Positions 1 through 64,000 of a stretch of DNA of 64,000 bases are shown piece after piece. The first letter of the stretch is position 1. Each line of letters starts with the position of its first letter. The notes under the pieces were generated by a model, which searched no databases, had not been told where the DNA came from, and saw nothing but the letters and a program-made list of their open reading frames with translations. Origin of the DNA: a virus; the IMG/VR virus record IMGVR_UViG_3300028800_000012, positions 1 through 64,000 of that record. One strand, written 5' to 3'. The translations under genes and the position numbers were made by a program.

Positions 1-987
1 ACTGGTATCGAGGACTTCCACCATCGCGGCGGCCTTGGTGATCTTCTTCTCTGTAGCGCGGGTTTCGGCGAGCTTTTCAATCTGCGCCTGCGCCGAACCT
101 TCCGTCGAACCGTCCTTGCCGATCGGCGCGTAGTTGATCGACATGGCCTTATCGCCGGCCTTCAACATCGCTTCGATCGCCTCGCGGTCCTCCTTGCCGA
201 GCTTGGACACGGCGCGGATGGCCTTCGCCTTGGCGACGGTCTCGCCGGGAAGGTGCTTGAACTCGCCTTCGGCGCGCTTGCTGAATTCGGCGATTTCGAG
301 CTTGTCGGCCTGCGACTTCAACAGCTTGAAGGTCGGCTCGCCGACTTCCGACTTGCGAATCACGACGCCTTCGGACTCGAAGGTCTCGTCCGACTTGGCG
401 ATCTCCGCCTGCGCCGCGAGACGCTTTTCGACTTCCGCCTTAACGCGGTCTTCGAACCGCTTCTTGGCCTTCTCGCTGGCCTCGTCGTCGCCGCCATCGG
501 CCGCGTCTTCTGCGTCGGATGCCTGCGGCTTCTTCTTGTTGCCGGCGCCCATCTTGGCGATCTTATCGTTCGCCTCGTCGAGTTTCTTCTGCAGGTCGGC
601 CGTCGCGGCCTTGACCGCCTCGTCGATCTGCTTTTTCAGTTCGGCTTCGGTCATGTCGTTTTCTCCTTCATGGCCGTGGTTGCTCTTGCTAACCCAGCCA
701 TCGGGAAGCAAGTCTGTTGCGCCGAGCGAGCGCGCCCGGCTGATGATGTGAGCCTTCGCCTTGGCCGGGTCTTTTGCTCGGCCGATGGCGTGGATGGCAT
801 TCTTCAAATCGCTGGTGTTCTGGATCGGGAATGATCCGTCTTCCATGGCGGCACCAGTGCCCGCCAAACGGTCGCGCTCGTCTTGCGAAAAATCGCGCTT
901 GAACAGCGTGACGCGCGCGGACTTGTTCGCCGGGCGGTCGACCAGACTTAATTCAGCCAGACGCAGGTTCTTTAGAGCGTGCGCCAT
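1..987 (-). CDS. Head scaffolding-like protein (3' end runs off the window)
   Basis: My translation from the ATG at 987 stays open to position 1: MAHALKNLRLAELSLVDRPANK...FPIQNTSDLKNAIHAIGRAKDP, then a long Lys/Glu/Ala coiled-coil-like stretch. Sits directly downstream of the protease gene. Missing from the ORF track, presumably because no stop lies in the window. Confidence 0.6.
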   Translation of the reverse strand, partial: MAHALKNLRLAELSLVDRPANKSARVTLFKRDFSQDERDRLAGTGAAMEDGSFPIQNTSDLKNAIHAIGRAKDPAKAKAHIISRARSLGATDLLPDGWVSKSNHGHEGENDMTEAELKKQIDEAVKAATADLQKKLDEANDKIAKMGAGNKKKPQASDAEDAADGGDDEASEKAKKRFEDRVKAEVEKRLAAQAEIAKSDETFESEGVVIRKSEVGEPTFKLLKSQADKLEIAEFSKRAEGEFKHLPGETVAKAKAIRAVSKLGKEDREAIEAMLKAGDKAMSINYAPIGKDGSTEGSAQAQIEKLAETRATEKKITKAAAMVEVLDTS

Positions 988-992
988 TTCGT

Positions 993-1685
993 TTAAGCCT
1001 CGATTGGTTCGCGGACGGCTTGCCCGCCGATGGAGAACGCCCCGTAGGTGCCGTCCTTCACCTTTTTCCAAATATCGTCGTCATGCACCTTGACGCCAAC
1101 GATCCATCCCTCGCGATCGGCTTTGATGCCGAGCGACTTAGAGAGTTCGGATGTAAGCGGGAATGAATGCAGCACTTCGCCGATTCCGCTGCCATCATGC
1201 ATGGCCTTGGCGACTCTCGCATCGGCCATGAAATCTGTCGTGGCTTTTTCGAGTTCGGCAGGCGAAATCACATCGTCCTGCGTATCGACGACTGGCACGC
1301 CTTTTTCCGAAATCACGCTGGCCCAGCCATAGGCCATGCGGGACTCATCGTCGCCGACCTTGACGATCTGCGCCGATGCTTCCGCCTTGCTGGTATCGCA
1401 CGGCGCGTTATACGGCTTGTCTTTCGGCTTCTTCTTGCCTGAACCCATCATGCCGTCGACATGCACATCGCCGCCGGTCGGGTTGTCTTTCAAAATCCAT
1501 TTCTTGCCGGTCGGCGGCCGTTGCCAGGTCTTGCCGACTTCATCCCAAGCCTGCCGCACGCAATCGTTATGCTCGTAACCCATTTCGGCGGCTTGGTTGG
1601 CCGTATCGCACCAGACCTGCATCGCATCTGCCGGCAGCATCTTGGTCAGATGCGCCAGATTCCGATCATCGGCGGAATAGGTCAT
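993..1685 (-). CDS. Prohead serine protease, XkdF-like, with ChaB-like N-terminus
   Basis: 230-aa ORF. C-terminal half resembles XkdF-type phage proteases (VDTQDDVISPAELEKATTDFM...HSFPLT...GAFSIGG). Position between MuF-like and scaffold genes. Confidence 0.65.
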   Translation of the reverse strand: MTYSADDRNLAHLTKMLPADAMQVWCDTANQAAEMGYEHNDCVRQAWDEVGKTWQRPPTGKKWILKDNPTGGDVHVDGMMGSGKKKPKDKPYNAPCDTSKAEASAQIVKVGDDESRMAYGWASVISEKGVPVVDTQDDVISPAELEKATTDFMADARVAKAMHDGSGIGEVLHSFPLTSELSKSLGIKADREGWIVGVKVHDDDIWKKVKDGTYGAFSIGGQAVREPIEA

Positions 1686-1825
1686 TCAAAAGCCTCGAAT
1701 ATGGACGCCCAGAATGCGTCCCATCGTTCCAATTTGTACTGGCGAAACAAAAGCCGCGTGTAGAGGCGCATGCGGCGATACTCGGCGCAGTAGCCGTTCG
1801 GATCGCACCACCACAGCGCGCCCAT
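1682..1825 (-). CDS. Small hypothetical protein (47 aa)
   Basis: My translation: MGALWWCDPNGYCAEYRRMRLYTRLLFRQYKLERWDAFWASIFEAFE. Its stop overlaps the protease start (ATGA). Confidence 0.35.
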   Translation of the reverse strand: MGALWWCDPNGYCAEYRRMRLYTRLLFRQYKLERWDAFWASIFEAFE

Positions 1826-1885
1826 GCAATACCCGCCGCCTTTATTGCATTGCCTGCGGCATCGGTGCCGCCCTAGCCTCGCCGC

Positions 1886-1978
1886 ATGTTCCGCGAAGCC
1901 GCCGCAATCTGTGCCCTGACCGCCGTATTCATGGCCGGCTGGTTCGCCGTAGGCATTGCCTACCTGCTGTTCCTATGA
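1886..1978 (+). CDS. Small hydrophobic peptide (30 aa)
   Basis: My translation: MFREAAAICALTAVFMAGWFAVGIAYLLFL. ATGA-coupled to the next plus-strand ORF. Antisense to the head operon. Confidence 0.3.
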   Translation: MFREAAAICALTAVFMAGWFAVGIAYLLFL

Positions 1979-2199
1979 AGCGGCAAAGCAAGCCGTGGAT
2001 GCGGCCACTCAACAAGGTAGCTGCGCCGACCTATGACGATCTTGTCCGCGCGCTCGGCGATCTCATTTCAGACTGCCACCGCTGGCGCATGTACGGGCAT
2101 GCGCTCAACACCGCCGAGCACATCCACAACCGCGCCCGCGTCGCCAAGCTGCCTAGGCGAGCTACGCTCCCATCAGGCCAGCAAGGGCGGCTGATTTGA
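1975..2199 (+). CDS. Hypothetical protein (74 aa)
   Basis: Internal ATG of track ORF 1714..2199 (MKRQSKPWMRPLNKVAAPTYDDLVRALGDLISDCHRW...). The region upstream of this ATG is Arg/Cys-rich shadow-like sequence. Confidence 0.45.
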   Translation: MKRQSKPWMRPLNKVAAPTYDDLVRALGDLISDCHRWRMYGHALNTAEHIHNRARVAKLPRRATLPSGQQGRLI

Positions 2200-2390
2200 A
2201 AGGACCGCTTAACGATGATCTGCCGCTATTGGAGCCGTTTGATACGGTTTTTGCTTTTCTCGCCGACATGCATGAACAGGTATCGGCACAGATCGCCGTC
2301 ACAAAGAACCAGTCGGCCCTGGTTGTCCTAGAGCACGTCAAGCGGTCGCTAGAGGCGGCCGGCGTCGTGGTCCGGGAGATGGGCGGTTAG
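2196..2390 (+). CDS. Hypothetical protein (64 aa)
   Basis: Track ORF with protein-like composition. ATGA-coupled to 1975..2199. Its 3' end converges on and overlaps the MuF-like stop. Confidence 0.5.
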   Translation: MKGPLNDDLPLLEPFDTVFAFLADMHEQVSAQIAVTKNQSALVVLEHVKRSLEAAGVVVREMGG

Positions 2391-3505
2391 GCATCCTGCC
2401 TCTGTGCCGGTGCCCTGTAGCGGATCATCATGGCGCATCTGCAGCGGATCGTGTTCGCGGCGGTGCCGTTGGGGTCTCCGGGGAACATCAGCGGCCCTAA
2501 TTCAGTCTTGAACGGTTCATTCAGACCAACTCCGCCTTCATTCAGCGACGGAATTGTCATGTGGGCGTGACGGACCCGGCTGTCGTGCGTGTAAATCCAC
2601 TTCTTCCTCACGCCATCTGCGTCGACCTTGCCATCGGCGACGGCCTGCCGCCACAGTTGCACATTGCCCGCATTGACGGCGCGAATGGCTTCGGTTCTGG
2701 CGATCGTCTCCGAGCGGAATTTCAAGGTCCGCTGCCGATACCGTTCAACCAGCTTATCGATGTAGTCCGGCGACAGTCGCTCGCCGCTGTCCACGGCATC
2801 GCTGATCGTGCCGTCAAAGCGCCGGTCGCGTAGCTGCCGCTGCAATGCGCCGGCATCGAGGCTTTCCAATGCACGGCGATAGTTCAGGACCGCTTTCGTC
2901 TGCGACGGCGTAAGCCCGATGAATTGCCGCACGTCTCGCGCCACATCCAACGGATTACGGCCAGCAGCAACGCCATCCGCAATAGCCAGACGAACAGAGG
3001 CCAGCGCACCCGCAGTAAGGCCGCGAATAAGCGCCATCTCATAGTTTTGCAGGTATCGGACTGTCTCGGGATTGGTTATCCCGAAGTGGAATTGAACCTC
3101 GCCCGGCGCAAACGATGCCGATAGCGCCAGTGCCGCTTGCTGACCGGCCCAGACCGTCGCCGCTGTAGATGCGGCGCCGATCGGCTGCATGCCAGACGAT
3201 ACGAGCTGAGCATCCACAACGCCGATGGCTTCGGATACCCTACCCTGTTCAAGGAGGGTACGGATGCGCTCGATATCAACCTTGTCGGCCAGCCTATCCA
3301 CGGCCTCGGTAAACGCGCGGCGGATACGGCTGGAAACCGTCGTCTGGTTGCTTAGGAGCCGTTCGATTTCCGCCTTGTCGGCAGAAGACGCCTTCGAAAT
3401 GTCGGCGTTCGCATACGTCGCGGAATGTCTTCGAACGTTTACCCAACTTTGGTTTCTATGTACCCATCTTGGGTCGCGTTCAGACTTGGCGACGACGATC
3501 TGCAT
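2387..3505 (-). CDS. Head morphogenesis protein, SPP1 gp7 / Mu F-like
   Basis: C-terminal signature KKWIYTHDSRVRHAHMT...NTIRCRCAMM is typical of the MuF/gp7 family. Located downstream of the portal gene. Confidence 0.8.
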   Translation of the reverse strand: MQIVVAKSERDPRWVHRNQSWVNVRRHSATYANADISKASSADKAEIERLLSNQTTVSSRIRRAFTEAVDRLADKVDIERIRTLLEQGRVSEAIGVVDAQLVSSGMQPIGAASTAATVWAGQQAALALSASFAPGEVQFHFGITNPETVRYLQNYEMALIRGLTAGALASVRLAIADGVAAGRNPLDVARDVRQFIGLTPSQTKAVLNYRRALESLDAGALQRQLRDRRFDGTISDAVDSGERLSPDYIDKLVERYRQRTLKFRSETIARTEAIRAVNAGNVQLWRQAVADGKVDADGVRKKWIYTHDSRVRHAHMTIPSLNEGGVGLNEPFKTELGPLMFPGDPNGTAANTIRCRCAMMIRYRAPAQRQDA

Positions 3506-3594
3506 TTACGCAGTACTGCGCCACTATAACGATGATGCACGTTGCGCCGACCAGAGCGGCGATAAATTGAATCACTTCGGCCACGGCGATTGAC

Positions 3595-3798
3595 CTATTT
3601 CGTCCCGCTACTATTCGTTCCGCTCATGAAGTCGGCAGAGGCATCGCTACCGGCGTCTTCGCCTGACACGGGCCTGCTGCCAGAACGCGGCGGCGTATTC
3701 GCGTCGTCATCGCCGCCAACGCTCACGAACGTTAGGTTGCCACGCTGCCAAGTGAACTTGTTTTCCGGCGAATAGCCGCCGACAGTGCCGGTCGTCAA
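3595..3798 (-). CDS. Hypothetical protein (67 aa)
   Basis: Track ORF, ATGA-coupled to the portal stop. Gly/Ser/Asp-rich. Confidence 0.35.
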   Translation of the reverse strand: MTTGTVGGYSPENKFTWQRGNLTFVSVGGDDDANTPPRSGSRPVSGEDAGSDASADFMSGTNSSGTK

Positions 3799-5924
3799 TG
3801 GATAACCTCCATAACGATCTTCCTCGGTGTCTTGCTGACGACACGGTATTTAGTTCCGCGGTTCAATAGTAGCTCCTTTTCCTCTGGGTGCTCAGACAGG
3901 CTAGGCATGTAGATAGCGCGGGTGCCCTTCGGCACGCGGATTTCAAGGGCCATCGCGCCGCCGCTGCGATGCATGGTCGAGGAAAAAGACTCCATCGCCT
4001 TCCGCGACAGAGACGTTGAGGTATAAGATTTGTCCATAAGAACGCCACCCGCGCCGATTGATCTCTGCATCGCCGCCCAACCCTCGGCGTCGATAGCGCG
4101 GTACACAACGATATCAGACGGCAACGCCGATCCCTTGAACGCTGAATCGATCTTGGAAATGATGCCAGACAGGCGCGGCCCTACCGCGTCGCCCTCACGA
4201 AAGTGAGCGTTGATATCCTCGAACTCTCCGCCAGAATATACCTGCAAGGCATCCTTTTCTGCGGCCCCAAGCTTGGACGTGAGAGCGGTTAGGACCGTAT
4301 CCTGACCAATGAACTGGCCGCCCTGCTCTGTACCCTTCGGGCCGTGGAGTTGATTCGCCTTTGTCGTCGCCTCTGATTGTCCGCTGCCATCCTGCTGGAA
4401 GTAGGGGCCGGCATTCTGCGTCGCCTGTTGCGGATTGATCTCGGCAGGATTTTGGCTGACTCCCATGCCGTCGTCGTTGCCGGTTTGTTCAGCCACACCA
4501 TTCGGCCCTAGCTGCGGCTGGAGTCCGGCATCTTCCGGGGGCGCCGGCATATCCGCGATCTCCGCCACGTATTCCGACAATTCCTGGTTCGGGAATAGCG
4601 GCGCACCAGCCGTAGCAAGCGCCTGCAGATACGCGCCGAACTCAGCCAGATCGACCGGCGCGACACGGCCCGGCTTTAGTTCCGGCATCAGAGCGCGATC
4701 GATATTGTTGTACGACCAGATGCGCGGCAGCAGGAAGCGGTTGAGGACTTCCGCGATCTGGTTGAGATAGGCTTCGCAGGCCCGCAGGAACAACTCGGAC
4801 TTGTTCTTGGAGAGCGCGTAGCTGCCCTTCTGATCGCCGAGCATCATGAAATCTGCGAGTGCGCTACGGGCGATGTTTTTTTCGTGCCGCTCGACAACGG
4901 GGCCGGTATCAATGGCCCGTCGTCCGCCAGTCGAGAGCAATTTCACGTCGACAATGCGCTGTGCCGACGGCGCTCCTGTTTGCGGATCGGGCCAGCAATC
5001 GGACGGAATGACAATGCCGCCCTGCTGGTTGAATTTTACGTCGCGGGCGACCTTCTTGTATTGCTCAAGAACGGCTTTATCGGTAGCCGATGCGTCCGAC
5101 AGAAGATACTTGGCCGGGATTGAAACAACCGGCAACCCCGCCAGTTCGCGCTCGATGCCGATCGCCTCGATTTCCTCGATCGTCTTGCGCAGATACCACG
5201 ACTTATAGGCCGAGCGGAGAATTGACACGCCTTCCGGCGAGTTCTTCCGGCTTGTCGTGCGGAACAACAGAAGCCGCTCGATCGGGATGAATAGCAACTG
5301 CCCGCCAATCGGCGGTAATTGCCACATACCGGCGATGCCGCCGTCTTGCTGCATCTCCCATCGCAAGAGCGAGTCCTGCGATCGGATCGGCAGCTTGCGC
5401 ACGCCAATGCGGCCGTCGTCGAACTTCGAGCGCAGCGCCGGGTCTTTCTGATCCGGACCCATGCGGCGCTTCAAGACGATTTCCAACACCGACCAGCCGA
5501 AGGTCAGCATGGACATGACTTCGCCAATCACATCCGGGAACGGATGCGACATATCGTCTAACAACGATTCGACGAACTCGGCTTCTTTTTCGGCTTCGCC
5601 GCTATCGTCCGCCGGCTCAACCCGCCAATCCACAGCCCGCAGAATGAGCGTGATTGCCGTGAGCGTGGCGCAGACAGTGGCGTCGCCTTCCGCCATCTGG
5701 CGATAAACGCGCCAGGCGTTCGGGCCGCGCAACTCCGGCAAGTATTCTTCCGACAGATAGCCGGAGAATACCTTGAGACCGGAAACGCCGATCTCGCCGA
5801 ATGCCTTGGCGTTCGGGTCGCCGGTTAAACCGGCCATATTGCCGAATGCGCCTGTCGGCGGCTGCGGCGGTCCCGGAGGTGCCACTTTGGCCACGTCGCC
5901 GCTCTCAGTGGTCGACGCTGCCAA
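3795..5924 (-). CDS. Portal protein fused to a C-terminal ADP-ribosyltransferase (R-S-ExE) domain
   Basis: 709 aa. The N-terminal ~480 aa are portal-like and sit next to TerL. A low-complexity linker follows. The last ~150 aa carry YSGGEFEDINAHFR, VVYRAI (Arg), YTSTSLS (STS) and EEKELLLNRG (ExE). Confidence 0.8.
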   Translation of the reverse strand: MAASTTESGDVAKVAPPGPPQPPTGAFGNMAGLTGDPNAKAFGEIGVSGLKVFSGYLSEEYLPELRGPNAWRVYRQMAEGDATVCATLTAITLILRAVDWRVEPADDSGEAEKEAEFVESLLDDMSHPFPDVIGEVMSMLTFGWSVLEIVLKRRMGPDQKDPALRSKFDDGRIGVRKLPIRSQDSLLRWEMQQDGGIAGMWQLPPIGGQLLFIPIERLLLFRTTSRKNSPEGVSILRSAYKSWYLRKTIEEIEAIGIERELAGLPVVSIPAKYLLSDASATDKAVLEQYKKVARDVKFNQQGGIVIPSDCWPDPQTGAPSAQRIVDVKLLSTGGRRAIDTGPVVERHEKNIARSALADFMMLGDQKGSYALSKNKSELFLRACEAYLNQIAEVLNRFLLPRIWSYNNIDRALMPELKPGRVAPVDLAEFGAYLQALATAGAPLFPNQELSEYVAEIADMPAPPEDAGLQPQLGPNGVAEQTGNDDGMGVSQNPAEINPQQATQNAGPYFQQDGSGQSEATTKANQLHGPKGTEQGGQFIGQDTVLTALTSKLGAAEKDALQVYSGGEFEDINAHFREGDAVGPRLSGIISKIDSAFKGSALPSDIVVYRAIDAEGWAAMQRSIGAGGVLMDKSYTSTSLSRKAMESFSSTMHRSGGAMALEIRVPKGTRAIYMPSLSEHPEEKELLLNRGTKYRVVSKTPRKIVMEVIH

Positions 5925-5933
5925 TCTTGTCTC

Positions 5934-7301
5934 CTACCAAATCCTCGGGGCGGCGCCGCCGACTTGCACGGGACCGCCGATATTCACTTCGGCAACAGCG
6001 CCGACCATCAATTCCGTCAGCGCCCACACCATCGCGTCCAATCGGTCGGGCGATGCCTTGCCAGTCAGCGGCTCCCACGTGCAAAGCTGGTCCTCCAGCT
6101 CCGGGAATGCGCCGGCATGACTGACTCGGCCCTGCTCATAGAGCGCCGATACCGGCTCCGCTCTGGCCTGCTTGCCTTTACTGGCATGGACGATGCGGAC
6201 GGGAATGTTGGGCCGCACCGTTTCCAAGGTGTGCCGCACCATTTCGCCGCCTTGGTTGCCTTCGGCGACGATGCGGTCGGCCTTTAATTCGTCATAGAGG
6301 GCAATAGCGCGGCGAGCCCATGCGTCGGGGGTGTACCGGCCGGACACGTCTCGTAAAACGTATCCATGACCATTAGAATCGACTCCAGCGGCAACGATGC
6401 CGGTGAGTGCCGATGTATCCCCTGATGTAGCGGCCGGGTCGATTGCCACCACGATCCGAACCAGATCGGGTGCTTTCGCCACCCTCGCCCGTTCGATCAT
6501 GGCGCGTGTCCACAGCGCGCCTTCGACTTCCTCGATTAGCTCGCCGTCCAGCTCCTGCCGGCCAAGCCGCGTCCCTTCGTATTTGGACACGATCTGGGAC
6601 AGGAAGGTCGGCGCAAGATTCGCCTTGTTGGCGTCGGTCTTGGCCCGTGTGACGACGCAACGCGGCGAGCGCAGCAATTCCCGCAAGAGCGGGATCGGGC
6701 GCGGCGTTGTCGTTATGACGGCCTGCGGAGCGGCGCCGAGGCGAAGCCCAAACATCGCCATGTCCCAGGCGTCGTTCGGGTCGCCATCGTTCCACGCGGC
6801 GACTTCATCGGCCCATATGCGGTCATGCTGCGGACCGCGAAGGCGGTTCGGCTCCTCTGCCGAGTAGCCGTGCGCTACAGCACCGTTTGCCCATGTCAGG
6901 CGATGGCGCTTTGACGGCTCGTAGATCGGCAGGCCGAGCGGCCGTCCGTAAATATCCTTGTCGTTACGCCAACAGACCGAAAGGATGCCGGAAGGCCCCT
7001 CGATCATAACGTCTCGAATATCGCCCGCCGTGGGCGCTATAAGACCAATGTGCCGCGCGCCGCTTTTTACTTGGTCGCGGACCCATTCGGCCCCGGAGCG
7101 TGTCTTGCCGGCACCGCGCCCAGCCAGAAGAAGCCAGTAGTCCCAGCCCGTCTCCCCATCGTTTGGGGGCGGCGGTAACTGGTCTGTTCTGGCGAAGAAT
7201 TCCCAATCGTATAGAAGCGCATCGGCTTCAGCGTCAGTCAGTTCCGCTAGAGCCGCCGACCTTTGATCCTGGCTCAGTCTGGCGAGAGATGAAATGTGCA
7301 A
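5934..7301 (-). CDS. terL: Terminase large subunit
   Basis: Walker A-like LLLAGRGAGKTR, ATPase then nuclease layout (IWADEVAAW, VVAIDPA), 455 aa. Confidence 0.9.
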   Translation of the reverse strand: MHISSLARLSQDQRSAALAELTDAEADALLYDWEFFARTDQLPPPPNDGETGWDYWLLLAGRGAGKTRSGAEWVRDQVKSGARHIGLIAPTAGDIRDVMIEGPSGILSVCWRNDKDIYGRPLGLPIYEPSKRHRLTWANGAVAHGYSAEEPNRLRGPQHDRIWADEVAAWNDGDPNDAWDMAMFGLRLGAAPQAVITTTPRPIPLLRELLRSPRCVVTRAKTDANKANLAPTFLSQIVSKYEGTRLGRQELDGELIEEVEGALWTRAMIERARVAKAPDLVRIVVAIDPAATSGDTSALTGIVAAGVDSNGHGYVLRDVSGRYTPDAWARRAIALYDELKADRIVAEGNQGGEMVRHTLETVRPNIPVRIVHASKGKQARAEPVSALYEQGRVSHAGAFPELEDQLCTWEPLTGKASPDRLDAMVWALTELMVGAVAEVNIGGPVQVGGAAPRIW

Positions 7302-7872
7302 GGCGGTCCTTCGCGCCCGTCACCTCAACGGGGATTGCCCCGCCGTCGGGGCCACTGTGCTCCAAGCGATCCTTAAACATGCCGAGGTGGCGGCCGAGAT
7401 CGACCAATGCTGCGCGCTTGTCGTGCATTTTGAGGCTCAGGCCCCCCGTCGGGCTCTGCCGAACCTCTGAAATCGCCGCGGCAGTGTCTTCGTCTATGTC
7501 TTTGGCGCTAATGAGTTGGACATGGTTGTTGTGGAGATGCTTGACGACGAGAACGTCCCCGCCGTCCGGATTATCCGTCTCCTCGACCAACGAGCCTTGC
7601 CAATCCACTGCCTTGCGGATGTCGGCGAACCCTATCTTGGCAAGTTCTGAAACAACCCGCTCGATGGTAACGCCGGCCTTAGCCGCCGATGCGGCCAAAA
7701 TCTCATCGACCCTCGCCCGGACCTTAACATTCTTTAACAGACGAGAGGCTGCGGCCTCGGCCGAGTTTCCCGCTGCCTTATAGCCGGCGAGAACGTAGGA
7801 TTCTGACGCCGGCCGACCTTTCGCCACCTCTTGAGCGAATATCTCATGCCGCGCATTGGGGAGTACGGCCAC
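7234..7872 (-). CDS. terS: Terminase small subunit
   Basis: N-terminus LPNARHEIFAQEVAKGRPASESYVLAGYK...AASRLLKNVKV is typical of Terminase_2-type small subunits. Directly upstream of terL. Confidence 0.8.
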   Translation of the reverse strand: MAVLPNARHEIFAQEVAKGRPASESYVLAGYKAAGNSAEAAASRLLKNVKVRARVDEILAASAAKAGVTIERVVSELAKIGFADIRKAVDWQGSLVEETDNPDGGDVLVVKHLHNNHVQLISAKDIDEDTAAAISEVRQSPTGGLSLKMHDKRAALVDLGRHLGMFKDRLEHSGPDGGAIPVEVTGAKDRLAHFISRQTEPGSKVGGSSGTD

Positions 7873-7878
7873 CGGCTT

Positions 7879-8013
7879 TCAGAACCCGTACAGCTCTTTG
7901 ATCGCGTCCAAATGCCCCTGCATCTTCTTTGGGTCGCCGCCTTCAAACATGGTGTTCCAGATCGAATAGCGGATGACGGCCGCTTGGCGGGCGGCAAACC
8001 ATAAAAGCATCAT
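7879..8013 (-). CDS. Small hypothetical protein
   Basis: Internal ATG-ATG of track ORF 7879..8091 (MMLLWFAARQAAVIRYSIWNTMFEGGDPKK...). The longer N-terminal extension is Arg-rich and looks spurious. Confidence 0.3.
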   Translation of the reverse strand: MMLLWFAARQAAVIRYSIWNTMFEGGDPKKMQGHLDAIKELYGF

Positions 8014-8014
8014 C

Positions 8015-8221
8015 CTACAGTGTCTCGACTTTCCTGCCGCTCTCGATCTTGAGCGGCCTGCATTCGGCGGCGCGATGGTTCGCCTTGGCAATAAAGCCAG
8101 CTATCGCGTCGCATTGGTCATTATCGGCATAAGCGATGGCTGGGTCTGTCAAGCCGGACATCTCGATCTGCTTGCCATCAGCGGTGCCGAGCACGAGCGG
8201 CAGCACAATGACCCAGAACAA
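8015..8221 (-). CDS. Small secreted or membrane protein (68 aa)
   Basis: Hydrophobic N-terminus MFWVIVLPLVLGTA. Confidence 0.4.
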   Translation of the reverse strand: MFWVIVLPLVLGTADGKQIEMSGLTDPAIAYADNDQCDAIAGFIAKANHRAAECRPLKIESGRKVETL

Positions 8222-8223
8222 GG

Positions 8224-8715
8224 CTAGATTCCCGGCTCAGGCGGCCAGAAACACGTCACCTGTCCATTCCAGATGAACAGGACACCCTCTCTCCGCATGG
8301 CATCAAATTCAGGCAGTCCGTCGTCCTTCGGATCAAAGGCGCGGATTGTGTCTTCGTGGATGGTGTCGGACGGGATCGGCAATAGTTGGCACCCGGCAGC
8401 GGTGCAATTCGGGTCCGGATAGAACGACCATTCCCCATCTGAGCGGGGAACGAACTTGGTCCGGAGCCGGTCGGCATGCTCGCAGCACCCGGCAATGAAC
8501 AGTCTTGCCCTCGCCTGCGGCGTCAATTGCGCCGACTTGAACCACTCCTGAACTGATGGCGGGTTCTTGGCGTATTCGGGTTTGTATGTCGCGGCGGCCT
8601 TGCCGCCCCATGTCACACACACCCCGAACACGATAGCCATAAGAACGCCGAAGGCTAACGCGGCGCGGCAGGCGGCATCGCGGGTGAGGATCATGCGGCG
8701 GCTATGGCTCGACAT
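8224..8715 (-). CDS. Membrane-anchored Cys-rich hypothetical protein
   Basis: 163-aa ORF with one N-terminal TM segment (AALAFGVLMAIVFGVCV). Confidence 0.5.
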   Translation of the reverse strand: MSSHSRRMILTRDAACRAALAFGVLMAIVFGVCVTWGGKAAATYKPEYAKNPPSVQEWFKSAQLTPQARARLFIAGCCEHADRLRTKFVPRSDGEWSFYPDPNCTAAGCQLLPIPSDTIHEDTIRAFDPKDDGLPEFDAMRREGVLFIWNGQVTCFWPPEPGI

Positions 8716-9049
8716 AGGCGAGGACGGTGCGGCGGGGATACACGCCTTCGCCGACGCGATGGCGGTGATTGCCTGAGATCAGGATTGGATTGCCGGCGGC
8801 GTCGAAGCCGGAAACGACGCCGACATGATGCCCCCGGCGGACAATCGCAATTGCGCCAACGTGCGGGCCTGTGCGGGGGCGGCGCAGCCATGAGGCGGCG
8901 CGATCATCCACCCCGGATTGTCCGGTCAATGCCCGCAGGAATGCCGAGCACCATAGCGAGCGGCGCAGACCTAATTGTGCGGCAGTCTTGCCGAGTTCGG
9001 CACGGGCGCGCGTCTCTAAGGGTTCGCCGGACGGCGCTGGTTTAGGCCG
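8702..9049 (-). pseudogene. TIGR02594/CHAP-like peptidoglycan amidase lacking a usable start
   Basis: My translation of the open frame gives ...ELGKTAAQLGLRRSLWCSAFL...GHHVGVVSGFDAAGNPILISGNHRHRV. The only ATG/GTG/TTG in this frame (TTG at 8929) lies downstream of the putative catalytic Cys, and an in-frame TAG sits at 9050..9052. A signal-peptide-like ORF upstream is in another frame. Confidence 0.4.
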
Positions 9050-9222
9050 CTACCCGACTGGCGCATTCCATTACTGGAAGCGTAGGCACCCGAACTCTTG
9101 AATAGGTGCGGCGATCCCGCCGGGAGTGAACAGGACCGCCGCAGGCAACTCCCCGGAGAACGCGAGGCACAAAGACGGGGGCCGCATTCGGACAGACGCA
9201 TCCAGCCGGTCATTGCCAACAC

Positions 9223-9478
9223 GCAATACAGGCGTCGGCTCTCAGGAGGATTATCGCTGTCCGATTAGGGGGCGGGCCAAAGGCTTAAGGTAAGGTCTAT
9301 GCCTGATGTGGCGTGCCTTGCCCGCCGTTCGTGAAACTTGTCCTACGTGAATTGCGGCTGCGCTCATTCGCCAATTCGCAATTCATCACGTTAGGTACAG
9401 ACTAAACTTGACCCCCGAAGAAATCAAGCATTAGTACATCGTTAGCGGCACTATTATCAATTTACGCTACTGGTAGCG
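9223..9478 (-). promoter_or_regulatory. Intergenic region upstream of the late/structural genes, with an inverted repeat
   Basis: 256-bp noncoding, lower-GC stretch. 8-bp inverted repeat GAATTGCG (9349..9356) / CGCAATTC (9377..9384). Promoter function is inferred from position only. Confidence 0.25.
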
Positions 9479-9733
9479 TTATTGCTCCGTCATTTTGATA
9501 ATCTCGGCACAAGCAACTGACGCATTGCGCGCGTTTTCTCTGAGTTGCTGCATGGCCTCGTATGTCTCGGCTGAGATTTCATAGGTCGTCCAGCGGTGAT
9601 TGCAGTCGAGACATGCGCGACGGCGGCGCAGGGGAGAATTGATGCCGCCACCGCTGGCGCGAGTTTCCAGTGGCTTGATTTTACTGCCGCGGCAATTCGG
9701 GCAGATGCGGGAGAAGGCGGGGAATGGGCGCAT
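9479..9733 (-). CDS. NrdR-like zinc-ribbon protein (possible late regulator)
   Basis: CPNCRGS...RRRRACLDCNHRWTTYE matches the N-terminal zinc-ribbon pattern of NrdR (CxxC...RRRxCxxC..FTTYE). Last gene before the structural module. Confidence 0.5.
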   Translation of the reverse strand: MRPFPAFSRICPNCRGSKIKPLETRASGGGINSPLRRRRACLDCNHRWTTYEISAETYEAMQQLRENARNASVACAEIIKMTEQ

Positions 9734-9736
9734 GGT

Positions 9737-10474
9737 CTAGACAGCATCCTTCCAAAGCCAGATCGGCTCAGACGTGATGCTGGTTGTCGTGTTCGGCAGA
9801 TACTTCCCGTCGATCTTGTCGGGGCGTACGTACTTCGCGAGGAAGTCCACGCGGCCCTCGCGCTCGACACGCCACACCGCGCCCTCCACGTCCTCTTTCG
9901 ATCCGTGCTGCCCGTATTGCCCGAGCAGCGCCAGCGCGTTCTCAACGGACAGGGGCTCGGCGCTATCGCTAATCAGGTGCGCGGTCGGAATCTCGGCTAC
10001 GGCGCACCGCTGCGCGAACTCGTCCCGAAGGATTCGCTTGCCCTCGCGGAAGATGTCGAAGGCGATGTAGGGCGCGAAGCGCGGATGCGCCGCGTCGTAC
10101 AGCGTGCCGTGCGCCATCGCCATCCACTCACCGCAGATGCGCTCTCCAGGGTGCAGCAGATCGGCAAACACGATGCGGCGCTTCTTGACGTAGGGCGCGA
10201 AGGCTTTCAGGTGCTCATAAAGGGCGTCGGCCGCGCGATAGCCGGCGCGGGATAGGGCGACGATCTCCCCGTCGATGTTGGCAACCGACATGCACGCGCC
10301 GTCCAGCTTTTCCGTAACGACAATTCGGTCGCCCTTGCGTGGTTTCTCGCAGCAGATGCGGGCCTGCCCTTCGTGTACGTGCCAGTCTCCGGGACCGAGA
10401 CGCGAGTTCGGCAGATGGCCGATGGAGCCGTACGCTTTCGATTTCAGCGGTTTGGCTGGCTTCACATTCATCAC
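9737..10474 (-). CDS. ATP-dependent RNA ligase family protein
   Basis: Nucleotidyltransferase motif I TEKLDG, then ICGEWMA and a later Lys-rich motif (FLAKYVRPDK). 245 aa. Confidence 0.65.
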   Translation of the reverse strand: MMNVKPAKPLKSKAYGSIGHLPNSRLGPGDWHVHEGQARICCEKPRKGDRIVVTEKLDGACMSVANIDGEIVALSRAGYRAADALYEHLKAFAPYVKKRRIVFADLLHPGERICGEWMAMAHGTLYDAAHPRFAPYIAFDIFREGKRILRDEFAQRCAVAEIPTAHLISDSAEPLSVENALALLGQYGQHGSKEDVEGAVWRVEREGRVDFLAKYVRPDKIDGKYLPNTTTSITSEPIWLWKDAV

Positions 10475-11139
10475 GCCGCCCTCCTGCTCGCCAGCCCGTA
10501 CACTTCGGCCAATGTATCAAGGCATAGCCTGAGAAAGTCGGCGCACCTACTTAGGCCGTGCTTGGTCTCCCAGCCGATGTGCCGACCATATTCGACCACT
10601 GTCTTGCGCTCTCCAATGATGTACCGGGCGCAGATCAACCCACCATGCCCCGTGCTGGCCTTTAGAGCGGCGTCGGCGCGGGACAGCCGACCGAATGCTG
10701 CCATCACAGCATCGCTCAACGGATCGCCGAGCCTGCCGCCGTCTACGGCCGGACGGGAATAATCGATCGCTCTGCCGCCCCCGAGCATGGAGGTGTCGAT
10801 ATCGTCCCGGTATTTCAGTCCGGCCATGCACTGCAGATCGGTAATGCGGCCACGCACGAACATAGTGCGGAGCGGGTCATCTCTGAGCGAGACGATAACA
10901 GATACTTTCGGCTGGCCGGGTGAGCGGAGTTCTGTCGCGGCGGCGCTCATGGGGCGGGAGTAGTCCCGCCGCTCTGCCGGCGCTTCCGCCGCAAACTCCC
11001 GAATCCCGAATGGATCGTCGACCGTGACAACTGCCACTTTGGCATTGAAGGGCAGGTCTTTGGCCCGGCGGTCATGCACCTGTGCCGATTTCTTTTTCGG
11101 CGATACCTTCGCCGCTTTCAGCTTCTTGCGCTTAGCCAT
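10471..11139 (-). CDS. Hypothetical protein with a basic N-terminus
   Basis: Start moved to the internal ATG (MAKRKKLKAAK...). The Arg-rich extension of track ORF 10471..11226 overlaps the upstream gene. Confidence 0.5.
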   Translation of the reverse strand: MAKRKKLKAAKVSPKKKSAQVHDRRAKDLPFNAKVAVVTVDDPFGIREFAAEAPAERRDYSRPMSAAATELRSPGQPKVSVIVSLRDDPLRTMFVRGRITDLQCMAGLKYRDDIDTSMLGGGRAIDYSRPAVDGGRLGDPLSDAVMAAFGRLSRADAALKASTGHGGLICARYIIGERKTVVEYGRHIGWETKHGLSRCADFLRLCLDTLAEVYGLASRRAA

Positions 11140-11503
11140 TTTCCCGCTCCGCCATATTGAGCGGCGCACTCGCCGCCAACGCCGTCCTTGCCTTCGCCTG
11201 CTGCTGCCACCTCTGGATTTCTTCAAGTTCTGCCGGCGAGCATTTCACTTCAACACCGCGCTCTCCGGTCGGTGGATTCACCATCTTGCGGAAATAGAGT
11301 TTTACGACCGGAAGTTCCAATGCCGTCTTTGGATACTCCCGATGCCGCATGAGTTCATGCATGGTCGGCGGCCCTGCGACTTCGGTGTGGTCCTCGCCGC
11401 GTCCTTCGAGAAAGGCTTGAATAGCGGATTTGACATCCGCCTCCGTGCCGATCAGCCAGCGCACAGGATCGGCGGCAAGAAGGCCCCAGGATTGCGCTGT
11501 CAT
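11132..11503 (-). CDS. Hypothetical protein (123 aa)
   Basis: Track ORF, coupled to its neighbours by short overlaps. Confidence 0.5.
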   Translation of the reverse strand: MTAQSWGLLAADPVRWLIGTEADVKSAIQAFLEGRGEDHTEVAGPPTMHELMRHREYPKTALELPVVKLYFRKMVNPPTGERGVEVKCSPAELEEIQRWQQQAKARTALAASAPLNMAERENG

Positions 11504-11811
11504 GCGGCTGCCTTTGTTTGATCCTTTGATGCGCGAATACGGTCTGCGACGATTTTCGCGTATCCTCCGATATCATCCCAATTATCGAGATATTCTCCGT
11601 CTCCGGTAACGATGCGGGAAATCTTCAATGCGATAAGGTCTAGCCCTTCCCGCACATCCACCGGCAAAGACTCCCACAACAATCCCTCATTATCCGGGTC
11701 TGGAATGTTTCGCATCGCTGCCTTAATATTCTGGGCGACGATGGCGTTATGCAGGAACGGTCCATAGACCGATCCGCGCTTCTTCGTGATTTCCGATACG
11801 ATATCAGGCAC
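11500..11811 (-). CDS. DUF6378-like phage protein
   Basis: KKRGSVYGPF...LIALKISRIV...DNWDDIGGYAKIV resembles the DUF6378 (SaV-like) pattern as I recall it. Confidence 0.5.
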   Translation of the reverse strand: MPDIVSEITKKRGSVYGPFLHNAIVAQNIKAAMRNIPDPDNEGLLWESLPVDVREGLDLIALKISRIVTGDGEYLDNWDDIGGYAKIVADRIRASKDQTKAAA

Positions 11812-12244
11812 CGATCAACTCCAATTCTACCCCAGCCTCCGCCAGAATTGCCGATGCGGAGGCGAGGCTGTCTTTCCATCTCTCTTGAAGATGTGGCGGG
11901 CATGCTGGCGCGACACAGCGTTTAATGCCTGCCTGGATCATGTGCGCCGCGCACCTGTCGCATGACATGAACGGCCATGTGTAGAGCGTGAAGCCGTGCA
12001 ACGGTTCTCGCGCCGCCAGGGCGGCGTTCATTTCGCAATGCACGGTGCGGATGTATTTCATATTGCGGTCGGCGTAGAGTTCTTCCGCGTCAGAACAGCC
12101 GCGCGGGAAACCATTAAACCCGACACTCGCAATTGTGCGATCCAGACGCACAATAACCGCGCCAGTCTGTGTGCTTGGGTCCTTCGACCATTGCGCTACG
12201 TGCTTCGCAAGATCAAGAAACCGAATATCCCATTTGTCGATCAT
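11804..12244 (-). CDS. dCMP deaminase
   Basis: Zinc motifs HCEMNA and SCDRCA (H-x-E ... C-x-x-C). 146 aa. Confidence 0.8.
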   Translation of the reverse strand: MIDKWDIRFLDLAKHVAQWSKDPSTQTGAVIVRLDRTIASVGFNGFPRGCSDAEELYADRNMKYIRTVHCEMNAALAAREPLHGFTLYTWPFMSCDRCAAHMIQAGIKRCVAPACPPHLQERWKDSLASASAILAEAGVELELIGA

Positions 12245-12253
12245 ATGTGCGTC

Positions 12254-13645
12254 TCAGTAGAACCAGGTTTTGGACTCATCAAATCGTACCGTTCTGATGC
12301 CGCGCCCTTTCCTGTGCCTGTGCTTGGCGAGAAGGAATTCGGCCTTGCCTTCCCAGTACATGACATCGGCCTCATAATCCCCTTCGTGCTTCGCGCCTTG
12401 TGTCGGCTTGATATCGGCCAGAATAACGGATGGCCGATGCACAATCACAACCGCGTCCGCTTCGTTCTCCATCGCCGACGAGCCGTACAGGCTGCGCATG
12501 CTCGGGCGGCGAATGTCCTTGGCCGTCTTTACCTGCGACAAGTCCTGCCGCGCGATGTGGCTCAATAAAATCCATGGCACGCCTAGCCGCTTCGCCATGT
12601 TCTTGTGATCGGAGACGATTTGTTCAAGCCTCACGCGCTCGTCGGCGCGGCCGTCATTCGCCCGCACCTTGCGCATGTGATCCGTAATGAATAGGCGGAC
12701 GCCGTATTTGGCCTGATCGCGCGATGCCCGAGTCAAGAGCGTTGAGGTCATCGGAGACGGCCGGTCGTCGACGTAGATCGGCAACTTGGAGAATCGCCGC
12801 TGCATCTCGATCAGGCGCTCCATCTCCGCATCGTTGAGATCGGCATCCTTGATCTTGTAAGCTGGAATTTCGGAAAAGCTCGCGAGCGCACGTTCGCCGA
12901 GTTCATCAGCTTGCATTTCGAGAGAAAAGATTTTGATCGGAATGGCTTTCTGCGCCAGCATAATGCAGAGCTGCAACGCGAGGCTCGTCTTGCCGCTGCC
13001 GGCTTCGCCGCCGATGACAATGAGATTCCCCGGACTGAGCGGCCCGACGAGTTCATCGAACGCGTTCAGCCCCGTCTCTAGTCCGGCGGGCTTGTCAGAC
13101 GTTCTGATTTCTCCGGCGCGGGTTACGACGCGGGACAGAACTCCGTTGAAGTCTATTCCATCATCGCCGGGATCGGTGCCGACCAGTTGCAAGCGGCGCT
13201 GGGCGTCGGCAATGATTTCTGTGGAGCGGCCCAGCTCCGCATTGCGCATTTGATCCGAAAGCCATTCGGCTTCCTGGATGGCGTGCCGCCGTCGCGCCGC
13301 ATCCAATACGGCATCAACAAAATCCTCTATTCCTCCTTCCGGCGCTTCGGCGATAAGAGCCGCGAGATAGGCAGGCAAGCTTATGTCATCGGCCTCACTG
13401 TCGCCGACAACGGACGGCACGAGTTGCTTCAATAGCGGAGAGCCGCGATCGGCGAGAACTCTTAGTGCCTTGAATACGGCCTTGTTGCGCGGCTCCACAA
13501 AATGCTCAACGGATAGCCTGTCAGCTACGTCATACCAAAGCCGACCGTCGCAGAGAATTTTTCCCAACACGCAGCGTTCCGCACTCGGGTTGGCGAGTGC
13601 CGGCGGCGGCGCATATTGTTCTTTCTTTTTTGCCGCGTAACTCAT
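12254..13645 (-). CDS. dnaB: Replicative DNA helicase, DnaB-like
   Basis: Walker A GGEAGSGKTSLALQL, Walker B FITDHM, DnaB-type N-terminal domain. 463 aa. Confidence 0.9.
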   Translation of the reverse strand: MSYAAKKKEQYAPPPALANPSAERCVLGKILCDGRLWYDVADRLSVEHFVEPRNKAVFKALRVLADRGSPLLKQLVPSVVGDSEADDISLPAYLAALIAEAPEGGIEDFVDAVLDAARRRHAIQEAEWLSDQMRNAELGRSTEIIADAQRRLQLVGTDPGDDGIDFNGVLSRVVTRAGEIRTSDKPAGLETGLNAFDELVGPLSPGNLIVIGGEAGSGKTSLALQLCIMLAQKAIPIKIFSLEMQADELGERALASFSEIPAYKIKDADLNDAEMERLIEMQRRFSKLPIYVDDRPSPMTSTLLTRASRDQAKYGVRLFITDHMRKVRANDGRADERVRLEQIVSDHKNMAKRLGVPWILLSHIARQDLSQVKTAKDIRRPSMRSLYGSSAMENEADAVVIVHRPSVILADIKPTQGAKHEGDYEADVMYWEGKAEFLLAKHRHRKGRGIRTVRFDESKTWFY

Positions 13646-14682
13646 GCTGCGTTTTCGACTTTCTTTGCCGCCATCAGCACGTCATTCCAATCACGCCCTA
13701 AGTCCGGCTGCTGTATCGTGACCTTGCGGCCTTCGCGCTCCAGCCTGACTTTCAATTCTTGCGCCGCTGTCAGCCCCGGAGACGGCATCCATTGTGTCCG
13801 GCCATTCTTCGGGGATTTAGGCGGGTCAGCATCGGCGTACACATGCACGCATTCGACTTCCGGCGGCAAGACAATCGATTTGAGTCCGGACGTACTGAGG
13901 CAGGCCCACACCGGCCATCCGCCGCCGACCAATTCGCGCACGGCAAGCGACGTTTCCAATCCCTCCGCCAGCCCGATCGTCGGCCATACTCCACCTATTC
14001 TGCATGCGCCACCCGCGACGTTGCCGAGCCCAAGCCGCGTTTTGCCGACCGGGGCCTTGCCGCTTCCATCAGGCTTGAGAAATATCCTCCAAATTCCCAC
14101 GCCTTCGCCATCGGCATTGCTCACTCTGGCGACGACGGCAGGGAATGTGCCGCCGTCCGGATGCTTCAACCCAGGATGAAAACGCAATTGATCGTCGGCG
14201 ACACTCGGATCGATGCCGCGCGAGCGCAAATACCGGAAGGCGATCTCGCCAAGCGGCCCTGACGATGCCCATATCCCCTTCGCAGTTTCCAGTCGGCGAG
14301 ACTTGTCGTGCTCTAGTTCTTGCTCACGCTTACGGGCGGCTGCCTCGCTTTGCTTTCTGCACTTCTCCCGTTCCTGCGGCGACATTTTGGAAACTGTCTT
14401 GCCGATGATGAAGTGGCAGGCGTCCTTGAAGCCGATGCCCCTGACATGCATGACAAGGCCGATCTGGTGGCCGTTCTTCGGCTGGCAGCCGCGGCAGCCG
14501 TATTTATTTTTGGCGAAGTTGATCCAGAAGCGGTCTTTTCCACCACAGACAGGACACGGCCCCGCGACGGAATGCATGCCGTCTTTCTTCATATTCGGAA
14601 TGCCGAGCATGGCGTAGACTTCGGCGATTGTTCTCGCCTTGGCTTCACGCATCCAGTCGGGTTCGGGGCCGGTGTATGTCAT
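13642..14682 (-). CDS. DNA primase (zinc-finger plus Toprim)
   Basis: Start moved to MTYTGPEPDW. CPVCGGKDRF...YGCRGC zinc motif. The Toprim-like C-terminus has AEGLETSLA and YADAD. ATGA-coupled to dnaB. Confidence 0.7.
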   Translation of the reverse strand: MTYTGPEPDWMREAKARTIAEVYAMLGIPNMKKDGMHSVAGPCPVCGGKDRFWINFAKNKYGCRGCQPKNGHQIGLVMHVRGIGFKDACHFIIGKTVSKMSPQEREKCRKQSEAAARKREQELEHDKSRRLETAKGIWASSGPLGEIAFRYLRSRGIDPSVADDQLRFHPGLKHPDGGTFPAVVARVSNADGEGVGIWRIFLKPDGSGKAPVGKTRLGLGNVAGGACRIGGVWPTIGLAEGLETSLAVRELVGGGWPVWACLSTSGLKSIVLPPEVECVHVYADADPPKSPKNGRTQWMPSPGLTAAQELKVRLEREGRKVTIQQPDLGRDWNDVLMAAKKVENAA

Positions 14683-14714
14683 TTTGTTGTGCGATGACTC
14701 ACCGCGTTGACATT

Positions 14715-15071
14715 TCAAAGATGGAACGCTCGCTTCGCGATCCAGAGGTCCGGGTGCGAGATAGTCGTCCACGTCCACGGGTCGATCCACGACCAAACGC
14801 CGATACAGAACGGGATCAGGCCAATCAGTCCGATAAGAACCGCGCCGGCATACGCCAGTTCGGAATCCGAGTATGGGCCTCGGTCGGCGTCTCCTGCCTT
14901 CCGCCAAATCCAACGGGCGAGGAGCATCAAAGCAATCCCGATGCAGACCGTCATAAACCCTGAGACGAGCTGAGAGATCGCCTCCATCCGGGCGGCGGAC
15001 TTAGCGGCGTCCGCGACGGCGGGGCCGTACTTCTCCGCTAGATCGGCAAAGCGTTTTGCGAGTTCGTCCAC
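14715..15071 (-). CDS. Membrane protein (118 aa)
   Basis: Two or three clear TM segments (VSGFMTVCIGIALMLLA, AGAVLIGLIGLIPFCIGVW). Confidence 0.55.
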   Translation of the reverse strand: MDELAKRFADLAEKYGPAVADAAKSAARMEAISQLVSGFMTVCIGIALMLLARWIWRKAGDADRGPYSDSELAYAGAVLIGLIGLIPFCIGVWSWIDPWTWTTISHPDLWIAKRAFHL

Positions 15072-15112
15072 ATCGGCCCCCTATATGCTTTAGATCGCGT
15101 TCATTTCTCGTT

Positions 15113-15490
15113 TCAGGCGCTTTCCAATTCCAGCGTTACCGGATCGCACAGAACGACCATCTTCTTTTGCGCTTTGAAGTCGGCAATCTCGCCGCACACG
15201 CCATCCGATTCTTGCCACCCTTCGAATTTAGCAACCACACAGCCGCCGCACGTTTCGATGAACGGAAGATTGAACTTGCGCCAGAACTTCGCGTTGGCGG
15301 TCGGAAGGTCGCCATGCGTCGTCATGCCGTGAAAGTGCGCGATCGGAGAAAAGATGACGGTCTTGTACCGACGATGCAGTTGCGCCGATAACCGGCACGC
15401 ATCCAGATACGCGCCGACGTGCCCGCGTACATAATGCGTATATGGCTGGGCGAGATAGATCGGCGCCCGCATGGACGTGAGGCCGCTCAT
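15113..15490 (-). CDS. DUF1937 (nucleoside 2-deoxyribosyltransferase-like) protein
   Basis: Start moved to MSGLTSMRAPIYLAQPYTH. FSPIAHFH and GWQESDGVCGEI match the DUF1937 pattern. Confidence 0.6.
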   Translation of the reverse strand: MSGLTSMRAPIYLAQPYTHYVRGHVGAYLDACRLSAQLHRRYKTVIFSPIAHFHGMTTHGDLPTANAKFWRKFNLPFIETCGGCVVAKFEGWQESDGVCGEIADFKAQKKMVVLCDPVTLELESA

Positions 15491-15702
15491 GCCGCCTCCG
15501 CCGACCACTTGCCGGGAGAAAAACATACTTCGCAATGCTCCCGGCAATAACTGTAGTTTTTGAACGTCTGAGCTCCGCAGAACCGCGACTCTCCATTCCA
15601 CCGATCAATGATATAGCGGCAATCCCGCATGCCGAGATCGAATAGCCGCACGCCAGCCGGGCCTTCCATGAAATCGAAACCTGCGAAACTTAACTGTTGC
15701 AT
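15487..15702 (-). CDS. GcrA C-terminal-domain-like small protein
   Basis: 71 aa. DCRYIIDRWNGESRFCGAQTFKNYSYCREHCEVCF resembles the conserved Cys-containing C-terminal region of alphaproteobacterial GcrA. Confidence 0.55.
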   Translation of the reverse strand: MQQLSFAGFDFMEGPAGVRLFDLGMRDCRYIIDRWNGESRFCGAQTFKNYSYCREHCEVCFSPGKWSAEAA

Positions 15703-15741
15703 GGATCGGCAACTGTAGCGCCGTGTGGATGAGATTTTAAC

Positions 15742-16302
15742 TTAGCGCGCTTCGTGTTCGGAACGAAGCGCATTCAGCTTTTGATAAAGCGCACTACGAT
15801 GAAACGGCGGATCGCCAAGTAGTGACGCCGCCGAGAACCTATCCACCGACAAGGCCAGCTCGCGCTCTGCCCAGACATGCGCCGGCACATCGATCCGATC
15901 CGGATCGAGAAACCCATAGAGCTGCAACGGGATGGCTTTCTTGCGCTCGATCTCTTGCGGCCGGAATACGCGGTCCAACTGCACCCGCTGAATGCCCATC
16001 TGCTTGGCGACGGTGCCCCAATCCAGATTGCCGTTTTTATTGCCAGTGGCGCGGAGATACTTGGCCTGTTCGATCTGCTCCGGAGTCAAATCTGGCGCGC
16101 GGTTGAACCCATAACGCCGCTTCAATGCCGGCGGCGCCTGTTTAAAAAACCGATGCTGACATGCCGATCTACTCCGCCCTGGGAATATCGACGCCACCCG
16201 GCCCCACTCTGGCCCGAACTTGCGTACTGCTGCTAATAATCGCCATGTCTCTTTCTTTGACCATTTCGGCGACGCGGGTCTAGAACTGCCAATTGTCGTC
16301 AT
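15742..16302 (-). CDS. Myb/SANT-like DNA-binding domain protein
   Basis: WSKKETWRLLAAVRKFGPEWGRVASIFPGRSRSACQHRF fits the Myb/SANT tryptophan-repeat pattern. 186 aa. Confidence 0.55.
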   Translation of the reverse strand: MTTIGSSRPASPKWSKKETWRLLAAVRKFGPEWGRVASIFPGRSRSACQHRFFKQAPPALKRRYGFNRAPDLTPEQIEQAKYLRATGNKNGNLDWGTVAKQMGIQRVQLDRVFRPQEIERKKAIPLQLYGFLDPDRIDVPAHVWAERELALSVDRFSAASLLGDPPFHRSALYQKLNALRSEHEAR

Positions 16303-16312
16303 TGCTCACCCT

Positions 16313-16846
16313 CTATGCAGCACGTAAAAGCGGCATTGACAGCACCGCGTAATCCGGATCGAGCCGACACCGAATCGTATCAAGAATTGCTAATGCGTCG
16401 GCAGCGTTGTCGTTTTTTGGCTCATAGCCGCGCGCCCGGCACTCATCCACACAGCGGCGCTTGAGCCAAACCCGGCGCTTGTTCTTGTCGGTGATTGTTT
16501 TCGGCGCGCGTGTGACTCCAAGGAAATGCGACCGCCATGTTACTTCCGCCACCGGCCAGAGATTCAGTCGCCGCCGCGCGACGATCTCATGCACCCTGAG
16601 ATAGCAGCCCTGGAGCCAGACTGTTGTGTCGATATTGGTTGCTCCATGGATCGGCACCGGCGGCTCTACGGCCAGATCGGTTATTTCATATTTTCCGATG
16701 ATGCCGTTGAGCCAGTCTGAGAATGCGGCAGCCTTATCGCCCATTGTGCCGATGAATTTGACAGAGCCGTACTCCCCGCCGGTTTCTCCGCCGATCCATG
16801 TTGCCCACCCAGTACAGGAAGCGATGTCGAGCGCGACGACTTTCAT
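16313..16846 (-). CDS. RuvC-like Holliday junction resolvase
   Basis: Start moved to MKVVALDIASCTGWA, the first catalytic Asp motif. Later acidic residues include NDNAADALA. Confidence 0.65.
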   Translation of the reverse strand: MKVVALDIASCTGWATWIGGETGGEYGSVKFIGTMGDKAAAFSDWLNGIIGKYEITDLAVEPPVPIHGATNIDTTVWLQGCYLRVHEIVARRRLNLWPVAEVTWRSHFLGVTRAPKTITDKNKRRVWLKRRCVDECRARGYEPKNDNAADALAILDTIRCRLDPDYAVLSMPLLRAA

Positions 16847-17100
16847 TGCGCTGTTGTACCCGCCTTCGGAGTTATCAACGGTTCGGCTAAACTGTCGGCA
16901 ATTTTCTGAAAGCAGTCGTAGGCACCCTTCTCGCCGACCAACAGCCGCGCATAGACGCTCATTCCAGCAAGCGCGGCGCCGAGCCACGCAGCCGACACTT
17001 CCTTGCCGAAATGCTTTTCGATTTCGGCCGGCGCATGCACGCCGAACCGCAAGCCGTTCTCGACGATTTGTTCTTTCGTCAGCGGCACCGTAATCCCCAA
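16843..17100 (-). CDS. Hypothetical protein (85 aa)
   Basis: Track ORF, ATGA-coupled to the resolvase gene. Confidence 0.45.
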   Translation of the reverse strand: MGITVPLTKEQIVENGLRFGVHAPAEIEKHFGKEVSAAWLGAALAGMSVYARLLVGEKGAYDCFQKIADSLAEPLITPKAGTTAQ

Positions 17101-17151
17101 CTGATGCCGATGGCGCGCGTGAGGCCGCGCCGGTCCTAAGCGGCTGTACTG

Positions 17152-17337
17152 CTACACAAGCCCGACGATGCGGGCCGCGATGTAGGCGGCAAATGAACTT
17201 GCCGGCATCGCAATAAGGAAGAACATCGTCTCCGCTTCATGCTGGCTTTGCGGAGAATTGCGCGCGAGCCCGTATAGGCCGCCGCAGAAGATAATCGCCG
17301 CTAGAATCCAGATCGGCGCCGATATGAACCACCACAT
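17152..17337 (-). CDS. Small two-TM membrane protein (61 aa)
   Basis: MWWFISAPIWILAAIIFCGGLYGLA...FFLIAMPASSFAAYIAARIVGLV. Confidence 0.5.
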   Translation of the reverse strand: MWWFISAPIWILAAIIFCGGLYGLARNSPQSQHEAETMFFLIAMPASSFAAYIAARIVGLV

Positions 17338-17349
17338 TTGAACGTTCCC

Positions 17350-17841
17350 CTACTTCCCCGCCGCAATAACGCCGTGCATGTCGTGCTTGATCGCCGACGT
17401 GACCAATTCCAATTCGTCGGCCTCTTTGAGAACTTCCCTAGCCTCACGCGGCGTGACCTGCCCGTCCGCCGCCGATTCCAAAATCTTGGCTACCATCTCG
17501 CCGCCTTCACGCGCCGCATAACCGGCTTTGACCGACAGACCGGAAACGATTGCCGCCGAATGCAGCGGCACAAGATCAAAGCCAAGCAGCCGCGCATAGG
17601 TGCGCAAAATCGTATGGTCGCCGGTCATGGTATCAAGATCGAGTGCCACATCGAGCGGCAGGAAATTGTTTTCGCGCGGATTGCCGGCACGTGAGATCGT
17701 CCCCGCGTCGAGCCGGGTCCGCTTCGCCACACAGCCGAGCGATTGCCCTGCCAGTTCGGCGGCGAGCTTGGTTGCCGTTTTCAGCGCCAGATAGTCGGCA
17801 CTGGAATGAGGCCGCGTCGTCCGTTCCTTCACGTCAAGCAT
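17350..17841 (-). CDS. CII-like (CP76-type) phage regulatory protein
   Basis: Layout resembles the phage 186/P2-type CII family, with a C-terminal DGQVTPREAREVLKE motif. Position downstream of cro. Confidence 0.5.
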   Translation of the reverse strand: MLDVKERTTRPHSSADYLALKTATKLAAELAGQSLGCVAKRTRLDAGTISRAGNPRENNFLPLDVALDLDTMTGDHTILRTYARLLGFDLVPLHSAAIVSGLSVKAGYAAREGGEMVAKILESAADGQVTPREAREVLKEADELELVTSAIKHDMHGVIAAGK

Positions 17842-17871
17842 AACTTCCCCCCTACCCCATTCTTGCTTTGT

Positions 17872-18186
17872 TCAAGTTCCGAATTGAATGGCGCGTTGCT
17901 GCGATGCCGTACACACTCGGCGCACTGCCGTAACGAGTGTCGCCGCCATGCGTACCGAATTAAAAAAAGCCGGGGTCACTTCCGCCCGAATGCGGGAGCG
18001 CCCCGGCATAGTTGCCGCGCCGTACAGGGAGGAATCGCCGACTGAGCGAGACGCGGGGTTGCGGCACATCGGCGAGATCGCCGACGCAATCGTGCAAGGG
18101 TTGGTCCGGCGGCGGAACGCGATACCGTCAACGCCGCCGAGCCAATCCAGCGAACCGGATGCGAGTTGAGGAGCCGGACTGGTCAT
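17872..18186 (-). CDS. Hypothetical protein (104 aa)
   Basis: ATGA-coupled to the cro stop. Third-position GC is high in this frame by eye. Confidence 0.4.
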   Translation of the reverse strand: MTSPAPQLASGSLDWLGGVDGIAFRRRTNPCTIASAISPMCRNPASRSVGDSSLYGAATMPGRSRIRAEVTPAFFNSVRMAATLVTAVRRVCTASQQRAIQFGT

Positions 18187-18395
18187 GACACGGCATCCTC
18201 GAAAATATCCGGCCGCAGTTTTTCCTTGGGAATTTTTCCGCTCGTCGCAGCGTCAATGGCCTTCGCCATCTTCGGGCTTACCGAGCCGCGCTGCTTGGCC
18301 TGCCAGATCGCATTCTGGGAGTAACCGGTGAGACGACCCAAAGCCGCCTCGGACCCGGCAATCTTAACGGCAGCGTCGAGCAATTCACGGACCAT
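18183..18395 (-). CDS. cro: Cro/YdaS-like HTH regulator
   Basis: Start moved to the ATG at 18395 behind GGAGG (MVRELLDAAVKIAGSEAALGRLTGYSQNAIWQAKQRG...). Divergent from the cI-like gene. Confidence 0.7.
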   Translation of the reverse strand: MVRELLDAAVKIAGSEAALGRLTGYSQNAIWQAKQRGSVSPKMAKAIDAATSGKIPKEKLRPDIFEDAVS

Positions 18396-18489
18396 ACCTC
18401 CGTCTAACACCGATCCGTGTATATGTCAACGCCCTATCGTGTTGGACGGCGTGTTGGATTGTGACCGGGCCGAATGCCAAGTTCCGGCC
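18396..18489. promoter_or_regulatory. Divergent cro/cI promoter-operator region
   Basis: Direct repeats CGTGTTGGA at 18438..18446 and 18450..18458. The 20-bp element TAACACCGATCCGTGTATAT (18405..18424) recurs with one mismatch at 20085..20104. TTGACA reads on the minus strand. Confidence 0.6.
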
Positions 18490-19167
18490 ATGCAGAATCA
18501 GCGAAATCCCGGGGAAATCGTTAGGGATCGGCGCAAGGAATTGGGCTGGTCACAGACGCAACTCGCCAAAAAAGTCGGCTCGAACCAGCAGACGATCGGC
18601 AAAATTGAAAAAGGGCAGACGAAAAAATCTCCTCTTCTGCCGTTGATTGCCGTGGTTCTTGGAATCCCGATCGAGCGATTGGTTCCCGGAGTCAATGCGC
18701 TTGACCCAAATCAGGTGGCGCGAGAACTGCCGCGTTATGTTTTGGACAGCACACAGGTCCGCGAAACAGTTGCTGGTCGGCGTGACTTGCCGTTACACTC
18801 GATGGTGGAAGCTGGAAGTGGTGCGTTGGTAATGTCCTCCGATCCTGTTGATAGGATCGATCGACCCGACGTTTTGACATTCGTCAAAGACGCTTATGCC
18901 GTTATTGTCGTCGGCGACAGCATGTTCCCCGTTCTCAAGGCCGGCTACCGGGTGAAGGTTCACCCGCACACGGTTCCCCGTCCCGAGGACATCTGCCTGT
19001 TTATCCGCGATGAGAACGGCGAGTTCCACGCCACCATAAAGGAATATATCGGCCAAACTAAGGACGCCTGGAAGGTTCGCCGGTATCACCCCAAGGAAGA
19101 AACCATCCTGCTCAAAAAGCGCGAGTGGCCGCGCTGCGATGTGGTGGTCGGCGTCGATTACCGATGA
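18490..19167 (+). CDS. cI: CI-like repressor (HTH plus S24 LexA-like peptidase)
   Basis: Start moved to MQNQRNPGEIVRDRRKELGWSQTQLAKKVGSNQQTIGKIEKG (XRE HTH). The C-terminal VVGDSMFPVLKAGYRV fits the Ser motif of S24 peptidases. Confidence 0.85.
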   Translation: MQNQRNPGEIVRDRRKELGWSQTQLAKKVGSNQQTIGKIEKGQTKKSPLLPLIAVVLGIPIERLVPGVNALDPNQVARELPRYVLDSTQVRETVAGRRDLPLHSMVEAGSGALVMSSDPVDRIDRPDVLTFVKDAYAVIVVGDSMFPVLKAGYRVKVHPHTVPRPEDICLFIRDENGEFHATIKEYIGQTKDAWKVRRYHPKEETILLKKREWPRCDVVVGVDYR

Positions 19168-19577
19168 TCCCGTCCATTTCGCCATTAGAGCGGCATACGT
19201 TCGTTTTTTGTTCTAATCGGCTACCCCGCATAAGCTCAGCCGCTTTTATCGCATGGGCGGCGTTCTGTGGCGTTTCCAGCGCCCGCCCCGCCGAAGTCCA
19301 GACCGTCGACGGCGGCGTGGTCTGCCTGCGGCCGTTCGAATTGCGCGAAGGCATCGTCGCCGCCAACCGGAACGACCAAGCCTGGCTGCGTGAGCTGGGC
19401 TGTGTGAGGCTATCCGGCGGCATCCGCGCTGTCCTGATCGATCCGAACGCGGCCCCGGCGGCGCCGTGGCAGGTCCGCCTCTACCCGCCCGGCAAGCCGG
19501 ACGGGATCACCGGCTGGGGCTATGCGCCGAGTTTCCAGACCAGGGACGGCAAGCCGTTCTGGCCAGTCGGCCGGTAG
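19164..19577 (+). CDS. Secreted protein co-transcribed with cI
   Basis: ATGA-coupled to the cI stop. Signal-peptide-like SSAAFIAWAAFCGVSSARPAEV. Confidence 0.5.
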   Translation: MIPSISPLERHTFVFCSNRLPRISSAAFIAWAAFCGVSSARPAEVQTVDGGVVCLRPFELREGIVAANRNDQAWLRELGCVRLSGGIRAVLIDPNAAPAAPWQVRLYPPGKPDGITGWGYAPSFQTRDGKPFWPVGR

Positions 19578-20072
19578 CGGCGGAACTTTTCCCGGCCGCG
19601 CGCGAATTTTTTCGCTGGACAGCCTACTGTAATTACAACCTCTCCCCGTGGGGAGAGTCTAAGATATTGGAGAGACTATCCTATCTACAGTCTCTCAGTA
19701 TGGATAGACCTTACCATATGGAGAGTCAGTAAGCTTTACCTTATGGAGAGTCAGATATCTTATACAACCTCTGTGCCGCGTTGCTGCGCACGCAAATACA
19801 CGGCACTCTAACCAATTCCACGCACTTTTTAACGACACTCTGTTCACGTTTTGTTACATAGCGTTTCAGTGCCGTATCACAGAGACATTAGATCACAAAA
19901 TATTACAATCCATTACATTTAGGCCGTGTTCCTTGGTCTATTCAGCAGGCATTGCCATACGGCACGTCCTCTCCAAAACCGCTATTCAGAAAGGGTTTTT
20001 TGCCGGCGGCGCGGCTGGGCGGGATGCCGCCGTCAACAAAAATCAGGGTCAACCTTAACCGACACACTTTTT
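19578..20072. other. AT-rich, repeat-dense noncoding island
   Basis: No credible ORF and visibly lower GC. Inverted repeat CTCTCCCC/GGGGAGAG (19640..19657). 19-bp direct repeat TTACCWTATGGAGAGTCAG (19711..19729 and 19736..19754). GAGAGACT/AGTCTCTC inverted repeat. Four GTGCCG/CGGCAC sites. Confidence 0.7.
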
Positions 20073-20105
20073 GGTGTTGACCAATAACACCGTTCCGTGT
20101 ATATC
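20073..20105 (+). promoter_or_regulatory. Early-left operon promoter with overlapping palindromic operator
   Basis: TTGACC (20077..20082), a 17-nt spacer, then TATATC (20100..20105). Palindrome GGTGTT...AACACC spans 20073..20091. Shares the 20-bp element with the cI/cro region. Confidence 0.6.
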
Positions 20106-20132
20106 TGGCGTTGTCAATCGGAGACGACGCGA

Positions 20133-20495
20133 ATGACGGGGGTCTTGACCTTTCGTTTCGAGGAACTGCCGTTGGTCGACGAGGGCGGCTTCGAGGCCGG
20201 CTTTGTCGATGGAGAAGCGGAGATATCCTTCTACCCCGAAGGGGAATGGTTCATCCGCTCTATCTCGGTTGAAGCATTGGACTTCAAGTCGGCGGTCATT
20301 CCGAAGCCGACCCGCATGGTCGAGATCGACCGCAACACCGAACTCTACCTGAACATCTTCGACAACTTGGAGCGGGGCCGCTTCCGCGACGCCATCGAAA
20401 GCGATGTGCAGACGGCGCTCGCATCGGCAGCGGAAGACGAGGCCGCTGGTCGCGGCGATGCCGGCCACAAGCGGCACAAGGCGGAGGCGATGTGA
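20133..20495 (+). CDS. Hypothetical protein (120 aa)
   Basis: Start moved to the ATG behind GGAGA (MTGVLTFRFEELPLVDEGG...). Confidence 0.55.
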   Translation: MTGVLTFRFEELPLVDEGGFEAGFVDGEAEISFYPEGEWFIRSISVEALDFKSAVIPKPTRMVEIDRNTELYLNIFDNLERGRFRDAIESDVQTALASAAEDEAAGRGDAGHKRHKAEAM

Positions 20496-20728
20496 TGGCG
20501 TTGTCACCGAAAACCGAAGCCGCGCTGGACGACCTTGAGTCCAACAGCCGCGAACTCGGCTTTGTGCGCGGCCTCGCGACGGCCGCCGAACTCGTCGCCG
20601 CTGCCGGCCAGATCGGACTGTCGATGCAGATCGCGATCCTGACCATGCGCCCGGAACTGGCGCACCTCGACGCGGAGTCCAGAAAGATTGCGACGCGGCT
20701 CGCAAAACAGAGCGGAGCCGCCGCATGA
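20492..20728 (+). CDS. Hypothetical protein (78 aa)
   Basis: Track ORF, ATGA-coupled. Confidence 0.5.
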   Translation: MMALSPKTEAALDDLESNSRELGFVRGLATAAELVAAAGQIGLSMQIAILTMRPELAHLDAESRKIATRLAKQSGAAA

Positions 20729-20778
20729 AACGTCGCATGCTTATCCGGTTAACGCACACAAACGCTGAGGCATACTAG

Positions 20779-21810
20779 ATGTTGATGCCAGAAACTCTTG
20801 ATCTTTTCAGCGGAGCTGTCGGCGGATGGTCGCTCGGAATGCACCGCGCCGGATTTCGCACCGTCGCGGCCTGCGAAGCCGACCCATGGAGACGCGCCGT
20901 CTATGCCCACAACAATCCGGGAATCCCGATCTACGACGATGTCAGAACCGTCACGGCAGATCGACTTCGGATCGATCTTGGAGAGCTTCCGCCCGTCATC
21001 GTCGGAAGCCCTCCCTGTCAGGACGCCAGCAGCGCCAACACAAAGGGGCGCGGCGTCGATGGCGAGCGCACGGGCCTCTTCTTCGAAGCAATCCGCATCG
21101 TCCGAGAATGCCGACCTCGCTGGGCGGCTTTTGAGAACAGCCCTATGCTCCGAACTCGGGGCTATGACCGGCTCTACGATGCGTTTCAGCAAGCGGGATA
21201 CGCCTGCTGGCCGCTCGTGGTGGGTGCTGACGACCTCGAAGCCCCGCACAAACGAAAGCGCGTCTGGATCATCGCTTTCAACGCCGAAGGCGTCCGACCC
21301 TTATGCTGGCGGTCATGGCGACACCGGCTGGAAGGGATCGCTGGCGCATCAGCTTCGCGGCACGATCCTGACGCCGACATCGATCCAGGGCGAGTTTGGG
21401 CACCGCCTTCGAACGCTGACCGAGACGGCGTTGCCGGACAACGCGCGGCCGAAGCGCCCGAGGAATCTGGACATAGGCAAACTGCCAACGCCGACAGCAC
21501 GGGATCATCGCTCGGGGAAAGCCTCGGAGGCCACGCGCGCGCGCAATTCGAGGCCCTTGAGCGAGCAGTTGGACCAGCGGTCCATGCTTGGAACGGCGGC
21601 GTTGCTCGGCATCTCGGAATGGCTCATGGGCTTGCCGCCCGGCTGGCTGACATCCGCGTGCCTGACCACAAATATCCCGGAGCCACCATCAACGCCGCGA
21701 AGGCGTGCATCTCCGCGCACGGCGACGCCATCCTCCCGCAAATCGCGGAAGCCATCGGACGAAGCATCCTGAGAACCGAAGCGGCGCTGGCCGCCGTTTC
21801 AGGACATTGA
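20779..21810 (+). CDS. DNA (cytosine-5) methyltransferase (central region apparently frame-shifted)
   Basis: Motif I DLFSGAVGG, motif IV SPPCQ, motif VI FENS, motif VIII RKRVWIIA and motif X HGDAILPQIAEAIG all lie in this frame. The TRD-type motifs KLPTPTARD and SEWLMGLPPGW lie in the +1 frame (track ORF 20798..21772). Confidence 0.75.
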   Translation: MLMPETLDLFSGAVGGWSLGMHRAGFRTVAACEADPWRRAVYAHNNPGIPIYDDVRTVTADRLRIDLGELPPVIVGSPPCQDASSANTKGRGVDGERTGLFFEAIRIVRECRPRWAAFENSPMLRTRGYDRLYDAFQQAGYACWPLVVGADDLEAPHKRKRVWIIAFNAEGVRPLCWRSWRHRLEGIAGASASRHDPDADIDPGRVWAPPSNADRDGVAGQRAAEAPEESGHRQTANADSTGSSLGESLGGHARAQFEALERAVGPAVHAWNGGVARHLGMAHGLAARLADIRVPDHKYPGATINAAKACISAHGDAILPQIAEAIGRSILRTEAALAAVSGH

Positions 21811-21816
21811 ACTAAA

Positions 21817-22056
21817 ATGACGCATTCCATCGGGAAACCACATACGAACGTCGTCGATCGAGAGGATTTTACGATGACCACAACATCTAGGGCTGTGTGT
21901 GGCAACCGGATAAGCATGAAACGTCTCAACGACTGCGGCTTCCGCGCCTCATCGCCGCACAGTTTCGGCGCCTGTGCGCTGGTTGATTTGGCTTTGATTG
22001 CCGGCGGCATCGTCGCGATCTCAATCGTGCAATGGTTCGTGGGGGCGATGTCGTGA
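21817..22056 (+). CDS. Possible small membrane protein
   Basis: Track ORF with a C-terminal TM segment (ALVDLALIAGGIVAISIVQWFV). Start uncertain. Confidence 0.3.
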   Translation: MTHSIGKPHTNVVDREDFTMTTTSRAVCGNRISMKRLNDCGFRASSPHSFGACALVDLALIAGGIVAISIVQWFVGAMS

Positions 22057-22280
22057 GCGGCAATCTTCAAATCCTGCCCTGCCCGTTCTGCGGCGGGCCT
22101 GCCGAAGTCGAACAGGTCGGCGTAGGCGATGAATATGTGACGTTCACGGTCGGCTGCAATGAGAGCGGCGGAACTATCGAATGCATGGGGTATCAGTCGC
22201 TTTCGACGTATCCAACGCGTAAGGCGGCCATCGCCGCGTGGAATACGCGCGCTCCGATTCAAATCGGAGCCGCCGCATGA
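22053..22280 (+). CDS. lar: Lar-family restriction alleviation protein
   Basis: GTG start. LPCPFCGGPAEV...VGC...C...AAIAAWNTR matches the Lar family pattern. Confidence 0.65.
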   Translation: MSGNLQILPCPFCGGPAEVEQVGVGDEYVTFTVGCNESGGTIECMGYQSLSTYPTRKAAIAAWNTRAPIQIGAAA

Positions 22281-22501
22281 CCAAATCCATTACCATGCAG
22301 ATGGCGGCGGACGACGTTGGCCGGATTGCGGAAGCGGTCGATGCTTTAGGAAAGATGCTCGATAGGTTTCATTCCGAGCATGGGCCGATCTTATACGAGG
22401 AATTGGAGCGGGCGTGGCCTGATGCGATGAACTTTGGCGGTCCTGCAGCGCGACCGCTTTATGAACTCGAACGCAAGTGGACGCCGCCGCATGACCAATG
22501 A
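22277..22501 (+). CDS. Hypothetical protein (74 aa)
   Basis: Internal ATG, ATGA-coupled (MTKSITMQMAADDVGR...). Confidence 0.5.
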   Translation: MTKSITMQMAADDVGRIAEAVDALGKMLDRFHSEHGPILYEELERAWPDAMNFGGPAARPLYELERKWTPPHDQ

Positions 22502-22706
22502 CGAAATCGCCCTACGCGGCAAGATCGCCGGTCTGGAATCGTCGGCGCGCATTTACGGCCGCGCCTATGACAGCGCACGCGCCGAATCCAAAGACCTCAC
22601 AGCAACACGAATGCTGCGCTACTTGCGCGATGCAACTGATGCCGAATTGGTGGCGGCGGTGGAAGAACTCGGGCGCATGACGATGACGGAGGACGTGCTG
22701 CAGTGA
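22491..22706 (+). CDS. Hypothetical protein (71 aa)
   Basis: Internal ATG (MTNDEIALRGKIAGLESS...). Confidence 0.45.
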   Translation: MTNDEIALRGKIAGLESSARIYGRAYDSARAESKDLTATRMLRYLRDATDAELVAAVEELGRMTMTEDVLQ

Positions 22707-22912
22707 CGCCGCGCCAATCCCGCATCGAATACTTACGCGGCAAACGCGCCATCTACGAGCGCCTGGGCAAGCGGAAGAAGCTTATCAAGATCGATGCGGA
22801 ACTGGAGCCGCTCGTAACGGCAGAACTTGCGGAAGAAAACTTAGCGGCGAGCATCGCCGCCGATTTGGAATGGATCGGCGGCGGATGTGATCGAATGGGA
22901 GAGGCGGCGTGA
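22703..22912 (+). CDS. Hypothetical protein (69 aa)
   Basis: Track ORF with coupled overlaps on both sides. Confidence 0.5.
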   Translation: MTPRQSRIEYLRGKRAIYERLGKRKKLIKIDAELEPLVTAELAEENLAASIAADLEWIGGGCDRMGEAA

Positions 22913-23829
22913 GTGAAAGGCTTGGTATCTATTTCGGGCTATCAGAAGCGGACTACTTTTCCGATCCGGCCATCAGTTCGACGGACATCCGACGACTTCT
23001 CAAATCGGCCCCGGACTACTGGTTTCTGTCACCATGGAATCCGTTGAAGCCGTCCGACGATCCGACGCCGAGCCAGTATTTCGGTCGAGCCGTGCATCGT
23101 TTTGTCCTCGAAGGCGAGGCGGCGTTTATGTCGGCATACGCGCCGACAGACTTTCCTGGGAACAGGAAGGAAGGGAAAGCGGAACGAGAGGCTATCGAAG
23201 CGGCTGGAAAGCTGCCGATCAAACGCGACGACTTCAACCGCATCGCGCAGTCGGCGCAGATGATCCGCGCGAATGAACATCTACGAGACGCCTTCCAGAA
23301 CGGGCACCACGAAGTCAGCGTCTTTTGGAAACGGGACGACGGGCTCCGGCTTAAATGCCGGATGGACTATCTCAAAATCCGCGCTGTTACGGATTTGAAG
23401 TCGACGCGCAACACGCGACAACTCGACTTTGCGCAAGCCTGCATCCGGTCCATGTGCGACTACCATTATGAAATCCAGGCGGAGCATTACCTTGAAGGCC
23501 GCCGGGCAGTGCGTGATCTGTGGCGCGACCGGCTCGTCTTTGGCGACCATGACGCCGGCTGGATGAAGAAGGTCGCCAATTCGCACGAAGCGGCCTTCGT
23601 TTTTGTCTTTTGGCAAGCCGAAGGGGCGCCGATTACGTGGTCGTGCTCGCTGTCTCCCGGCAATCCGATTTTGGAGACGGCGCGGCGCGAGATCGAGTTT
23701 GCATTTAGCCGCTATCGAGATTTTGAGAGCCGCTTCGGCCTCAATGCGCCGTGGGTACTGCTCGACCCGGTGAAGGAATTGTCGGCCGATGAATTGCCGG
23801 CGTGGGCGATGGTGAACAGGGCGGCATAG
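22909..23829 (+). CDS. PD-(D/E)XK exonuclease, RecE / exonuclease VIII-like
   Basis: GRAVHRFVLEGEAAF, then CRMDYL...VTDLKST and YHYEIQAEHY, fit the PD-(D/E)XK recombination exonuclease pattern. Confidence 0.75.
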   Translation: MSERLGIYFGLSEADYFSDPAISSTDIRRLLKSAPDYWFLSPWNPLKPSDDPTPSQYFGRAVHRFVLEGEAAFMSAYAPTDFPGNRKEGKAEREAIEAAGKLPIKRDDFNRIAQSAQMIRANEHLRDAFQNGHHEVSVFWKRDDGLRLKCRMDYLKIRAVTDLKSTRNTRQLDFAQACIRSMCDYHYEIQAEHYLEGRRAVRDLWRDRLVFGDHDAGWMKKVANSHEAAFVFVFWQAEGAPITWSCSLSPGNPILETARREIEFAFSRYRDFESRFGLNAPWVLLDPVKELSADELPAWAMVNRAA

Positions 23830-23838
23830 GGACGCAAC

Positions 23839-24894
23839 ATGTCAAACGCTGAAATTCTCGATGAGGCAGAAGACGCCCCGTCTACCTCAATAGACGTGAC
23901 CGATGCGTCGCTGGCGGTCGGGCTGACCCGCGCCGAAATTGACACGCAGATCGCAACGGCGCGCAAGTTTCCGCGGCACCTCAGGGCCGTGCAAAACCGG
24001 CTGATGTCATACGTCACGCTCGACGAGGAGACGGCCGCAGAGTGTTTATACGCGCTACCCAGAGCAGGGAAGCCCATCAAGGGGCCGAGCATCCGGTTTG
24101 CCGAAGCTCTGAAAGCGTCGTTCGGCAATTGTCGCGCCGCAGCTCGTGTGGTGCATGTCGACCGCACGGAGAAAGTCGTCATCGCCCAAGGCGTGTTTCA
24201 TGACCTGGAGACGAACTCGGCGAGTTCGGCGGAAGTTCGCCGCCGCATCGTCGACAAGCGGGGCCGCATCTACAACGACGATATGATCAACGTCACTGGC
24301 AACGCCGCATGTTCGATCGCGCTGCGTAATGCGATCCTAGGCGGCGTCCCGAAGGCGTTATGGCGCGGCGCTTATGCGTCGGTGGAGAGCATCGTCACTG
24401 GCGACTTGGCTACGCTCTCTGTCACGCGCGACAAGGCCGTAAAGGCTCTCGCTGCGTTCGGCGCAACACCGGAGCAAGTCTTCGCTGCGCTTGGCGTCGG
24501 GAGCGCGGAAGAAATCGCTGCCGAGCACATCCCTATCCTGCGTGGCATGTTTGCCGCTCTTAAGAACGGTGAGGCGACGGCGGAGGAAATGTTCGCCAAG
24601 GTTACGACGGAGCCGGCGCATGCCGTTGTTGCAAATCCACTCAGCGACGCGGCGCCGGTCGAACAACTTGCATCGGAACCATCGAAAGAGGATGCCCCGG
24701 CACAGAAGAAAGACGCGCCGCCCGCCGATCTTCTCGTCGAATACGACAAGGCATTTCTAGCCTGCAAGACAGCCGAAGCGCATACAGAAGTCGTCGAACG
24801 GTTTGCGGCGCGGATAGGAGAATTGAAAGCGCCGCAGAAGAAGACTGCGGAGGCTATCGCGGCGCGTCATCTGGAGCGGGTGACGGAGGCGTAA
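23839..24894 (+). CDS. Putative single-strand annealing (recombinase) protein
   Basis: 351 aa, immediately downstream of the exonuclease, with a low-complexity acidic/Ala-rich tail. The function is inferred from gene order, and I could not place the family. Confidence 0.4.
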   Translation: MSNAEILDEAEDAPSTSIDVTDASLAVGLTRAEIDTQIATARKFPRHLRAVQNRLMSYVTLDEETAAECLYALPRAGKPIKGPSIRFAEALKASFGNCRAAARVVHVDRTEKVVIAQGVFHDLETNSASSAEVRRRIVDKRGRIYNDDMINVTGNAACSIALRNAILGGVPKALWRGAYASVESIVTGDLATLSVTRDKAVKALAAFGATPEQVFAALGVGSAEEIAAEHIPILRGMFAALKNGEATAEEMFAKVTTEPAHAVVANPLSDAAPVEQLASEPSKEDAPAQKKDAPPADLLVEYDKAFLACKTAEAHTEVVERFAARIGELKAPQKKTAEAIAARHLERVTEA

Positions 24895-25146
24895 ATGAAG
24901 AAATGCCAGGATTGCAAATGGTGTTCCGAACCTGGACGGTTTGCCAAATGTAATGCGCCGCAAAATAGGACTACGCGCGGCTGGGATTCTGGGGTTTCAC
25001 TCGTCGCTGACGGGCTGGTGCCGGAAGACGTGCGACGATGGGAGCATTGCGCAGTCCACCGCAATTGCGGGTGGATCGGCGCACGCATAACGAATTCGTG
25101 CGGACGTGAGGCCCGGTGGTTCGTCAATGCACAGACAGTGCCATGA
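24895..25146 (+). CDS. Cys-rich hypothetical protein (83 aa)
   Basis: MKKCQDCKWCSE...CNAP...HCAVHRNCGW. Confidence 0.45.
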   Translation: MKKCQDCKWCSEPGRFAKCNAPQNRTTRGWDSGVSLVADGLVPEDVRRWEHCAVHRNCGWIGARITNSCGREARWFVNAQTVP

Positions 25147-25586
25147 TCCTCGCCGCGCATATCCTAACCATCAACGGACATCCATATTCGGTCCATTGCA
25201 TCGGTGCCGAAGGATCGGAAGTCGTCTGTCAAATCGGGCCGGCACTGGTACGGCCGGATGGATGGAGAATCCCCGAAGGCTTGCCGCGCACGCATCGCCA
25301 ATGCGTGAATTGGGGATTGCCGATGCGAGAGCTATTGGCGGCAGTGCTTCGCATGTCGGAACTTGCGAACGTGTTCGTGGCCCACGACTTCGCCGAACTC
25401 GACGCCAACATGCGGACATGGGCGGCTGGCGATAAGGCTTTGGCGGCGAGGCTTGATCCGTGGACAAGGCCAGGCCCAGAGCGCGTCGATACGGCGCCGA
25501 TGATTTTGGAGGCGCAGCCGAAAGACGCCGCCGATGTGCTTGCCGCCTATTTCAAAATGCGCGAGTCTGGAGGGATGGCCGCATGA
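25143..25586 (+). CDS. Hypothetical protein (147 aa)
   Basis: Internal ATG, ATGA-coupled (MILAAHILTINGHPYSV...). Confidence 0.45.
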   Translation: MILAAHILTINGHPYSVHCIGAEGSEVVCQIGPALVRPDGWRIPEGLPRTHRQCVNWGLPMRELLAAVLRMSELANVFVAHDFAELDANMRTWAAGDKALAARLDPWTRPGPERVDTAPMILEAQPKDAADVLAAYFKMRESGGMAA

Positions 25587-26005
25587 AACGTAAAAGACCG
25601 TTCATGCCTCTTGCTGTGAAGTTGGAGGCGGCGATTCTCCAATTGGGTCTTAACCCGCGTGCCGTCGAGTATCACCACGACCCGGAACTAGAAGTTCGAC
25701 CGTTCGACCCGATAACGAATCAATACTCCCCGGCAGCGAATGATGCGAAATATATTCGCGTGGTGAGTGTCGCCGAGCACGCTAACATCACTAACAAAGA
25801 CAACGGCACCGGACGATCTTCAAAAACTCTCGTGGCGCATGTGCGGCGCTCCGTTTCCGAGCATCAGCGGCATACAATTGCGATGGCGGCCAAGGTTCTT
25901 GGAACGCCAGCACCGCAAGATGATAAGCCGAGAAGAAAATGGGCGACCCGCAAGTTCAACTCGAAGGGACGAAATCCTATGCGCGGAAAGTCAGCCAAAC
26001 AATAG
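25583..26005 (+). CDS. Hypothetical basic protein (possible HNH-like fold)
   Basis: Internal ATG, ATGA-coupled (MKRKRPFMPLAVKLEAA...EYHHDPEL...AEHANITNKDNG). The nuclease call is weak. Confidence 0.35.
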   Translation: MKRKRPFMPLAVKLEAAILQLGLNPRAVEYHHDPELEVRPFDPITNQYSPAANDAKYIRVVSVAEHANITNKDNGTGRSSKTLVAHVRRSVSEHQRHTIAMAAKVLGTPAPQDDKPRRKWATRKFNSKGRNPMRGKSAKQ

Positions 26006-26035
26006 TAACAGCCACAGCATGCGATTTATGAGAAA

Positions 26036-26632
26036 ATGACCGATCCGTTCCACAATCTCCCCAAAGGCCACTTCGACGCGATCCTTGCGGACCCGCCGTG
26101 GTCGTTTGAGGTTTGGTCCGGCAAGGGAAAAGCCCGCTCAGCCGAAAACCATTACGACACCATGACCATGCGCGAGATTGCACGGCTTCCTGTCGATGAA
26201 GTGGCCGCTCCAGATTGCGCGCTGTTCATGTGGTGCTGCTGGCCGTCGATTGGTGACGCGCTACGCATCATTGACGCATGGGGTTTCACCTACAAGACGT
26301 GCGCCTTCTCTTGGATGAAGGCAGATCCATGCCGGCTCTTTGCCGACGATAAAACGCCGTTCGCCGGCATGGGCTACTGGACACGCGCCAATACCGAGCC
26401 GTGTTTGCTGGCAACGCGAGGGAAGCCCAAGCGAATAAACGCTGACGTTCGCCAGGGCATCATTGCCCCGCGCCGCGAGCACAGCCGCAAGCCTGACGAG
26501 ATTCATGAGCGCGTTGAGCGCCTAGTCAGCGGTCCTTATCTGGAGCTGTTCGCCCGCGCGCCGCGCGACAGTTGGACCGTCTGGGGAAACCAAACCGACA
26601 AGTTTTCTCCGGTGACGGAGGCGGCCGAATGA
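26036..26632 (+). CDS. MT-A70 family N6-adenine DNA methyltransferase
   Basis: Catalytic DPPW motif (ILADPPWSF) and conserved EHSRKPDE. 198 aa. Confidence 0.85.
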   Translation: MTDPFHNLPKGHFDAILADPPWSFEVWSGKGKARSAENHYDTMTMREIARLPVDEVAAPDCALFMWCCWPSIGDALRIIDAWGFTYKTCAFSWMKADPCRLFADDKTPFAGMGYWTRANTEPCLLATRGKPKRINADVRQGIIAPRREHSRKPDEIHERVERLVSGPYLELFARAPRDSWTVWGNQTDKFSPVTEAAE

Positions 26633-26766
26633 GAACCTACGTCGTCAAATACATCACCGCCGACGACTGCCCGCTTTACGACCTGCTTGGGTGGAAGATC
26701 ACATTTTACGGAACGCGAAGCTGCATCGGGCCGTGCTTCATCGCATCGTTCTTATGCAGAAAGTAA
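26629..26766 (+). CDS. Small hypothetical protein (45 aa)
   Basis: ATGA-coupled ATG inside track ORF 26572..26766 (MRTYVVKYITADDCPLYDLLGWK...). Confidence 0.35.
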   Translation: MRTYVVKYITADDCPLYDLLGWKITFYGTRSCIGPCFIASFLCRK

Positions 26767-26932
26767 GTCATCCAGCGAACAAGCCGCGTATCTAACGGAG
26801 AGAACCATGCCTATCCGGTTGCGTCCCACGCATACCTCCTGTTGTACCTATGCAATCTATCCGGTTTACTCCCACAAAGCCCCGTGCCATAAATGAGGGG
26901 TAGGGCGAGGGACGCCCGATAGGGAGAGACAG

Positions 26933-27172
26933 ATGGCCACCGATTACAGCCCCGCCGAACTTAAGCAGATCGCCCAGATCGGCGAGGACCAGCACGTCGG
27001 ACTGTTGACCGCCTGCGGCATCCACCAAGACAACGCCCGCAAGATCATCGCCATGTCGGATGACGTGCTGGCCCAGGGGATTGCGGCGGTCGAGGGGCGG
27101 CCCAACAAGACCCCGGCGCAAGAGGCCATGATTGCCGCTGGCCGCCGTGAATTGACGATCCGTCAGGCATAG
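26933..27172 (+). CDS. IS passenger ORF 1 (79 aa, hypothetical)
   Basis: Track ORF inside the IS boundaries with protein-like composition. Confidence 0.5.
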   Translation: MATDYSPAELKQIAQIGEDQHVGLLTACGIHQDNARKIIAMSDDVLAQGIAAVEGRPNKTPAQEAMIAAGRRELTIRQA

Positions 27173-27181
27173 GAGGATTGC

Positions 27182-27427
27182 ATGACCAACATCAGTAAGG
27201 CCGCCCGGATTGCCCGGATGTACGAGGCCATCCGGCATCTTGAGACCGCTATCCGGGCCTATGAGCAGGGCGACGATGACGGATCGGTCGCGATTGACCC
27301 GGCTATCACCGGATCGGAGGTTTTTGTCGCGATGTTTGAGGCCCCCAACGGGCCAGTCAGCCTCGCGGCTGCCGCTGCGGCAATCCAAGCCGCGACCATC
27401 GGCTACGAGCATGAGCGGGGCGAGTAA
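27182..27427 (+). CDS. IS passenger ORF 2 (81 aa, hypothetical)
   Basis: Track ORF. Its stop overlaps the next start. Confidence 0.5.
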   Translation: MTNISKAARIARMYEAIRHLETAIRAYEQGDDDGSVAIDPAITGSEVFVAMFEAPNGPVSLAAAAAAIQAATIGYEHERGE

Positions 27428-27831
27428 TGCAGCGCCTCGATCCAGACGCCGCGTTTTTCGAGGACTGGTCCGCATGGGCCAGTCTCGACGATCTACCGGA
27501 GCGTCCGACCAACGGTAACGGCGAGGCGGTGATTTACGGCCATCGAGCGTGGGGCAATTGGTCGGAGTATTATTGCGATCTGCGGCACGGTCGCGGCTGG
27601 GCTGGCGGCCCGCATTTTGAGATTGCCGTGCCGTGCAACGGCCCGATTGTTGACATGGTGCGTCGCCTGCCAGGGGCACGGCAGCACCCCAGCCTATGGG
27701 GCACACATCAAGTCTCGCTGAGCAGGCTGCGCTACACATGGCAAGTACCTGCGCAGCATTGGCGCGCGGTGCGCGCTGCCCTACCGGCCATCAAAGCAGC
27801 AACCGTCAAATGGGTGAGGACGCCACGATGA
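27427..27831 (+). CDS. IS passenger ORF 3 (134 aa, hypothetical)
   Basis: Track ORF, ATGA-coupled to the transposase start. Confidence 0.45.
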   Translation: MQRLDPDAAFFEDWSAWASLDDLPERPTNGNGEAVIYGHRAWGNWSEYYCDLRHGRGWAGGPHFEIAVPCNGPIVDMVRRLPGARQHPSLWGTHQVSLSRLRYTWQVPAQHWRAVRAALPAIKAATVKWVRTPR

Positions 27832-28871
27832 TGGCCCCCGCTACTGCCGATGTGCATGCCTGGGAGCATCTGCCGTTTCCCAAATCGCTCCCGCAGTTCC
27901 AAAAGTTTTTCCCGGATAACGAGCGGTGCGCCCGTTACCTTGAGGGCGCACGCTGGCCGCGCGGCTTTGAATGCCCTCACTGCGGCAAGAAAGGCGAGCC
28001 GTTTAGATTTGAGTCCCGGCCCGGTGTGCTCCGCTGTCGAGACTGCCGCCGCGACATATCGCTGACGGCAGGCACCGTCATGGAGCGCACGCATACGCCG
28101 CTGACAACGTGGTTTTGGGCCGCCTATCTCGTATCGTCGATGACGCCTGGGCTGTCGGCAGTCCAATTCCAGCGCCAACTCGGATTGAGCCGCTACGAAA
28201 CCGCGTTTCAAATTTTGCACAAGCTGCGGGCCGGGATGGTCCGGCCCGACCGCGACAAGATCGGCGGGAATCTCGCGCGCAAGGATCATGTTGAGGTTGA
28301 TGAGACTTGGATCGGCGGGGCCACGCGCGGCGAAGGCCGGGGCGTCCACGATCAAACGCTCGTTATCGGCGCGGTCGAGGTCCGGCAGCGCCCGCCGAAA
28401 AAGGGCGACAAACCGGAGCGCAAGGGCGGGCGCTACGCTGGACGCCTGCGCCTGGACGTGGTGCCGGATCGCACTGCAAAATCGCTGTGCGGTTTTGTCG
28501 AGCAAGCGGTAGAGCCGGGCGCGATCATCATTACGGACGCGGCTCCGAGCTATGCTGGCCTCGACAAGCTCGGCTACGCGCACCTGCCGGTGGTCGAGGC
28601 CGCCAACCCAGAAGTGGCGGAAGAATATCTGCCGATCATCCACCTCGCGTTTAGCAATCTCAAAAGCTGGTTGCGCGGCACGCACCACGGCGTCTCGCCG
28701 CAGCATCTGCAAGCTTACCTCAACGAGTTTGCTTTCCGCTTTAACCGGCGGTTCTACCCGTTCAACGCCTTCCGCTCGCTGCTCGGCATCGGCGCGAACG
28801 GCGAGTCCCCGACCTACGACGGCCTTTACAGCGGCGACTGGAAACACCCCAGCGTTAGCGGTCATGGGTGA
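27828..28871 (+). CDS. IS1595-family (ISXO2-like) DDE transposase
   Basis: Start aligned to the paralog at 31157..32197. N-terminal zinc ribbon CPHCG...CRDCRR, then VEVDETWIGG and ITDAAPSY motifs. The stop abuts the right inverted repeat. Confidence 0.85.
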   Translation: MMAPATADVHAWEHLPFPKSLPQFQKFFPDNERCARYLEGARWPRGFECPHCGKKGEPFRFESRPGVLRCRDCRRDISLTAGTVMERTHTPLTTWFWAAYLVSSMTPGLSAVQFQRQLGLSRYETAFQILHKLRAGMVRPDRDKIGGNLARKDHVEVDETWIGGATRGEGRGVHDQTLVIGAVEVRQRPPKKGDKPERKGGRYAGRLRLDVVPDRTAKSLCGFVEQAVEPGAIIITDAAPSYAGLDKLGYAHLPVVEAANPEVAEEYLPIIHLAFSNLKSWLRGTHHGVSPQHLQAYLNEFAFRFNRRFYPFNAFRSLLGIGANGESPTYDGLYSGDWKHPSVSGHG

Positions 28872-28897
28872 CAACCGGATAGGCATGGAGAGAACAG

Positions 28898-29434
28898 ATG
28901 CGATTTGAGGTCGGACAGAAGATTTGGATTGCCGAGTTTTCCCCGCTCGCGCCGGAGCATGTGACCTGCCCCGACTGCGGCGGCACTGGACGGCTCCGTG
29001 TCTCGTTCCACGACGAGACGCAGGTTTCGATCGATTGCCGAAACTGCGCGCCGGGATATGAGGCGCCGACCGGCTGGATAATCGTTCACCGCCAGAAGGC
29101 ATCCGCGCGACAGGCAACAATCACCGGCCTCGAAATGAACGGCACCAAAGTGCGGTGGCACGCTGACGGGACGGAGAACTGCTGGCGCCAAGTCGATGAC
29201 GACGAGGTTTTCGACACGGAGGCCGACGCCATCGCGTTCGCTCAGCGCAAAGCGAAGGAGTGGGAGGACCGCGAGCGGGCCAAGATTTTCGAGAAGGAGA
29301 AGGACTCGAAAACCTGGGCTTGGAACGCGAGCTATCACCGCCGCTGCCTGAAAGAGGCACAAAGGCAGGTCGAATACCACACTTCAAAATTGAACGTGGC
29401 CTCTCTCAAGGCCAAGGAAAAGGTTGAGGCGTGA
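28898..29434 (+). CDS. Zinc-ribbon hypothetical protein (178 aa)
   Basis: CPDCGGTG...CRNC motif, coiled-coil C-terminus. The RBS GGAGAG is partly rebuilt by the IS target duplication. Confidence 0.55.
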   Translation: MRFEVGQKIWIAEFSPLAPEHVTCPDCGGTGRLRVSFHDETQVSIDCRNCAPGYEAPTGWIIVHRQKASARQATITGLEMNGTKVRWHADGTENCWRQVDDDEVFDTEADAIAFAQRKAKEWEDRERAKIFEKEKDSKTWAWNASYHRRCLKEAQRQVEYHTSKLNVASLKAKEKVEA

Positions 29435-29463
29435 ATATCGCCCCACTGGCACGGAGAACTCAC

Positions 29464-29571
29464 ATGTCATTTCTAGGAGTAGTCGGAACCGTCGTTCTTG
29501 TGCTGATTGTTCTCGCCGTGCTTGGCTGGCTCATCTCTTGGTTCATTTCAGGAATTGATCTGAGCCACTGA
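29464..29571 (+). CDS. Small hydrophobic peptide (35 aa)
   Basis: My translation: MSFLGVVGTVVLVLIVLAVLGWLISWFISGIDLSH. Confidence 0.3.
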   Translation: MSFLGVVGTVVLVLIVLAVLGWLISWFISGIDLSH

Positions 29572-29577
29572 TATCGG

Positions 29578-29793
29578 GTGATGACTGCCATGAGCGACAA
29601 ACCGGACCCATACAATGACGGCTACACCCACGAGGCGCTGCACACGGCGCATGTCGTGTGCGACGTGTGGGATCAGCACGTCACTGACACCCGCTGCGCC
29701 GAACAATTCCCGGACGTGAAGGCCGCTTGCGAGAAGGCCGCGCAGGCAATGTACGACGCCTACCAGCTCATCGGCCAGAAATTCAGCGAATAG
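29578..29793 (+). CDS. Hypothetical protein (71 aa)
   Basis: Track ORF. Confidence 0.45.
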   Translation: MMTAMSDKPDPYNDGYTHEALHTAHVVCDVWDQHVTDTRCAEQFPDVKAACEKAAQAMYDAYQLIGQKFSE

Positions 29794-29876
29794 CGTTCAT
29801 CGCACAACAATGTAAGCAACTGAAATTGTGAGGTTGGTGCGCCTCGACCATTCTCAGGGGCATTGGAGAAGCGAAA

Positions 29877-30185
29877 GTGATAAACCATCCGAACCGCAAG
29901 AAGCAGAACGGGGAACGCGCCGTTGTCGTGACGACGCAGCACAAGGGGGTGTTCTTCGGTTATGCGAAGGATACCGATGGAGCGATCATCAACCTGCGCG
30001 CCGGCCGCAACTGCCTATACTGGTCGCAAGGCGTGAAGGGCTTCATCGGACTCGCCGCCGATGGCCCGGATAAGCAGTGCCGCATTGGCCCGGCCGCAGA
30101 CATCGCATTGCGCGACATTACGAGCGTCGTGGAATGCACGCCCGCCGCCGTCCAGGCTTGGGAGAATGCCCCGTGGTCGCGGTAG
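29877..30185 (+). CDS. Hypothetical protein (102 aa)
   Basis: Track ORF (VVVTTQHKGVFFGYAKD...). Confidence 0.5.
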   Translation: MINHPNRKKQNGERAVVVTTQHKGVFFGYAKDTDGAIINLRAGRNCLYWSQGVKGFIGLAADGPDKQCRIGPAADIALRDITSVVECTPAAVQAWENAPWSR

Positions 30186-30952
30186 CAACCCAAATTGTCC
30201 TTAGAGGCGAGCCAGCGAAGCTGGCGAGCCTTTACGGCTACGGCTACGGCTCCGGCTACGGCTCCGGCTACGGCTCCGGCTACGGCTCCGGCTACGGCTC
30301 CGGCTACGGCTCCGGCTACGGCTACGGCTACGGCTACGGCTCCGGCTACGGCTCCGGCTACGGCTCCGGCTACGGCTACGGCTCCGGCTACGGCTCCGGC
30401 TACGGCGACGGCTCCGGCGACGGCTACGGCTACGGCTACGGCTCCGGCTACGGCTCCGGCGACGGCTCCGGCGACGGCTACGGCGACGGCTCCGGCGACG
30501 GCTCCGGCTACGGCTACGGCTCCGGCGACGGCTCCGGCTACGGCTCCGGCTCCGGCGACGGCTCCGGCTCCGGCTACGGCTCCGGCTCCGGCTACGGCTC
30601 GAAAGAATATTGGGCCGCTACCATACCACACTTCGCGGCGAAGTGGTCGATGGAGCAGCAAGAACGAGTGCGTGCTGCACAGGAAGCAGGCGCAACACTC
30701 GCGTTCTGGCGATCGGACAAGTCGGGCCAGCCGGCAAACAACGGCGGCCGCATGGAAGCCGCTGCGCCTGGCGTCGTTCACACCGCGCCCGGTCCACTCA
30801 GCCTGTGCAGTCGCGGAACGCTTCACGCAACGCTTATTCCGCCGAAGTGGAAAGGCGAGCGTTGGTGGATCGTCGCGATGTACGGAGAAGTCGAGTGGCA
30901 GGACGACAAATGCGGATCACTCAAGCGCGAAATCTTGGGGGAGGCTCTTTAG
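30173..30952 (+). CDS. Gly-Tyr/Ser/Asp repeat protein with a C-terminal domain of unknown function
   Basis: GTG at 30173 behind GGGAGA. About 120 residues of (GY/GS/GD)n, then KEYWAATIPHFAAKW...LCSRGTLHATLIPPKWKGERWWIVAMYGEV...DKCGSLKREILGE. The other frames across the repeat give AGAV or ATAP artefacts. Confidence 0.55.
   Translation: MVAVATQIVLRGEPAKLASLYGYGYGSGYGSGYGSGYGSGYGSGYGSGYGYGYGYGSGYGSGYGSGYGYGSGYGSGYGDGSGDGYGYGYGSGYGSGDGSGDGYGDGSGDGSGYGYGSGDGSGYGSGSGDGSGSGYGSGSGYGSKEYWAATIPHFAAKWSMEQQERVRAAQEAGATLAFWRSDKSGQPANNGGRMEAAAPGVVHTAPGPLSLCSRGTLHATLIPPKWKGERWWIVAMYGEVEWQDDKCGSLKREILGEAL
30233..30601 (+). repeat. Tandem hexanucleotide repeat (GGCTAC / GGCTCC / GGCGAC units)
   Basis: Read directly from the sequence. 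About 370 bp of imperfect 6-bp units, open in all six frames. Confidence 0.95.
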
Positions 30953-30998
30953 CCTCTCTCAATTTCAACGCCGCGAGTCTCACATACACAGACACGCC

Positions 30999-31113
30999 AT
31001 GCACAGAAGATACGACGACATCTTAGACCGCATTGATGAGCCGCCGATTTGGTTCGATGAATGCGCTGTTCCGCGCTATTGTAAGTTCAGCCCGGACATG
31101 GCGTCGAACATAT
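30999..31113 (+). pseudogene. 5' fragment of a Cys-rich phage gene split by IS no. 2
   Basis: MHRRYDDILDRIDEPPIWFDECAVPRYCKFSPDMASNI, then read-through into the IS. Removing the IS and one target-duplication copy joins it in frame to 32649..32988. Confidence 0.8.
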
Positions 31114-31156
31114 CATGCTTTTCGGGTTTCCACATACAAGCCCCATAGGTTGATGG

Positions 31157-32197
31157 TCAGCCATGATGACTAGCCATCGTCGGATGTTTCCACTCGCCGC
31201 TGTAGAGCCCGTCATAGGTCGGGCTTTCACCGTTCGCGCCGATGCCGAGCAAACTGCGGAAGGCGTTGAACGGGTAGAAGCGGCGGTTGAACCGGAAAAC
31301 GAACTCGTTGAGGTAGGCTTGCAGATGCTTGGGGCTCACGCGCCCGTGGTGTGTCCCTTGCAGCCACGCCTTGAGGTTCGAAAAGACAAGGTGAACGATG
31401 GGCAGATATTCTTCGGCCACGTTCGGGTCGTTCCCCTCGACAACCGGCAAGTGCTGATAGCCGAGCGCGGGCAGGCCGTTGTAGCCGCCCCAGGCGTCGG
31501 TAATGATCATCGCGCCCGGTTCAACCGCCTGTTCTACAAATCCGGTCAGCGACTTAGCACCGCGCGTCGGCACGATTCCCAGCCGCAGGCGGCCAGCATA
31601 GCGCCCGCCGCGCCGCATGGGCTTGTCGCCTTTCTTGGCCGGTCGGGTGCGGACCTCGACGGCGGCCATGACCAGCGTTTGCCCTTGCGGGCCGCGCCCT
31701 TGGCCGCGCACCGCGCCGCCAACGTAGGTTTCGTCAACCTCGACGTGGTCGCCGCGCCCAAGGTTGCCGCCGATCCGGTCCCGGTTCTGCCGGACCATTC
31801 CGGCCCGCAGCTTGTGCAGGATTTGGAAGGCTGTTTCGCGGGTCAAGCCAAGCTGGCGCTCGAATTGAACCGTCGAAATGCCGGGCGTCACGGTCGAAAC
31901 GAGGTATGCACCCCAAAACCACACCGTCAGTGGCGTATGGGTGCGCTGCATCACGGTCCCGACCGTCAGCGACGTTTGCTTGCGGCAGGCGCGGCACGTC
32001 AGGACCGTCTTGCGGGTTGCCATGCGGAAGGGCTCGCCCTTCTCGCCGCAATGCGGGCAGACAAAGCCTTTCGGCCACTTTGCGCCCTCAAGCCATCGGG
32101 CGCACGCGTCATCATCGGGAAAGAGCCGCTGGAAGTCCCGGAGCGACTTCGGGAACGGCAGGTTCTCCCATTGGAGAACGTCGGCGTGGGGAGGCAT
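31157..32197 (-). CDS. IS1595-family (ISXO2-like) DDE transposase
   Basis: 346 aa, roughly three quarters identical by eye to 27828..28871. The C-terminal DNA differs at many synonymous sites. Confidence 0.85.
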   Translation of the reverse strand: MPPHADVLQWENLPFPKSLRDFQRLFPDDDACARWLEGAKWPKGFVCPHCGEKGEPFRMATRKTVLTCRACRKQTSLTVGTVMQRTHTPLTVWFWGAYLVSTVTPGISTVQFERQLGLTRETAFQILHKLRAGMVRQNRDRIGGNLGRGDHVEVDETYVGGAVRGQGRGPQGQTLVMAAVEVRTRPAKKGDKPMRRGGRYAGRLRLGIVPTRGAKSLTGFVEQAVEPGAMIITDAWGGYNGLPALGYQHLPVVEGNDPNVAEEYLPIVHLVFSNLKAWLQGTHHGRVSPKHLQAYLNEFVFRFNRRFYPFNAFRSLLGIGANGESPTYDGLYSGEWKHPTMASHHG

Positions 32198-32305
32198 TTA
32201 CGCGACCTCCCCGGATTTGCAGCCGCGCTGTTCCCGTTCGACCGGATCGGTCGGGCAGCTAAAGTCAATGTGTTCGGGATAGCCGGGATATCCGTGGGCG
32301 GGCAT
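32198..32305 (-). CDS. Small ORF inside IS no. 2 (35 aa)
   Basis: My translation: MPAHGYPGYPEHIDFSCPTDPVEREQRGCKSGEVA. Its stop is adjacent to the transposase ATG. Confidence 0.3.
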   Translation of the reverse strand: MPAHGYPGYPEHIDFSCPTDPVEREQRGCKSGEVA

Positions 32306-32560
32306 TTATTCGCCCTCCCATATGACGGTCCGAAGACGGCATGCCATCTGCAAGTCATCCTCAGACGGATAAATGTCGTGGGTCGTCCACTCAAAGAAAC
32401 GCCCATCATATTGCGACCATGTGCTTTTCACAGCGTACCAGCCGCCATCGTCCGGCGAATAGACGTTTCGAATTGTCGTATGGCCATCCGGAATGGCTGT
32501 CCGCTTCGGAGGCGTGGCCCGCTTACCGCGCCCCTTCATCTGCTCAGTCGTCCCCTTCAT
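32306..32560 (-). CDS. ORF inside IS no. 2 (84 aa, hypothetical)
   Basis: Track ORF, contiguous with the small ORF and the transposase. Confidence 0.45.
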   Translation of the reverse strand: MKGTTEQMKGRGKRATPPKRTAIPDGHTTIRNVYSPDDGGWYAVKSTWSQYDGRFFEWTTHDIYPSEDDLQMACRLRTVIWEGE

Positions 32561-32648
32561 CTAACCCTCCATAGGGAGCGGGGCGGAATGCCCCGGAACG
32601 CCCATGGTACTAGCATATGGGGCTGTATGTGTCAACCAGAAAAGCATG

Positions 32649-32988
32649 GAACATATATGCCGACGAATGCGCACTGGTCCACATCGCGTGTCAGAACTGC
32701 GGCCACCAGTTTCACGTCTGCTTTAGCGATTCCAAGTCTCAGAGGATGTTGGAGCGCGCCAGCGGGATGCGGGAGCGGCGCACGCTGGCCGACGCGATCA
32801 GGGCCAAGACGATCCACTACGGCGACCCGCCGAACGTTGATTGTTGCGCTGCTGGCCCGACCATGAACTGCGATGACATCCAAGTTCTCGAATACTGGCA
32901 CCGCCCAGATTTTGAATGGACGCGCGTGCCCGAGTTGGAAATCTCGGTCGAGGACGAGAAAGACAGCGAAACCGCGATAACCACATAA
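32649..32988 (+). pseudogene. 3' fragment of the gene split by IS no. 2
   Basis: ...YADECALVHIACQNCGHQFHVCF... continues in frame from 30999..31113 once the IS is removed. The N-terminus of track ORF 32617..32988 is IS-derived. Confidence 0.8.
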
Positions 32989-32998
32989 GAGCAACGCC

Positions 32999-33190
32999 AT
33001 GAACATTCCCGGATACGACGCATGGAAAACGATGTCGCCCGACGAGGACGATCCTCGCTGCGAGTTCTGCGGCGCGAGCGAACGCGAGTCTAGTAAGGGC
33101 TGGGCGCCGAGGGCCTGTACGGGCGAGTGCGGCACGTCCTGGCGTGACCCTGACTATGAATACGAACAGATGCGCGACGATGGACGATAG
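32999..33190 (+). CDS. Hypothetical Cys-containing protein (63 aa)
   Basis: Track ORF. Confidence 0.45.
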   Translation: MNIPGYDAWKTMSPDEDDPRCEFCGASERESSKGWAPRACTGECGTSWRDPDYEYEQMRDDGR

Positions 33191-33392
33191 GTGCATCATC
33201 TGCGGAGGCGTGCTGACGTTCCAGCACGATCATTGGCCAGATCAATCAGGGCTTGATGACGGGCCGCCGCTCCCCGGCCACAGAACTTACACCCGACGCG
33301 CACCGCCAAAGCCAGCGGCGGAATTGAGTGACATCCGCCGCCGAGCTTGGCAGACCCGCCGAGAGAAGTACGGGCAATACGGCCACAGTTGA
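33180..33392 (+). CDS. Hypothetical protein (70 aa)
   Basis: Internal ATG (MDDRCIICGGVLTF...). Confidence 0.4.
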   Translation: MDDRCIICGGVLTFQHDHWPDQSGLDDGPPLPGHRTYTRRAPPKPAAELSDIRRRAWQTRREKYGQYGHS

Positions 33393-33431
33393 AAAGTTCA
33401 AGACCGCAGTAACCATAAACGAACAGCGCCG

Positions 33432-33800
33432 ATGAACGAACCGCGCATAGACGATACCGACCCTATCACGCTGCAAGAGGCGTGCGAGATAGTATTCCGG
33501 GGAACGTGCACGGTTTACACCTTGCGGGCGGAAGCGGCGCGCGGCAGGCTTGAGATAGCCAAGATCGGGAAGCGCTACTATACGACCCTCCGCGCTGCCC
33601 GTGGCCTGTACGTCAAATGCCTCGAAGGAAATCCCCGCCCCGGCTCTATCTTGACCCAAAGCGAAAGCAGTGGGTCATCCGCGACGGCGCAGACTTCATC
33701 CGCACGGGCCGCTCTGAGGCAGAGCGTGACAGCGCTGAAAGGGTCCTCGCAAAGTACCTCGGGCAGAAGCATCAGCCGGAGCGTGGCCCGTCGCCACTGA
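33432..33800 (+). CDS. xis: Excisionase-like HTH DNA-binding protein
   Basis: ITLQEACEIVFRGTCTVYTLRAEAARGRLEIAKIGKRYY fits the AlpA/excisionase HTH pattern. The Ser/Thr-rich tail overlaps the int start by 184 nt in another frame. Confidence 0.6.
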   Translation: MNEPRIDDTDPITLQEACEIVFRGTCTVYTLRAEAARGRLEIAKIGKRYYTTLRAARGLYVKCLEGNPRPGSILTQSESSGSSATAQTSSARAALRQSVTALKGSSQSTSGRSISRSVARRH

Positions 33801-34612
33801 TAGCCGATATGCTGCTGGCCTATACCAGAGAGCACGTCCCGCACACGCGATCGGCAGCAAGTGCGGCCTATCACATCGGTAGCCTGGAGGCGTGGTGGGG
33901 CGACAAGCGATTGGCCGACGTGACCCCGGAAAACTGCCGCGCGTATGCGACCGGCCGCAAGGCTTACGGCGCCCGGCGCGACCTTGAGGTCCTGCGAGCT
34001 GCAATCAACCACTGGCACAGGCACCACGGCCCGCTGCCGGCGGTCCCGACCGTAATCCTCCCGGAGAAAGCCGCCCCGCGCGAGCGATGGTTGACCCGTT
34101 CGGAGGCGGCGAAGCTGCTATGGGCGGCCCGGCGCACTCCGCACCTTGCCCGGTTTATCCTGCTCGGGCTCTACACAGGCTCCCGCTCGGGCGTGATTCT
34201 GGGGGCCAAGTGGGACCAGATTGACCTTGAAAAAGGGCTGATGCGCCGCATTGCCCTTGGGAAGGCCCAGGATAAGCGCAAGCGCGCTCCGACAGTTCGG
34301 CTCGGAAAACGGATTTTAACGCATCTCCGCCGCTGGAAACGGCACGATGATCCCCGAGTCGGGTATCTGTGCCATTACAACGGTGCGCGGGTGCAGAAGA
34401 TGCGCCGGTCGTGGGCTGCGGCACGGAAGCGGGCCAAGCTAGACGCCACGGTGACGCCGCACGTTCTGCGGCATACCAGGGCGACATGGCTGATGCAGGC
34501 CGGGATCGATGTATGGGAGGCCGCTGGGCACTTGGGGATGACGCCGGAGACGCTGCAAAACGTCTATGGAAAACATCACCCCGACTACCAAAAGCGGGCC
34601 GCGGAGGTGTAG
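33617..34612 (+). CDS. int: Tyrosine integrase
   Basis: ARFILLGLYTGSRSG (Arg box), HVLRHTRATW (H-x-x-R) and NVYGKHH (Tyr). 331 aa, adjacent to the tRNA-derived att sequence. Confidence 0.9.
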   Translation: MPRRKSPPRLYLDPKRKQWVIRDGADFIRTGRSEAERDSAERVLAKYLGQKHQPERGPSPLIADMLLAYTREHVPHTRSAASAAYHIGSLEAWWGDKRLADVTPENCRAYATGRKAYGARRDLEVLRAAINHWHRHHGPLPAVPTVILPEKAAPRERWLTRSEAAKLLWAARRTPHLARFILLGLYTGSRSGVILGAKWDQIDLEKGLMRRIALGKAQDKRKRAPTVRLGKRILTHLRRWKRHDDPRVGYLCHYNGARVQKMRRSWAAARKRAKLDATVTPHVLRHTRATWLMQAGIDVWEAAGHLGMTPETLQNVYGKHHPDYQKRAAEV

Positions 34613-34637
34613 TTCTAGTGCCGTTTCTGTGCCAAGA

Positions 34638-34684
34638 TGGTCGGAGTGGCAGGATTTGAACCTGCGACCCCCACGTCCCGAACG
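34638..34684 (-). other. 3' fragment of tRNA-Pro(CGG): att core / prophage junction
   Basis: Minus strand reads CGTTCGGGACGTGGGGGTCGCAGGTTCAAATCCTGCCACTCCGACCA: anticodon loop with CGG, T-arm, 3' acceptor strand and CCA. No matching 5' acceptor strand (CGGAGTG) or D-arm lies upstream. Confidence 0.75.
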
Positions 34685-34726
34685 GGAATGCCGGTAGCTA
34701 AGTAATTGATTTTGCGCGAGAGACGA

Positions 34727-35536
34727 ATGGGAAAAGACGAGAACGGGCTAGCAACATTCGGGGCAATCAGTGCCAATTCTGTGCCACCTTGGCAGCCGCC
34801 TCCGGGGCCGAATGTCCCGACGCTTGGCGCATACATCCGTGAGTTCAAAACCCTCCGCTGGTATCGCCTGCAAGGTCGGCGTGATCGGCATAAGGGATGG
34901 GTGTACTTCATCAGCGATGGCACAGCGGTCAAGGTCGGCTTTGCCCGGTCTGTGCCGCATCGCCTCAAGGCCCTACAGACCTCGCATCACGTCCCGCTCA
35001 AGGTGATCGCCCGATTCAGGGGATCGTTCGACGACGAGAATTCAGTACACCACCACTTGCGATCGGACCGCATTCGCCGCGAATGGTTCAAGCGAACGCC
35101 CGCAATGGACGCGCTTATCGCCAGCCTGCGCATCCTCGAAAGCCCGGTTGCGTATGGCGTGCTCTCAATCAGCGACGTGCTCGACAGACGGCGTATGGAG
35201 GAACTCATGGACGTATTGCGTAGCGACACGCGACGGAAAATCCAGCCGGTGATCAAAGCGAAGCCGGTGCCAAAGCCAAAGGCCATCAGCCGCAGGAAGG
35301 AATGCAAGGCGCTTGCCGACCAGATCGCCGCGCAGGCGAAGCCATATCTTGACGAGATGCCGGCGGAGCTGCGGCGCGTCGTAAGGCACGCCGAACTATC
35401 GGCGCGGTTCAGCATGGCGTCCAAAGCCTTCACATATCCCGGCTGCGTCCAGAACTACGTCAAGGCCGATCTAGCGGCCTACGCGGCACAATTCCCGGCC
35501 TGGCTGGCCGGGCGCAACGCCCTACCCGCCGCTTGA
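34727..35536 (+). CDS. T5orf172 (GIY-YIG-like) domain protein
   Basis: GWVYFISDGTAVKVGFARSVPHRLKALQTS...ENSVHHHLRSDRIRREWFK fits the T5orf172/MUG113 pattern. ATG at 34727 behind GAGAG. Confidence 0.6.
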   Translation: MGKDENGLATFGAISANSVPPWQPPPGPNVPTLGAYIREFKTLRWYRLQGRRDRHKGWVYFISDGTAVKVGFARSVPHRLKALQTSHHVPLKVIARFRGSFDDENSVHHHLRSDRIRREWFKRTPAMDALIASLRILESPVAYGVLSISDVLDRRRMEELMDVLRSDTRRKIQPVIKAKPVPKPKAISRRKECKALADQIAAQAKPYLDEMPAELRRVVRHAELSARFSMASKAFTYPGCVQNYVKADLAAYAAQFPAWLAGRNALPAA

Positions 35537-35746
35537 ATGACTGAACGGAGAGACGCGATGGTGCGGGTAATCGAGAGGACATATACGCTGACGCCCCGTG
35601 ACGTGAACGAGGCGATCGTCGCTTGGCTCAAGGCCAAGAACCTGCCGGAACCGGAGTATGTTGGAAGTGCTGGGACAACCAAGTGGACGCGTCTCGACGA
35701 CGGCAGTGTGAAGGTCGAGTGGATCGAAAAAGACGAACTTCCATAA
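35537..35746 (+). CDS. Hypothetical protein (69 aa)
   Basis: Track ORF. The start abuts the previous stop. Confidence 0.45.
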   Translation: MTERRDAMVRVIERTYTLTPRDVNEAIVAWLKAKNLPEPEYVGSAGTTKWTRLDDGSVKVEWIEKDELP

Positions 35747-35787
35747 ACAAGAGCCAGCAGCGATAAGCTTGGAGTGACTATGGGCTC

Positions 35788-36021
35788 CTATCTTGACTCG
35801 GCCACCTTGCGGCCGGCCTCGGTTAAAGACACGCGATCCGCGTCAACATCGACCAGCGGCGGTTCGAGCATCGCGAGGTCTATCAGGCGTTGGCGCATGG
35901 GTTCGCTGACGTGCCGAAGGTCATACGAACCGAGCACAGAAAGTTGACGCAGAACGGCCCGGTGCATCCCGCGGTTTACCGACAGGCTCATTTGGTCAAT
36001 GTCACTGAGCGTTTCGGCCAT
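35788..36021 (-). CDS. Hypothetical protein (77 aa)
   Basis: Track ORF. Confidence 0.45.
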   Translation of the reverse strand: MAETLSDIDQMSLSVNRGMHRAVLRQLSVLGSYDLRHVSEPMRQRLIDLAMLEPPLVDVDADRVSLTEAGRKVAESR

Positions 36022-36248
36022 TTCGTAAGCCGCTCATCACTTAGGTTTTGTCTTGCGGACCCATTTCGGCCCGCGATTGGATTTGGGCCGATCCTTAACG
36101 ATTTGAACAAGATCGCCGCCGCGCTGAATGCGCGCGGCGTCGTGGTGCGGTGATGAACGCCAGCGTCGCCGCAATGATTGTCGCGATCCCGATCTTGATC
36201 GTCCTCGCCATGCTCGGAAATCCATTCATTCACTAGGGAGATCATCTG

Positions 36249-36458
36249 ATGAAATTGACAGCAAAATCCGTGCCGTATTCGAGCGTCGTGGGTGGCTCTG
36301 TCGCCATTCACGACGAAAAGGGGGCGGTCGTCGCGCTGATAATGGTGTCCATTCCCGACCCGAGCCGAGACTACAAGGCGACGGCCACGCCGATCATCGA
36401 GCATATCGTGAAGGCGATGAATGCTGATCCGCTCGAACTGCCTGATCTGGAGGGCTGA
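36249..36458 (+). CDS. Hypothetical protein (69 aa)
   Basis: Track ORF. Confidence 0.5.
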   Translation: MKLTAKSVPYSSVVGGSVAIHDEKGAVVALIMVSIPDPSRDYKATATPIIEHIVKAMNADPLELPDLEG

Positions 36459-36459
36459 C

Positions 36460-36846
36460 ATGCTCTGCAAAAAAGCCAGCAATCAATTGACACTTGGCGA
36501 ACTGATCGACGCGCTGAAGCGATGCAATCAGGACGCCTCGATCAACTTCGATTTTTGCATGTTCGTCCCGGCCGGGCTTCGCAGCTATCGCGGCTACTAT
36601 GAAGACCTCGCGCTTGGCTTCGAGACAGGAGATCGCGGATACGACATGCGCAAGGTCGGTTCGCTTGTCGGCCACCTTGAGGATTGCATGTATGCGCTCT
36701 TTGAAGGCTACAAGGGCGGGCACTACCGCGCCCGGCGCGATACCCCGATGTGGGTCGATAACAGCGGCGACGCCAGCGGGACCGCCATCGTCGGCGTGAA
36801 GGACTTCGGCCATTGGGTGGCGATCCAGACGGAGGCAATCGAATGA
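36460..36846 (+). CDS. Hypothetical protein (128 aa)
   Basis: Internal ATG right after the previous stop (MLCKKASNQLTLGELIDALK...). Confidence 0.5.
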   Translation: MLCKKASNQLTLGELIDALKRCNQDASINFDFCMFVPAGLRSYRGYYEDLALGFETGDRGYDMRKVGSLVGHLEDCMYALFEGYKGGHYRARRDTPMWVDNSGDASGTAIVGVKDFGHWVAIQTEAIE

Positions 36847-37118
36847 TCACGAACAAATTCAAGCAAGGCGACCGTGTGAAGCTCGTCCGCCGTCATCCGT
36901 TCCAGGGAATGTGCGGGCTGAAGGACAACATGCTTGGTGCGAAGGGCGTCGTAGAAGGACCCGATCTTCGCGAGGCTGGTGCGCAAGAGGCGTGGCTGAT
37001 CGTGCGCTTCCGGCACCCGATCAGCCTTCGGCTTTTCTCGCCGACCGTTGCCGAGTGCATGCTGGATCGCGACGAAGGCGATGGACGGGTGGTTATCATC
37101 CCGGCGGGGGTGAAGTGA
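36843..37118 (+). CDS. Hypothetical protein (91 aa)
   Basis: ATGA-coupled internal ATG (MITNKFKQGDRVKLV...). Confidence 0.5.
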   Translation: MITNKFKQGDRVKLVRRHPFQGMCGLKDNMLGAKGVVEGPDLREAGAQEAWLIVRFRHPISLRLFSPTVAECMLDRDEGDGRVVIIPAGVK

Positions 37119-37465
37119 TGCTCGGCTGTCCACATTGCGGCGCGCTCGGCACTTACGATTGCGCGCCGGATTGCCCGCGACGCATCGAGCCGCCGCCCGA
37201 ATGCTTCATCGTCTGGTCGTCGGCCGAAGCCAAGGAGGCCTTCGATATGATGGTGGAGGAAATGACGCTGGCTTTCTCAATCCCGCGTCCGCTTCTGAAT
37301 GCGGGCGAGGCCGCCATCCGAGCGCGCCTTGAGCGCGCTGCTCAAGAGACTGAGAAGCTTCGCAAGATGCTGATCGACCACTACGGCGAGCACATCACCA
37401 TCATGTTGAAGGCGGAGGCCGAAGCGGCGCATGCGGCGCTCGGTCTGCCGATTGAGAAACTGTGA
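37118..37465 (+). CDS. Hypothetical protein (115 aa)
   Basis: ATG overlapping the previous TGA (MLGCPHCGALGTYDCAPDCP...). Confidence 0.5.
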   Translation: MLGCPHCGALGTYDCAPDCPRRIEPPPECFIVWSSAEAKEAFDMMVEEMTLAFSIPRPLLNAGEAAIRARLERAAQETEKLRKMLIDHYGEHITIMLKAEAEAAHAALGLPIEKL

Positions 37466-37788
37466 TGTCGTGGATCGACGAGCACTGGTGTAAGGCGCGC
37501 GAGAAAATCAGGGCACGACATGCCGCCCTGGCCGCGCGCGGACTGAATGCGTTCGGCGATCTGCTCGGTACGGACTATGGATACAAGCGCGTGACGCTGA
37601 ACACCCTACAGCGCGTGCTCGCGGCCTACGGCAGCCAGCGTGACGACATTGGCGACTCGGATTTGGACAACGAGCAGCCGATCAGCCTGAACGTCTATCT
37701 GACCTTGGGCGACATTCGGAAGGCGCGGCGAGCGGTCATGCAAGCGGGCCACCGCCCTGCCGATTTCACCACACGCCCGCGCGAGTAG
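37462..37788 (+). CDS. Hypothetical protein (108 aa)
   Basis: Track ORF, ATGA-coupled. Confidence 0.5.
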   Translation: MMSWIDEHWCKAREKIRARHAALAARGLNAFGDLLGTDYGYKRVTLNTLQRVLAAYGSQRDDIGDSDLDNEQPISLNVYLTLGDIRKARRAVMQAGHRPADFTTRPRE

Positions 37789-37800
37789 AGATACCCCGCC

Positions 37801-38022
37801 ATGTCGATCCACACTTATGTCGCCGCTCCAAGCTTGATCTACGCCCTAGTCGATGATCGGGCAGAGTTCGACAAGATCAATCGGCCGGCAACAGATGCGG
37901 GCGAGAACGCGGAAACCGGTGGTCACGTCGTCTTCAAGAGCGTTGTTCAGGAGGGTTGTCACGTCGTGTTCCAGCACTGGATCAAGCAACCGAAACGAGA
38001 GGCTGCGCCTCGCGCAGAATAG
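37801..38022 (+). CDS. Hypothetical protein (73 aa)
   Basis: Track ORF. Confidence 0.45.
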   Translation: MSIHTYVAAPSLIYALVDDRAEFDKINRPATDAGENAETGGHVVFKSVVQEGCHVVFQHWIKQPKREAAPRAE

Positions 38023-38029
38023 GCCGCTT

Positions 38030-38527
38030 ATGCGAAAGCCCACAAAACCGCCGCCGCGCTCGTCTAGCGGGCGTGCATTCTCCTACAAGGCAATGACGCA
38101 GATCAACGTCAATGTCCCGCATGACCTGCATCCCGCGTCGAAAGAGTTGGTACAGCACTTTGCGGCGGCTATTGCCGACAAGTTGCGCCAAGCGGAGGTG
38201 AAATACGGCTACCGCGACGGTTGGAAAACTGAGCCATGGGAAATTGAGTGCCGGTCGCAACTTTACCGGCACGCCGACAAGGGCGATCCTTGCGACGTGG
38301 CTATCTACGCCGCCTTTTGTTGGGCGCGTGGTTGGACAACGCGAGCGGGTGGCATTCTCAAGCTGGTCTGGAATTTCGAGACCGAACGCTTGCGCCGCAA
38401 GATCGAAACAATCGCGACGTACCCTGACGAGGACAACGAATGGGACGGCCGCGACAGGTTTCACGAGTGCCGAGAGATCGCACGCGAGGCACTCAAGGAG
38501 GAGGTTGGCTCTACGGAGTCAAAATAG
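38030..38527 (+). CDS. Possible dATP/dGTP diphosphohydrolase-like (MazG-related) protein
   Basis: Internal ATG, with 38093 as an alternative. AIADKLRQAEVKYGYRDGW...GDPCDVAIYAAF resembles the N-terminal dATP/dGTP pyrophosphohydrolase domain as I recall it. Confidence 0.35.
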   Translation: MRKPTKPPPRSSSGRAFSYKAMTQINVNVPHDLHPASKELVQHFAAAIADKLRQAEVKYGYRDGWKTEPWEIECRSQLYRHADKGDPCDVAIYAAFCWARGWTTRAGGILKLVWNFETERLRRKIETIATYPDEDNEWDGRDRFHECREIAREALKEEVGSTESK

Positions 38528-38533
38528 GCCGCG

Positions 38534-38680
38534 ATGAAATCGCGGCATGACTTGATGGACCGGCTGAAGGAACTGGACGACAGGATCACCGCTGTCGAAC
38601 AGTGGGGCGCAGCCCTGACCGCGATGGAGGAGGAGCGCCGCAGCATCCTTCGCGCGCTCAACGAGCCAGAGGAGAATTAG
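38534..38680 (+). CDS. Small coiled-coil protein (48 aa)
   Basis: My translation: MKSRHDLMDRLKELDDRITAVEQWGAALTAMEEERRSILRALNEPEEN. Confidence 0.35.
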   Translation: MKSRHDLMDRLKELDDRITAVEQWGAALTAMEEERRSILRALNEPEEN

Positions 38681-38685
38681 TCCCG

Positions 38686-38931
38686 ATGCTCGAAACTCAC
38701 GACTTACACCTCGAAATCGCGGCGGCGAAGGATCGAATGGCCGAACAGCGCGGCACAATCCGCGACCTGACAACCGCCCTCGAAAACCGGAACGGTGCTC
38801 TCGCGCAGATCGCCGATATGCCGTTCACGATGGTCAACGACGCTGACAGTCTGCGGCACATGATCAAGACCATGCAGAACATTGCAATGGTCGCACTCGA
38901 TAGCGTCTGCGGCGTTGGGGGCAGCCCTTAG
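38686..38931 (+). CDS. Hypothetical protein (81 aa)
   Basis: Internal ATG (MLETHDLHLEIAAAKDRMAEQ...). Confidence 0.45.
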   Translation: MLETHDLHLEIAAAKDRMAEQRGTIRDLTTALENRNGALAQIADMPFTMVNDADSLRHMIKTMQNIAMVALDSVCGVGGSP

Positions 38932-38934
38932 GTA

Positions 38935-39294
38935 CTATCTCCTTCCCGACCCCCGCTGGTTTCTTTTCCGTTTTTTCTTCGTGGGGAGTGATTTTATAAG
39001 CCAATCTATGAATTCGGGATTGTCGCGTATAAAGCTCGCGAGCTGTATGGAGAGAAGCGTGACAAGACGCTCCTCCTCCTTTTCGTCAGTGCTATAGCCG
39101 CTGACGTATAGCAGGCCATGTAGGCATTCGTGCAGGGCGCATTCTGCTGCCTGATTTCTATTGGCCCACCTGTCTCTAAAACGAATTGCGTGATTATCGT
39201 AATCGCACTCGCCCCAGTCTTCTGAGTCGGGCGCGATTTCTTCTATTTTGAAATCATACGGGCCGATGCGGAGAGAGCGGACGGGGAGCGTCAT
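38935..39294 (-). CDS. Small HExxH zinc-metallopeptidase-like protein
   Basis: ALHECLHGLLY (HExxH) with a downstream Glu-rich segment. Basic tail KKKRKRNQRGSGRR. The gene is visibly AT-richer than its surroundings. Confidence 0.5.
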   Translation of the reverse strand: MTLPVRSLRIGPYDFKIEEIAPDSEDWGECDYDNHAIRFRDRWANRNQAAECALHECLHGLLYVSGYSTDEKEEERLVTLLSIQLASFIRDNPEFIDWLIKSLPTKKKRKRNQRGSGRR

Positions 39295-39309
39295 TTACAA
39301 ATCACCCAG

Positions 39310-40641
39310 TCACGCAGATCGAGCCCGGTATATAGCACCTTCTTTCGGTTCGCCGCATTTCAACTCTTGGAAGTCAACGATTCCCTTTTCATTGTGAACG
39401 ACGATCATATTCTGCTTCGACTCTTCCGGGTCGGCCTTCAAGTCTCTGGAATATTCAGATGGGCCGACGAGAGAGCCATTGCTGAATGCGCGCGGTAATT
39501 TGGATGTCGTGTGGAAGTGGCCGACGAGAACATAATCGATGATAATGCCTTGCGCGGCATAATATGATCGCGTCTTGGCAACGCCGCGGAGGATCGTCGC
39601 AATCGGGCCGACAAACCCCTGCCCGCCCCTTGAACCGATCCTGTCTCCGTGCGCTGCGCAGAAGGTCAGACCATACACCCGAAAGATGGCATCGCCGGAC
39701 TTGGGGTAGAAGAATCGAACGCCCTTTGTGCCGTCGAGCGTGACGACCATTTCGACGACCTGCGTAATCAGGGTATCGAAGGAGTTGGATGCCATCCCCT
39801 TTGACTGCGGCTTTAACGTTAGGCGGCCATGGTTGCCTGGCAAGCTATAGATATCGATCGGCGCGATTTCGCGCAGGAGTTTGACAAGCCCGGCCAGAAT
39901 CTGCGCACATTCCCGTACAGCCGGCGCAGACAGCGCATCGTTTGTCTGTGCGAGTTCCGCGTGAATCTCTCCGGTCAACATGTCGCCGCCGAATATTAAA
40001 ATAATGCGCTCCGGAGGCTTCCCCTTCCAATGGGTTGTCAGGAGTTCTTTTGCGGCATTCCCGAGCCGGCCGACACGAGATCGGAATATCCCGAGGTTGT
40101 ACGAGTTAAGCCCCTCCATCTCGTCAATGTCGACAACCTCTCCGCAATGCCAGTCAGACAGATGGACGATGACGGTGCGATTGCCGGGAGTGCTCTTAAC
40201 GGCGGGAATATCGAGATGCGGGCGCAGTGGCGGCGATATGAGTTTAAGAACGCCAGCGCGGATATCCTGCGCTTCTATGAGGGCGTCTCGTAGGCGCTTT
40301 ATTTCTGCTGCGTTGTCTCTATCGCTGCGTTTCCGCCGCTCGGCGTCGACCTGGGCGGCAATGTCGCCAATTCCTCCTACGGACGGCACCTTATAGAGCG
40401 ACCAGTCCGGTTTTAATTTGAAGCGGCGCCAGAGGCTTCCTTCTTCGGCCGGCGTTCCGACGCGGGACCGGAAAGCCATTCTGTTTGCCTTACGGTCTAA
40501 CGCTGCGGCAGATATCGCGGACCTTTCCGTCGTTCTTCCAGCCACGCCGGTCGGGTGTTTCCCAGACTTAAGGTGTTTTTCTACGGCCGAAATATCGCGT
40601 TCCGCCTCTCGTCGTTCAGCACTTCCATGCCGATTTGACAA
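39310..40641 (-). CDS. Calcineurin-like metallophosphoesterase with an N-terminal extension
   Basis: Motifs in order: HLSDWHCG (DxH), FGGDMLTG (GD), LPGNHG (GNH), AAHGD, VGHFH (GHxH). 443 aa. Confidence 0.8.
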   Translation of the reverse strand: MSNRHGSAERREAERDISAVEKHLKSGKHPTGVAGRTTERSAISAAALDRKANRMAFRSRVGTPAEEGSLWRRFKLKPDWSLYKVPSVGGIGDIAAQVDAERRKRSDRDNAAEIKRLRDALIEAQDIRAGVLKLISPPLRPHLDIPAVKSTPGNRTVIVHLSDWHCGEVVDIDEMEGLNSYNLGIFRSRVGRLGNAAKELLTTHWKGKPPERIILIFGGDMLTGEIHAELAQTNDALSAPAVRECAQILAGLVKLLREIAPIDIYSLPGNHGRLTLKPQSKGMASNSFDTLITQVVEMVVTLDGTKGVRFFYPKSGDAIFRVYGLTFCAAHGDRIGSRGGQGFVGPIATILRGVAKTRSYYAAQGIIIDYVLVGHFHTTSKLPRAFSNGSLVGPSEYSRDLKADPEESKQNMIVVHNEKGIVDFQELKCGEPKEGAIYRARSA

Positions 40642-40679
40642 GCAGTTACCTATTGCGTTGTCGCGGGAATAGATCAGTT

Positions 40680-40997
40680 CTACTGACGGACGTCAGAGCT
40701 GCGCCGGACAAGGGCCTTCACGTCGCCCTTGATCTCGGAAATGTCGCTCCGGATCGTGTCAATGAAGGCTTCGACACGGCTCATGCGGTCGGTCATCGTC
40801 GGCGGGACTAATGCTACGGCCTTGTCCTGCTCTAGCCGCTCAACTCTTGTGTTGATCGCCGAGGCCCACCAAATCCCCGCCGCCGTCTGCGCCGCGACGG
40901 CCAAGATGATCGAAATGTTCACCCGCTTATCGAGGTGCCACTGTTTATCCTCACTCACCTCACGCGCCCCTTGCGGCAGAAGTGATTCGCGTAACAA
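40680..40997 (-). CDS. Membrane-anchored coiled-coil protein (105 aa)
   Basis: One TM segment (ISIILAVAAQTAAGIWWA) followed by a helical region. Downstream of the lysis genes. Confidence 0.45.
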   Translation of the reverse strand: MLRESLLPQGAREVSEDKQWHLDKRVNISIILAVAAQTAAGIWWASAINTRVERLEQDKAVALVPPTMTDRMSRVEAFIDTIRSDISEIKGDVKALVRRSSDVRQ

Positions 40998-41079
40998 ACT
41001 TCATCAGCCATTTGCGGCCTCCTGTGCCGTAGACGGTCAGGGTCGGCGCGACGGCTGCAATCCGACGCGCTGGCCCGCC

Positions 41080-41367
41080 TCATTGTTTCTTGGAATAGAT
41101 TCCACGAATGCGAGAATTGCATTTGTTGCCGGCGACGATGCGGGTATTAGCCTGACCTAATGCGGCAGCATACTTGCCAGACCGCACGCCTAAATCCTCG
41201 CCGCGCACGACCGGAGGATACGGAACAGGCTCCTGGTCGCAATCAGTTGGCAGCACGACAGCCTGCGGCAGAGTCCCCAATGATGTTGCACAGCCGCCGG
41301 TCATCATCAGGAGAGGCGCGACGACAAGCGGCAACAGTCGCCGATAGGGCCTGTACCGAACTCTCAT
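41080..41367 (-). CDS. Outer-membrane spanin (lipoprotein), overlapping the i-spanin gene
   Basis: Internal ATG gives MRVRYRPYRRLLPLVVAPLLMMTGGCATS, a lipobox-like signal. The start lies inside the 3' part of 41243..41755 in another frame. Confidence 0.55.
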   Translation of the reverse strand: MRVRYRPYRRLLPLVVAPLLMMTGGCATSLGTLPQAVVLPTDCDQEPVPYPPVVRGEDLGVRSGKYAAALGQANTRIVAGNKCNSRIRGIYSKKQ

Positions 41368-41755
41368 AGTCGGCAATCCTTTCATCAGATTCTTTCTTCT
41401 GTTTGGCGAGCGCGGTTGCTTCGTCTGCTTTTTCTTTTGCCGCCGCTTTTTGTGCATTCAGATCGCGGGTAAGATTCGCAATCTGCAGTTCATAATTCTT
41501 CTGCTTCCATGCGGCTTCACAGCGGGAAGCGCCGATGCTCTCGCGATACGTGCCATAGCCGAAAGCGACCCCTCCGATCACAAGCGCGTATCCGCCGTAG
41601 CGCAGGGGGCGAAGCAGCCACGCGACCGGGTTCGCCGGTGGCAAATCGAAGAACGCCGACAGATACACACCAGCCGCTATTGCAAGCCCGGCGAATATGT
41701 AATCCGCGCCGATGCCGAGCCATTCCGCAACGGCATACGAGAGAACCCAGGACAT
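41243..41755 (-). CDS. Inner-membrane spanin-like protein
   Basis: N-terminal TM segments, then a Lys/Ala/Glu coiled coil (LQIANLTRDLNAQKAAAKEKADEATALAKQKKESDE). Downstream of the endolysin. Confidence 0.55.
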   Translation of the reverse strand: MSWVLSYAVAEWLGIGADYIFAGLAIAAGVYLSAFFDLPPANPVAWLLRPLRYGGYALVIGGVAFGYGTYRESIGASRCEAAWKQKNYELQIANLTRDLNAQKAAAKEKADEATALAKQKKESDERIADYESSVQALSATVAACRRASPDDDRRLCNIIGDSAAGCRAAN

Positions 41756-41764
41756 GGTGCTTGT

Positions 41765-42706
41765 CTACGATTGCCAGAGGATTTGATATTTTGCCCGAAA
41801 CAATTTCAGAACGTGGCGGACGTGGTCGCGGTTGATCTTGTAGAAACTCTGCCCGCCATAGGCTTTCTGTGGTGTTTTCGATTTGAGCGAATGCGTTTCG
41901 ACGTGGCCGAACCAGCGGGTCTGATCGCAGCCTGGCGAATTCGCGCACAGGCGCCGATCCTGTAACAGTCCGCCAAGCCCGCCGTTGTAGGAGGCGTCTG
42001 TGAACGCCCATCGGTCCTCTTGCGTCGCGGCCGGCGGCACCCTGCCCCACAAGGCTTTGACCATTTCGACGATGGCGGCGAGCTGGTAGCCGGGATCGTA
42101 CCGGTCCTCCCACCGCCATTCGGACAGGGCGGCGTATTTACGCCGGAGGTTGTTGAACTCGTTGAACCGTTCGGAGCCGTCCGGGTTATAGGCGACGGTA
42201 ATCTGCCCTAGACCGAACCCGTATTCGCGGGAGGTCTTTAATTCGGCTCTGGCATTCCAGCATTGTCGACCCTTTGGGCAAGGACCGGTTTCCTGCTCGA
42301 TCATGCCGGCGAGCGTCCACGGCTCCGGCGCATCTGCCCAGAGACTGCGCTGGCGGTCGGCGAGGATCGGGCCGTATTCTGTCGCCCGTGGCGGGAGGCG
42401 GCTTAGATCGCGTTTAGAAGGCTGTATGTTCGCTTTTTGTTCTGACCGGGGCACGGGTAGCGGGGATGCCGCCGGAGGCGGTTCCGCGGGCTTCTCTGGG
42501 GCAATTGGCGGCTGAATGGGTTCCGGCGGCGGGGTCGGGACCGGAGGCGGCTTGGTTTCCGGCGGCTCGGGCGCGACCGGTACAGGCGGGGGCTGGACGG
42601 GCGGTGCGACTGACGGTTCCGGTCGTAGGACTTGATAGGCCCACAGGGCGGCCATCAGTAATGCAACGGCGGCAATGCCGCCGACCGCCCACCAGCGGGA
42701 GTCCAT
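41765..42706 (-). CDS. Endolysin: lytic transglycosylase with an N-terminal signal-anchor and Pro-rich linker
   Basis: N-terminal TM (WWAVGGIAAVALLMAALWAY), a Pro-rich spacer, then MIEQETG, GFGLGQIT and ASYNGG in an SLT-like arrangement. Confidence 0.65.
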   Translation of the reverse strand: MDSRWWAVGGIAAVALLMAALWAYQVLRPEPSVAPPVQPPPVPVAPEPPETKPPPVPTPPPEPIQPPIAPEKPAEPPPAASPLPVPRSEQKANIQPSKRDLSRLPPRATEYGPILADRQRSLWADAPEPWTLAGMIEQETGPCPKGRQCWNARAELKTSREYGFGLGQITVAYNPDGSERFNEFNNLRRKYAALSEWRWEDRYDPGYQLAAIVEMVKALWGRVPPAATQEDRWAFTDASYNGGLGGLLQDRRLCANSPGCDQTRWFGHVETHSLKSKTPQKAYGGQSFYKINRDHVRHVLKLFRAKYQILWQS

Positions 42707-43029
42707 CAGGGCTTGCCAAACAGTGCAAACGACAGCGCAATCGCCGACACGACAAGCCCGATAGTCAGCACAACCAGACCGGCGCCGACGTTACCCTTTT
42801 TTGCCTCGTCGACATGCTCGGTAAGACTGATTTGCGGCAGGATGTGCCGGGAGCCGATGACGGCGAGGCCGACGAAAATCCCCGCCTGCAGCGACCAGAG
42901 GAACACTGTCTTGATCATCGGCGGGTCGATGAGAAAAACGGTGCCGGCACATAACCCGATCAGAACCCACGCGCGCGGGTCATGGAACGGGGCGATGAAT
43001 GCGCGAATGCGCGAGACGATATCTGCCAT
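42706..43029 (-). CDS. Holin-like membrane protein
   Basis: 107 aa with three or four TM segments, immediately upstream of the endolysin. Confidence 0.55.
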   Translation of the reverse strand: MADIVSRIRAFIAPFHDPRAWVLIGLCAGTVFLIDPPMIKTVFLWSLQAGIFVGLAVIGSRHILPQISLTEHVDEAKKGNVGAGLVVLTIGLVVSAIALSFALFGKP

Positions 43030-43041
43030 GAGAATCCCATT

Positions 43042-43227
43042 CTACTCTTGTGAGGGCGGATCGTTTTCGACAGGCACCGGGGCGGCCCGGTAATCCCAGC
43101 CATCGCGCGCTTTGATCTCAGCAATGTGCGCCGAGATTTCCACCTCGGTACCGTCGAAATGCATGCCGGTGGGCTCATAGTCGCCAGCACTCTCCGGCGA
43201 TCTCCGCTCGATCAGCACTTTAGCCAT
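43042..43227 (-). CDS. Hypothetical protein (61 aa)
   Basis: Track ORF. Confidence 0.4.
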   Translation of the reverse strand: MAKVLIERRSPESAGDYEPTGMHFDGTEVEISAHIAEIKARDGWDYRAAPVPVENDPPSQE

Positions 43228-43228
43228 T

Positions 43229-44086
43229 CTACTGTTTCCAGATTTTCACGTCGGAATAGACTTCAATATTTCCGAAACTTGATGCGGCGCCGAACCCATC
43301 GGTCACCTCGCCGACAGATGCTGCGTGCTGTATTTCAAATGCCTTGCTTGACGTTATGGTAAACCTGGCCTCCCCGAAAGACCGCGTTTGAACGCCCGTT
43401 TGTGCGTATTCTGATGTCCCGAACGCTATATCGGTACCATCTGTGACATTTTTCAATTTTGTTTGATGCTTGAATACAGCATTGCCTGGCGCGCTCCACT
43501 CCACATAGTACGTGCCGGCCGGCAGAGTAATCTGGTTCGACGCAAGAGACGCGCCGGAGACGGCATTGCGGACAGCGGTATTCAGCGTGCGCGTCAGCCA
43601 CACGCCTGAATTAAACGTTCCTCCGTTGGTGCCGTTCGCTTTCTGGTCCTGAATGATGATGTCGGGCGAAGTCGCTATCGCCGCAGCCGCGCCGGCCGTA
43701 ACGGTTATCGCCCTGAAATTCGTCCCGTCGAACACAATCGGGTAAAGCGTTCCGACTGCAAATTCTCCGCCTTGCAATGCAGCCCCGGCCTTGTCCTTAA
43801 TGGAAACAGCGCCTACCGTATCGATATTGATGGTGACGGCCGAGGTGTTCGCATTCGTCGGCACGTAATAAAAGCCCATCGGTCGCGCATAAGCCGTGAT
43901 CGCAACGACGAGTGACGTGTCGCTCGTCGCCGTGATCGCATTCCCGGAGCCAGCGACGTTGATGAGATATCCGAACGACACCCTCCATAGCGCCTCAGCC
44001 TCGATGTCTACAGCATTGAGATAGGAATCTCCGTCCCTGGCGGCACCGTTGGCTACGGTGGGCGTTTTGCGCTTTGCTGCTGTCAC
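43229..44086 (-). CDS. Tail fiber / receptor-binding protein
   Basis: 285 aa, Gly/Thr/Ala/Asn-rich and beta-strand-like. Directly after the host-specificity protein, ATGA-coupled. Confidence 0.5.
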   Translation of the reverse strand: MTAAKRKTPTVANGAARDGDSYLNAVDIEAEALWRVSFGYLINVAGSGNAITATSDTSLVVAITAYARPMGFYYVPTNANTSAVTINIDTVGAVSIKDKAGAALQGGEFAVGTLYPIVFDGTNFRAITVTAGAAAAIATSPDIIIQDQKANGTNGGTFNSGVWLTRTLNTAVRNAVSGASLASNQITLPAGTYYVEWSAPGNAVFKHQTKLKNVTDGTDIAFGTSEYAQTGVQTRSFGEARFTITSSKAFEIQHAASVGEVTDGFGAASSFGNIEVYSDVKIWKQ

Positions 44087-47000
44087 GAGAATAGCTCCGG
44101 CGCCTCATCAACAAAAATCATGTCGGCTGTCATGTCCACGTTAGGCGTGATGCTGTAAACGATGAGGCGTTTGTATTCGCTGCCGATCCGGCCGAGCGTG
44201 CAGAGGCACCCAACGTCGATTTGCGACGCGCCCGGATCGGCAAATGGCGTCGCAAATGTGATTGCAGTCGTTTCGCCGTCCGATGTGGACGTGATCTGTT
44301 TTGTGATGATGCCGTTGCCGCCCTTCATCCGAATCGCAATGCCGGTGACGGCTCCGAAATCTGCAATATCTCCCGCGACGGAAAGATCGGCCGAATCCTT
44401 GATGTCCGTCCCTGTGGTAACAGGGACTGTCCCGTCGAGCGTCAAACCTGTAATGTTTCCGCCGCTGCGGCTGATCGATTGGATACGCGAGAACCCGGCA
44501 TACCGGTCGATAATATCGTATTGGACGCCGACTAAATCCCCGCGTTGACAGACAATCGACTCCAGATCGGCCTTACCCTTGTAGAACGTCATCCTCACTT
44601 TCGACTGCAGAAGATCGAAAGCCGCGCGCGCGCGGACATCGGCCTCATCAACAAGGCCGTCATATTGTATTTGATCGAGACGGGACGAGTCTGGGTTCGC
44701 GGGATCGGCGTAGACAATTGTCTCGTCAGATTGATAGTTGTTAGCCGAATTGATAAACCCAGCGCGGATGCCGGTCGATGGGCGTGCGAATGCACGGGTA
44801 AACGAAAACCCGTTCATATTGCGCGGCGTAAATATTTGGACGGGGGAGTCGCCGGAGCGATCCCTGTCGAGAATCACGCCCCATTTCTCATTGTGCGACA
44901 GCCGCGCGTACCCCGATGCCGCGACCATCGTGGCGACATCGATATAGGTCTTTCCTTCGACGACCGCGTCGCAGGTATATCCTTGCGCGGCGCAATGCGA
45001 CCGGAAGGCAACGAGAGAGGCGCTATCGACAATGTCAACTGGCAGTGGCAAGCCGCCCTGCGTGCCGGTCAGAACGTCCCATAAATGAGGCGCCGGGTTC
45101 GACGTTGTCGTCAGTGTATTCCACCCGGTGCCGTCCCAGTCGTTTACGTACCCGGATGCTAGAATCGATACTTGGTCGATTGCCCGGTTAGTAACCTTGA
45201 GCGCGACTGTTGCAAATTTGTCGGGATAGGGGACAGGATGTTCGTTCCAGATCGACGAAAACCTGACGATCTGCGCCGTATCCTGAATATTGTTCTGATT
45301 GTAGAGCGTTTGTGCCGGGCTAGTGATATAGCCGAACAGATCGTAGATGACATTCGCCGTCGTATAGTCTCTCAGCGAAAAGTCCCCGGCCCGGACAGAC
45401 TGCCCGCGCATAACCTGTATTTCCCAACTTCCCTTGGGAAATTTAACATTGTCGTTTAGATAGAATACGGCCTTGTCTGCGAAGAGATCGACATTCTGAA
45501 TCCCAGTCGTTGACGACACGTTGCCGGAATATAGATAGGCGTCGTTTGCCGAAGAAAATACGACTTGTGAGATGCAGACTGTGTGAGACGAAACGTCTCC
45601 TGCAGATTCTACCAAAACAACCCGATGATAGGCGTAACTCTCACCTACAGTTTGCGGGATTGAGATCGTGCGATGCTGCGAATTCGACGATGTGAATGGA
45701 CCATCTGTTGCCAGTGTCGTCCATGACGATCCGTCATTCGACCCTTGCACACTCAAAGTTATGTTTTTATTAGCTGAATTTGTAAACGCTGCATCGCTCG
45801 ATGCATAAACATCAACTTTCAAAAGGCTCGTAAGATCGTTCCACTGCTTCCCGACGGTTGCTGTAATAGACCCGGTACCGGCCAAACTTGCGCAATTCGC
45901 CAGCAGCTGTGTATTTGTGCCGTTGAACGCGGCGGCGAGATTGCCGCCCCCAGTCAATGTGCCAATGGCCGTACCGGTCGCGCCAGATACAGTCGATCCT
46001 GCCCCGGAAGAATAGAAATAAGCGTCGGATTCCCATCCGCCGATGCCGGCCGGGGCATGCACTTGCGGCGGAACATAGCTGTAGGCATAAACAGGGCCGC
46101 CTTGATCCGGCATGACATTGCGTGTGGCGGGCGGCGCCTGCCACAGCATCTTGATCATGAAATTGATCTGCTTTAGCGAATAGTTGACGGCCTGCAATTC
46201 CGGCAGATTGATCCAGTTGGCCGCCCCGACCTGCCGCATTCTCACGCGAAACGGGATCAGCATGGCGTGCCCGGACGAATCCACGCATCCGGTCGGCAGT
46301 GAAATCGTGAGCCACGCTTCGTCCGGCGATGCTCGCGTGGTCATCCCGTGCCACTGCGGGCAAGATAGCGGCGGGTTCGATTGATTGAGCAAATTGATCC
46401 CGCCGCCGCCGGTCGAATTGTCGACGGCATGCTTCGTTAGTTCAAAATTAATGCCTGGGTCAGTATAACTCTGCCGTGTGACGAGCGCCGCCTGCGGAGA
46501 ATTTGGCAATCCTTCCTGCAATTCTATCTGCAGATCGGGGATTGACGCGGCCGTCGTATTCCCGACCATCAGGTCGGAGAGCAAATGCGGCCCCGACAGG
46601 CCGTAAATGGCTTCTGCTTGCCAATCGTCGCCGACGAGCTCGGTTAGCGGCGGCGAAATGATCGGGGGGAAGACGCGCATCGTCCCGACTACGCGCGGGA
46701 TCGGGTTGCCCTTGCTGAGAATGTTTCCGGAAAGAGATGCGGCGGGCTTATTGACGCCCTGATCGGGCGGCGCGCCCTGATTCGTCGAAAGAGATGGCGG
46801 CGGGACAAGCGCGGATATTGCAAGTGCGCCGCCAATGCCGATGGCCGCGCCAAGCACAGAAGCGCCGACCGTACCGGCGGCGAAGGACGATCCTAAAAGC
46901 GGAGCTGCGGCGCCCCCCGTCACCGCCGCCGCGACGAGCATTACAGCGATCATCGCGATGGTGGCGAATGTGTTCTTGTGGCCGCCACCACCGCCACCGC

Positions 47001-47265
47001 CACTCCTGACCGGTAGCGCGAAGGTCACCACCACATCGCGGCCGGGATCGGCCTTAAGCCGTACGCGCGACCACATCTCGCGCGGAATCACTTGGTCATT
47101 GATGCGCGCGACACACCGTTCGGCGAACTTTGGCGGCAGATCGGTCTGTGCCGCGAAAATCTGTTCGATGGTCTGCCCAGCTCTGCCCACCGGCAGAATC
47201 CGGACACGCCCGTCGAATGGCCGTTCCTTTAGAACGACCAACGGATGCCGTAGCGGTGCTGTCAT
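44083..47265 (-). CDS. Host specificity (gpJ-like) central tail protein
   Basis: 1060 aa. Position after the DUF1833 and NlpC/P60 genes follows the lambda L-K-J order. Confidence 0.65.
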   Translation of the reverse strand: MTAPLRHPLVVLKERPFDGRVRILPVGRAGQTIEQIFAAQTDLPPKFAERCVARINDQVIPREMWSRVRLKADPGRDVVVTFALPVRSGGGGGGGHKNTFATIAMIAVMLVAAAVTGGAAAPLLGSSFAAGTVGASVLGAAIGIGGALAISALVPPPSLSTNQGAPPDQGVNKPAASLSGNILSKGNPIPRVVGTMRVFPPIISPPLTELVGDDWQAEAIYGLSGPHLLSDLMVGNTTAASIPDLQIELQEGLPNSPQAALVTRQSYTDPGINFELTKHAVDNSTGGGGINLLNQSNPPLSCPQWHGMTTRASPDEAWLTISLPTGCVDSSGHAMLIPFRVRMRQVGAANWINLPELQAVNYSLKQINFMIKMLWQAPPATRNVMPDQGGPVYAYSYVPPQVHAPAGIGGWESDAYFYSSGAGSTVSGATGTAIGTLTGGGNLAAAFNGTNTQLLANCASLAGTGSITATVGKQWNDLTSLLKVDVYASSDAAFTNSANKNITLSVQGSNDGSSWTTLATDGPFTSSNSQHRTISIPQTVGESYAYHRVVLVESAGDVSSHTVCISQVVFSSANDAYLYSGNVSSTTGIQNVDLFADKAVFYLNDNVKFPKGSWEIQVMRGQSVRAGDFSLRDYTTANVIYDLFGYITSPAQTLYNQNNIQDTAQIVRFSSIWNEHPVPYPDKFATVALKVTNRAIDQVSILASGYVNDWDGTGWNTLTTTSNPAPHLWDVLTGTQGGLPLPVDIVDSASLVAFRSHCAAQGYTCDAVVEGKTYIDVATMVAASGYARLSHNEKWGVILDRDRSGDSPVQIFTPRNMNGFSFTRAFARPSTGIRAGFINSANNYQSDETIVYADPANPDSSRLDQIQYDGLVDEADVRARAAFDLLQSKVRMTFYKGKADLESIVCQRGDLVGVQYDIIDRYAGFSRIQSISRSGGNITGLTLDGTVPVTTGTDIKDSADLSVAGDIADFGAVTGIAIRMKGGNGIITKQITSTSDGETTAITFATPFADPGASQIDVGCLCTLGRIGSEYKRLIVYSITPNVDMTADMIFVDEAPELFS

Positions 47266-47266
47266 G

Positions 47267-47671
47267 TCAGACTAAGGAGACGTGCCGATAAAAACCGAGA
47301 AGATTAAACCGCAGCCGGGAATGATCGATCGGCATCACAACTGCGCTGGTCGCTTTCCAAATGTGCAAAAGCGCATCCGATGAAACCATGATGCCAGCGT
47401 GCAGCGGGTTCCCCCGCAAAAGAGCCACATCGAAGCGGCGTTTTTCACCGATCACGCGCGACCACGGATATGACGCCCGCTCCTGTGCAAAGCGTGCGTT
47501 GGCCAGATCGATGTCTTTGGCGGAGATTTCAGCGTATGTCGGAACATCGACTTGCGCCTGTTCTTTCAGAACAAGGTACACCAAGCCCCAACAATTGCAG
47601 GCGTCGAGCGAATGTCCATCATCGGCGTAAGGGACGCCGACGTAACGCGAGGCCCACTCAGGGATGATCAT
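47267..47671 (-). CDS. NlpC/P60 family tail peptidase (gpK-like)
   Basis: Catalytic Cys context LDACNCWGLVY and later NPLHAGIMV (His). 134 aa. Confidence 0.7.
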   Translation of the reverse strand: MIIPEWASRYVGVPYADDGHSLDACNCWGLVYLVLKEQAQVDVPTYAEISAKDIDLANARFAQERASYPWSRVIGEKRRFDVALLRGNPLHAGIMVSSDALLHIWKATSAVVMPIDHSRLRFNLLGFYRHVSLV

Positions 47672-48171
47672 CGGAACAGCGCCGGCAGATAATCCGGGGT
47701 GGCCCTGATCTTAGGCCACGGCTCCGTCGTCACGTCGTAGCTCACGATGTCCGCCGTCAATTGCCAGGCATCGCAGGAGACGTTGCGGAGATAGAGATAG
47801 TCGGCTTCATATTCGATTGTCGGCGTACCTACCGGCTGGCGCGGGTTGGAATCGTCGAAATCCGACCGCGCCATCACCTGAATGGAAAACCTCGGCGCGT
47901 CCGAGATTGCCAACACGGTTTCGCCGATGATCCGGTCAACGTTGGGAACGGTGAACTTGGCTTGTGGCGGGTTTTCATCGTCAGTCAGCAGCGGCATGCC
48001 GCAACCAGTGCCCTTGAATGTATTGCCGCCGTAGACATAATCGACAATGTCGGAGTTGAAGTAGAGCGGCGTCTCTAGGTCCGGATGCGTGATCGTGAAG
48101 AACCAGACGGCAACATCGCCGCCATTGGTCGATTCAACATCGTCGCGGAAATCCGCGCTGATCGTTCGCAT
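47668..48171 (-). CDS. Minor tail protein (DUF1833 / gpL-like)
   Basis: 167 aa. The position and general sequence pattern suggest DUF1833. Confidence 0.5.
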   Translation of the reverse strand: MRTISADFRDDVESTNGGDVAVWFFTITHPDLETPLYFNSDIVDYVYGGNTFKGTGCGMPLLTDDENPPQAKFTVPNVDRIIGETVLAISDAPRFSIQVMARSDFDDSNPRQPVGTPTIEYEADYLYLRNVSCDAWQLTADIVSYDVTTEPWPKIRATPDYLPALFR

Positions 48172-48238
48172 GGATGAGGGGGTCGCGGTTTTCCGGTATC
48201 GGCGCTATAAGCGGGGATAACTGGGGGCGGCGGTTTCG

Positions 48239-49267
48239 ATGCGCAAAGGCTATCGTCCAGAACTCGAAGGGCTCAGAGGTGTGCTTGCCGCATGGGTGAT
48301 GCTGTACCATGCGGCCATCTTTGGCGGCTTCTGGAAGAATGTACCAAGTGGCGTTGCCGCTCTGATGGATGGGGCGCGCGCCGTCGAGGTGTTTATGGTC
48401 CTTAGCGGATTCGTGATTGCGGGACTTATTTGGCGTGAACGGGAAGGATATAGCGTTTTTCTATTTCGCCGCTTTTTGAGGCTGTACCCTATTTATCTGA
48501 TCTGCATTGTAGTAGCGGCATTGGAAATCAAATTTGGCATCGTCGCGCCGCACTTTGATCTCTCCAAATGGCCGGAGCATTTATTAGCGCACATTCTCAT
48601 GCTGCACGGCGCTATCTCCACTTCCGTTCTCCCTGGAAGCGCCGGAGCAATTCTAAATCCGGCATGGTCGATATCTCTTGAATGGCAGTTCTACATTATC
48701 GCGCCAATTCTATTGTACCTGAGAGGACCTGCCGGGCTAGTACTTGCTTCAACCGTCGCTGTCGTTCTACTGCGCCTTGTCGCGCCGCACCTAAACGGTT
48801 TCACCGGCGCATTTCTCCCGTTAAATATACAGTTCTTCTGGATCGGCATAATCACCTATGCGGCGCTGGAACGTAGCAAGATCGAGCCAATGACTGTCAT
48901 TTTCCTGACTGCGCTCTGTCTTTTGTTCCTGCCCGTGATCGTCGCCGTGCCGATTGTTCTCTGGGTGGCTGCGATCTCCCCGGGGCCGGCGTCCCGCATG
49001 CTTACGAGCCATATCCTGCTTTCGCTCGGTCGCTGGTCACTTCCCATCTATCTCGCGCACGAGCCCATCATTGTCGCTGTACGATCGATGCTGCCAACGC
49101 TCGGTCCTCTAAAGGACACCTTGCTGATAGTAGGCATCGCCGGCACTCTGACGGTACTGGTGGCGGCGGTGCTGCACAGATATGTCGAGGCGCCGTTCAT
49201 CGTCCTCGGTAAGCGCCTCAAGAGCAGAACATCTAGTGAATCCACACCAAACCAAGTTCTGTCATAA
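48239..49267 (+). CDS. Acyltransferase family 3 (O-acetyltransferase-like) integral membrane protein
   Basis: N-terminal RPELEGLRGVLAAWVMLYHA motif and about ten TM segments. On the opposite strand to all flanking tail genes, with lower GC. Confidence 0.8.
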   Translation: MRKGYRPELEGLRGVLAAWVMLYHAAIFGGFWKNVPSGVAALMDGARAVEVFMVLSGFVIAGLIWREREGYSVFLFRRFLRLYPIYLICIVVAALEIKFGIVAPHFDLSKWPEHLLAHILMLHGAISTSVLPGSAGAILNPAWSISLEWQFYIIAPILLYLRGPAGLVLASTVAVVLLRLVAPHLNGFTGAFLPLNIQFFWIGIITYAALERSKIEPMTVIFLTALCLLFLPVIVAVPIVLWVAAISPGPASRMLTSHILLSLGRWSLPIYLAHEPIIVAVRSMLPTLGPLKDTLLIVGIAGTLTVLVAAVLHRYVEAPFIVLGKRLKSRTSSESTPNQVLS

Positions 49268-49622
49268 TGTCATTGACGTGGCTGGACGGGTTCACTGCGC
49301 CAGTCTTCACCGAAACACGGGATAGCGCCGCCGCAGCCGTCTGCGCCGCCGCTTGTGTAATGTTGTAGCCGGTCAAATCTAGCCCGCTTGGGAGTGTTCC
49401 GACTCCGAGCGGCGTCGGCATAGCCGCAAGTTCCGCCGCCGAGGCGTTGTTGCGATAGATGTGACAGAACCAATGCGTCGGCGGAGCTTGGCCGCTCGCG
49501 GAGGCCGGCTGCGCCAGATTTTCACTTCCGGGATCATCGCCGAAATATGCGGCCAGCATTGCGTTGGCGTCCGCCTTGGATGCACCCGGAACAACAATTA
49601 CGACGGAATGATCATTCGCCAT
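49233..49622 (-). CDS. Hypothetical tail-module protein (129 aa)
   Basis: Track ORF. Its 3' end overlaps the acyltransferase 3' end convergently. Confidence 0.45.
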   Translation of the reverse strand: MANDHSVVIVVPGASKADANAMLAAYFGDDPGSENLAQPASASGQAPPTHWFCHIYRNNASAAELAAMPTPLGVGTLPSGLDLTGYNITQAAAQTAAAALSRVSVKTGAVNPSSHVNDIMTELGLVWIH

Positions 49623-49634
49623 TTGTGACCTTTC

Positions 49635-50396
49635 TTAGAGTGACAGGCCGGCAAGAGCGCCGAAATATGTGCGACAATTCGCGATTTCCTGCGAGGTCAG
49701 GATGCGGCTGATCATAACCCCGCCAAACCACCAGATATTCGCCGCGCTAGTCCCGCCCGTATCTGATGCACCCACGGTAAGGCCGTCTGCAGTTGCCGTG
49801 CCGGTGTTACCCGTAGTGTAGGAGTTGTTGTCAATGGCGGCCTGCGACGAAACGCCGTTCCATAGTTCCGTAAGAACATGATTGGCACCAATTGTCATAT
49901 CTGGATTAGTGAGGAGCCCAGAGCCGGAATAGAACGTAAGTCTCGGAGTTGTTCCGTTCTGATAAACACGCGCTTTATTGGTGCTAACGCCATCCCATAT
50001 TGAATGACCTATTGTCCAACTCACTTGCTGGCCGATCATGATACGTGTGAACGTTGCACCCATCGTAAACGCAGCACCGATGCCGTCATCCGCACCGTCA
50101 AATATGATATATTTTAACCCACCAGAGACAGTGTAAATCCCCTTGCGCGCACTGGTACCTTGAACAAGGGCGTTTGAATTTGTCTTCCCGACAATGCGCC
50201 CGACCGGATCGCCGCTCGCCGCAACCGGCGTCGCGCCTGCGCTGTCCTGGAACAACGTGGAAATATCGGCAACGCTCCACCAATCTCCCGTCTCGCCGCC
50301 ACCGAACAATTGGCCTGGATTGAACGGCTGCGGAGCGTTCGTGGCCGGATTGCCGAATACGGCCGGCGCGTAAATTGTGCCAGGAATTATAATCAT
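49635..50396 (-). CDS. Tail-associated protein, possibly lectin/LamG-like
   Basis: Start moved to MIIIPGTIYAPAVF. Beta-rich Gly/Thr/Ser composition. Confidence 0.45.
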   Translation of the reverse strand: MIIIPGTIYAPAVFGNPATNAPQPFNPGQLFGGGETGDWWSVADISTLFQDSAGATPVAASGDPVGRIVGKTNSNALVQGTSARKGIYTVSGGLKYIIFDGADDGIGAAFTMGATFTRIMIGQQVSWTIGHSIWDGVSTNKARVYQNGTTPRLTFYSGSGLLTNPDMTIGANHVLTELWNGVSSQAAIDNNSYTTGNTGTATADGLTVGASDTGGTSAANIWWFGGVMISRILTSQEIANCRTYFGALAGLSL

Positions 50397-50815
50397 TAAG
50401 TGAACGTCCCGACCGCGACCACAGACACATTCGCGCCGGTCGTGACCTTCCACGCGCCGGACACGCTTTTCATGCCGAGCGGAATGAAGAACGGGACAAG
50501 ATTTGAAACGGAAGACGCGCCGCCGGTAAAAATAGTAATCGACGTTGCGTTATCGAGGATGATCACGTTGCCGGGCGATGTCGTCGCCGGGACAACAAGT
50601 ACGCCGGCAATATAATCTCCAGCCGCGCCGGTTGACCCGAGTACTTGCGCCGTCTGCGATGCCGCGACGGTTTCATATTTGGCCTGCGGGTCTGGATCGA
50701 ATGCGTGGATGAACTCATAGCCGGACCCTCCGGCACCGTCCTTATCCCAGAGACGTGTATTAAAAGACGTTCCGGTGCCGTCCAAGACGGCTTTGGTCGT
50801 GGCAGAGCCAGCCAT
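50396..50815 (-). CDS. Hypothetical tail-module protein (139 aa)
   Basis: Track ORF, abutting both neighbours. Confidence 0.45.
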   Translation of the reverse strand: MAGSATTKAVLDGTGTSFNTRLWDKDGAGGSGYEFIHAFDPDPQAKYETVAASQTAQVLGSTGAAGDYIAGVLVVPATTSPGNVIILDNATSITIFTGGASSVSNLVPFFIPLGMKSVSGAWKVTTGANVSVVAVGTFT

Positions 50816-51235
50816 TTACAGTGCTCCGAGATATTGGGAATTTGTCGATTTGTTGAATTTGAGTGCCGGCGGCGCGGTGCCGCCGGAGATCAGCCGCAAC
50901 GCAATCTGTGCGCCGTAAATGATGCCGTCTACGCTGTTGAGCTTCGGCGGCGCGGTGAACATCCAAGTGCCGTTGCCGCCGGTTCGCTGATGCGTCACGG
51001 TGAACTGCTGTGTTCCATCAAGCAGTGTTGTCGAATAGAACGTCAGCAGCGCGTCCCATTCGTCGGACGTGTAAAGTCCGTTATAAGAGATGAGCTTTGT
51101 CGGCAGGGACGTGCGGCGGCGCAGTTTTTCCGGACCAACATCAGGCTGGAACTTGGCGACGTTATTTTCCGGTTCTTCGCTGTATCCTTGCTGCAGCCAA
51201 TTGGTATTGACCGCCGCCGGCCACGCCGCCGTCAT
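50816..51235 (-). CDS. Minor tail protein (gpM-like position)
   Basis: 139 aa, immediately after the tape measure gene. Ends in FNKSTNSQYLGAL. Confidence 0.45.
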   Translation of the reverse strand: MTAAWPAAVNTNWLQQGYSEEPENNVAKFQPDVGPEKLRRRTSLPTKLISYNGLYTSDEWDALLTFYSTTLLDGTQQFTVTHQRTGGNGTWMFTAPPKLNSVDGIIYGAQIALRLISGGTAPPALKFNKSTNSQYLGAL

Positions 51236-51263
51236 CGTCTTTCAGTCCTTGCGATGGGAGAGA

Positions 51264-53549
51264 TCAGCGCGGTCGGGGCCGCAGTGGAACGCCGTAACGG
51301 CCGCGCATGATGGAATCGGCACCGCCGCTGGCTAGATGCTCATTGGTAGCGTCTTTGGCCTCGGATCGGATGAGGGCGCGGAAATCTATGCCGCCCTGTG
51401 CATTCGGCTGCTGCGATTTTTCGACGCTCGACCCCGGCGGGGCTTCGACGATGAAGTTATTCGTCACGCCGCCACCGGCATTGCCGCCGCCTTTCCAGTA
51501 GGACGACGGGGGACGTATGACATTGCCGGAGCGGTCAAACCCGCCGCCATCGGCAAAGCCGGGAATGCCCATGCGGCGTGACTGCGAATTGGAATAGACC
51601 GTCACGCCACCGCCGGGATGCGTTTGCAGCAGTTCAGGACCATTCTCGCCGACAACTGCAATTCTTCCCGGCCCGAACGATCCGCCCGTAGCGGCATGGC
51701 CGACGAACAGGCTTGCAAAGATACTCGTGATGCCGCCAGTTCCGCCGCCGGGGAACGCTGCCGCCCACAGGTTGTTCAGGATCATGTCCAGCAGTTTGGA
51801 CTCGATCTTGTTCAGGGCATTCTGCGCGGCATTGCCGAAAGATTCCCACGCCGATTTGCCCTGCTGCAGGCCGGAGAGCGTGTCTTGGAAAAGGCCGCGC
51901 GTTGTGTCGAAGGCGAACTTGGTGTCTTCAGCTTTCTGCGCGGCCTTACCAAGTGCATCGGCTTCCGCCGTAATGAGTGCGATACTCTGCGGGGTAAGCG
52001 TATTCCCGAGCCGGCGCTGTTCGTTTATCTTGTTCTGGATCGCAGCGTACTTGACCGCCTCGCCGGTTGACATGCCGACCGTGTCCGCCTCGACCTTGTA
52101 CGCATCGGCGGACGCGCGGATTTGATTAATGCCGAGGGCTTCGTTCCGCGTATATTCAAGGATGCGGTCGGCGGCTGATTTTGTAATTCCCACGCCGGCA
52201 AGACGCGCCTGCTGGATAGCAATTTCCTTGGCGCGGACCTGGTCTTCCACCGTGGCTAGCTGCCCCATGATGGAGATGCGCTGCAATTCCATTTGCTGAT
52301 CATGGACTGCGTCTTGCGGGTTGACTGTGGTTTTGCCGCTGGTTGAAATTCCGGCCTTTCTATTCAGCGCGCCAGACAGCGACTTTTCCGAATAGTCAGA
52401 AATTAACTGAGTGGCAGAATTGAAGCGAGCGTCGAATGTCTTGCTCTGCTCGTCCATGGCGGCGATGGCCGCAGTCCCGGCCGCCAGTCCGGCGGCGATA
52501 ACCGGATGACCCGTAGCAAGCGCGATAGCCGCCGCACCACCCGCCAATATGGCAAAGTCGTTTTTGTGCGCCATCAGGAAGTCGACAACCTCGATAATTG
52601 CCGCCTTCCCCTCATTCTTCCAATCCTGCCAGACGCGCGCCCAAGCCGTGTCAAAGTCGCGCGCTTTGGCGATCATTTCCTGTTCGGCGATGCTGCCAAA
52701 GTTATTAGCTTGCTGCGCCGCCTGCATAATTGAGGCGCCGCCTTGGCTAAGAAATTGCACCCATTTCTGCGTCGCCGGCAGACCAGCCAGAGCAATGATG
52801 CGGTACTTTTCCTGCTGATTTGCCGCGTTGGCGACGAGATCGGCAGTACGAGCAAGATTTACGTTAAGGTCGCGAGAGACGGCAACGCCGTTAGCCCGGA
52901 ACAGTTCGGCGAGAGAGCCGACGTGATGTTCTGCCTCGATAGCCAGCGAGCCGAATTTTTCCATTGCGGAGAGGAAATCGTCTTGTCCGATCCCGCCGCC
53001 TTTCAGGAGCGCCGCAGACTGCAGACCATGCAAAGATTGCAGCGTCCCGCCGATCTTGTCCTGTAGGTCGGCGAATTTTACTTCAGTCGTCTTGATCGAC
53101 TCGTAAATGAGGTAGAACGCGCCAGCGACAGCCGCCGCACCGCCGACCAACATCCGCATCGGCGTCAGCATCGACGTGAACATGCCGAGCGCGCCTTGGA
53201 ATGCGCCAACGAGTCCGCCCGGCCCGCTTGCCGCATAGGACAAGTGGTTGAGCTGCATCGCCAGCATCTGTGCCGGCGGAATGCCCATTGCGATGCCTTC
53301 CGCCATCGACCGCGCCGCATGGAAGGCCGCCATGGCCTGCGTATTGAAGCCGCCGTGGGCATTGGCGGCATCGTTCACGGCTTTTGCATATATGCCGGTC
53401 GCCGTGGCGTTGGACTTCGCTTGCTCCGTTCCTTGCGCAACGGATGCGCCGGCCGCCTTAGCCTTCGCGCCGAACTGGTCGAGTGCCGCCGAACCTGCCG
53501 CAAGGCCGGACGTGTCGACCTTGAAGCCGAGCGTTGCGAGATCGGTCAT
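51264..53549 (-). CDS. Tail tape measure protein
   Basis: 761 aa, Ala/Gly/Gln-rich and helical with hydrophobic Gly-rich segments. Follows the G/GT chaperone pair. Confidence 0.8.
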   Translation of the reverse strand: MTDLATLGFKVDTSGLAAGSAALDQFGAKAKAAGASVAQGTEQAKSNATATGIYAKAVNDAANAHGGFNTQAMAAFHAARSMAEGIAMGIPPAQMLAMQLNHLSYAASGPGGLVGAFQGALGMFTSMLTPMRMLVGGAAAVAGAFYLIYESIKTTEVKFADLQDKIGGTLQSLHGLQSAALLKGGGIGQDDFLSAMEKFGSLAIEAEHHVGSLAELFRANGVAVSRDLNVNLARTADLVANAANQQEKYRIIALAGLPATQKWVQFLSQGGASIMQAAQQANNFGSIAEQEMIAKARDFDTAWARVWQDWKNEGKAAIIEVVDFLMAHKNDFAILAGGAAAIALATGHPVIAAGLAAGTAAIAAMDEQSKTFDARFNSATQLISDYSEKSLSGALNRKAGISTSGKTTVNPQDAVHDQQMELQRISIMGQLATVEDQVRAKEIAIQQARLAGVGITKSAADRILEYTRNEALGINQIRASADAYKVEADTVGMSTGEAVKYAAIQNKINEQRRLGNTLTPQSIALITAEADALGKAAQKAEDTKFAFDTTRGLFQDTLSGLQQGKSAWESFGNAAQNALNKIESKLLDMILNNLWAAAFPGGGTGGITSIFASLFVGHAATGGSFGPGRIAVVGENGPELLQTHPGGGVTVYSNSQSRRMGIPGFADGGGFDRSGNVIRPPSSYWKGGGNAGGGVTNNFIVEAPPGSSVEKSQQPNAQGGIDFRALIRSEAKDATNEHLASGGADSIMRGRYGVPLRPRPR

Positions 53550-53941
53550 TGCTGAGGATTATCTTGCGGCGTGGTTTCTGCTGACAATTTAGCGGCGTGA
53601 GACAGGAATGCGGCGTCGACGGCCTTGATCGCGTGCACTTGCCACGGAGAGACAGGCAAGCCAGTGAGCCGCGACCATGCCTCTATTTCTGTGTAGGAGA
53701 TCGGCGCAGGTCCAAACCCGGTCCCGCCTCTTGCCTCGGACAGTTCGCAGAAGATTCCCCAGATGTGCCGCATATCGCGCGGCGGAGGTTCGGGGTGGAG
53801 ATCGGGAATTTCAATTCCCGTTTGTTCTTCTGCCGACAGAAGGTGTTCTCTGAGAGTCCCGCCAGTCGGCTGCGGGTCGGATAGCCTGAATTCCGCCTCG
53901 GCAAAGGCGACCAGTTCGGAAATCAGGCTTTCAAGAAATTT
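53546..53941 (-). CDS. T segment of the tail assembly chaperone, reached by a -1 frameshift from 53923..54324
   Basis: The -1 frame is open from the slippery site to 53546 (KFLESLISELVAFAEAEF...HIWGIFCELSEARGG...). It ends ATGA-coupled to the tape measure start. The track lists only its last 75 aa. Confidence 0.65.
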   Translation of the reverse strand, partial: KFLESLISELVAFAEAEFRLSDPQPTGGTLREHLLSAEEQTGIEIPDLHPEPPPRDMRHIWGIFCELSEARGGTGFGPAPISYTEIEAWSRLTGLPVSPWQVHAIKAVDAAFLSHAAKLSAETTPQDNPQQ

Positions 53942-54324
53942 GCCCGGTTAGCGATCCACGCATCGGCCTGTTCGCGCATCCACGGGAACCGGATATAGGC
54001 AGCCTTCGCAGAGGCCGAAGTGAACTCCGGTTTGTCTCCGTCGATGGTCACGTTCCATCCAGTCGTGGCGTCGACGACGAGATCGACACCATCGGAATCG
54101 ATGGCTTCCGCCGTGATCTTTGTCCCTGGCGCCGCCGTCTGAATGCGGCGATTGACGCGCGCGTTCTGCGCCGCCTTGAAGCGCGGCGAATCCCGACCCA
54201 AGAGTGTGAGTGTCATTGGCGATTTATCGTCGTTCTCCAGCGGCTCGCCCGTGCCGGGATGCCGTAGCTGCATGACAGAGCCTTCGTCGCATGCTTTCGA
54301 CGTATCGAGACTGGACAGGTCCAT
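53923..54324 (-). CDS. Tail assembly chaperone (gpG-like)
   Basis: 133 aa, between the major tail and tape measure genes. Confidence 0.65.
   Translation of the reverse strand: MDLSSLDTSKACDEGSVMQLRHPGTGEPLENDDKSPMTLTLLGRDSPRFKAAQNARVNRRIQTAAPGTKITAEAIDSDGVDLVVDATTGWNVTIDGDKPEFTSASAKAAYIRFPWMREQADAWIANRANFLKA
53935..53941 (-). promoter_or_regulatory. Slippery heptamer A AAT TTC (-1 programmed frameshift site)
   Basis: The minus strand reads GCA AAT TTC TTG AAA GCC TGA in the G frame. The X XXY YYZ heptamer sits four codons before the stop. Confidence 0.6.
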
Positions 54325-54384
54325 GATCGGCCTTTGTTGCTATTGCTTGGGTAAAGTGCGGCGGCAGTATTTCCGCCGCTAGAA

Positions 54385-55314
54385 CTAGAACCGCGTGACC
54401 TGCAGCGCAGACGACGGAGAACCGCTGGTCGGCTTGATCGCCTGAAACGGCAGCGTCACGATGCGAGACTGTGGGTTTTGCACAGGGGCGGAATTGCCCG
54501 ACAACTTCACCCGCGCCATCTGGAATTCAAGGCCGTGTCCCGCTGGGTCGGTGAGCGAGAATGACAGGCCGAATTCCGTCTCGTTCACATACCGGCTCAG
54601 CCACGTCGCGGAAATGCTCTGATCCAAGAACATCGTCACTTGGCCCGACACATCTCCCATGCCGTATTCGATGACTTGAGCCGATCTGTTGCCGAGCGTG
54701 TAGTTGGCCTTGGCGCCGTTATCGAGTGTGAAATCGACTCCGGTAATCATGGCCAACGCGGTGCCGGATTGCGCCGCGTCGTCATAGATCGACCCCGTGA
54801 GCGTATCGAACGGCTGGTTCGTGCCAGGGCCTGTCGGCGTGCCGCCCGACGTTGTACCCGATCCAGTCATGGTCGTGCCGAGTAATGAGAATGTCGATTG
54901 GACGATCTGCCCCGGCGCCATCTTGAAATTCCACTTGGACACCAGCATGTCGCGGTAGAGCCGATAGCGGCTCACGTCCAAGGCGCCATCTTCCAATGAC
55001 AGATAGGTCGGCGTCGTACCTATGGTGATAACGTTTGTCGCCCAAGCGCCGAACAGCGCCGATTGGATGAAGTCATCGAAATCCGTATAGGCGAGTTCGA
55101 CGACGACATCGCCTTCCGCATGCCGCGTGGTGTGACGGAAATCCGATACTTCGCGATCCGAGCGGATTGTCGCGCTCTTGATCGTGTCGGTTTTGTAATC
55201 GAGGCTATGCGAGACGAATTTCGTCTTGACATAATTGCCGGTCGCGGCGGTGCCGAAGGCAGTCTGTGCTTTCTCCAGCAGTTGCGAACGAATGCCTTGG
55301 GCATACGTGGCCAT
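54385..55314 (-). CDS. Major tail (tube) protein
   Basis: 309 aa. Position upstream of the chaperones and beta-rich composition. Confidence 0.6.
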   Translation of the reverse strand: MATYAQGIRSQLLEKAQTAFGTAATGNYVKTKFVSHSLDYKTDTIKSATIRSDREVSDFRHTTRHAEGDVVVELAYTDFDDFIQSALFGAWATNVITIGTTPTYLSLEDGALDVSRYRLYRDMLVSKWNFKMAPGQIVQSTFSLLGTTMTGSGTTSGGTPTGPGTNQPFDTLTGSIYDDAAQSGTALAMITGVDFTLDNGAKANYTLGNRSAQVIEYGMGDVSGQVTMFLDQSISATWLSRYVNETEFGLSFSLTDPAGHGLEFQMARVKLSGNSAPVQNPQSRIVTLPFQAIKPTSGSPSSALQVTRF

Positions 55315-55408
55315 GTTTAAATCGCTCCGTCTAAGTCGGGGAATGCGTCGCCGTCACGGCGATGCGGGGCGCGCTTGCGAGGCTGCGCTTTTGGGTGATC
55401 GGCCGCGG

Positions 55409-55882
55409 TTAAAGAGCGCCGAGGTATTGAGAGCCGCGCGGATGGTTGAACGCGATGCGCAGTAATGGCGTGGTGCTTGTTCGTGTCGTCCACGCCACAG
55501 TCACGGGCACCATGACCCAATCTGGGTGTGCTTGGGCGGGCGCGCGTTCCGCATAGCGCACGCGGACGACAGTTTCATTTTGCGTCACAACCTGCCCCGG
55601 CGGGAATTTTGCTCGAACTGCGTCGGCGGCGGATTCGGCTAGTCCTGTTCCCGACCCGGATGGGAAGAACAGACTGGCTTGGAATAAACCTTGCCGGATC
55701 GTATCGCCGTATTGACCGAGAGTGCGCGGACGTTCCGCTGTCGGCACCAGCGCATAAGCAACATAGGCGGTGCCGACGACAGGCGTGTAGGGAACGCCCT
55801 CATAGGCCTTGTCGCCCGGCAGTCCTGCCGCTGTATTCGCCTGCACGGTCAGAGCGCCACGGATATCCTGAAAGACGCTCAC
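55409..55882 (-). CDS. Tail terminator/completion protein (DUF4128-like), paralog 1
   Basis: About half identical by eye to 55901..56314 (FQDIRGAL...AYEGVPYTP...PSGSGTG...YAERAPAQ..PDW). Extra C-terminal tail ending FNHPRGSQYLGAL. Confidence 0.55.
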   Translation of the reverse strand: MSVFQDIRGALTVQANTAAGLPGDKAYEGVPYTPVVGTAYVAYALVPTAERPRTLGQYGDTIRQGLFQASLFFPSGSGTGLAESAADAVRAKFPPGQVVTQNETVVRVRYAERAPAQAHPDWVMVPVTVAWTTRTSTTPLLRIAFNHPRGSQYLGAL

Positions 55883-55900
55883 CCGTACCGCCCGATTACA

Positions 55901-56314
55901 TTACAATGCGTTGTGCAAATTCCATCCAACCGAGACTGGAACGGTGATCCAGTCTGGGGTTATCTGTGCCGGCCTGCGCTCGGCATACTCGATGCGCACC
56001 GATGTTTGCCCCTGTGTCACAACATCCCCGGGAACAAACTGGTCTTTGACAGAATCGGCGGCCTGCTCGGCTTGCCCTGTTCCTGAATCGGATGGGAACC
56101 ACAAAGTGATATGAAATTCACCTTGCAGGAGCGTCACAGTCCCGCCGAACGTAACCGGCCGCTCTTGTTCCGGCAGAAGCGAGTAGACGGCATAAGCTAT
56201 TCCGACATTCGGCGTGATCGGCACGCCTTCATAGGCGTGTACCGCCGGCATTCCGGACGCTGCATTAGCTCGCGTCGTTAAGGCCCCGCGAATATCTTGG
56301 AATAGAGTCGTCAC
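55901..56314 (-). CDS. Tail terminator/completion protein (DUF4128-like), paralog 2
   Basis: Tandem paralog of 55409..55882. Confidence 0.55.
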   Translation of the reverse strand: MTTLFQDIRGALTTRANAASGMPAVHAYEGVPITPNVGIAYAVYSLLPEQERPVTFGGTVTLLQGEFHITLWFPSDSGTGQAEQAADSVKDQFVPGDVVTQGQTSVRIEYAERRPAQITPDWITVPVSVGWNLHNAL

Positions 56315-56760
56315 AATGCGGCGACTCTTTGCGCGGTTTCTTCGGCAATGCTTGCGGCACGATCAAGCGTCGATCTAACGAATGAACGCGGGGCCTGATT
56401 GTATTTGCGGCCGAGCGCATCGGTGCCGACAAAACCGAATTCAACCCGCATGGCATAAGTGGCGCCGTTATTCATGTAGAACATGTCGCCGAGTTTGAAT
56501 TCTGCCCCACCAACGAAGCCAAGCGACGCCGCTAAAGCTCCACCGCTTTTCGGACTAGACGGACCTGACACTACATCCTGCGCATTGATCGATGCGTACC
56601 ATGACGCCCGCAGAAACCCCGTCTTGACCGGCGTCGCTTCAATCACCTGTTCGCCGATATCCTGCACGAATTCGGACGCGAACAGTTGCGCCCGGCCCTT
56701 GGCCTTCTGCACAAAGGCGTCGATGTTGACGGTGAATTCCTTGGTGTCGGCGGTAAACAT
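56311..56760 (-). CDS. HK97 gp10-like head-tail joining protein
   Basis: ATPVKTGFLRASW is the signature motif of the HK97 gp10 family. Confidence 0.7.
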   Translation of the reverse strand: MFTADTKEFTVNIDAFVQKAKGRAQLFASEFVQDIGEQVIEATPVKTGFLRASWYASINAQDVVSGPSSPKSGGALAASLGFVGGAEFKLGDMFYMNNGATYAMRVEFGFVGTDALGRKYNQAPRSFVRSTLDRAASIAEETAQRVAAL

Positions 56761-57122
56761 TACTTGCGCACCTGCAGCGTGTAACTGCCGATGATGCCGC
56801 CGATCTCGCGCGTCTTGAAATTGACAACCGTGTAGACATCCGACCCGACGACAAGACGGTCACCCACCTGCGGGGTGACGCTAGTATCGGTCGGGAGAAA
56901 CGTTGCCTTGCGGTCGGATTCCTTGATGACGGTGCCGTCCTGCGCAACATCGGAATAATCGCCGAGCCGTCCAGTGCCGGGGTAGTCGGTCGTCGTGTCG
57001 CCGGTTGTCGTGCCTGTGGTTGGGTCATACGTGCCGGCAACAATGCGCCGCAGCGTCATTGCCCGGCCCATGTCGCCGAGAAACCCGACGACACTCGCCT
57101 GGAATTGATTGCCGACCGTCAT
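56760..57122 (-). CDS. Head-tail adaptor / head closure protein
   Basis: 120 aa, position in the connector block. Contains a Thr-rich loop DPTTGTTTGDTTTDYPGTG. Confidence 0.5.
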   Translation of the reverse strand: MTVGNQFQASVVGFLGDMGRAMTLRRIVAGTYDPTTGTTTGDTTTDYPGTGRLGDYSDVAQDGTVIKESDRKATFLPTDTSVTPQVGDRLVVGSDVYTVVNFKTREIGGIIGSYTLQVRK

Positions 57123-57580
57123 CAGCTCGTCGCGTCGTCGATGAAGTCGCGGCTATACGGCAGCGCAGTACCGGGGAAATCCATCTGGCCGACCTCGAAG
57201 CGATTCGGCTCGCGATCCGTATCCTGCCGCTCCGTATCCATATCGGCTTTGCTGGTGCCGCCGACGAACGGCGACCCAAGCCCGCCGCTGTCCGCCGTGA
57301 CCGCCTGTGTTCGCAGCCGAGTCGCCAGTGCGCGGAACATATCGGCGCGCTGGTTGTATTGCACGCTGGCGCCGTCGATCGACATCGCCGCAAAGCGGGA
57401 ATACTTCGCCGCCTGTGCATCGGCGAGTGCTGCCGCTGTCTGCAACGGCGATCCATAGATGCCGAGCGCGCCGGAAATTTCTTCGTCTGAGAACAGCGGG
57501 TCTGACGTGGTTGTATCGCCGAGTGCCAAGCGGACTTTCGCAAGATCGTTCGCCAAAGATGTGTCGTAAGTAAACGTCAC
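57122..57580 (-). CDS. Head-tail connector protein
   Basis: 152 aa. N-terminal LAKVRLALGDT is typical of gp6-like connectors. Confidence 0.5.
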   Translation of the reverse strand: MTFTYDTSLANDLAKVRLALGDTTTSDPLFSDEEISGALGIYGSPLQTAAALADAQAAKYSRFAAMSIDGASVQYNQRADMFRALATRLRTQAVTADSGGLGSPFVGGTSKADMDTERQDTDREPNRFEVGQMDFPGTALPYSRDFIDDATS

Positions 57581-58377
57581 TTTCCGTCCACCATTTCACG
57601 CACAACACGAAGATATTTGAACGCCAACCCCATATTCATTTCGGCGAGCGTGAACTGCTGTTGGACTAATGAAGCCCACCATTGACGCCTGTTGCCGGGC
57701 ATCTCCGGTTTTTCCAGATCGGCGAGATCGAGATTCCCGACCGGCGCCGCCGCAGACGTTGGCTCGACAAACACAGGGACGCCCTCTTTTGCGGCTTCTA
57801 CCGCCGCATTGCTCGAATGCGTCACCAAGGCCCAACAACCCCGCAATTGCTCGCGTAACGGCCGGGTTTCTTCCTTGGTCCGGATAATGATCGGCCGGTC
57901 TGTGTGCTGCCGCACAAGCCCTTGGATTTTACAGGCCCAAGGGATGACCTTGATCCCCATTGCACGGCCGTAATGCACGCTCGGCAACGCTATGAGAACG
58001 TGCTTTCCCGTCGTTCTCCACGGCTTGATCTCGCGGATGCACATCGCCTCCGCGCGCTCGTAATCCGGCTTATCGAACATGACGGGAGTCATGCCGCGAT
58101 AAGTGAACCTGTAGTAACCGAACGGGCCGCCCTTAGCCGGCCGCCAATAACCGTTGTCAATATGCCAGAACGGACGATCTGCTCTTATTGCCTGCGGGAT
58201 AGCATCAAGCGCCGTCCAAAGCTGGCCCCATATTGCAAATGGAGCGCCGTCATTCGGCGGCATTCCTGCGACCAGCGCCGCCTTCTCTCCCCACCCCGGC
58301 GCTAGTGACGCCATGATGCGGGTTGTCTTTATTCTCCGCTCAGGCTCGACTACGCACCATAGGCGAACGTCGCTCAT
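57577..58377 (-). CDS. Putative glycosyltransferase (GT-B-like)
   Basis: HVLIALPS...THSSNAAVEAAKEGVPVFV resembles the nucleotide-sugar-binding half of GT-B / capsule-type transferases. ATGA-coupled to the connector gene. Confidence 0.4.
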   Translation of the reverse strand: MSDVRLWCVVEPERRIKTTRIMASLAPGWGEKAALVAGMPPNDGAPFAIWGQLWTALDAIPQAIRADRPFWHIDNGYWRPAKGGPFGYYRFTYRGMTPVMFDKPDYERAEAMCIREIKPWRTTGKHVLIALPSVHYGRAMGIKVIPWACKIQGLVRQHTDRPIIIRTKEETRPLREQLRGCWALVTHSSNAAVEAAKEGVPVFVEPTSAAAPVGNLDLADLEKPEMPGNRRQWWASLVQQQFTLAEMNMGLAFKYLRVVREMVDGK

Positions 58378-58389
58378 GGCGCGGCACTC

Positions 58390-59031
58390 CTACCAACTCA
58401 GGATATAATCACCGGCGATGACCTTCCGGACTTGCGCGCCCCATGAGCACAGCAATTCAACGGCATCGGTATCTCCGATGCCGAACTGCTTACCCTTGCC
58501 GATCTTCTGCTCGACAATCATGGCCGGACGATACTTGCGGATGGTCTGCGCGCCGCCTTTGCAAACAAACAGTTCGAACCCTTCGCAATCGATTTTTACG
58601 AGGTCAACATTGGCGAGTTCGAACGAATCCAGAGTCTTCATCTTCGCCAGATGCTCACCGTGCGCGGCAATCCATGTATCGCCCGATGAACTCTCGCCAG
58701 TATGCAGCGAAACGGATGCCCCGTGATCGCCGAGCGCAAACGGCCAAATATCGCAATTGTCTGTTTTGATATTCGCGTACCAGCATTCGCGGTGCCGCTC
58801 GACCGGCTCGAATGCCGTGACGTGCCGGAACATGACGGACAGAGGCCGCGTCCACAGTCCCGTATGCGCCCCGATATCGACTGCATGGCGGAAGTTCTTC
58901 ACATACGGTAGCGCCGCCATCAGTTTGTGCAATTGATAACTGGGACCGCCGGCAAATTCAGGCCCGTTCTCCAGAAATGCATCCAAGTGCGATTCACCGT
59001 CAGGGAGAAAGAAGCCATTAACTTGCTTCAA
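58390..59031 (-). CDS. FkbM-family methyltransferase
   Basis: SAM motif AVDIGAHTG and the family motif VKIDCEGFE. Confidence 0.75.
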   Translation of the reverse strand: MKQVNGFFLPDGESHLDAFLENGPEFAGGPSYQLHKLMAALPYVKNFRHAVDIGAHTGLWTRPLSVMFRHVTAFEPVERHRECWYANIKTDNCDIWPFALGDHGASVSLHTGESSSGDTWIAAHGEHLAKMKTLDSFELANVDLVKIDCEGFELFVCKGGAQTIRKYRPAMIVEQKIGKGKQFGIGDTDAVELLCSWGAQVRKVIAGDYILSW

Positions 59032-59810
59032 GCAAGCCTCACTTTCGCCGCGTCATAGACCTCATCGGCCCCGATCCGCGCCATGCAGTCTCGACAATGG
59101 TCGCAAGGAGCAAGATTCCCGCAACCCAGATCATCGCCGGTAAACATGTTCGTATGCACGTCGTAGCCTGTTACGCGCGGCGAAATAAACCCGCCGAAGA
59201 TCACCACCGCAGCGATACCAAGCGCCGCCGCTGCATGATGCAGCCCGCCTTCTGGTCCGACATACAATTGCGCCCGCTCAAGCGACGCGCATGCGAGCCG
59301 GAATGTAGCGGCCTTGATTGTTCTGACACCGGCTAGCCGATGCGGCCCCGTGTCGAACTGCGCCACGTCGTGCCCGTCCATCGCCAACTGATCGGCGACT
59401 TCCTGATACCTGTTGACCGGCCACTGCTTATTCGGCGCCGAATGCTTGGTGTTCGGCTCGATGATGACGTCGGCATCGCCGAACGACTTCGCCCATTCCC
59501 GCTCGGCGTCGGTCAGATAGAGTTCGCCGGGGATAGCCTTGAAGCCTGGATTAAATATCCATCGATCGCCATCGATCCGGCAGTAAGCCCGCGCGCCGGG
59601 CGCATGGATGATCCAGTCTATCGATTCGCCGGTATCCTCCGCGCCGGGAGGCGCGACGTTCGGATTGCCGCGGTAGATGTCATGGGCATTGCGGTGCCAG
59701 ATGATGCGGCGGCAATTAACGTCACTGAAGGCGACGCGCTTGCCGTGCTTGGCTGCGCCTTTGGCAAGGCCGGAGCCAAGGATCTCGTCGCCGAAGCCCG
59801 TGACACGACC
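59028..59810 (-). CDS. GT9 (heptosyltransferase-like) glycosyltransferase with no canonical start codon
   Basis: My translation is open for 260 codons: TGFGDEILGSGLAKG...NKQWPVNRYQEVADQL...LYVGPEGGLHHAAAALGIAAVVIFGG. The first ATG/GTG/TTG is codon 142. It is in frame with the upstream gene across a single TGA. Confidence 0.55.
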   Translation of the reverse strand, partial: GRVTGFGDEILGSGLAKGAAKHGKRVAFSDVNCRRIIWHRNAHDIYRGNPNVAPPGAEDTGESIDWIIHAPGARAYCRIDGDRWIFNPGFKAIPGELYLTDAEREWAKSFGDADVIIEPNTKHSAPNKQWPVNRYQEVADQLAMDGHDVAQFDTGPHRLAGVRTIKAATFRLACASLERAQLYVGPEGGLHHAAAALGIAAVVIFGGFISPRVTGYDVHTNMFTGDDLGCGNLAPCDHCRDCMARIGADEVYDAAKVRLA

Positions 59811-60761
59811 TCAATTATAGGCGACGCATTGTTCGCATGGCGTTCCGCGCACATCCTTTTTCAGATGCGCCGCACGCAATGCCGTGAATGCCGCCGAATT
59901 CCACGCATCCATAAACGGCTGCTTAGTCAGATCGCCCATCGCCCATGATTTATTCGCGTCGAAGCAGCAGGCGGATAGCTTCCCGTCGGCCGTGACATGG
60001 CCTTCCGTGAAAGCTGACCAGCAAGGCAATGGCTCTCTTAACGCCCCGAGCCTGCCTTGATTGCCGGCGGTCGGCCGGTATCCGAGTTCTTCTTCCCGCG
60101 CCGTCGCAAATGCACCCATCGAGTACAAGGGCAGCCAGTAATGCTCGTCCACATACGGCACGACATGCTCGGCCAGGAGATTTTCCATCTTGGCCTGTTG
60201 CTCGCCGTCATACCGGATCGAAGACGCATAGAGTCCGGTCGGATACCCCCTCGCCTCGCGCAATTCCCATGCGGCTTTGATATTGCTCAGTGCGATCGGA
60301 TACAGCCGGCGGTCAACCGCCATGACGTGTTCGAACTGGTCTTCATCCGCCGCATTTACCGACCATTTGATCGAGTCGATGCCGGCGCGCATGAGTTCGT
60401 CGACCCAGCGCGGCTTTGCCAGTGACGCATTCGACGTGAGGAATACATACGGCATCCCCACGTCCTGCTTGAGGTATTCGACGCAGGCGACAAGCAGTTT
60501 GGGATTCATCATGCTTTCGCCGAGGAAGAAGCACCCGACCTCCTCGACGCCGGCATCGCGCATTTCGCGTGTGATTCGCTTGAAAAACTCGAAATCCATG
60601 TCGGACTTCGGCTGTTCCTCGCGCGTCCGTAGAGCGCAGAAGCCGCAGCGATAGTTACATCGCGGCGATATTTCGATCTTGACCGAGCGCGGCGCGGGAC
60701 ATTCGGCCTTGAGATATGCCGGGGGAATTTTTGTGACGGCATCGATGCGTTCGGTAATCAT
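59811..60761 (-). CDS. Radical SAM protein with a C-terminal Cys cluster
   Basis: CNYRCGFC (CxxxCxxC) and a C-terminal CW...CC...CEQC cluster. Start set at the ATGA-coupled ATG (MITERIDAVTK). Confidence 0.75.
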   Translation of the reverse strand: MITERIDAVTKIPPAYLKAECPAPRSVKIEISPRCNYRCGFCALRTREEQPKSDMDFEFFKRITREMRDAGVEEVGCFFLGESMMNPKLLVACVEYLKQDVGMPYVFLTSNASLAKPRWVDELMRAGIDSIKWSVNAADEDQFEHVMAVDRRLYPIALSNIKAAWELREARGYPTGLYASSIRYDGEQQAKMENLLAEHVVPYVDEHYWLPLYSMGAFATAREEELGYRPTAGNQGRLGALREPLPCWSAFTEGHVTADGKLSACCFDANKSWAMGDLTKQPFMDAWNSAAFTALRAAHLKKDVRGTPCEQCVAYN

Positions 60762-61498
60762 CGCGCCGCCCACTCCGCCAATGTTGAACGCCATTCATCG
60801 GCGAATGGAACGTCCTCGTATCCCGCCATGCAGGGAGAACCCAACGTATGGTGCACGACCTTCGGGCTTTCGATCGGCTCGCTTTCGCCGGCCAGCCAAT
60901 TCCATTCCGGAGCGAGTTCGCCGATTTGGTCGTCTTTCAGCCAGCAGAGCCGATGCAGATCGCGGCCGGGAAGCGTATTGACGAGTTCGGGCGTGAGCGC
61001 CTTGTTTGCCGTTCGGTCGCAATCAAAAACGACCAAGCTGCTCCAGTTTTTGCGGGCGTATTTGGTCTGCGCCTGCCCGTCCATTTTGACGGTTGAATGC
61101 GGCTCATGCTGATGCTTGACGCACCATGCGGCCTTTGGGCTTTCCTGCCGCTCGATCCATTGGAACAGGCGGCACAGGTTTTCCCTGACCAGCATGTCGC
61201 AGTCCATGAACAGCGCCAGCCCATGACCGGCGAGATGCGGAACAAGAAAGCGAGATATCGAGAACTGCGTCGAGCAAGGAGCGCCGCTGATCTCGTCCCA
61301 CAACTGCCACTGACCTTCGCTGTTCAAGCGCCGGTCGGTGGGTCGGCGGTAGAGCCCCCGCTTTTTCAAATCATCCAGCACCAGGCCATACACCGGCACC
61401 GGAAGCGTCAGTCTCTTGTTGATCGAGTGGCGGGCTACAGCGAACGCGGCGGCTTCACGCGGATCGAAGCCGATCCAGATACTCCAAGCCCTGCTCAA
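60758..61498 (-). CDS. GT8-like (GT-A, DxD) glycosyltransferase
   Basis: IWIGFDPRE N-terminus, FSISRFLVP, and the DxD motif in LFMDCDMLV. Confidence 0.6.
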   Translation of the reverse strand: MSRAWSIWIGFDPREAAAFAVARHSINKRLTLPVPVYGLVLDDLKKRGLYRRPTDRRLNSEGQWQLWDEISGAPCSTQFSISRFLVPHLAGHGLALFMDCDMLVRENLCRLFQWIERQESPKAAWCVKHQHEPHSTVKMDGQAQTKYARKNWSSLVVFDCDRTANKALTPELVNTLPGRDLHRLCWLKDDQIGELAPEWNWLAGESEPIESPKVVHHTLGSPCMAGYEDVPFADEWRSTLAEWAAR

Positions 61499-62129
61499 TC
61501 GTCACCTTTGGAAAAGCGTCAACGGTCGATATCGGCGAGGCATTCAAAACCTCGACGCCGCTGCGTTTGAGTTGGGGGAGACAGGCGTTGAAATTGTCGC
61601 CCCAGTTTTTCCAGTACCGGGCGTTTTGTCCCGCCGAGTACCAGTAGTAGTTTTCTAATTTGTAGTGATGCCCGCCCTGCTCGGTGTAATCGAAGCCGAA
61701 CAGAACGATACGCTTTGCGCCTTTGAGATAGGCGAGATTGACAGCGCCGAACCCGGAATTGCCGCCGCTTTGAATGACGGCGGGGTCATCGCTTAAGCCC
61801 TCGAAACGGGAGAGCCGAAGATACTTCGCCCGCTCGATCAGCGGACATTCAAGCGGAAACTCGTATTCCTGCCCGGTCGGAGCGAGGAAGATTTCCGCCC
61901 GGCACTCATGCCGCAATTTGTCGGCCTGCCGGCATATCCACCGCCGGTCCAATGCGAACACCGCATCGGCAAACGGCATTTCCCACACCGCTTCCTTGAC
62001 GGCGAGAACGCGAATGCCGGGAATGTGGAAGCGGCGGAAGTCGATATCTTTGAGGCTCGGACCCGTGCCGACGATTGCCAGCGGTTTGTCCGACCAATCC
62101 GGGTCGCCGATGCTCGTAAACGGCAGCAT
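61455..62129 (-). CDS. DUF115 / Maf-like glycosyltransferase
   Basis: Start moved to MLPFTSIGDP. IVGTGPSL and GGNSGFGAVNLAYLKGAKRIVLFGFD match the DUF115 (MptE/Maf-like) pattern. Confidence 0.6.
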   Translation of the reverse strand: MLPFTSIGDPDWSDKPLAIVGTGPSLKDIDFRRFHIPGIRVLAVKEAVWEMPFADAVFALDRRWICRQADKLRHECRAEIFLAPTGQEYEFPLECPLIERAKYLRLSRFEGLSDDPAVIQSGGNSGFGAVNLAYLKGAKRIVLFGFDYTEQGGHHYKLENYYWYSAGQNARYWKNWGDNFNACLPQLKRSGVEVLNASPISTVDAFPKVTIEQGLEYLDRLRSA

Positions 62130-62518
62130 CAGGACTTCGGCTTGTTCTTCGAACCTTTCGGTCGGCCGCCCTTGCGCCTGACGGGTACATCCGCCGCCAT
62201 GCACACGGTCTGCGCAGCCTCTTGCGGCGCCGCTTCAACAGCCAGAGGCGGCGCAAATGGCCGGTCGTTCTGCGTGATGTAATTCCAGTCGGCTTCTTCG
62301 GCCCGCCTGATCCAGCGCCGCTCGTAATGCTCTTTCAGCATCCGAGTGGAGAATTGAGACTTGTCGACAAGATCGCCGACACGCGGATGATATCCATTGA
62401 CGGTGAAGCCTTTCGGCCACGCGCCATAGACGTAATCCGCGTCTCGATCGAATGGTAAGAGCCAGTACGGGGCGTTCGGTGATGGCACCCTAGGCGTCCC
62501 GCACTGTGTTTGTGCCAC
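62129..62518 (-). CDS. Hypothetical protein with an AT-hook-like C-terminus
   Basis: 129 aa. C-terminus RRKGGRPKGSKNKPKS. Directly downstream of the capsid gene. Confidence 0.45.
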   Translation of the reverse strand: MAQTQCGTPRVPSPNAPYWLLPFDRDADYVYGAWPKGFTVNGYHPRVGDLVDKSQFSTRMLKEHYERRWIRRAEEADWNYITQNDRPFAPPLAVEAAPQEAAQTVCMAADVPVRRKGGRPKGSKNKPKS

Positions 62519-62531
62519 GTATCAAGGCCGA

Positions 62532-63548
62532 TTAGGCGATGATCGTGTTGAAAAACACGCCGCACTCAGCCGCGACGAGTTTTTGCGCATACGCCTGTTG
62601 GATTTCCAGCCGGTCGGACTCAAGATGCTCTATCCGGAACTTCTTGATGCGCTGACCGGCGGGTCCGGCGCCAGTGAAGCCGACCCAGTTGAACGTGTAG
62701 CCTCCAGACGGAGACTGCAGGCTCGCGGCAGGAGCCGCATACACAAGCAGCGCCGACTTGCCGCCGATGAACGCATTCGACTCGTTCGTGTTCAGCGTGG
62801 TCGAATTGCTTTCCGCGCCCGTATTCTTGACGGCATCCATGACGAGGATTTCGTCAATTTCCATCAGCGCGGCGACGGCCTGCTTGGTGATGATGGCCGG
62901 CGCACCCGGAGACGCGCCGTACTTGATGCGGTCCGTGATCGAGCCGTGCTCGGACAGCTTCGACCAGACCTGACGGCCCATGACCAACTTGTTCGCCCGG
63001 AAGGTGGACGACAGGTGGATGCGGTCGTTGTAGGTCTTCACATCAGCGACGGGGGTGGCGTTGGAATCGTTCCACTGAAGGACGGTATTTCCAGCCGGGG
63101 AAGCCGAGACGCCGGTCACGTCGACCGACGCGCCGGTCCAGATGCCGGTGGTGAAGTAATTCGACGCCCAGTTGACCTCACGGTTGATGAGCGCCTTGTT
63201 CGCAAGGAAGTTCGTTGTATCGCGGTCCATATCGAGCGGCGAATCCGCATTCGAACGAACCTGATCTTCCACATCCTTGTGCAAGGCCCACACGTCGGCG
63301 TAATACGTCGGCGTGTTGTCGATCCTCCAGCCATCGCCGGCCGATTCCGAACCGGGCGCACGCTTCTTCATCGAGTCGCGGTTGAGGTCGCCGCGCGAAT
63401 AGACGAAATAGCGGTCGGACTGTTTCTGTACGGGAACGGCCGGGAACACTTTGTCGGCGACAAAGGCGTCCGGCTTCTGCATGAACGCGACGGAGATGTT
63501 CGTCAAAATCGCATTGACGTGGACATCGCCAGCGACAGGGTTAGCCAT
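62532..63548 (-). CDS. Major capsid protein (lambda gpE-like family)
   Basis: 338 aa. The N-terminal region and length fit E-type capsid proteins. Preceded by a decoration-like gene. Confidence 0.7.
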   Translation of the reverse strand: MANPVAGDVHVNAILTNISVAFMQKPDAFVADKVFPAVPVQKQSDRYFVYSRGDLNRDSMKKRAPGSESAGDGWRIDNTPTYYADVWALHKDVEDQVRSNADSPLDMDRDTTNFLANKALINREVNWASNYFTTGIWTGASVDVTGVSASPAGNTVLQWNDSNATPVADVKTYNDRIHLSSTFRANKLVMGRQVWSKLSEHGSITDRIKYGASPGAPAIITKQAVAALMEIDEILVMDAVKNTGAESNSTTLNTNESNAFIGGKSALLVYAAPAASLQSPSGGYTFNWVGFTGAGPAGQRIKKFRIEHLESDRLEIQQAYAQKLVAAECGVFFNTIIA

Positions 63549-63620
63549 TTGTACTGCTCCCTCTAAGGGAAAGCCGGCGCTGTCACAGCGCGGGCGTAGC
63601 GAAAGGGGTGCGCCTCAACG

Positions 63621-63643
63621 AAAAAGCCGCCCTTAAGGCGGCC
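63621..63643 (-). terminator. Intrinsic terminator-like hairpin between the decoration and capsid genes
   Basis: The minus strand reads GGCCGCCTTAAGGGCGGCTTTTT: a 6-bp GC stem, a 5-nt loop and a T5 run. Confidence 0.5.
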
Positions 63644-63671
63644 ACCATCAATGCGCTAGGTTGTCTGTTTG

Positions 63672-64000
63672 TTATGGAAGGCCGGTCGGGCGGAACAGCA
63701 TCGGGATAACGTCTCCCGATACGCCGGTCGCCAGCGCAACGCCGAGATTGTACGCATCGGCAGAGCCAGCCGCGACGCCCTTGGCGTTATTGTCCGTGAC
63801 GATGCGATTGCCGGCAGTCACGTTGCCGCCGAGAGTGATCTTGGTCACACCGAACGGCCGCACCTTGGCCGCACGCGACGCAGCGCCAGGCGCATTCTGC
63901 AATACGCCAACAACGTCGGCGCCGAGCGTTGCCGCCGCCGCGTTGCCGGACGAATCGACAGTCATGAAAAGGTACTGCTTGGCCGACAAGTCGGCAGCCG
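63672..64000 (-). CDS. Head decoration / DUF2190-like protein (5' end probably outside the window)
   Basis: Gly/Ala/Val-rich beta protein (GVLQNAPGA...VTKITLGGNVTAGNRIV...GVALATGVSGDVIPML). The frame stays open to the window edge. Confidence 0.45.
   Translation of the reverse strand, partial: AADLSAKQYLFMTVDSSGNAAAATLGADVVGVLQNAPGAASRAAKVRPFGVTKITLGGNVTAGNRIVTDNNAKGVAAGSADAYNLGVALATGVSGDVIPMLFRPTGLP

Follow-up and report, generated by a model that had tools for sequence, protein, structure and literature searches.

The DNA stretch analyzed here (the window) comprises 64,000 nucleotides of a viral record (IMG/VR IMGVR_UViG_3300028800_000012, positions 1 to 64,000), and its minus strand encodes a bifunctional head protein, a portal with a tethered ADP-ribosyltransferase (ART) domain. 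The features discussed below are listed with their coordinates in the window and, in brackets, the basis of the assignment.

1..975, minus strand: scaffold-like gene, running off the window start
993..1685, minus strand: XkdF-like prohead serine protease (Peptidase_S78_2; PF14550, E 7.8e-17)
2387..3505, minus strand: MuF-like head morphogenesis protein (PF04233 at aa 235-360 of 372)
3595..3798, minus strand: 67-aa ORF beginning with a TTG that overlaps the TGA stop of the portal gene and has GGAGG 7 nt before it
3795..5924, minus strand: portal-ART fusion gene, 709 aa, TTG start, TGA stop
3798..4304, minus strand: C3/VIP2-type ART domain, aa 541-709 (PF03496, PDB sequence matches, AF2, Foldseek)
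3873..3881, minus strand: E682-K-E684, ExE of the ARTT loop (VIP2 alignment, 40-sequence alignment)
4011..4019, minus strand: S636-T637-S638 motif (VIP2 alignment, 40-sequence alignment)
4098..4100, minus strand: catalytic Arg R609 in VVYRAI (VIP2 alignment, 40-sequence alignment)
4305..4523, minus strand: Q/G/P/N-rich linker, aa 468-540 (composition)
4311..4346, minus strand: inter-module motif HGPKGTEQGGQF, aa 527-538, a variant of K[FY]N.NHD..GRF / HPRD..GRW
4524..5924, minus strand: Mu-type portal core, aa 1-467, ending ...PAPPEDAG (PF06074 and phrog_113)
5934..7301, minus strand: large terminase, directly upstream of the portal
33617..34612, plus strand: tyrosine recombinase/integrase

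Architecture and surroundings of the portal-ART gene

An earlier note on this DNA had described a single ORF joining a portal to an ART, and the profile searches bear this out: in Pfam, the 709-aa product was matched by Portal_Mu (PF06074) at aa 71-443 (E 1.1e-32, 114.2 bits vs. a cutoff of 23.9) and by ADPrib_exo_Tox (PF03496) at aa 548-698 (E 3.7e-25, 88.8 bits vs. a gathering score of 23.4), both well above the cutoffs. The portal core also matched the PHROGs portal family phrog_113 (E 2.3e-76) and shares 40-43% identity with annotated portals of Roseobacter and Arthrobacter phages, and screening the six-frame ORFs with a portal-core HMM left 3795..5924 as the sole portal of the window, of which it is also the sole ART. 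The linker had been put at roughly 90 aa; it is Gln/Gly/Pro-rich as proposed (Q 18%, G 18%, P 8%) but shorter, with a length of 73 aa that depends on where the boundaries are drawn, and its C-terminal end had a pLDDT < 50 in the AF2 model.

The four motifs quoted in that note for the R-S-ExE triad are present in the order given, namely YSGGEFEDINAHFR (aa 563-576), VVYRAI (606-611), YTSTSLS (634-640), and EEKELLLNRG (681-690), and a phmmer alignment places the ART motifs in register with YR, YMSTSLS, and EKE of VIP2 (1qs2). Across a 40-sequence ART alignment the arginine and the first serine were invariant, the threonine and the second glutamate nearly so. Sequence matches in the PDB were Certhrax, VIP2, and C3larvin. 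AF2 prediction of the ART region from the single sequence was unusable (pLDDT 37), which was remedied by supplying the 40-sequence alignment as input (pLDDT 90.4, pTM 0.86), and Foldseek matched the resulting model to Certhrax (4fk7), VIP2 (1qs2), C3bot, and iota-Ia (E ~3e-14 to 2e-11, TM 0.72-0.76). Phage MuF-ART and Alt proteins were also found among the structural matches, the BFVD neighbors being mostly of the MuF-ART type, and Alt-like proteins recurred among the PHROG matches. HMM, predicted structure, and fold search thus agree on the C3/VIP2/Alt-type ART that had been proposed, and the active site and the fold are intact. As an ExE motif in C3-like ARTs predicts arginine specificity, the domain is probably an arginine-specific mono-ADP-ribosyltransferase.

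The yield of ART homologues was 3 with a word-indexed search, 39 with a profile search, and 4,797 with an exhaustive search. MuF-ART proteins made up four of ten proteins of 600-850 aa with a related ART and portal fusions none, in line with the earlier remark that such domains usually sit on MuF; a portal annotation was absent from the 60 matches listed, and the related ARTs of cultured phages occur as stand-alone proteins or joined to either MuF or the maturation protease.

The gene order around the fusion is TerS-TerL-portal-MuF-protease-scaffold. Both head genes invoked earlier were recovered, the MuF-like protein being separate and toxin-free (it ends with its MuF domain and carries no cargo) and the nearby protease matching the XkdF-like family. 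The scaffold-like gene at 1..975 and a decoration gene at 63681-63998 indicate that the window ends join into a circle of ~64.2 kb; an ORF at 134..751 (plus strand) was rejected as a shadow of the minus-strand scaffold-like gene. The integrase, together with genes located elsewhere in the window for a CI-like repressor (HTH + S24) and a CII-like regulator, points to a temperate phage, and a temperate, siphovirus-like phage is the best explanation for this record. Since two scans of GTDB representatives recovered no portal relatives in isolate genomes, the host assignment relies on the closest named portal relatives in the protein database, which are Bradyrhizobium proteins, and the host is probably an alphaproteobacterium.

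Recurrence, selection, and exchange of C-terminal cassettes

The fusion recurs in two independent metagenomic contigs from other samples, at 76% (P0002) and 42% (P0076) identity, the ART of the latter lineage being 29% identical to that of the window; with three proteins from two lineages found, it is very rare. Selection was compared in one pair, the window vs. the locus L002 (~25% DNA divergence), where 80 ART codons differed only synonymously and 25 changed the amino acid, giving a nonsynonymous/synonymous codon ratio of 0.31 for the ART, 0.58 for the core, and 1.85 for the linker. Purifying selection acts more strongly on the ART than on the portal core, and the linker is under relaxed constraint. 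The recurrence in other samples and the purifying selection therefore speak for a genuine fusion and not for the sequencing-derived joining of two genes considered in the earlier note. Beyond the general possibility that holds for metagenomic contigs, nothing favors an assembly or sequencing artefact, which is effectively refuted by the same continuous ORF in the two other contigs, by codon-wise conservation that stays in frame across the whole fusion ORF, and by a stop that coincides with the natural C-terminus of stand-alone ART homologs.

At a cargo-less relative (locus L003), 240 nt are replaced by 1,142 nt in the window, and DNA homology between the two stops at window position 4525. In an end-to-end alignment, the C-terminus of the 67-aa ORF (...DASADFMSGTNSSGTK) matches the tail of the P0003 portal (E 1e-3 and 6.6e-7); it is the displaced original portal tail, which survives in this ORF immediately after the fusion gene. 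This ORF is mostly low-complexity, has no recognizable domain, appears to be translationally coupled to the fusion gene, and follows portal-ART at two of the three loci, being missing at that of P0076. The GC3 of the cassette (0.669) lies slightly below that of the core (0.741). The best explanation is that the cassette was gained by recombination displacing the original portal tail; a search for its origin beside the closest stand-alone ARTs (P0122, P0123) returned merely clusters of other ART genes.

The C-termini of this portal clade are swappable cassettes, of which the ART is one of several. Extensions of > 80 aa were present in 28 of 120 close portal homologs and contained Acb1 (PF23474, n = 7), a Zeta-toxin-like kinase (Zeta_toxin, PF06414, n = 7), ART (n = 3), others, and many unannotated modules, with Acb1 combined with a second module in P0023 and with Zeta in P0050. 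A RelA/SpoT-like identity considered for the cargo of P0008, P0019, and P0032 was supported neither by Pfam nor by PDB sequence search. The earlier note had correctly placed the ART on the portal and had missed this wider pattern of interchangeable cargo as well as the insertion footprint. The K[FY]N.NHD..GRF / HPRD..GRW motif precedes most cargo modules of the clade, and relative to shuffles its enrichment among polyvalent ART proteins is ~44-fold. The phage's own proteins contain no true copy other than the one in portal-ART, so a general protease-site role in this phage is not supported; by virtue of its position alone, we infer that HGPKGTEQGGQF is a candidate processing or packaging signal.

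Possible roles of the fused enzyme

The reading we favor, with a probability of roughly 0.55, and for which we infer the interior location, cleavage, ejection, target, and role, is that the ART is built into the head on the portal, freed by a protease, ejected with the DNA, and active on the host. In portal structures in general, the C-termini face the capsid interior, so that a dodecamer would load the ART without a separate targeting signal, and the procapsid would come to contain as many as 12 copies of the enzyme. At maturation the XkdF-like prohead protease, as the candidate enzyme for cargo release, would sever the linker, perhaps within or close to the inter-module motif; once free, the ART would leave through the portal and tail together with the DNA and ADP-ribosylate host proteins as soon as infection begins, in a delivery resembling that of T4 Alt and that proposed for MuF-fused effectors. 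Packaging in the head followed by injection has been predicted for effectors fused to MuF or portal proteins (PMC5512222, PMC9503650, PMC5576092).

Some features of the system count against delivery: the XkdF-type protease differs in family from gpI of Mu, an uncut linker would leave the ART tethered in the capsid with the host out of reach, a folded 19-kDa domain would probably need to unfold for passage through the channel, and the rarity of portal-ART could mean that the arrangement is marginally tolerated.

A broader and more tentative view, possible but in our opinion doubtful, is that the portal clade constitutes a modular effector-delivery platform, in which cassettes are swapped after the core end (...PEPPED), the motif acts as a prohead-protease cleavage or release signal, and a fixed dose of up to 12 effectors is held where the DNA exit channel opens, so that these proteins enter the next host first. 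In that case, new anti-defence or host-takeover proteins delivered by virions could be sought by searching for the motif.

The enzyme could instead act late in the producing cell, attached to the portal or as unassembled monomers, modifying host or phage proteins (e.g., blunting immune sensors of portal or terminase) with no delivery at all. The portal is a late protein, and the enzyme would meet the NAD-containing cytoplasm before assembly; head-gene-associated ARTs may counter immunity aimed at the packaging apparatus (PMC9503650), the portal gp8 of T7 moonlights late against host RelA/SpoT (PMC13483052), and the Acb1 of sister portals would work in the producing cell too. The T7 precedent is a loose one, as there the portal ring itself moonlights and no domain is fused to it (PMC13483052). 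We nevertheless consider action in the producing cell unlikely, because it would be odd to tie a cytoplasmic enzyme to a structural protein of limited abundance when a separate gene would do, and because the flexible linker, the boundary motif common to virion-associated polyvalent proteins, and the processing of the Mu portal fit packaging and release better. Far less probable is a permanently tethered domain that is inert or tolerated, whether as a recent recombination accident or as a structural plug in the capsid. The rarity of the fusion (three proteins found) and the slightly lower GC3 of the cassette, which suggests a recent foreign origin, would fit such a domain, whereas its stronger purifying selection relative to the core over ~25% DNA divergence, its fully intact catalytic residues, and a second lineage with a portal-ART at only 29% ART identity argue against it.

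A polymorphic toxin in the style of MuF toxins, benefiting the lysogen by poisoning non-immune competitors to which its virions adsorb, and with the 67-aa ORF as its immunity protein, seems to us a shade less likely than action in the producing cell. The phage is temperate by its integrase and its CI- and CII-like regulators, the cassette polymorphism and the displaced orphan tail recall CDI, Rhs, and MuF toxin loci, a small conserved and seemingly translationally coupled ORF follows the toxin in both close relatives, and such a role was proposed for MuF toxins by Jamet et al. 2017 (PMC5576092). However, the putative immunity gene is a domain-less, largely low-complexity ORF whose conserved end is the old portal tail, and it is missing at the P0076 locus; a scan of 56 window ORFs, with those of the tail module screened against PHROGs only, turned up no immunity candidate of the ARH or Macro type. 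In addition, the sister cargo Acb1 is an anti-defence enzyme and not a toxin, and at most 12 mono-ART molecules per virion would be a weak killing dose.

The interest of the favored reading, head-loaded delivery with the DNA, lies in how seldom such systems have been studied. To our knowledge, delivery of counter-defence or takeover enzymes ahead of phage gene expression is known experimentally for few systems (T4 Alt and internal proteins, P1 Dar, N4 vRNAP), and we found no experimental study of any MuF- or portal-fused effector in the literature, although these are widely predicted. A portal fusion would offer the cleanest test case, with a stoichiometry fixed at 12, a known location, and one cleavage for release. 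The presence of Acb1, a known anti-CBASS enzyme, on sister portals suggests a platform used for immune evasion and marks the unannotated cargo modules as candidates for new anti-defence proteins, and the inter-module motif could be a bioinformatic handle for finding more cargo.

Comparison with known systems

That the ART sits on the portal itself holds as described in the earlier note, but the arrangement has precedents: comparative-genomic surveys already mention portal-effector fusions, ART-portal fusions among them, and list PBECR, 2H, InPase, and Nudix domains as fused to MuF or portal (PMC5512222, PMC9503650). The accessible text of these surveys (PMC5512222, PMC9503650) contains neither the insertion footprint nor the selection results nor the exchange of cassettes at clade level. 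The polyvalent proteins of Iyer (2017, 2022) likewise have their genes amid those for the virion or for packaging and are attached to a head domain, and the inter-module motif seen here recurs in those with multiple ARTs; by definition they contain at least two effector domains, whereas portal-ART has one, and the sister portals P0023 and P0050 qualify.

The MuF toxins (Jamet et al. 2017, PMC5576092; e.g., the Enterococcus faecalis EFV toxin and the MuF-ART of a Microbacterium phage) likewise carry a C3/VIP2-type ART as the C-terminal part of a minor head protein whose gene lies in the terminase-portal-MuF module of temperate phages, and have variable C-terminal domains with a presumed delivery with the DNA, as proposed here. 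Their carrier is MuF (SPP1 gp7 is reported at 1-2 copies per capsid; PMC5576092), while in the window it is the portal, essential and presumably fixed at 12 copies. Moreover, MuF toxins are concentrated in Firmicutes, unlike the probable alphaproteobacterial host of this phage.

T4 Alt belongs to the same ART superfamily, the likeness being seen at the fold level and in PHROG matches, and would share the proposed logic of capsid pre-loading, release by the prohead protease, injection, and immediate modification of the host. Alt is a separate protein with an N-terminal capsid-targeting sequence that directs it to the scaffolding core, and ~40 copies are present per head, whereas here, where a CTS-like element is not definable, a covalent link to the portal would do the targeting and limit the copies to 12. 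Phage Mu uses protease I, which belongs to a family other than the XkdF-like PF14550 found in the window, and its portal gp29 (gpH) falls in the same Pfam family (PF06074) as the window portal. The virion structure lacks the last ~124 residues of gp29, an absence that the authors of the structure consider consistent with cleavage by the head protease, and no enzymatic function is reported there for this segment (PMC11915804). In Arthrobacter phages, proteins annotated as [quoted passage not shown] have a related ART (~30% identity) on an essential head-assembly protein, but in them the protease, not the portal, bears the ART, and their hosts are actinobacterial. Set beside these systems, portal-ART is a rare form of a known phage habit, that of fusing host-targeting enzymes to head proteins, probably for delivery with the DNA.

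A portal–ADP-ribosyltransferase fusion in a temperate phage

The ORF at 3795..5924 (-) runs for 709 codons without interruption and matches, both far over the curated Pfam cut-offs, Portal_Mu (PF06074, aa 71-443, E 1.1e-32) and ADPrib_exo_Tox (PF03496, aa 548-698, E 3.7e-25), bearing out the earlier note's claim of a C-terminal ADP-ribosyltransferase (ART) domain on the portal. PHROGs assigned it to phrog_113 portal (E 2.3e-76), with further matches to the 'ADP-ribosyltransferase exoenzyme toxin' and 'Alt-like' families. The four motifs quoted in that note for the R-S-ExE triad were all found, in the same order:

aa 563-576, YSGGEFEDINAHFR
aa 606-611, VVYRAI, containing R609
aa 634-640, YTSTSLS, with S636-T-S638
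aa 681-690, EEKELLLNRG, with E682-x-E684

In phmmer alignments with PDB sequences, R609, S636-T-S638 and E682-x-E684 are in register with YR, STS and EKE of VIP2, and Certhrax and C3larvin align likewise. Structure prediction of the ART from the single sequence reached pLDDT 37 and was confident only with a 40-sequence alignment (pLDDT 90.4, pTM 0.86), giving an ART fold whose Foldseek neighbours were Certhrax, VIP2, the Listeria ART, Plx2A, iota-Ia and C3bot (E about 3e-14 to 2e-11, TM 0.72-0.76); the viral models matching it were MuF-ART fusions and Alt-like proteins. Family membership is clear for both halves, C3/VIP2-type for the ART and Mu-type for the portal. The window has one portal and one ART, both in this ORF, and because there is no other portal in it, all portal subunits are made as ART fusions. 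The surrounding features, with TerS, TerL, MuF and the protease assigned by Pfam/PHROGs, are:

1-975 (-), scaffold-like gene, open at window position 1
993..1685 (-), XkdF-like protease, downstream of the portal-ART gene
2387..3505, MuF, cargo-free, downstream of the portal-ART gene
3595..3798 (-), 67-aa ORF, its TTG start overlapping the portal-ART TGA stop
4311-4346 (-), boundary motif within the portal-ART gene
upstream of the portal-ART gene, TerS and TerL
33617..34612, integrase
63681-63998 (-), decoration gene, Phage_cement_2-like, open at the opposite window end

The separate, toxin-free MuF and the protease near the portal are as the earlier note had described them, and a lambda-E-type major capsid protein, a tape-measure protein and tail genes follow further on the same strand. 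The source contig measures 64,255 bp, so that ~255 nt past the window would close the circle; because the window ends join, we consider it a circular or circularly permuted complete phage genome of ~64.2 kb, of which the window is essentially the whole. The integrase points to a temperate phage, as do an HTH_3/Peptidase_S24 repressor and a CII-like regulator. Its nearest named portal relatives come from Bradyrhizobium, and the position of one within a 9.1-Mb chromosomal contig implies Bradyrhizobium prophages. Pfam scans of 56 window ORFs gave neither an ADP-ribosylhydrolase nor a Macro domain, the tail-module ORFs being checked against PHROGs only.

Several other genes were recorded in passing. 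The ORF at 134..751 (+) was rejected as a shadow ORF of the scaffold-like gene. The XkdF-like protease has an N-terminal region of ~100 aa that is weakly ChaB-like (E 0.014). The PHROG that fits the protease best, phrog_1530, bears the label 'DNA methyltransferase', which probably reflects fusion proteins inside that PHROG. Three genes unusual for a structural module lie between the major capsid and tail genes (59811-60794, 60758-61498 and 61455-62204, all (-)), one sialyltransferase-like (phrog_4603, E 7e-26), one of a family of unknown function and one weakly radical-SAM-like, and could form a virion-modification or moron cluster. The non-structural region with the lysogeny genes (8000-40000) encodes a C5 cytosine methylase (20779-21810), an MT-A70 methylase, an RNA ligase, a dCMP deaminase, DnaB, a primase and a PDDEXK protein.

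Selection, insertion footprint and rarity

The fusion recurs as one called gene on each of two separate contigs, in P0002 (676 aa, 76% identical, JGI sample) and P0076 (710 aa, 42% identical, SRA-derived contig), and its stop codon coincides with the natural end of stand-alone ART homologs, which contradicts the possibility raised in the earlier note of two genes fused by sequencing. The window was compared codon by codon with the P0002 locus.

Codon differences between the window and the P0002 locus (part; synonymous-only; amino-acid-changing; ratio)
Portal core; 154; 90; 0.58
Linker; 13; 24; 1.85
ART; 80; 25; 0.31

The ART is under purifying selection and the linker is a freely evolving tether between it and the portal core; on these ratios, therefore, the ART is kept as a working part of the gene.

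Against the locus of P0003, the nearest cargo-less relative, DNA homology (78% identity) stops at window 4525, corresponding to aa 467 ('...PAPPEDAG'), and restarts only at 3382, within MuF, with 1,142 nt of the window set against 240 nt between the homology blocks. The 67-aa ORF has its own GGAGG ribosome-binding site 7 nt upstream of its start, and the alignment of its final ~40 residues with the very end of P0003 runs end to end ('...SDASADFMSGTNSSGTK' vs '...DADASFMSGNASGTK', E 1e-3); the counterpart at the P0002 locus matches the same tail with E 6.6e-7. Both small ORFs share the N-terminal 'GGYS..KFTWQRG.LT', while the middle varies. The homology break and the tail match thus show that a cassette of linker, ART and stop was inserted towards the 3' end of the portal gene. 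It displaced the old portal tail, which survives out of frame as an orphan at the C-terminus of the 67-aa ORF, the same kind of scar as at polymorphic-toxin loci. The 67-aa ORF may serve as an immunity or assembly factor, or it may be decaying. GC3 is 0.669 in the cassette and 0.741 in the portal core. The small ORF at the P0002 locus (2324-2581) carries an inserted CxxC...CxxC segment.

Such fusions are rare. An exhaustive search gave 4,797 related ARTs, and the portal core occurred in none of the 186 ART sequences retrieved outside the query's own cluster, and ten portal-length candidates were four MuF-ART fusions, one C39-peptidase-ART fusion and five multi-ART proteins. No single record among 50,697 from cultured phages held both halves; 117 had a related ART, carried, among the matches listed, as a stand-alone ART, a MuF fusion or a 'capsid maturation protease and VIP2-like toxin' fusion, and almost all of these came from Gram-positive hosts. 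P0076 is 54% identical to the query in the portal core and 29% in the ART, with Q-x-E where the query has E-x-E, which suggests independent acquisition or rapid divergence. On its contig the portal-ART gene (868-3000) is followed after 4 nt by a 673-aa MuF-ART fusion (3004-5025), so in that phage two head proteins each bear an ART, and the two ARTs differ. A 1,201-aa protein named 'Phage portal protein, HK97' from an uncultured Caudovirales phage (BFVD A0A6J5S481) is another match to the ART model (E 2.6e-11), so portal-ART may exist in a second, unrelated portal family.

Exchangeable portal cargo and a boundary motif

Within the top 120 portal homologs, 92 consist of the portal alone, at about 440-520 aa, and 28 continue >80 aa past the portal core. 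Their C-terminal cargo was identified from precomputed and re-run Pfam scans, and many further modules had no Pfam match.

Identified cargo (proteins)
ART; 3
Acb1 (PF23474, anti-CBASS 2H phosphodiesterase); 7
Zeta-toxin-like P-loop kinase; 7
Topoisomerase-IB N-terminal fragment; 1

Cargo is exchanged as modules among this portal clade. It was present on about 10 of 83 portal ORFs in an independent IMG/VR contig sample, which held no ART at new loci.

Acb1 (E 2e-37) is C-terminal on P0011, P0012, P0023, P0044, P0050, P0053 and P0065 and at loci L007 and L014, one such portal coming from Bradyrhizobium sp. Arg62; portal-fused, it would be a virion-anchored anti-CBASS enzyme. Most cargo modules on these portals lack a Pfam match (extensions of P0008, P0019, P0032, P0037, P0041, P0043, P0052, P0070, P0071 and locus L011) and are candidate uncharacterised virion-delivered effectors; one such module is common to P0008, P0019, P0023 and P0032, and an HExxH zincin-like segment ends P0037 and P0071.

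Most portal cargo modules are preceded by K[FY]N.NHD..GRF or [DE]S.HPRD..G[RQK][FW], of which the query has the version KANQLHGPKGTEQGGQF (aa 522-538), resembling variants such as QPRAPKGSEDGGQW in P0045. In portal-cargo extensions P0019-P0076 the motif stands at most module boundaries. Its tight form occurs 35 times in the 228,147 residues of 186 ART-containing proteins, against 0.8 in shuffled controls. It also marks boundaries in giant multi-ART proteins (P0176, P0294), with ten copies in P0176 (3,371 aa), and thereby ties portal cargo to the phage/plasmid 'polyvalent protein' effectors. We found no description of it in the available text of the literature on such effectors, though it may be described elsewhere. 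The motif may be a cleavage or packaging signal.

Proposed delivery, rival explanations and known systems

Judging from portal structures, the portal C-terminus (crown side) would point into the capsid, and assembly would place up to 12 ART domains within the procapsid, where the prohead protease could, by analogy, free them. Phage Mu is the type member of the portal Pfam family. The last 124 residues of its portal gp29 are absent from the virion structure, consistent with protease I cleavage according to the authors (PMC11915804). Freed ART might then exit with the DNA and modify host proteins ahead of phage gene expression. Exit with the DNA and early host-protein modification have been shown for T4 Alt. 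E-x-E in C3-like ARTs predicts an arginine acceptor, and arginine is the predicted acceptor here. Delivery with the DNA has been proposed for MuF- and portal-fused effectors in the available text of earlier studies (PMC5512222, PMC5576092, PMC9503650). That the portal is a modular, motif-tagged effector-delivery platform is a tentative reading, with a probability of roughly 0.3.

Alternatively, the ART could act in the producing cell while still attached to the portal, or be a polymorphic toxin that benefits the lysogen, with the small ORF as its immunity gene; the Acb1 carried by sister portals makes a role in early counter-defence or takeover likelier than one in bacterial killing. Both an inert passenger and an artefactual fusion are disfavoured, given the selection data and the independent occurrences. 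The earlier note's interpretation is supported, with the caveat that such fusions have precedent: the available text of surveys reports 2H, PBECR, InPase and Nudix effectors fused to MuF or portal domains (PMC5512222, PMC9503650), and portal-ART is therefore a rare addition to known fusions and no new kind. New here are the cassette polymorphism across the portal clade, the scar left by the insertion, the evidence of selection and the recurring boundary motif. Literature searches turned up no experiments on any portal-fused effector, and portal-ART would offer a workable system for testing whether virions deliver effectors. The query is not a MuF toxin, as its carrier is the portal, nor, with one effector, a polyvalent protein itself, but its working would be similar to that of both.

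Follow-up and report, generated by a model that had tools for sequence, protein, structure and literature searches.

A glycosyltransferase and methyltransferase cassette in the late structural operon of a temperate phage, and its candidate role in virion glycosylation

Why should a temperate phage keep glycan-building enzymes between its major capsid gene and its head-tail connector gene, and what would these enzymes modify? We evaluated this in a window of 64,000 nucleotides, a rotated circular contig representing a near-complete temperate phage genome rather than a demonstrated prophage, the state that the first-pass annotation had supposed. That annotation had also described a seven-gene candidate cassette for virion glycosylation, and seven minus-strand open reading frames (g1 to g7) do lie between the two structural genes (Table 1). 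The genes are real and placed as described, but they form three layers rather than one: a head gene (g1), five old enzymes, and an inserted radical SAM gene (g4).

Table 1. Positions and best matches of the features discussed
Feature	Position	Strand	Match
Major capsid protein, 338 aa (upstream boundary of the region)	62532..63548	-	phrog_1005 5.5e-80; PF03864 1.7e-05
g1, small head-module protein, 119-129 aa, AT-hook-like C-terminal tail (KGGRPKGSKNKPKS)	62129..62518	-	
g2, 224-aa MptE-like/DUF115 protein resembling GT42 (Cst-II)	61455..62129	-	phrog_4603 7.2e-26
g3, 246-aa GT8-like GT-A glycosyltransferase	60758..61498	-	phrog_28018 4.4e-52
g4, 316-aa radical SAM enzyme	59811..60761	-	PF04055 5e-14; PF13186 1.7e-12
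g5 start site: GAGG Shine-Dalgarno overlapping the radical SAM stop codon, 7-nt spacer, ACG	59799..59812	-	
g5, 257-aa GT9-like (heptosyltransferase-family) GT-B glycosyltransferase	59028..59801	-	PF01075 9.4e-08
g6, 213-aa FkbM-family SAM-dependent methyltransferase	58390..59031	-	PF05050 1.1e-13; TIGR01444 9.3e-18; phrog_8156 1e-24
g7, 266-aa GT-B-like protein, fold nearest beta-Kdo transferases KpsC/WbbB/KrkA	57577..58377	-	AF2 model
Head-tail connector/adaptor (downstream boundary of the region)	57122..57580	-	phrog_1732 3.6e-21
Hc1, next gene after the connector	56760-57122		phrog_161
Integrase	33617-34612		
C5-cytosine methyltransferase	20779-21810		

Expression and enzymes of the cassette

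The cassette genes are translationally coupled, both mutually and to the structural genes. The start/stop overlaps reported earlier were confirmed (ATGA at 60758/60761 from g3 to the radical SAM gene, 59028/59031 from g5 to g6, and 57577/57580 from g7 to the connector gene), and g1 and g2 overlap by 1 nt at 62129. No promoter-like site was detected on the coding strand within 56500-64000, and no terminator-like site in the intergenic gaps from the capsid gene to the connector gene, which, together with the overlapping codons, argues for co-expression with the late genes and bears out the proposed embedding in the late operon. Since no cassette protein carries a transmembrane segment or signal peptide, and a flippase is also absent, the enzymes are expected to act in the cytoplasm.

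The sequence motifs quoted with the original family calls were all present (IVGTGPSL, GGNSGFGAVNLA..GFD, FMDCDM, CNYRCGFC, VDIGAHTG, KIDCEGFE), and the FkbM assignment of g6 and the radical SAM plus SPASM assignment of g4 proved solid. The DUF115/Maf-like call for g2 held in part: its score against PF01973 (2e-5, 24.8 bits) lies under the Pfam threshold of 34.6, but 6 of 10 g2 homologs match this family, and the call is backed by phrog_4603 and by a profile match to Cst-II in the PDB (6e-4) that covers both motifs; the Maf structure 5mu5 reached only E=0.31. The predicted role of g2 is that of a transferase of a CMP-activated ulosonic acid. Similarly, the GT8 call for g3 finds no Pfam match in the window's own protein, but PF01501 is matched by 9 of 30 homologs and D99xD101 is invariant; g3 has 2640 homologs in all, and weak PDB matches were to GT8 GlyE (the best) and WbbM. 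JGI labels g3 homologs 'lipopolysaccharide biosynthesis glycosyltransferase'. The description of g7 as GT-B-like was confirmed by a high-confidence AF2 model (pLDDT 95.3), for which Foldseek returned KpsC from the PDB (4.5e-07) and, from BFVD, K4JVV7 of CcrColossus and Tetraselmis virus 'capsule polysaccharide biosynthesis' proteins; its match to PF20471 was weak. The beta-Kdo transferases KpsC, WbbB and KrkA (GT107/GT99) are thus the closest structures, but g7 is shorter, with a TM-score of only 0.49-0.55 and 11-13% identity, and the known enzymes use lipid-linked acceptors.

The GT9-like call for g5 clears its threshold (32.1 bits against PF01075, cutoff 22) only if the frame is read from just past the radical SAM stop codon. 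No ATG, GTG or TTG start occurs before 59387, and dN/dS is 0.11 over the 141 codons that precede the first canonical start. Translation probably begins at a near-cognate ACG at 59801, which follows the Shine-Dalgarno sequence and its spacer; the corresponding codon is ATG in L107, GTG in L184, and ATC in L093 and L096. With an ACG start, g5 could be barely expressed in the present phage.

Distribution and age of the cassette

Relatives of the capsid protein ranged from 43 to 78% identity. The cassette was present in all nine relatives whose capsid is at least 63% identical (L093, L096, L097, L104-L108 and L184), where it directly follows the capsid gene in conserved order, and it was missing in approximately 70 relatives with capsids no more than 59% identical. 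The cassette-bearing clade consists of temperate siphophages of Bradyrhizobium-type hosts. The conserved gene order in the nine relatives, and the dN/dS of about 0.1 in g5, indicate that the occurrence and order of these genes are not due to chance.

In cassette-less relatives, the capsid-to-connector spacing, which the first-pass annotation had suggested surveying, was 154-440 bp (four relatives in which the connector was located), and the capsid-to-tube spacing was mostly about 2.3 kb, compared with 6.4-7.2 kb where the cassette is present, consistent with an insertion. The protein g1, for which no family match was found and whose AT-hook-like tail is variable, is encoded directly 3' of the capsid gene in cassette-less relatives as well (including L109, L110, L112, L116, L125 and L174); it is an ancestral head-module gene and not the cassette member it had been taken for. 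The old cassette is therefore the five soluble enzymes g2, g3, g5, g6 and g7, inserted long ago between g1 and the connector gene. Its identity across relatives (50-82%) parallels that of the structural proteins, and its GC3 equals that of the remainder of the genome, both of which indicate long residence in the phage. A freshly captured host LPS fragment, which would have undermined the original proposal, was rejected, since the genes are found in phage settings, with identities that follow those of the structural genes.

There is precedent for the cassette itself: homologs are found in cultured Caulobacter phages and in prophages of Mesorhizobium and Bradyrhizobium, including one in Bradyrhizobium sp. 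Arg62. An unrelated, lambda-like prophage of Mesorhizobium (L094) also carries it directly 3' of the capsid gene, and in a podovirus locus genes for an FkbM protein and a g3-like protein lie near the capsid gene. In CcrColossus the counterparts are gp126, a 'sialyltransferase' (g2-like), gp128 (g7-like), gp129 (g3-like), the methyltransferase gp130, and the GT9 protein gp131 (g5-like), likewise on the late strand; in contrast to the present locus, they lie between the end of the tail gene block and the lysis cassette, in another order and without a radical SAM gene. Homologs of this set occur in CcrSC, CcrPW, CcrBL9, C1, C2 and others. The claim of novelty consequently falls for the cassette as such, known without its radical SAM member from cultured proteobacterial siphophages (CcrColossus gp126-131), while that member remains unusual in this position.

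The radical SAM insertion

The g4 protein, identical to P0001, has a CX3CX2C motif (C35/39/42) and one C-terminal auxiliary-cluster motif (C247, C265/266, C309, C312). Its gene fits precisely between g3 and g5 and is translationally coupled to each of them; none of the nine closest relatives with the cassette has it, so that it is evidently a later gain by exact insertion, unique to the present phage among close relatives. The nearest homologs (76-79% identity) are stand-alone bacterial chromosomal genes, with which g4 clusters in an NJ tree; their neighbors include hemN, FNR/CRP-type regulators, nar/nap, ubiUVT and nrdDG, an anaerobic setting in which no glycosyltransferase was found nearby, suggesting that the substrate is probably a common host metabolite.

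The late insertion and the chromosomal affinities make the role of g4 in glycosylation uncertain. The possibility that g4 is a passenger, an auxiliary metabolic gene from the host anaerobic regulon without which the other five enzymes function, as the cassettes of the nine relatives suggest, is a serious one, though we lean somewhat away from it. Against it stand the exactness of the insertion, with coupling at both junctions, and the finding that the radical SAM family adjoins g3-like genes, in either order, in 31 of 62 IMG/VR viral loci and lies within 2.5 kb of them in 40 of the 62, which speaks for a link between the two. Other viral loci, as read from sequence, pair the family with GDP-mannose dehydratase-like and DegT-like aminotransferase genes. 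If g4 does serve the cassette, it may edit a sugar or sugar nucleotide that g3 uses, perhaps through an oxidation like that of BtrN. This twitch-domain radical SAM dehydrogenase of 2-deoxy-scyllo-inosamine can be aligned with the C-terminal auxiliary-cluster region of g4 and is also a fold match, and the spacing C-x18-C-x42-C-x2-C resembles that of the BtrN ligands; the g4 core, however, is only distantly related, and the cores of viperin, MoaA and SuiB score equally well or better.

Candidate targets of the cassette

The cassette is best explained as a late-expressed, phage-owned glycan-building unit, and the original view of a multi-enzyme glycan-building and methylating cassette within the late structural operon is supported. 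That it decorates the virion with sugars is the best reading, suggested by gene context, and one to which we give somewhat less than an even chance. The transferases would draw on the host's cytoplasmic LPS-core precursors (CMP-Kdo or another CMP-ulosonate, ADP-heptose and UDP-hexose), which would explain a cassette without sugar-nucleotide synthesis genes, and a short, O-methyl-capped oligosaccharide would be built on virion proteins in the cytoplasm late in infection. Protein acceptors are familiar in these families: Maf/DUF115 enzymes act in flagellin glycosylation, the GT9 family includes autotransporter heptosyltransferases, and GlyE glycosylates a serine-rich repeat protein.

Viral parallels exist. 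Chlorovirus PBCV-1 A064R combines two glycosyltransferase domains with a methyltransferase, and PBCV-1 resembles the present case in having virus-encoded cytoplasmic glycosyltransferases, an O-methyltransferase, and a methyl-capped glycan on its major capsid protein; it differs as a eukaryotic giant virus whose enzymes have no sequence relationship to the cassette, and we know of no report that chlorovirus glycosylation genes cluster with the capsid gene. In some mycobacteriophages, glycosyltransferase genes are linked to the capsid gene, and the present genes adjoin the capsid gene in a late operon. A PBCV-1 capsid glycosyltransferase is mentioned in bioRxiv 10.1101/2023.12.21.572611, and mycobacteriophage glycosyltransferases are known to glycosylate virions (Freeman et al., 2023, cited in PMC12619734 and in PMC12582341), the role proposed for the present enzymes. 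The present phage differs from mycobacteriophages in its Gram-negative host type and enzyme families, to which the cassette adds Cst-II-like, KpsC-like, GT9, FkbM and radical SAM members, and neither its capsid nor its tube protein has a Ser/Thr-rich C-terminal extension, the tail type glycosylated in mycobacteriophages.

Several observations weigh against virion glycosylation. No acceptor feature tracked the cassette: the tube, Hc1 and capsid loops do not set phages with it apart from phages lacking it, and the loops proposed earlier as acceptors, in Hc1 and the tail tube, are not supported. In three of the enzyme families, the best-characterized enzymes use lipid-linked acceptors (KpsC, WbbB, WaaC and the GT8 LPS-core enzymes). 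The CcrColossus cassette lies beside lysis genes, g4 resembles stand-alone chromosomal genes, and g5 has its ACG start. The main rival is a role in remodelling the host envelope, in which lipid A-core or undecaprenyl- or lyso-PG-linked intermediates would be modified on the cytoplasmic side of the inner membrane and LPS or capsule would change during lytic growth, for example masking receptors on debris or neighboring cells. The enzymes resemble an LPS-core toolkit (a KpsC/WbbB-like fold, GT9, GT8-like), an affinity also expressed in the JGI label; the proximity of the CcrColossus cassette to lysis genes likewise favors this role, and LPS modification is assumed in published rhizobial and pelagiphage glycosyltransferase annotations (PMC5537653, PMC7029224). 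We nevertheless consider this role unlikely. Serotype converters of the GtrABC/epsilon15 type are likewise sugar transferases encoded by temperate phages with Gram-negative hosts, but they are membrane-bound, lysogen-expressed and located near the integrase or attachment site, whereas the present enzymes are soluble, late, and encoded among head-tail genes far from the integrase. LPS made so late could presumably replace few surface receptors before lysis.

It is improbable that the cassette glycosylates a host protein, for instance flagellin or pilin, or some other target in the cytoplasm, and so alters the receptors of competing phages. The g2 superfamily includes the Maf enzymes, and homologous cassettes occur in Caulobacter phages, relatives of which recognize the flagellum and pili as receptors; g2, however, is short (224 aa) and has none of the large additional domains of Maf proteins, the surface would have little time to turn over after late expression, and the window gives no hint of a host protein target. 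We regard it as very improbable that the transferases glycosylate hydroxymethylated bases of phage DNA, despite the C5-cytosine methyltransferase encoded in the window and the known GT-A and GT-B phage enzymes that glycosylate 5hmC (bioRxiv 10.1101/2023.12.21.572611), since no TET/5mYOX, dCMP/dUMP hydroxymethylase or thymidylate synthase homolog was seen among the 20 larger non-cassette ORFs scanned, and the cassette belongs to the head-tail operon rather than a replication module and is kept beside the capsid gene in relatives.

Gene layout and predicted enzyme families of the cassette

Seven ORFs on the minus strand, modelled from the ENA gene calls and our own reading, separate the major capsid gene (62532-63548) from the connector gene (57122-57580). 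We use the term cassette for the five enzyme genes g2, g3, g5, g6 and g7, and treat the radical SAM (rSAM) gene g4 as an insert. Adjacent genes abut or overlap, with overlaps of 1 nt for g1/g2, 44 nt for g2/g3 and 4 nt for g5/g6 and g7/connector, and a common ATGA for g3/g4. The sequence motifs quoted in the first-pass annotation were all found in these ORFs, and its description of the region held with corrections; its interpretation, that the products modify virion proteins, is supported in part. In GC and GC3 the seven genes match the rest of the genome. A search of the coding strand from 56500 to 64000 found no promoter-like sites, and no terminator-like sites were found in the intergenic gaps from capsid to connector gene, with weak matches inside coding sequence at their ordinary number. 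One strong terminator-like hairpin, with 8 pairs (6 GC) and TTTTT after them, separates the decoration-protein and major capsid genes at 63625-63643 (minus) and may be an attenuator within the late operon. Transmembrane segments and signal peptides were absent from all proteins of the cassette region, and the only stretch with a Kyte-Doolittle mean above 1.6 over 19 residues was the core-like HHAAAALGIAAVVIFGGFI in g5.

Coordinates of the capsid-to-connector genes and of other phage genes mentioned in the text
Feature	Position	Strand	Remark
g1	62129-62518	minus	small head-module protein
g2	61455-62129	minus	predicted MptE-like/DUF115 protein, 224 aa
g3	60758-61498	minus	predicted GT8-like protein
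g4 (rSAM)	59811-60761	minus	316 aa, identical to database protein P0001
g5	59028-59801	minus	GT9-like protein
g6	58390-59031	minus	FkbM methyltransferase
g7	57577-58377	minus	KpsC/WbbB-like protein by predicted fold
CI-like repressor	18328-19167
Integrase	33617-34612
C5-cytosine DNA methyltransferase	20779-21810	plus	early region
MT-A70 family methyltransferase	26036-26632	plus	early region

The start of g5 required closer reading, since the public ENA gene call has a spurious opposite-strand ORF in place of the N-terminal half of this gene. The g5 frame is open after the rSAM stop codon TGA (59813-59811), and ATG, GTG and TTG are absent from it for 141 codons. Taken from 59810, the ORF passes the GT9 (PF01075) threshold with 32.1 bits versus 22, and the truncated 119-aa ORF gave no Pfam match. 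When compared with the relative L093, the 141 codons before the first canonical start show the purifying selection seen in the rest of the gene (dN/dS of 0.11 versus 0.10), which argues against a pseudogene and makes that reading less likely. Homologs of g5 begin one codon before G[FL]GDE, using ATG in L107 and L001, GTG in L184, L006-L010 and L013, and ATC in L093 and L096. The corresponding codon in the window is ACG (59801-59799, minus), with GAGG 7 nt upstream, overlapping the rSAM stop codon. Both the homolog start sites and the position of GAGG argue against stop-codon readthrough or an rSAM-GT9 fusion, which we consider less likely; weak, coupled initiation at the near-cognate ACG is the likeliest explanation.

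Among the other cassette proteins, g6 is an FkbM methyltransferase (PF05050, 52.1 bits versus a cutoff of 22.7; TIGR01444, 65.1 versus 37.7). The g3 protein itself had no Pfam match even at E≤10, and 9 of 30 homologs matched PF01501 (best 1e-5); with D99xD101 invariant in the homolog alignment and a weak match to the GT8 structure GlyE in the PDB (E=0.023), g3 is predicted to be a distant GT8-like protein. The score of g2 against PF01973 (24.8 bits) was below the cutoff of 34.6, and 6 of 10 homologs matched. Its closest solved relative was the Campylobacter sialyltransferase Cst-II (GT42; 6e-4), aligned across both conserved motifs, compared with 0.31 for the Maf structure 5mu5. Accordingly, g2 is best classed as a putative short member of the MptE-like/DUF115 superfamily and, having only 224 aa, is not a full-length Maf, whereas the Maf flagellin glycosyltransferases have ~600 aa, extra domains and flagellin as acceptor. 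PDB sequence searches with g2 alone and g7 alone gave no matches. The AF2 model of g7 (pLDDT 95) found its best PDB fold matches in the beta-Kdo transferases KpsC, WbbB and KrkA, and the top structural match, to the GT99/GT107 beta-Kdo transferases, is a moderate one (E 4.5e-07, TM 0.49-0.55). g7 may thus be related to these families, which are defined by a modified GT-B fold, a catalytic Asp nucleophile and CMP-Kdo as donor. The best viral fold matches of g7 were a CcrColossus protein and 'capsule polysaccharide biosynthesis' proteins of Tetraselmis virus.

The cassette families resemble a toolkit for LPS core, with Kdo/ulosonate, heptosyl and hexosyl transfer. Sugar-nucleotide synthesis genes are absent from the cassette, and together with the LPS-core-like families this points to host pools of CMP-Kdo, ADP-heptose and UDP-hexose as the donors on which the transferases would draw.

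Insertion of the cassette and its distribution in other phages

Searching IMG/VR with a capsid-protein alignment gave 80 related loci, and a search of bacterial genome contigs with the capsid protein alone gave one distant planctomycete locus. All relatives with capsids at least 63% identical (L093, L096, L097, L104-L108) carry g1-g2-[g3]-g5-g6-g7 directly after the capsid gene, as does L184, a prophage with a 76%-identical capsid on contig JACMYL010000041.1 (GCA_020889755.1) of the cultured Bradyrhizobium sp. Arg62; rSAM is absent from all nine of these close relatives. The cassette is absent from the ~70 loci whose capsids are at most 59% identical. Capsid and connector genes are 154-440 bp apart in cassette-less loci where the connector was located, and the capsid-to-tube spacing is mostly ~2.3 kb without the cassette versus 6.4-7.2 kb with it. 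Homologs of g1 directly follow the capsid gene in cassette-less phages too, so g1 is ancestral and belonged to the head module before the cassette entered between it and the connector gene. The N-terminal 60-70 residues of g1 are kept far more widely, cassette-less phages included, than its AT-hook-like tail KRKGGRPKGSKNKPK, which is found in three relatives only (e.g., L093 at 8477-8809 and L108 at 4545-4859). The rSAM ORF, in turn, fits exactly after the stop codon of g3 and before the 9-nt spacer preceding g5. In L184, ~4 kb of extra genes (10780-14868; 155, 513, 355, 188 and 143 aa, without Pfam matches) lie between g7 and the connector gene, and the slot before the connector has therefore taken further insertions.

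The cassette is not unique to the window phage. A distant blastn search of cultured phages with the whole region gave trivial matches only. Its genes do recur elsewhere. The Mesorhizobium prophage L094, which is lambda-like and differs in terminase and portal, has g2-like, g3, GT9, two methyltransferase and g7-like genes directly after its capsid gene; locus L095 has g3, GT9, methyltransferase and acetyltransferase genes downstream of its portal gene; and in podovirus MW202512 an FkbM and a g3-like gene lie 3-4 kb past the capsid gene. In CcrColossus, gp126-gp131, placed after the tail genes and before the lysis cassette, include g2-, g7-, g3-, methyltransferase- and g5-like genes, with homologs in CcrSC, CcrPW, CcrBL9, C1, C2, J4 and other cultured Caulobacter phages. 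The first-pass annotation was aware of no multi-enzyme cassette with an rSAM member in this position in a proteobacterial siphophage; the rSAM-less form does exist in cultured phages, and these occurrences show it to be a mobile late-operon module of several alphaproteobacterial phage lineages. It is widespread, given 2640 database homologs of g3 and its presence in cultured Caulobacter phages and in Bradyrhizobium and Mesorhizobium prophages, and CcrColossus and Bradyrhizobium sp. Arg62 offer tractable test systems. A literature search found no papers characterising the cassette; in papers on rhizobial phages and pelagiphages, genes of this kind are annotated as auxiliary and LPS-modifying (PMC5537653, PMC7029224).

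The radical SAM gene and the possible function of the cassette

The g4 protein is a radical SAM superfamily member, with a CX3CX2C motif (CNYRCGFC; C35/C39/C42) and a PF04055 match of 5e-14 (53.2 bits versus a cutoff of 29.5), and it belongs to the SPASM/twitch subfamily (PF13186, 1.7e-12; cutoff 21.5). Five C-terminal cysteines (C247, C265, C266, C309 and C312) are invariant, enough for one auxiliary, twitch-like cluster, whereas a full SPASM domain has 7-8. All named NCBIfam families (MoaA, viperin, PqqE, NirJ, anSME, BtrN) scored below their equivalog cutoffs, the best score being 58.7 bits for TIGR04317 (cutoff 380), with 47.9 versus 284 for MoaA and 36.9 versus 450 for viperin, and the AF2 model (pLDDT 77) matched viperin, SuiB, BtrN, SkfB, DesII and MoaA about equally. 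Identification as a known enzyme was not obtained, since NCBIfam, PDB sequence search and Foldseek returned generic rSAM/SPASM similarity only (viperin, SuiB, BtrN, MoaA, DesII, anSME).

A database search at E≤1e-10 gave 4447 family members, of which more than 100 share 74-84% identity with the window protein, and the chromosomal members form a very conserved, unnamed family. The six closest members examined in context are all stand-alone chromosomal genes with no glycosyltransferase near, and all six neighbourhoods are of a low-oxygen or anaerobic kind: hemN and nnrS/nap (L084), an FNR/CRP-type regulator (L086), nar and ubiU/ubiV/ubiT (L088), and nnrU, a tandem paralog and nrdDG (L091, L098, L101), with feoAB also among the neighbours. 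The chromosomal gene is sometimes paired in tandem with a 41%-identical paralog. Literature searches on the function of this family and on PDB entry 9DFU gave nothing useful. In a neighbor-joining tree, calculated without support values, the window rSAM clusters with chromosomal copies (76-79% identity) and apart from other viral copies (at most 73%). The family is present in at least 98 IMG/VR loci, and a protein search of cultured phages with rSAM found a single match, a 24%-identical Enterococcus phage protein. Among the 62 viral loci with flanks on both sides of rSAM, 31 have a g3-like gene at most 150 bp from it, in either order, and 40 have one within 2.5 kb. Other frequent viral neighbours, identified by reading sequences rather than by family search, are TPR-GT9-like, SAM methyltransferase, GDP-mannose-4,6-dehydratase-like, DegT-like aminotransferase, terminase, portal and capsid genes.

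These two sets of observations lead different ways: from 78% identity to the chromosomal copies one would expect a substrate found in any host cell, and from the recurrent adjacency to g3, that what rSAM uses or makes feeds the g3 step. That rSAM is a passenger unrelated to the cassette is quite possible, though not the reading we would favour. Our best guess, by analogy, is an edit of a sugar or sugar nucleotide of the BtrN type, whose Cys spacing that of g4 would match. We flag the pairing, made repeatedly by phages, of a glycosyltransferase with this large, conserved family from anaerobic neighbourhoods.

As to the cassette itself, it is a candidate variant of virus-encoded virion glycosylation machinery, a reading that is partly supported. 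Virion glycosylation is established for mycobacteriophages and for some eukaryotic and archaeal viruses, and we know of no case shown in phages of Gram-negative bacteria. A virion target is favoured by protein-glycosylating members of the DUF115, GT9 and GT8 families, by the repeated linkage of glycosyltransferase genes to capsid or tail genes in unrelated phages, by the late co-expression that the operon layout suggests, and by the predicted nature of the enzymes as soluble cytoplasmic proteins without export machinery; there is also a mycobacteriophage precedent (PMC12619734). Counting against it are the lack of an acceptor signature, enzyme families that are best known for lipid-linked acceptors, and the lysis-proximal position of the CcrColossus cassette. 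The mycobacteriophage type has glycosyltransferase genes linked to virion structural genes, as the window phage has, and is further defined by a glycan demonstrated at the C-termini of capsid or tail-tube subunits. In the window phage the capsid C-terminus (…GVFFNTIIA) is not Ser/Thr-rich, and the tube protein ends in …KPTSGSPSSALQVTRF. Alignments of the tube, connector and capsid proteins and of the phrog_161 protein at 56760-57122, compared with and without the cassette, contained no cassette-specific Ser/Thr-rich insertion, and the loops proposed as acceptors in the first-pass annotation are variable in phages with and without the cassette alike.

Two other uses of the transferases were weighed. 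Sugar hypermodification of DNA pairs a glycosyltransferase with 5mYOX/TET or a hydroxymethyl-pyrimidine synthase. Neither turned up among the 20 larger non-cassette proteins scanned, which gave only a C5-methyltransferase and an MT-A70 methyltransferase, and with no hydroxymethylating enzyme in that set the cassette is unlikely to glycosylate DNA. Serotype conversion of the Gtr type does not fit, because the cassette has no membrane proteins, occupies a late-operon position and is far from the integrase, whereas Gtr-type systems consist of membrane-embedded GtrA/GtrB/Gtr(type), are expressed from the prophage and lie near the attachment site.

The preferred reading of virion glycosylation extends to a broader proposal that we hold as speculative and, taken whole, rather improbable: that Gram-negative phages coat their virions with a methyl-capped, LPS-core-like glycan made from host CMP-Kdo, ADP-heptose and UDP-hexose by the mobile five-enzyme cassette, and that a twitch-type rSAM, also found in bacterial anaerobic regulons and repeatedly recruited beside a GT8-like transferase, tailors this glycan without oxygen. 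If true, it would be the first case of virion glycosylation in phages of Gram-negative bacteria and would give a handle on a highly conserved rSAM family of more than 4000 database members. If the cassette does decorate virions, this would bear on host recognition, particle stability and the immune recognition of therapeutic phages, as well as on the annotation of phage 'LPS' glycosyltransferases. New here are the insertion of rSAM and where it came from, a set of enzymes like that for LPS core, the near-cognate g5 start, a clean presence/absence phylogeny that defines the insertion, and cultured systems for testing the hypothesis.

The phage genome around the cassette

The source of the window is ENA contig ERZ27245399:k141_959026 (64,759 bp), in which the right end of the window runs into its left end after 128 bp; the window thus represents, in rotated form, a circular-looking assembly of ~64.1 kb. 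It is a near-complete temperate phage genome, which also encodes DnaB and primase in addition to its repressor and integrase. Read from its terminase gene (5934-7301), the late operon leaves the window at the left end and comes back in at the right end, where the decoration and capsid genes follow; its upstream part comprises the terminase, portal, MuF and protease genes (993-7301).

The Mu-type portal protein (709 aa; 3795-5924, minus) has a precomputed Pfam match to the ADP-ribosylating exotoxin domain PF03496, in place of which the L184 portal (1-1106) matches Acb1 (PF23474), which we take to be an anti-CBASS family; the portal may thus carry a fused effector domain that is swappable between relatives. 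Two adjacent tail-terminator-like paralogs (55409-55882 and 55901-56314, minus) have PF13554 matches in the public gene table, versus only one such match each in L093 and L184. An RNA-ligase-family protein (PF09414) is encoded in the replication region at 9737-10474 (minus), and a T5orf172/MUG113-domain protein (34706-35536, plus) adjoins the integrase.
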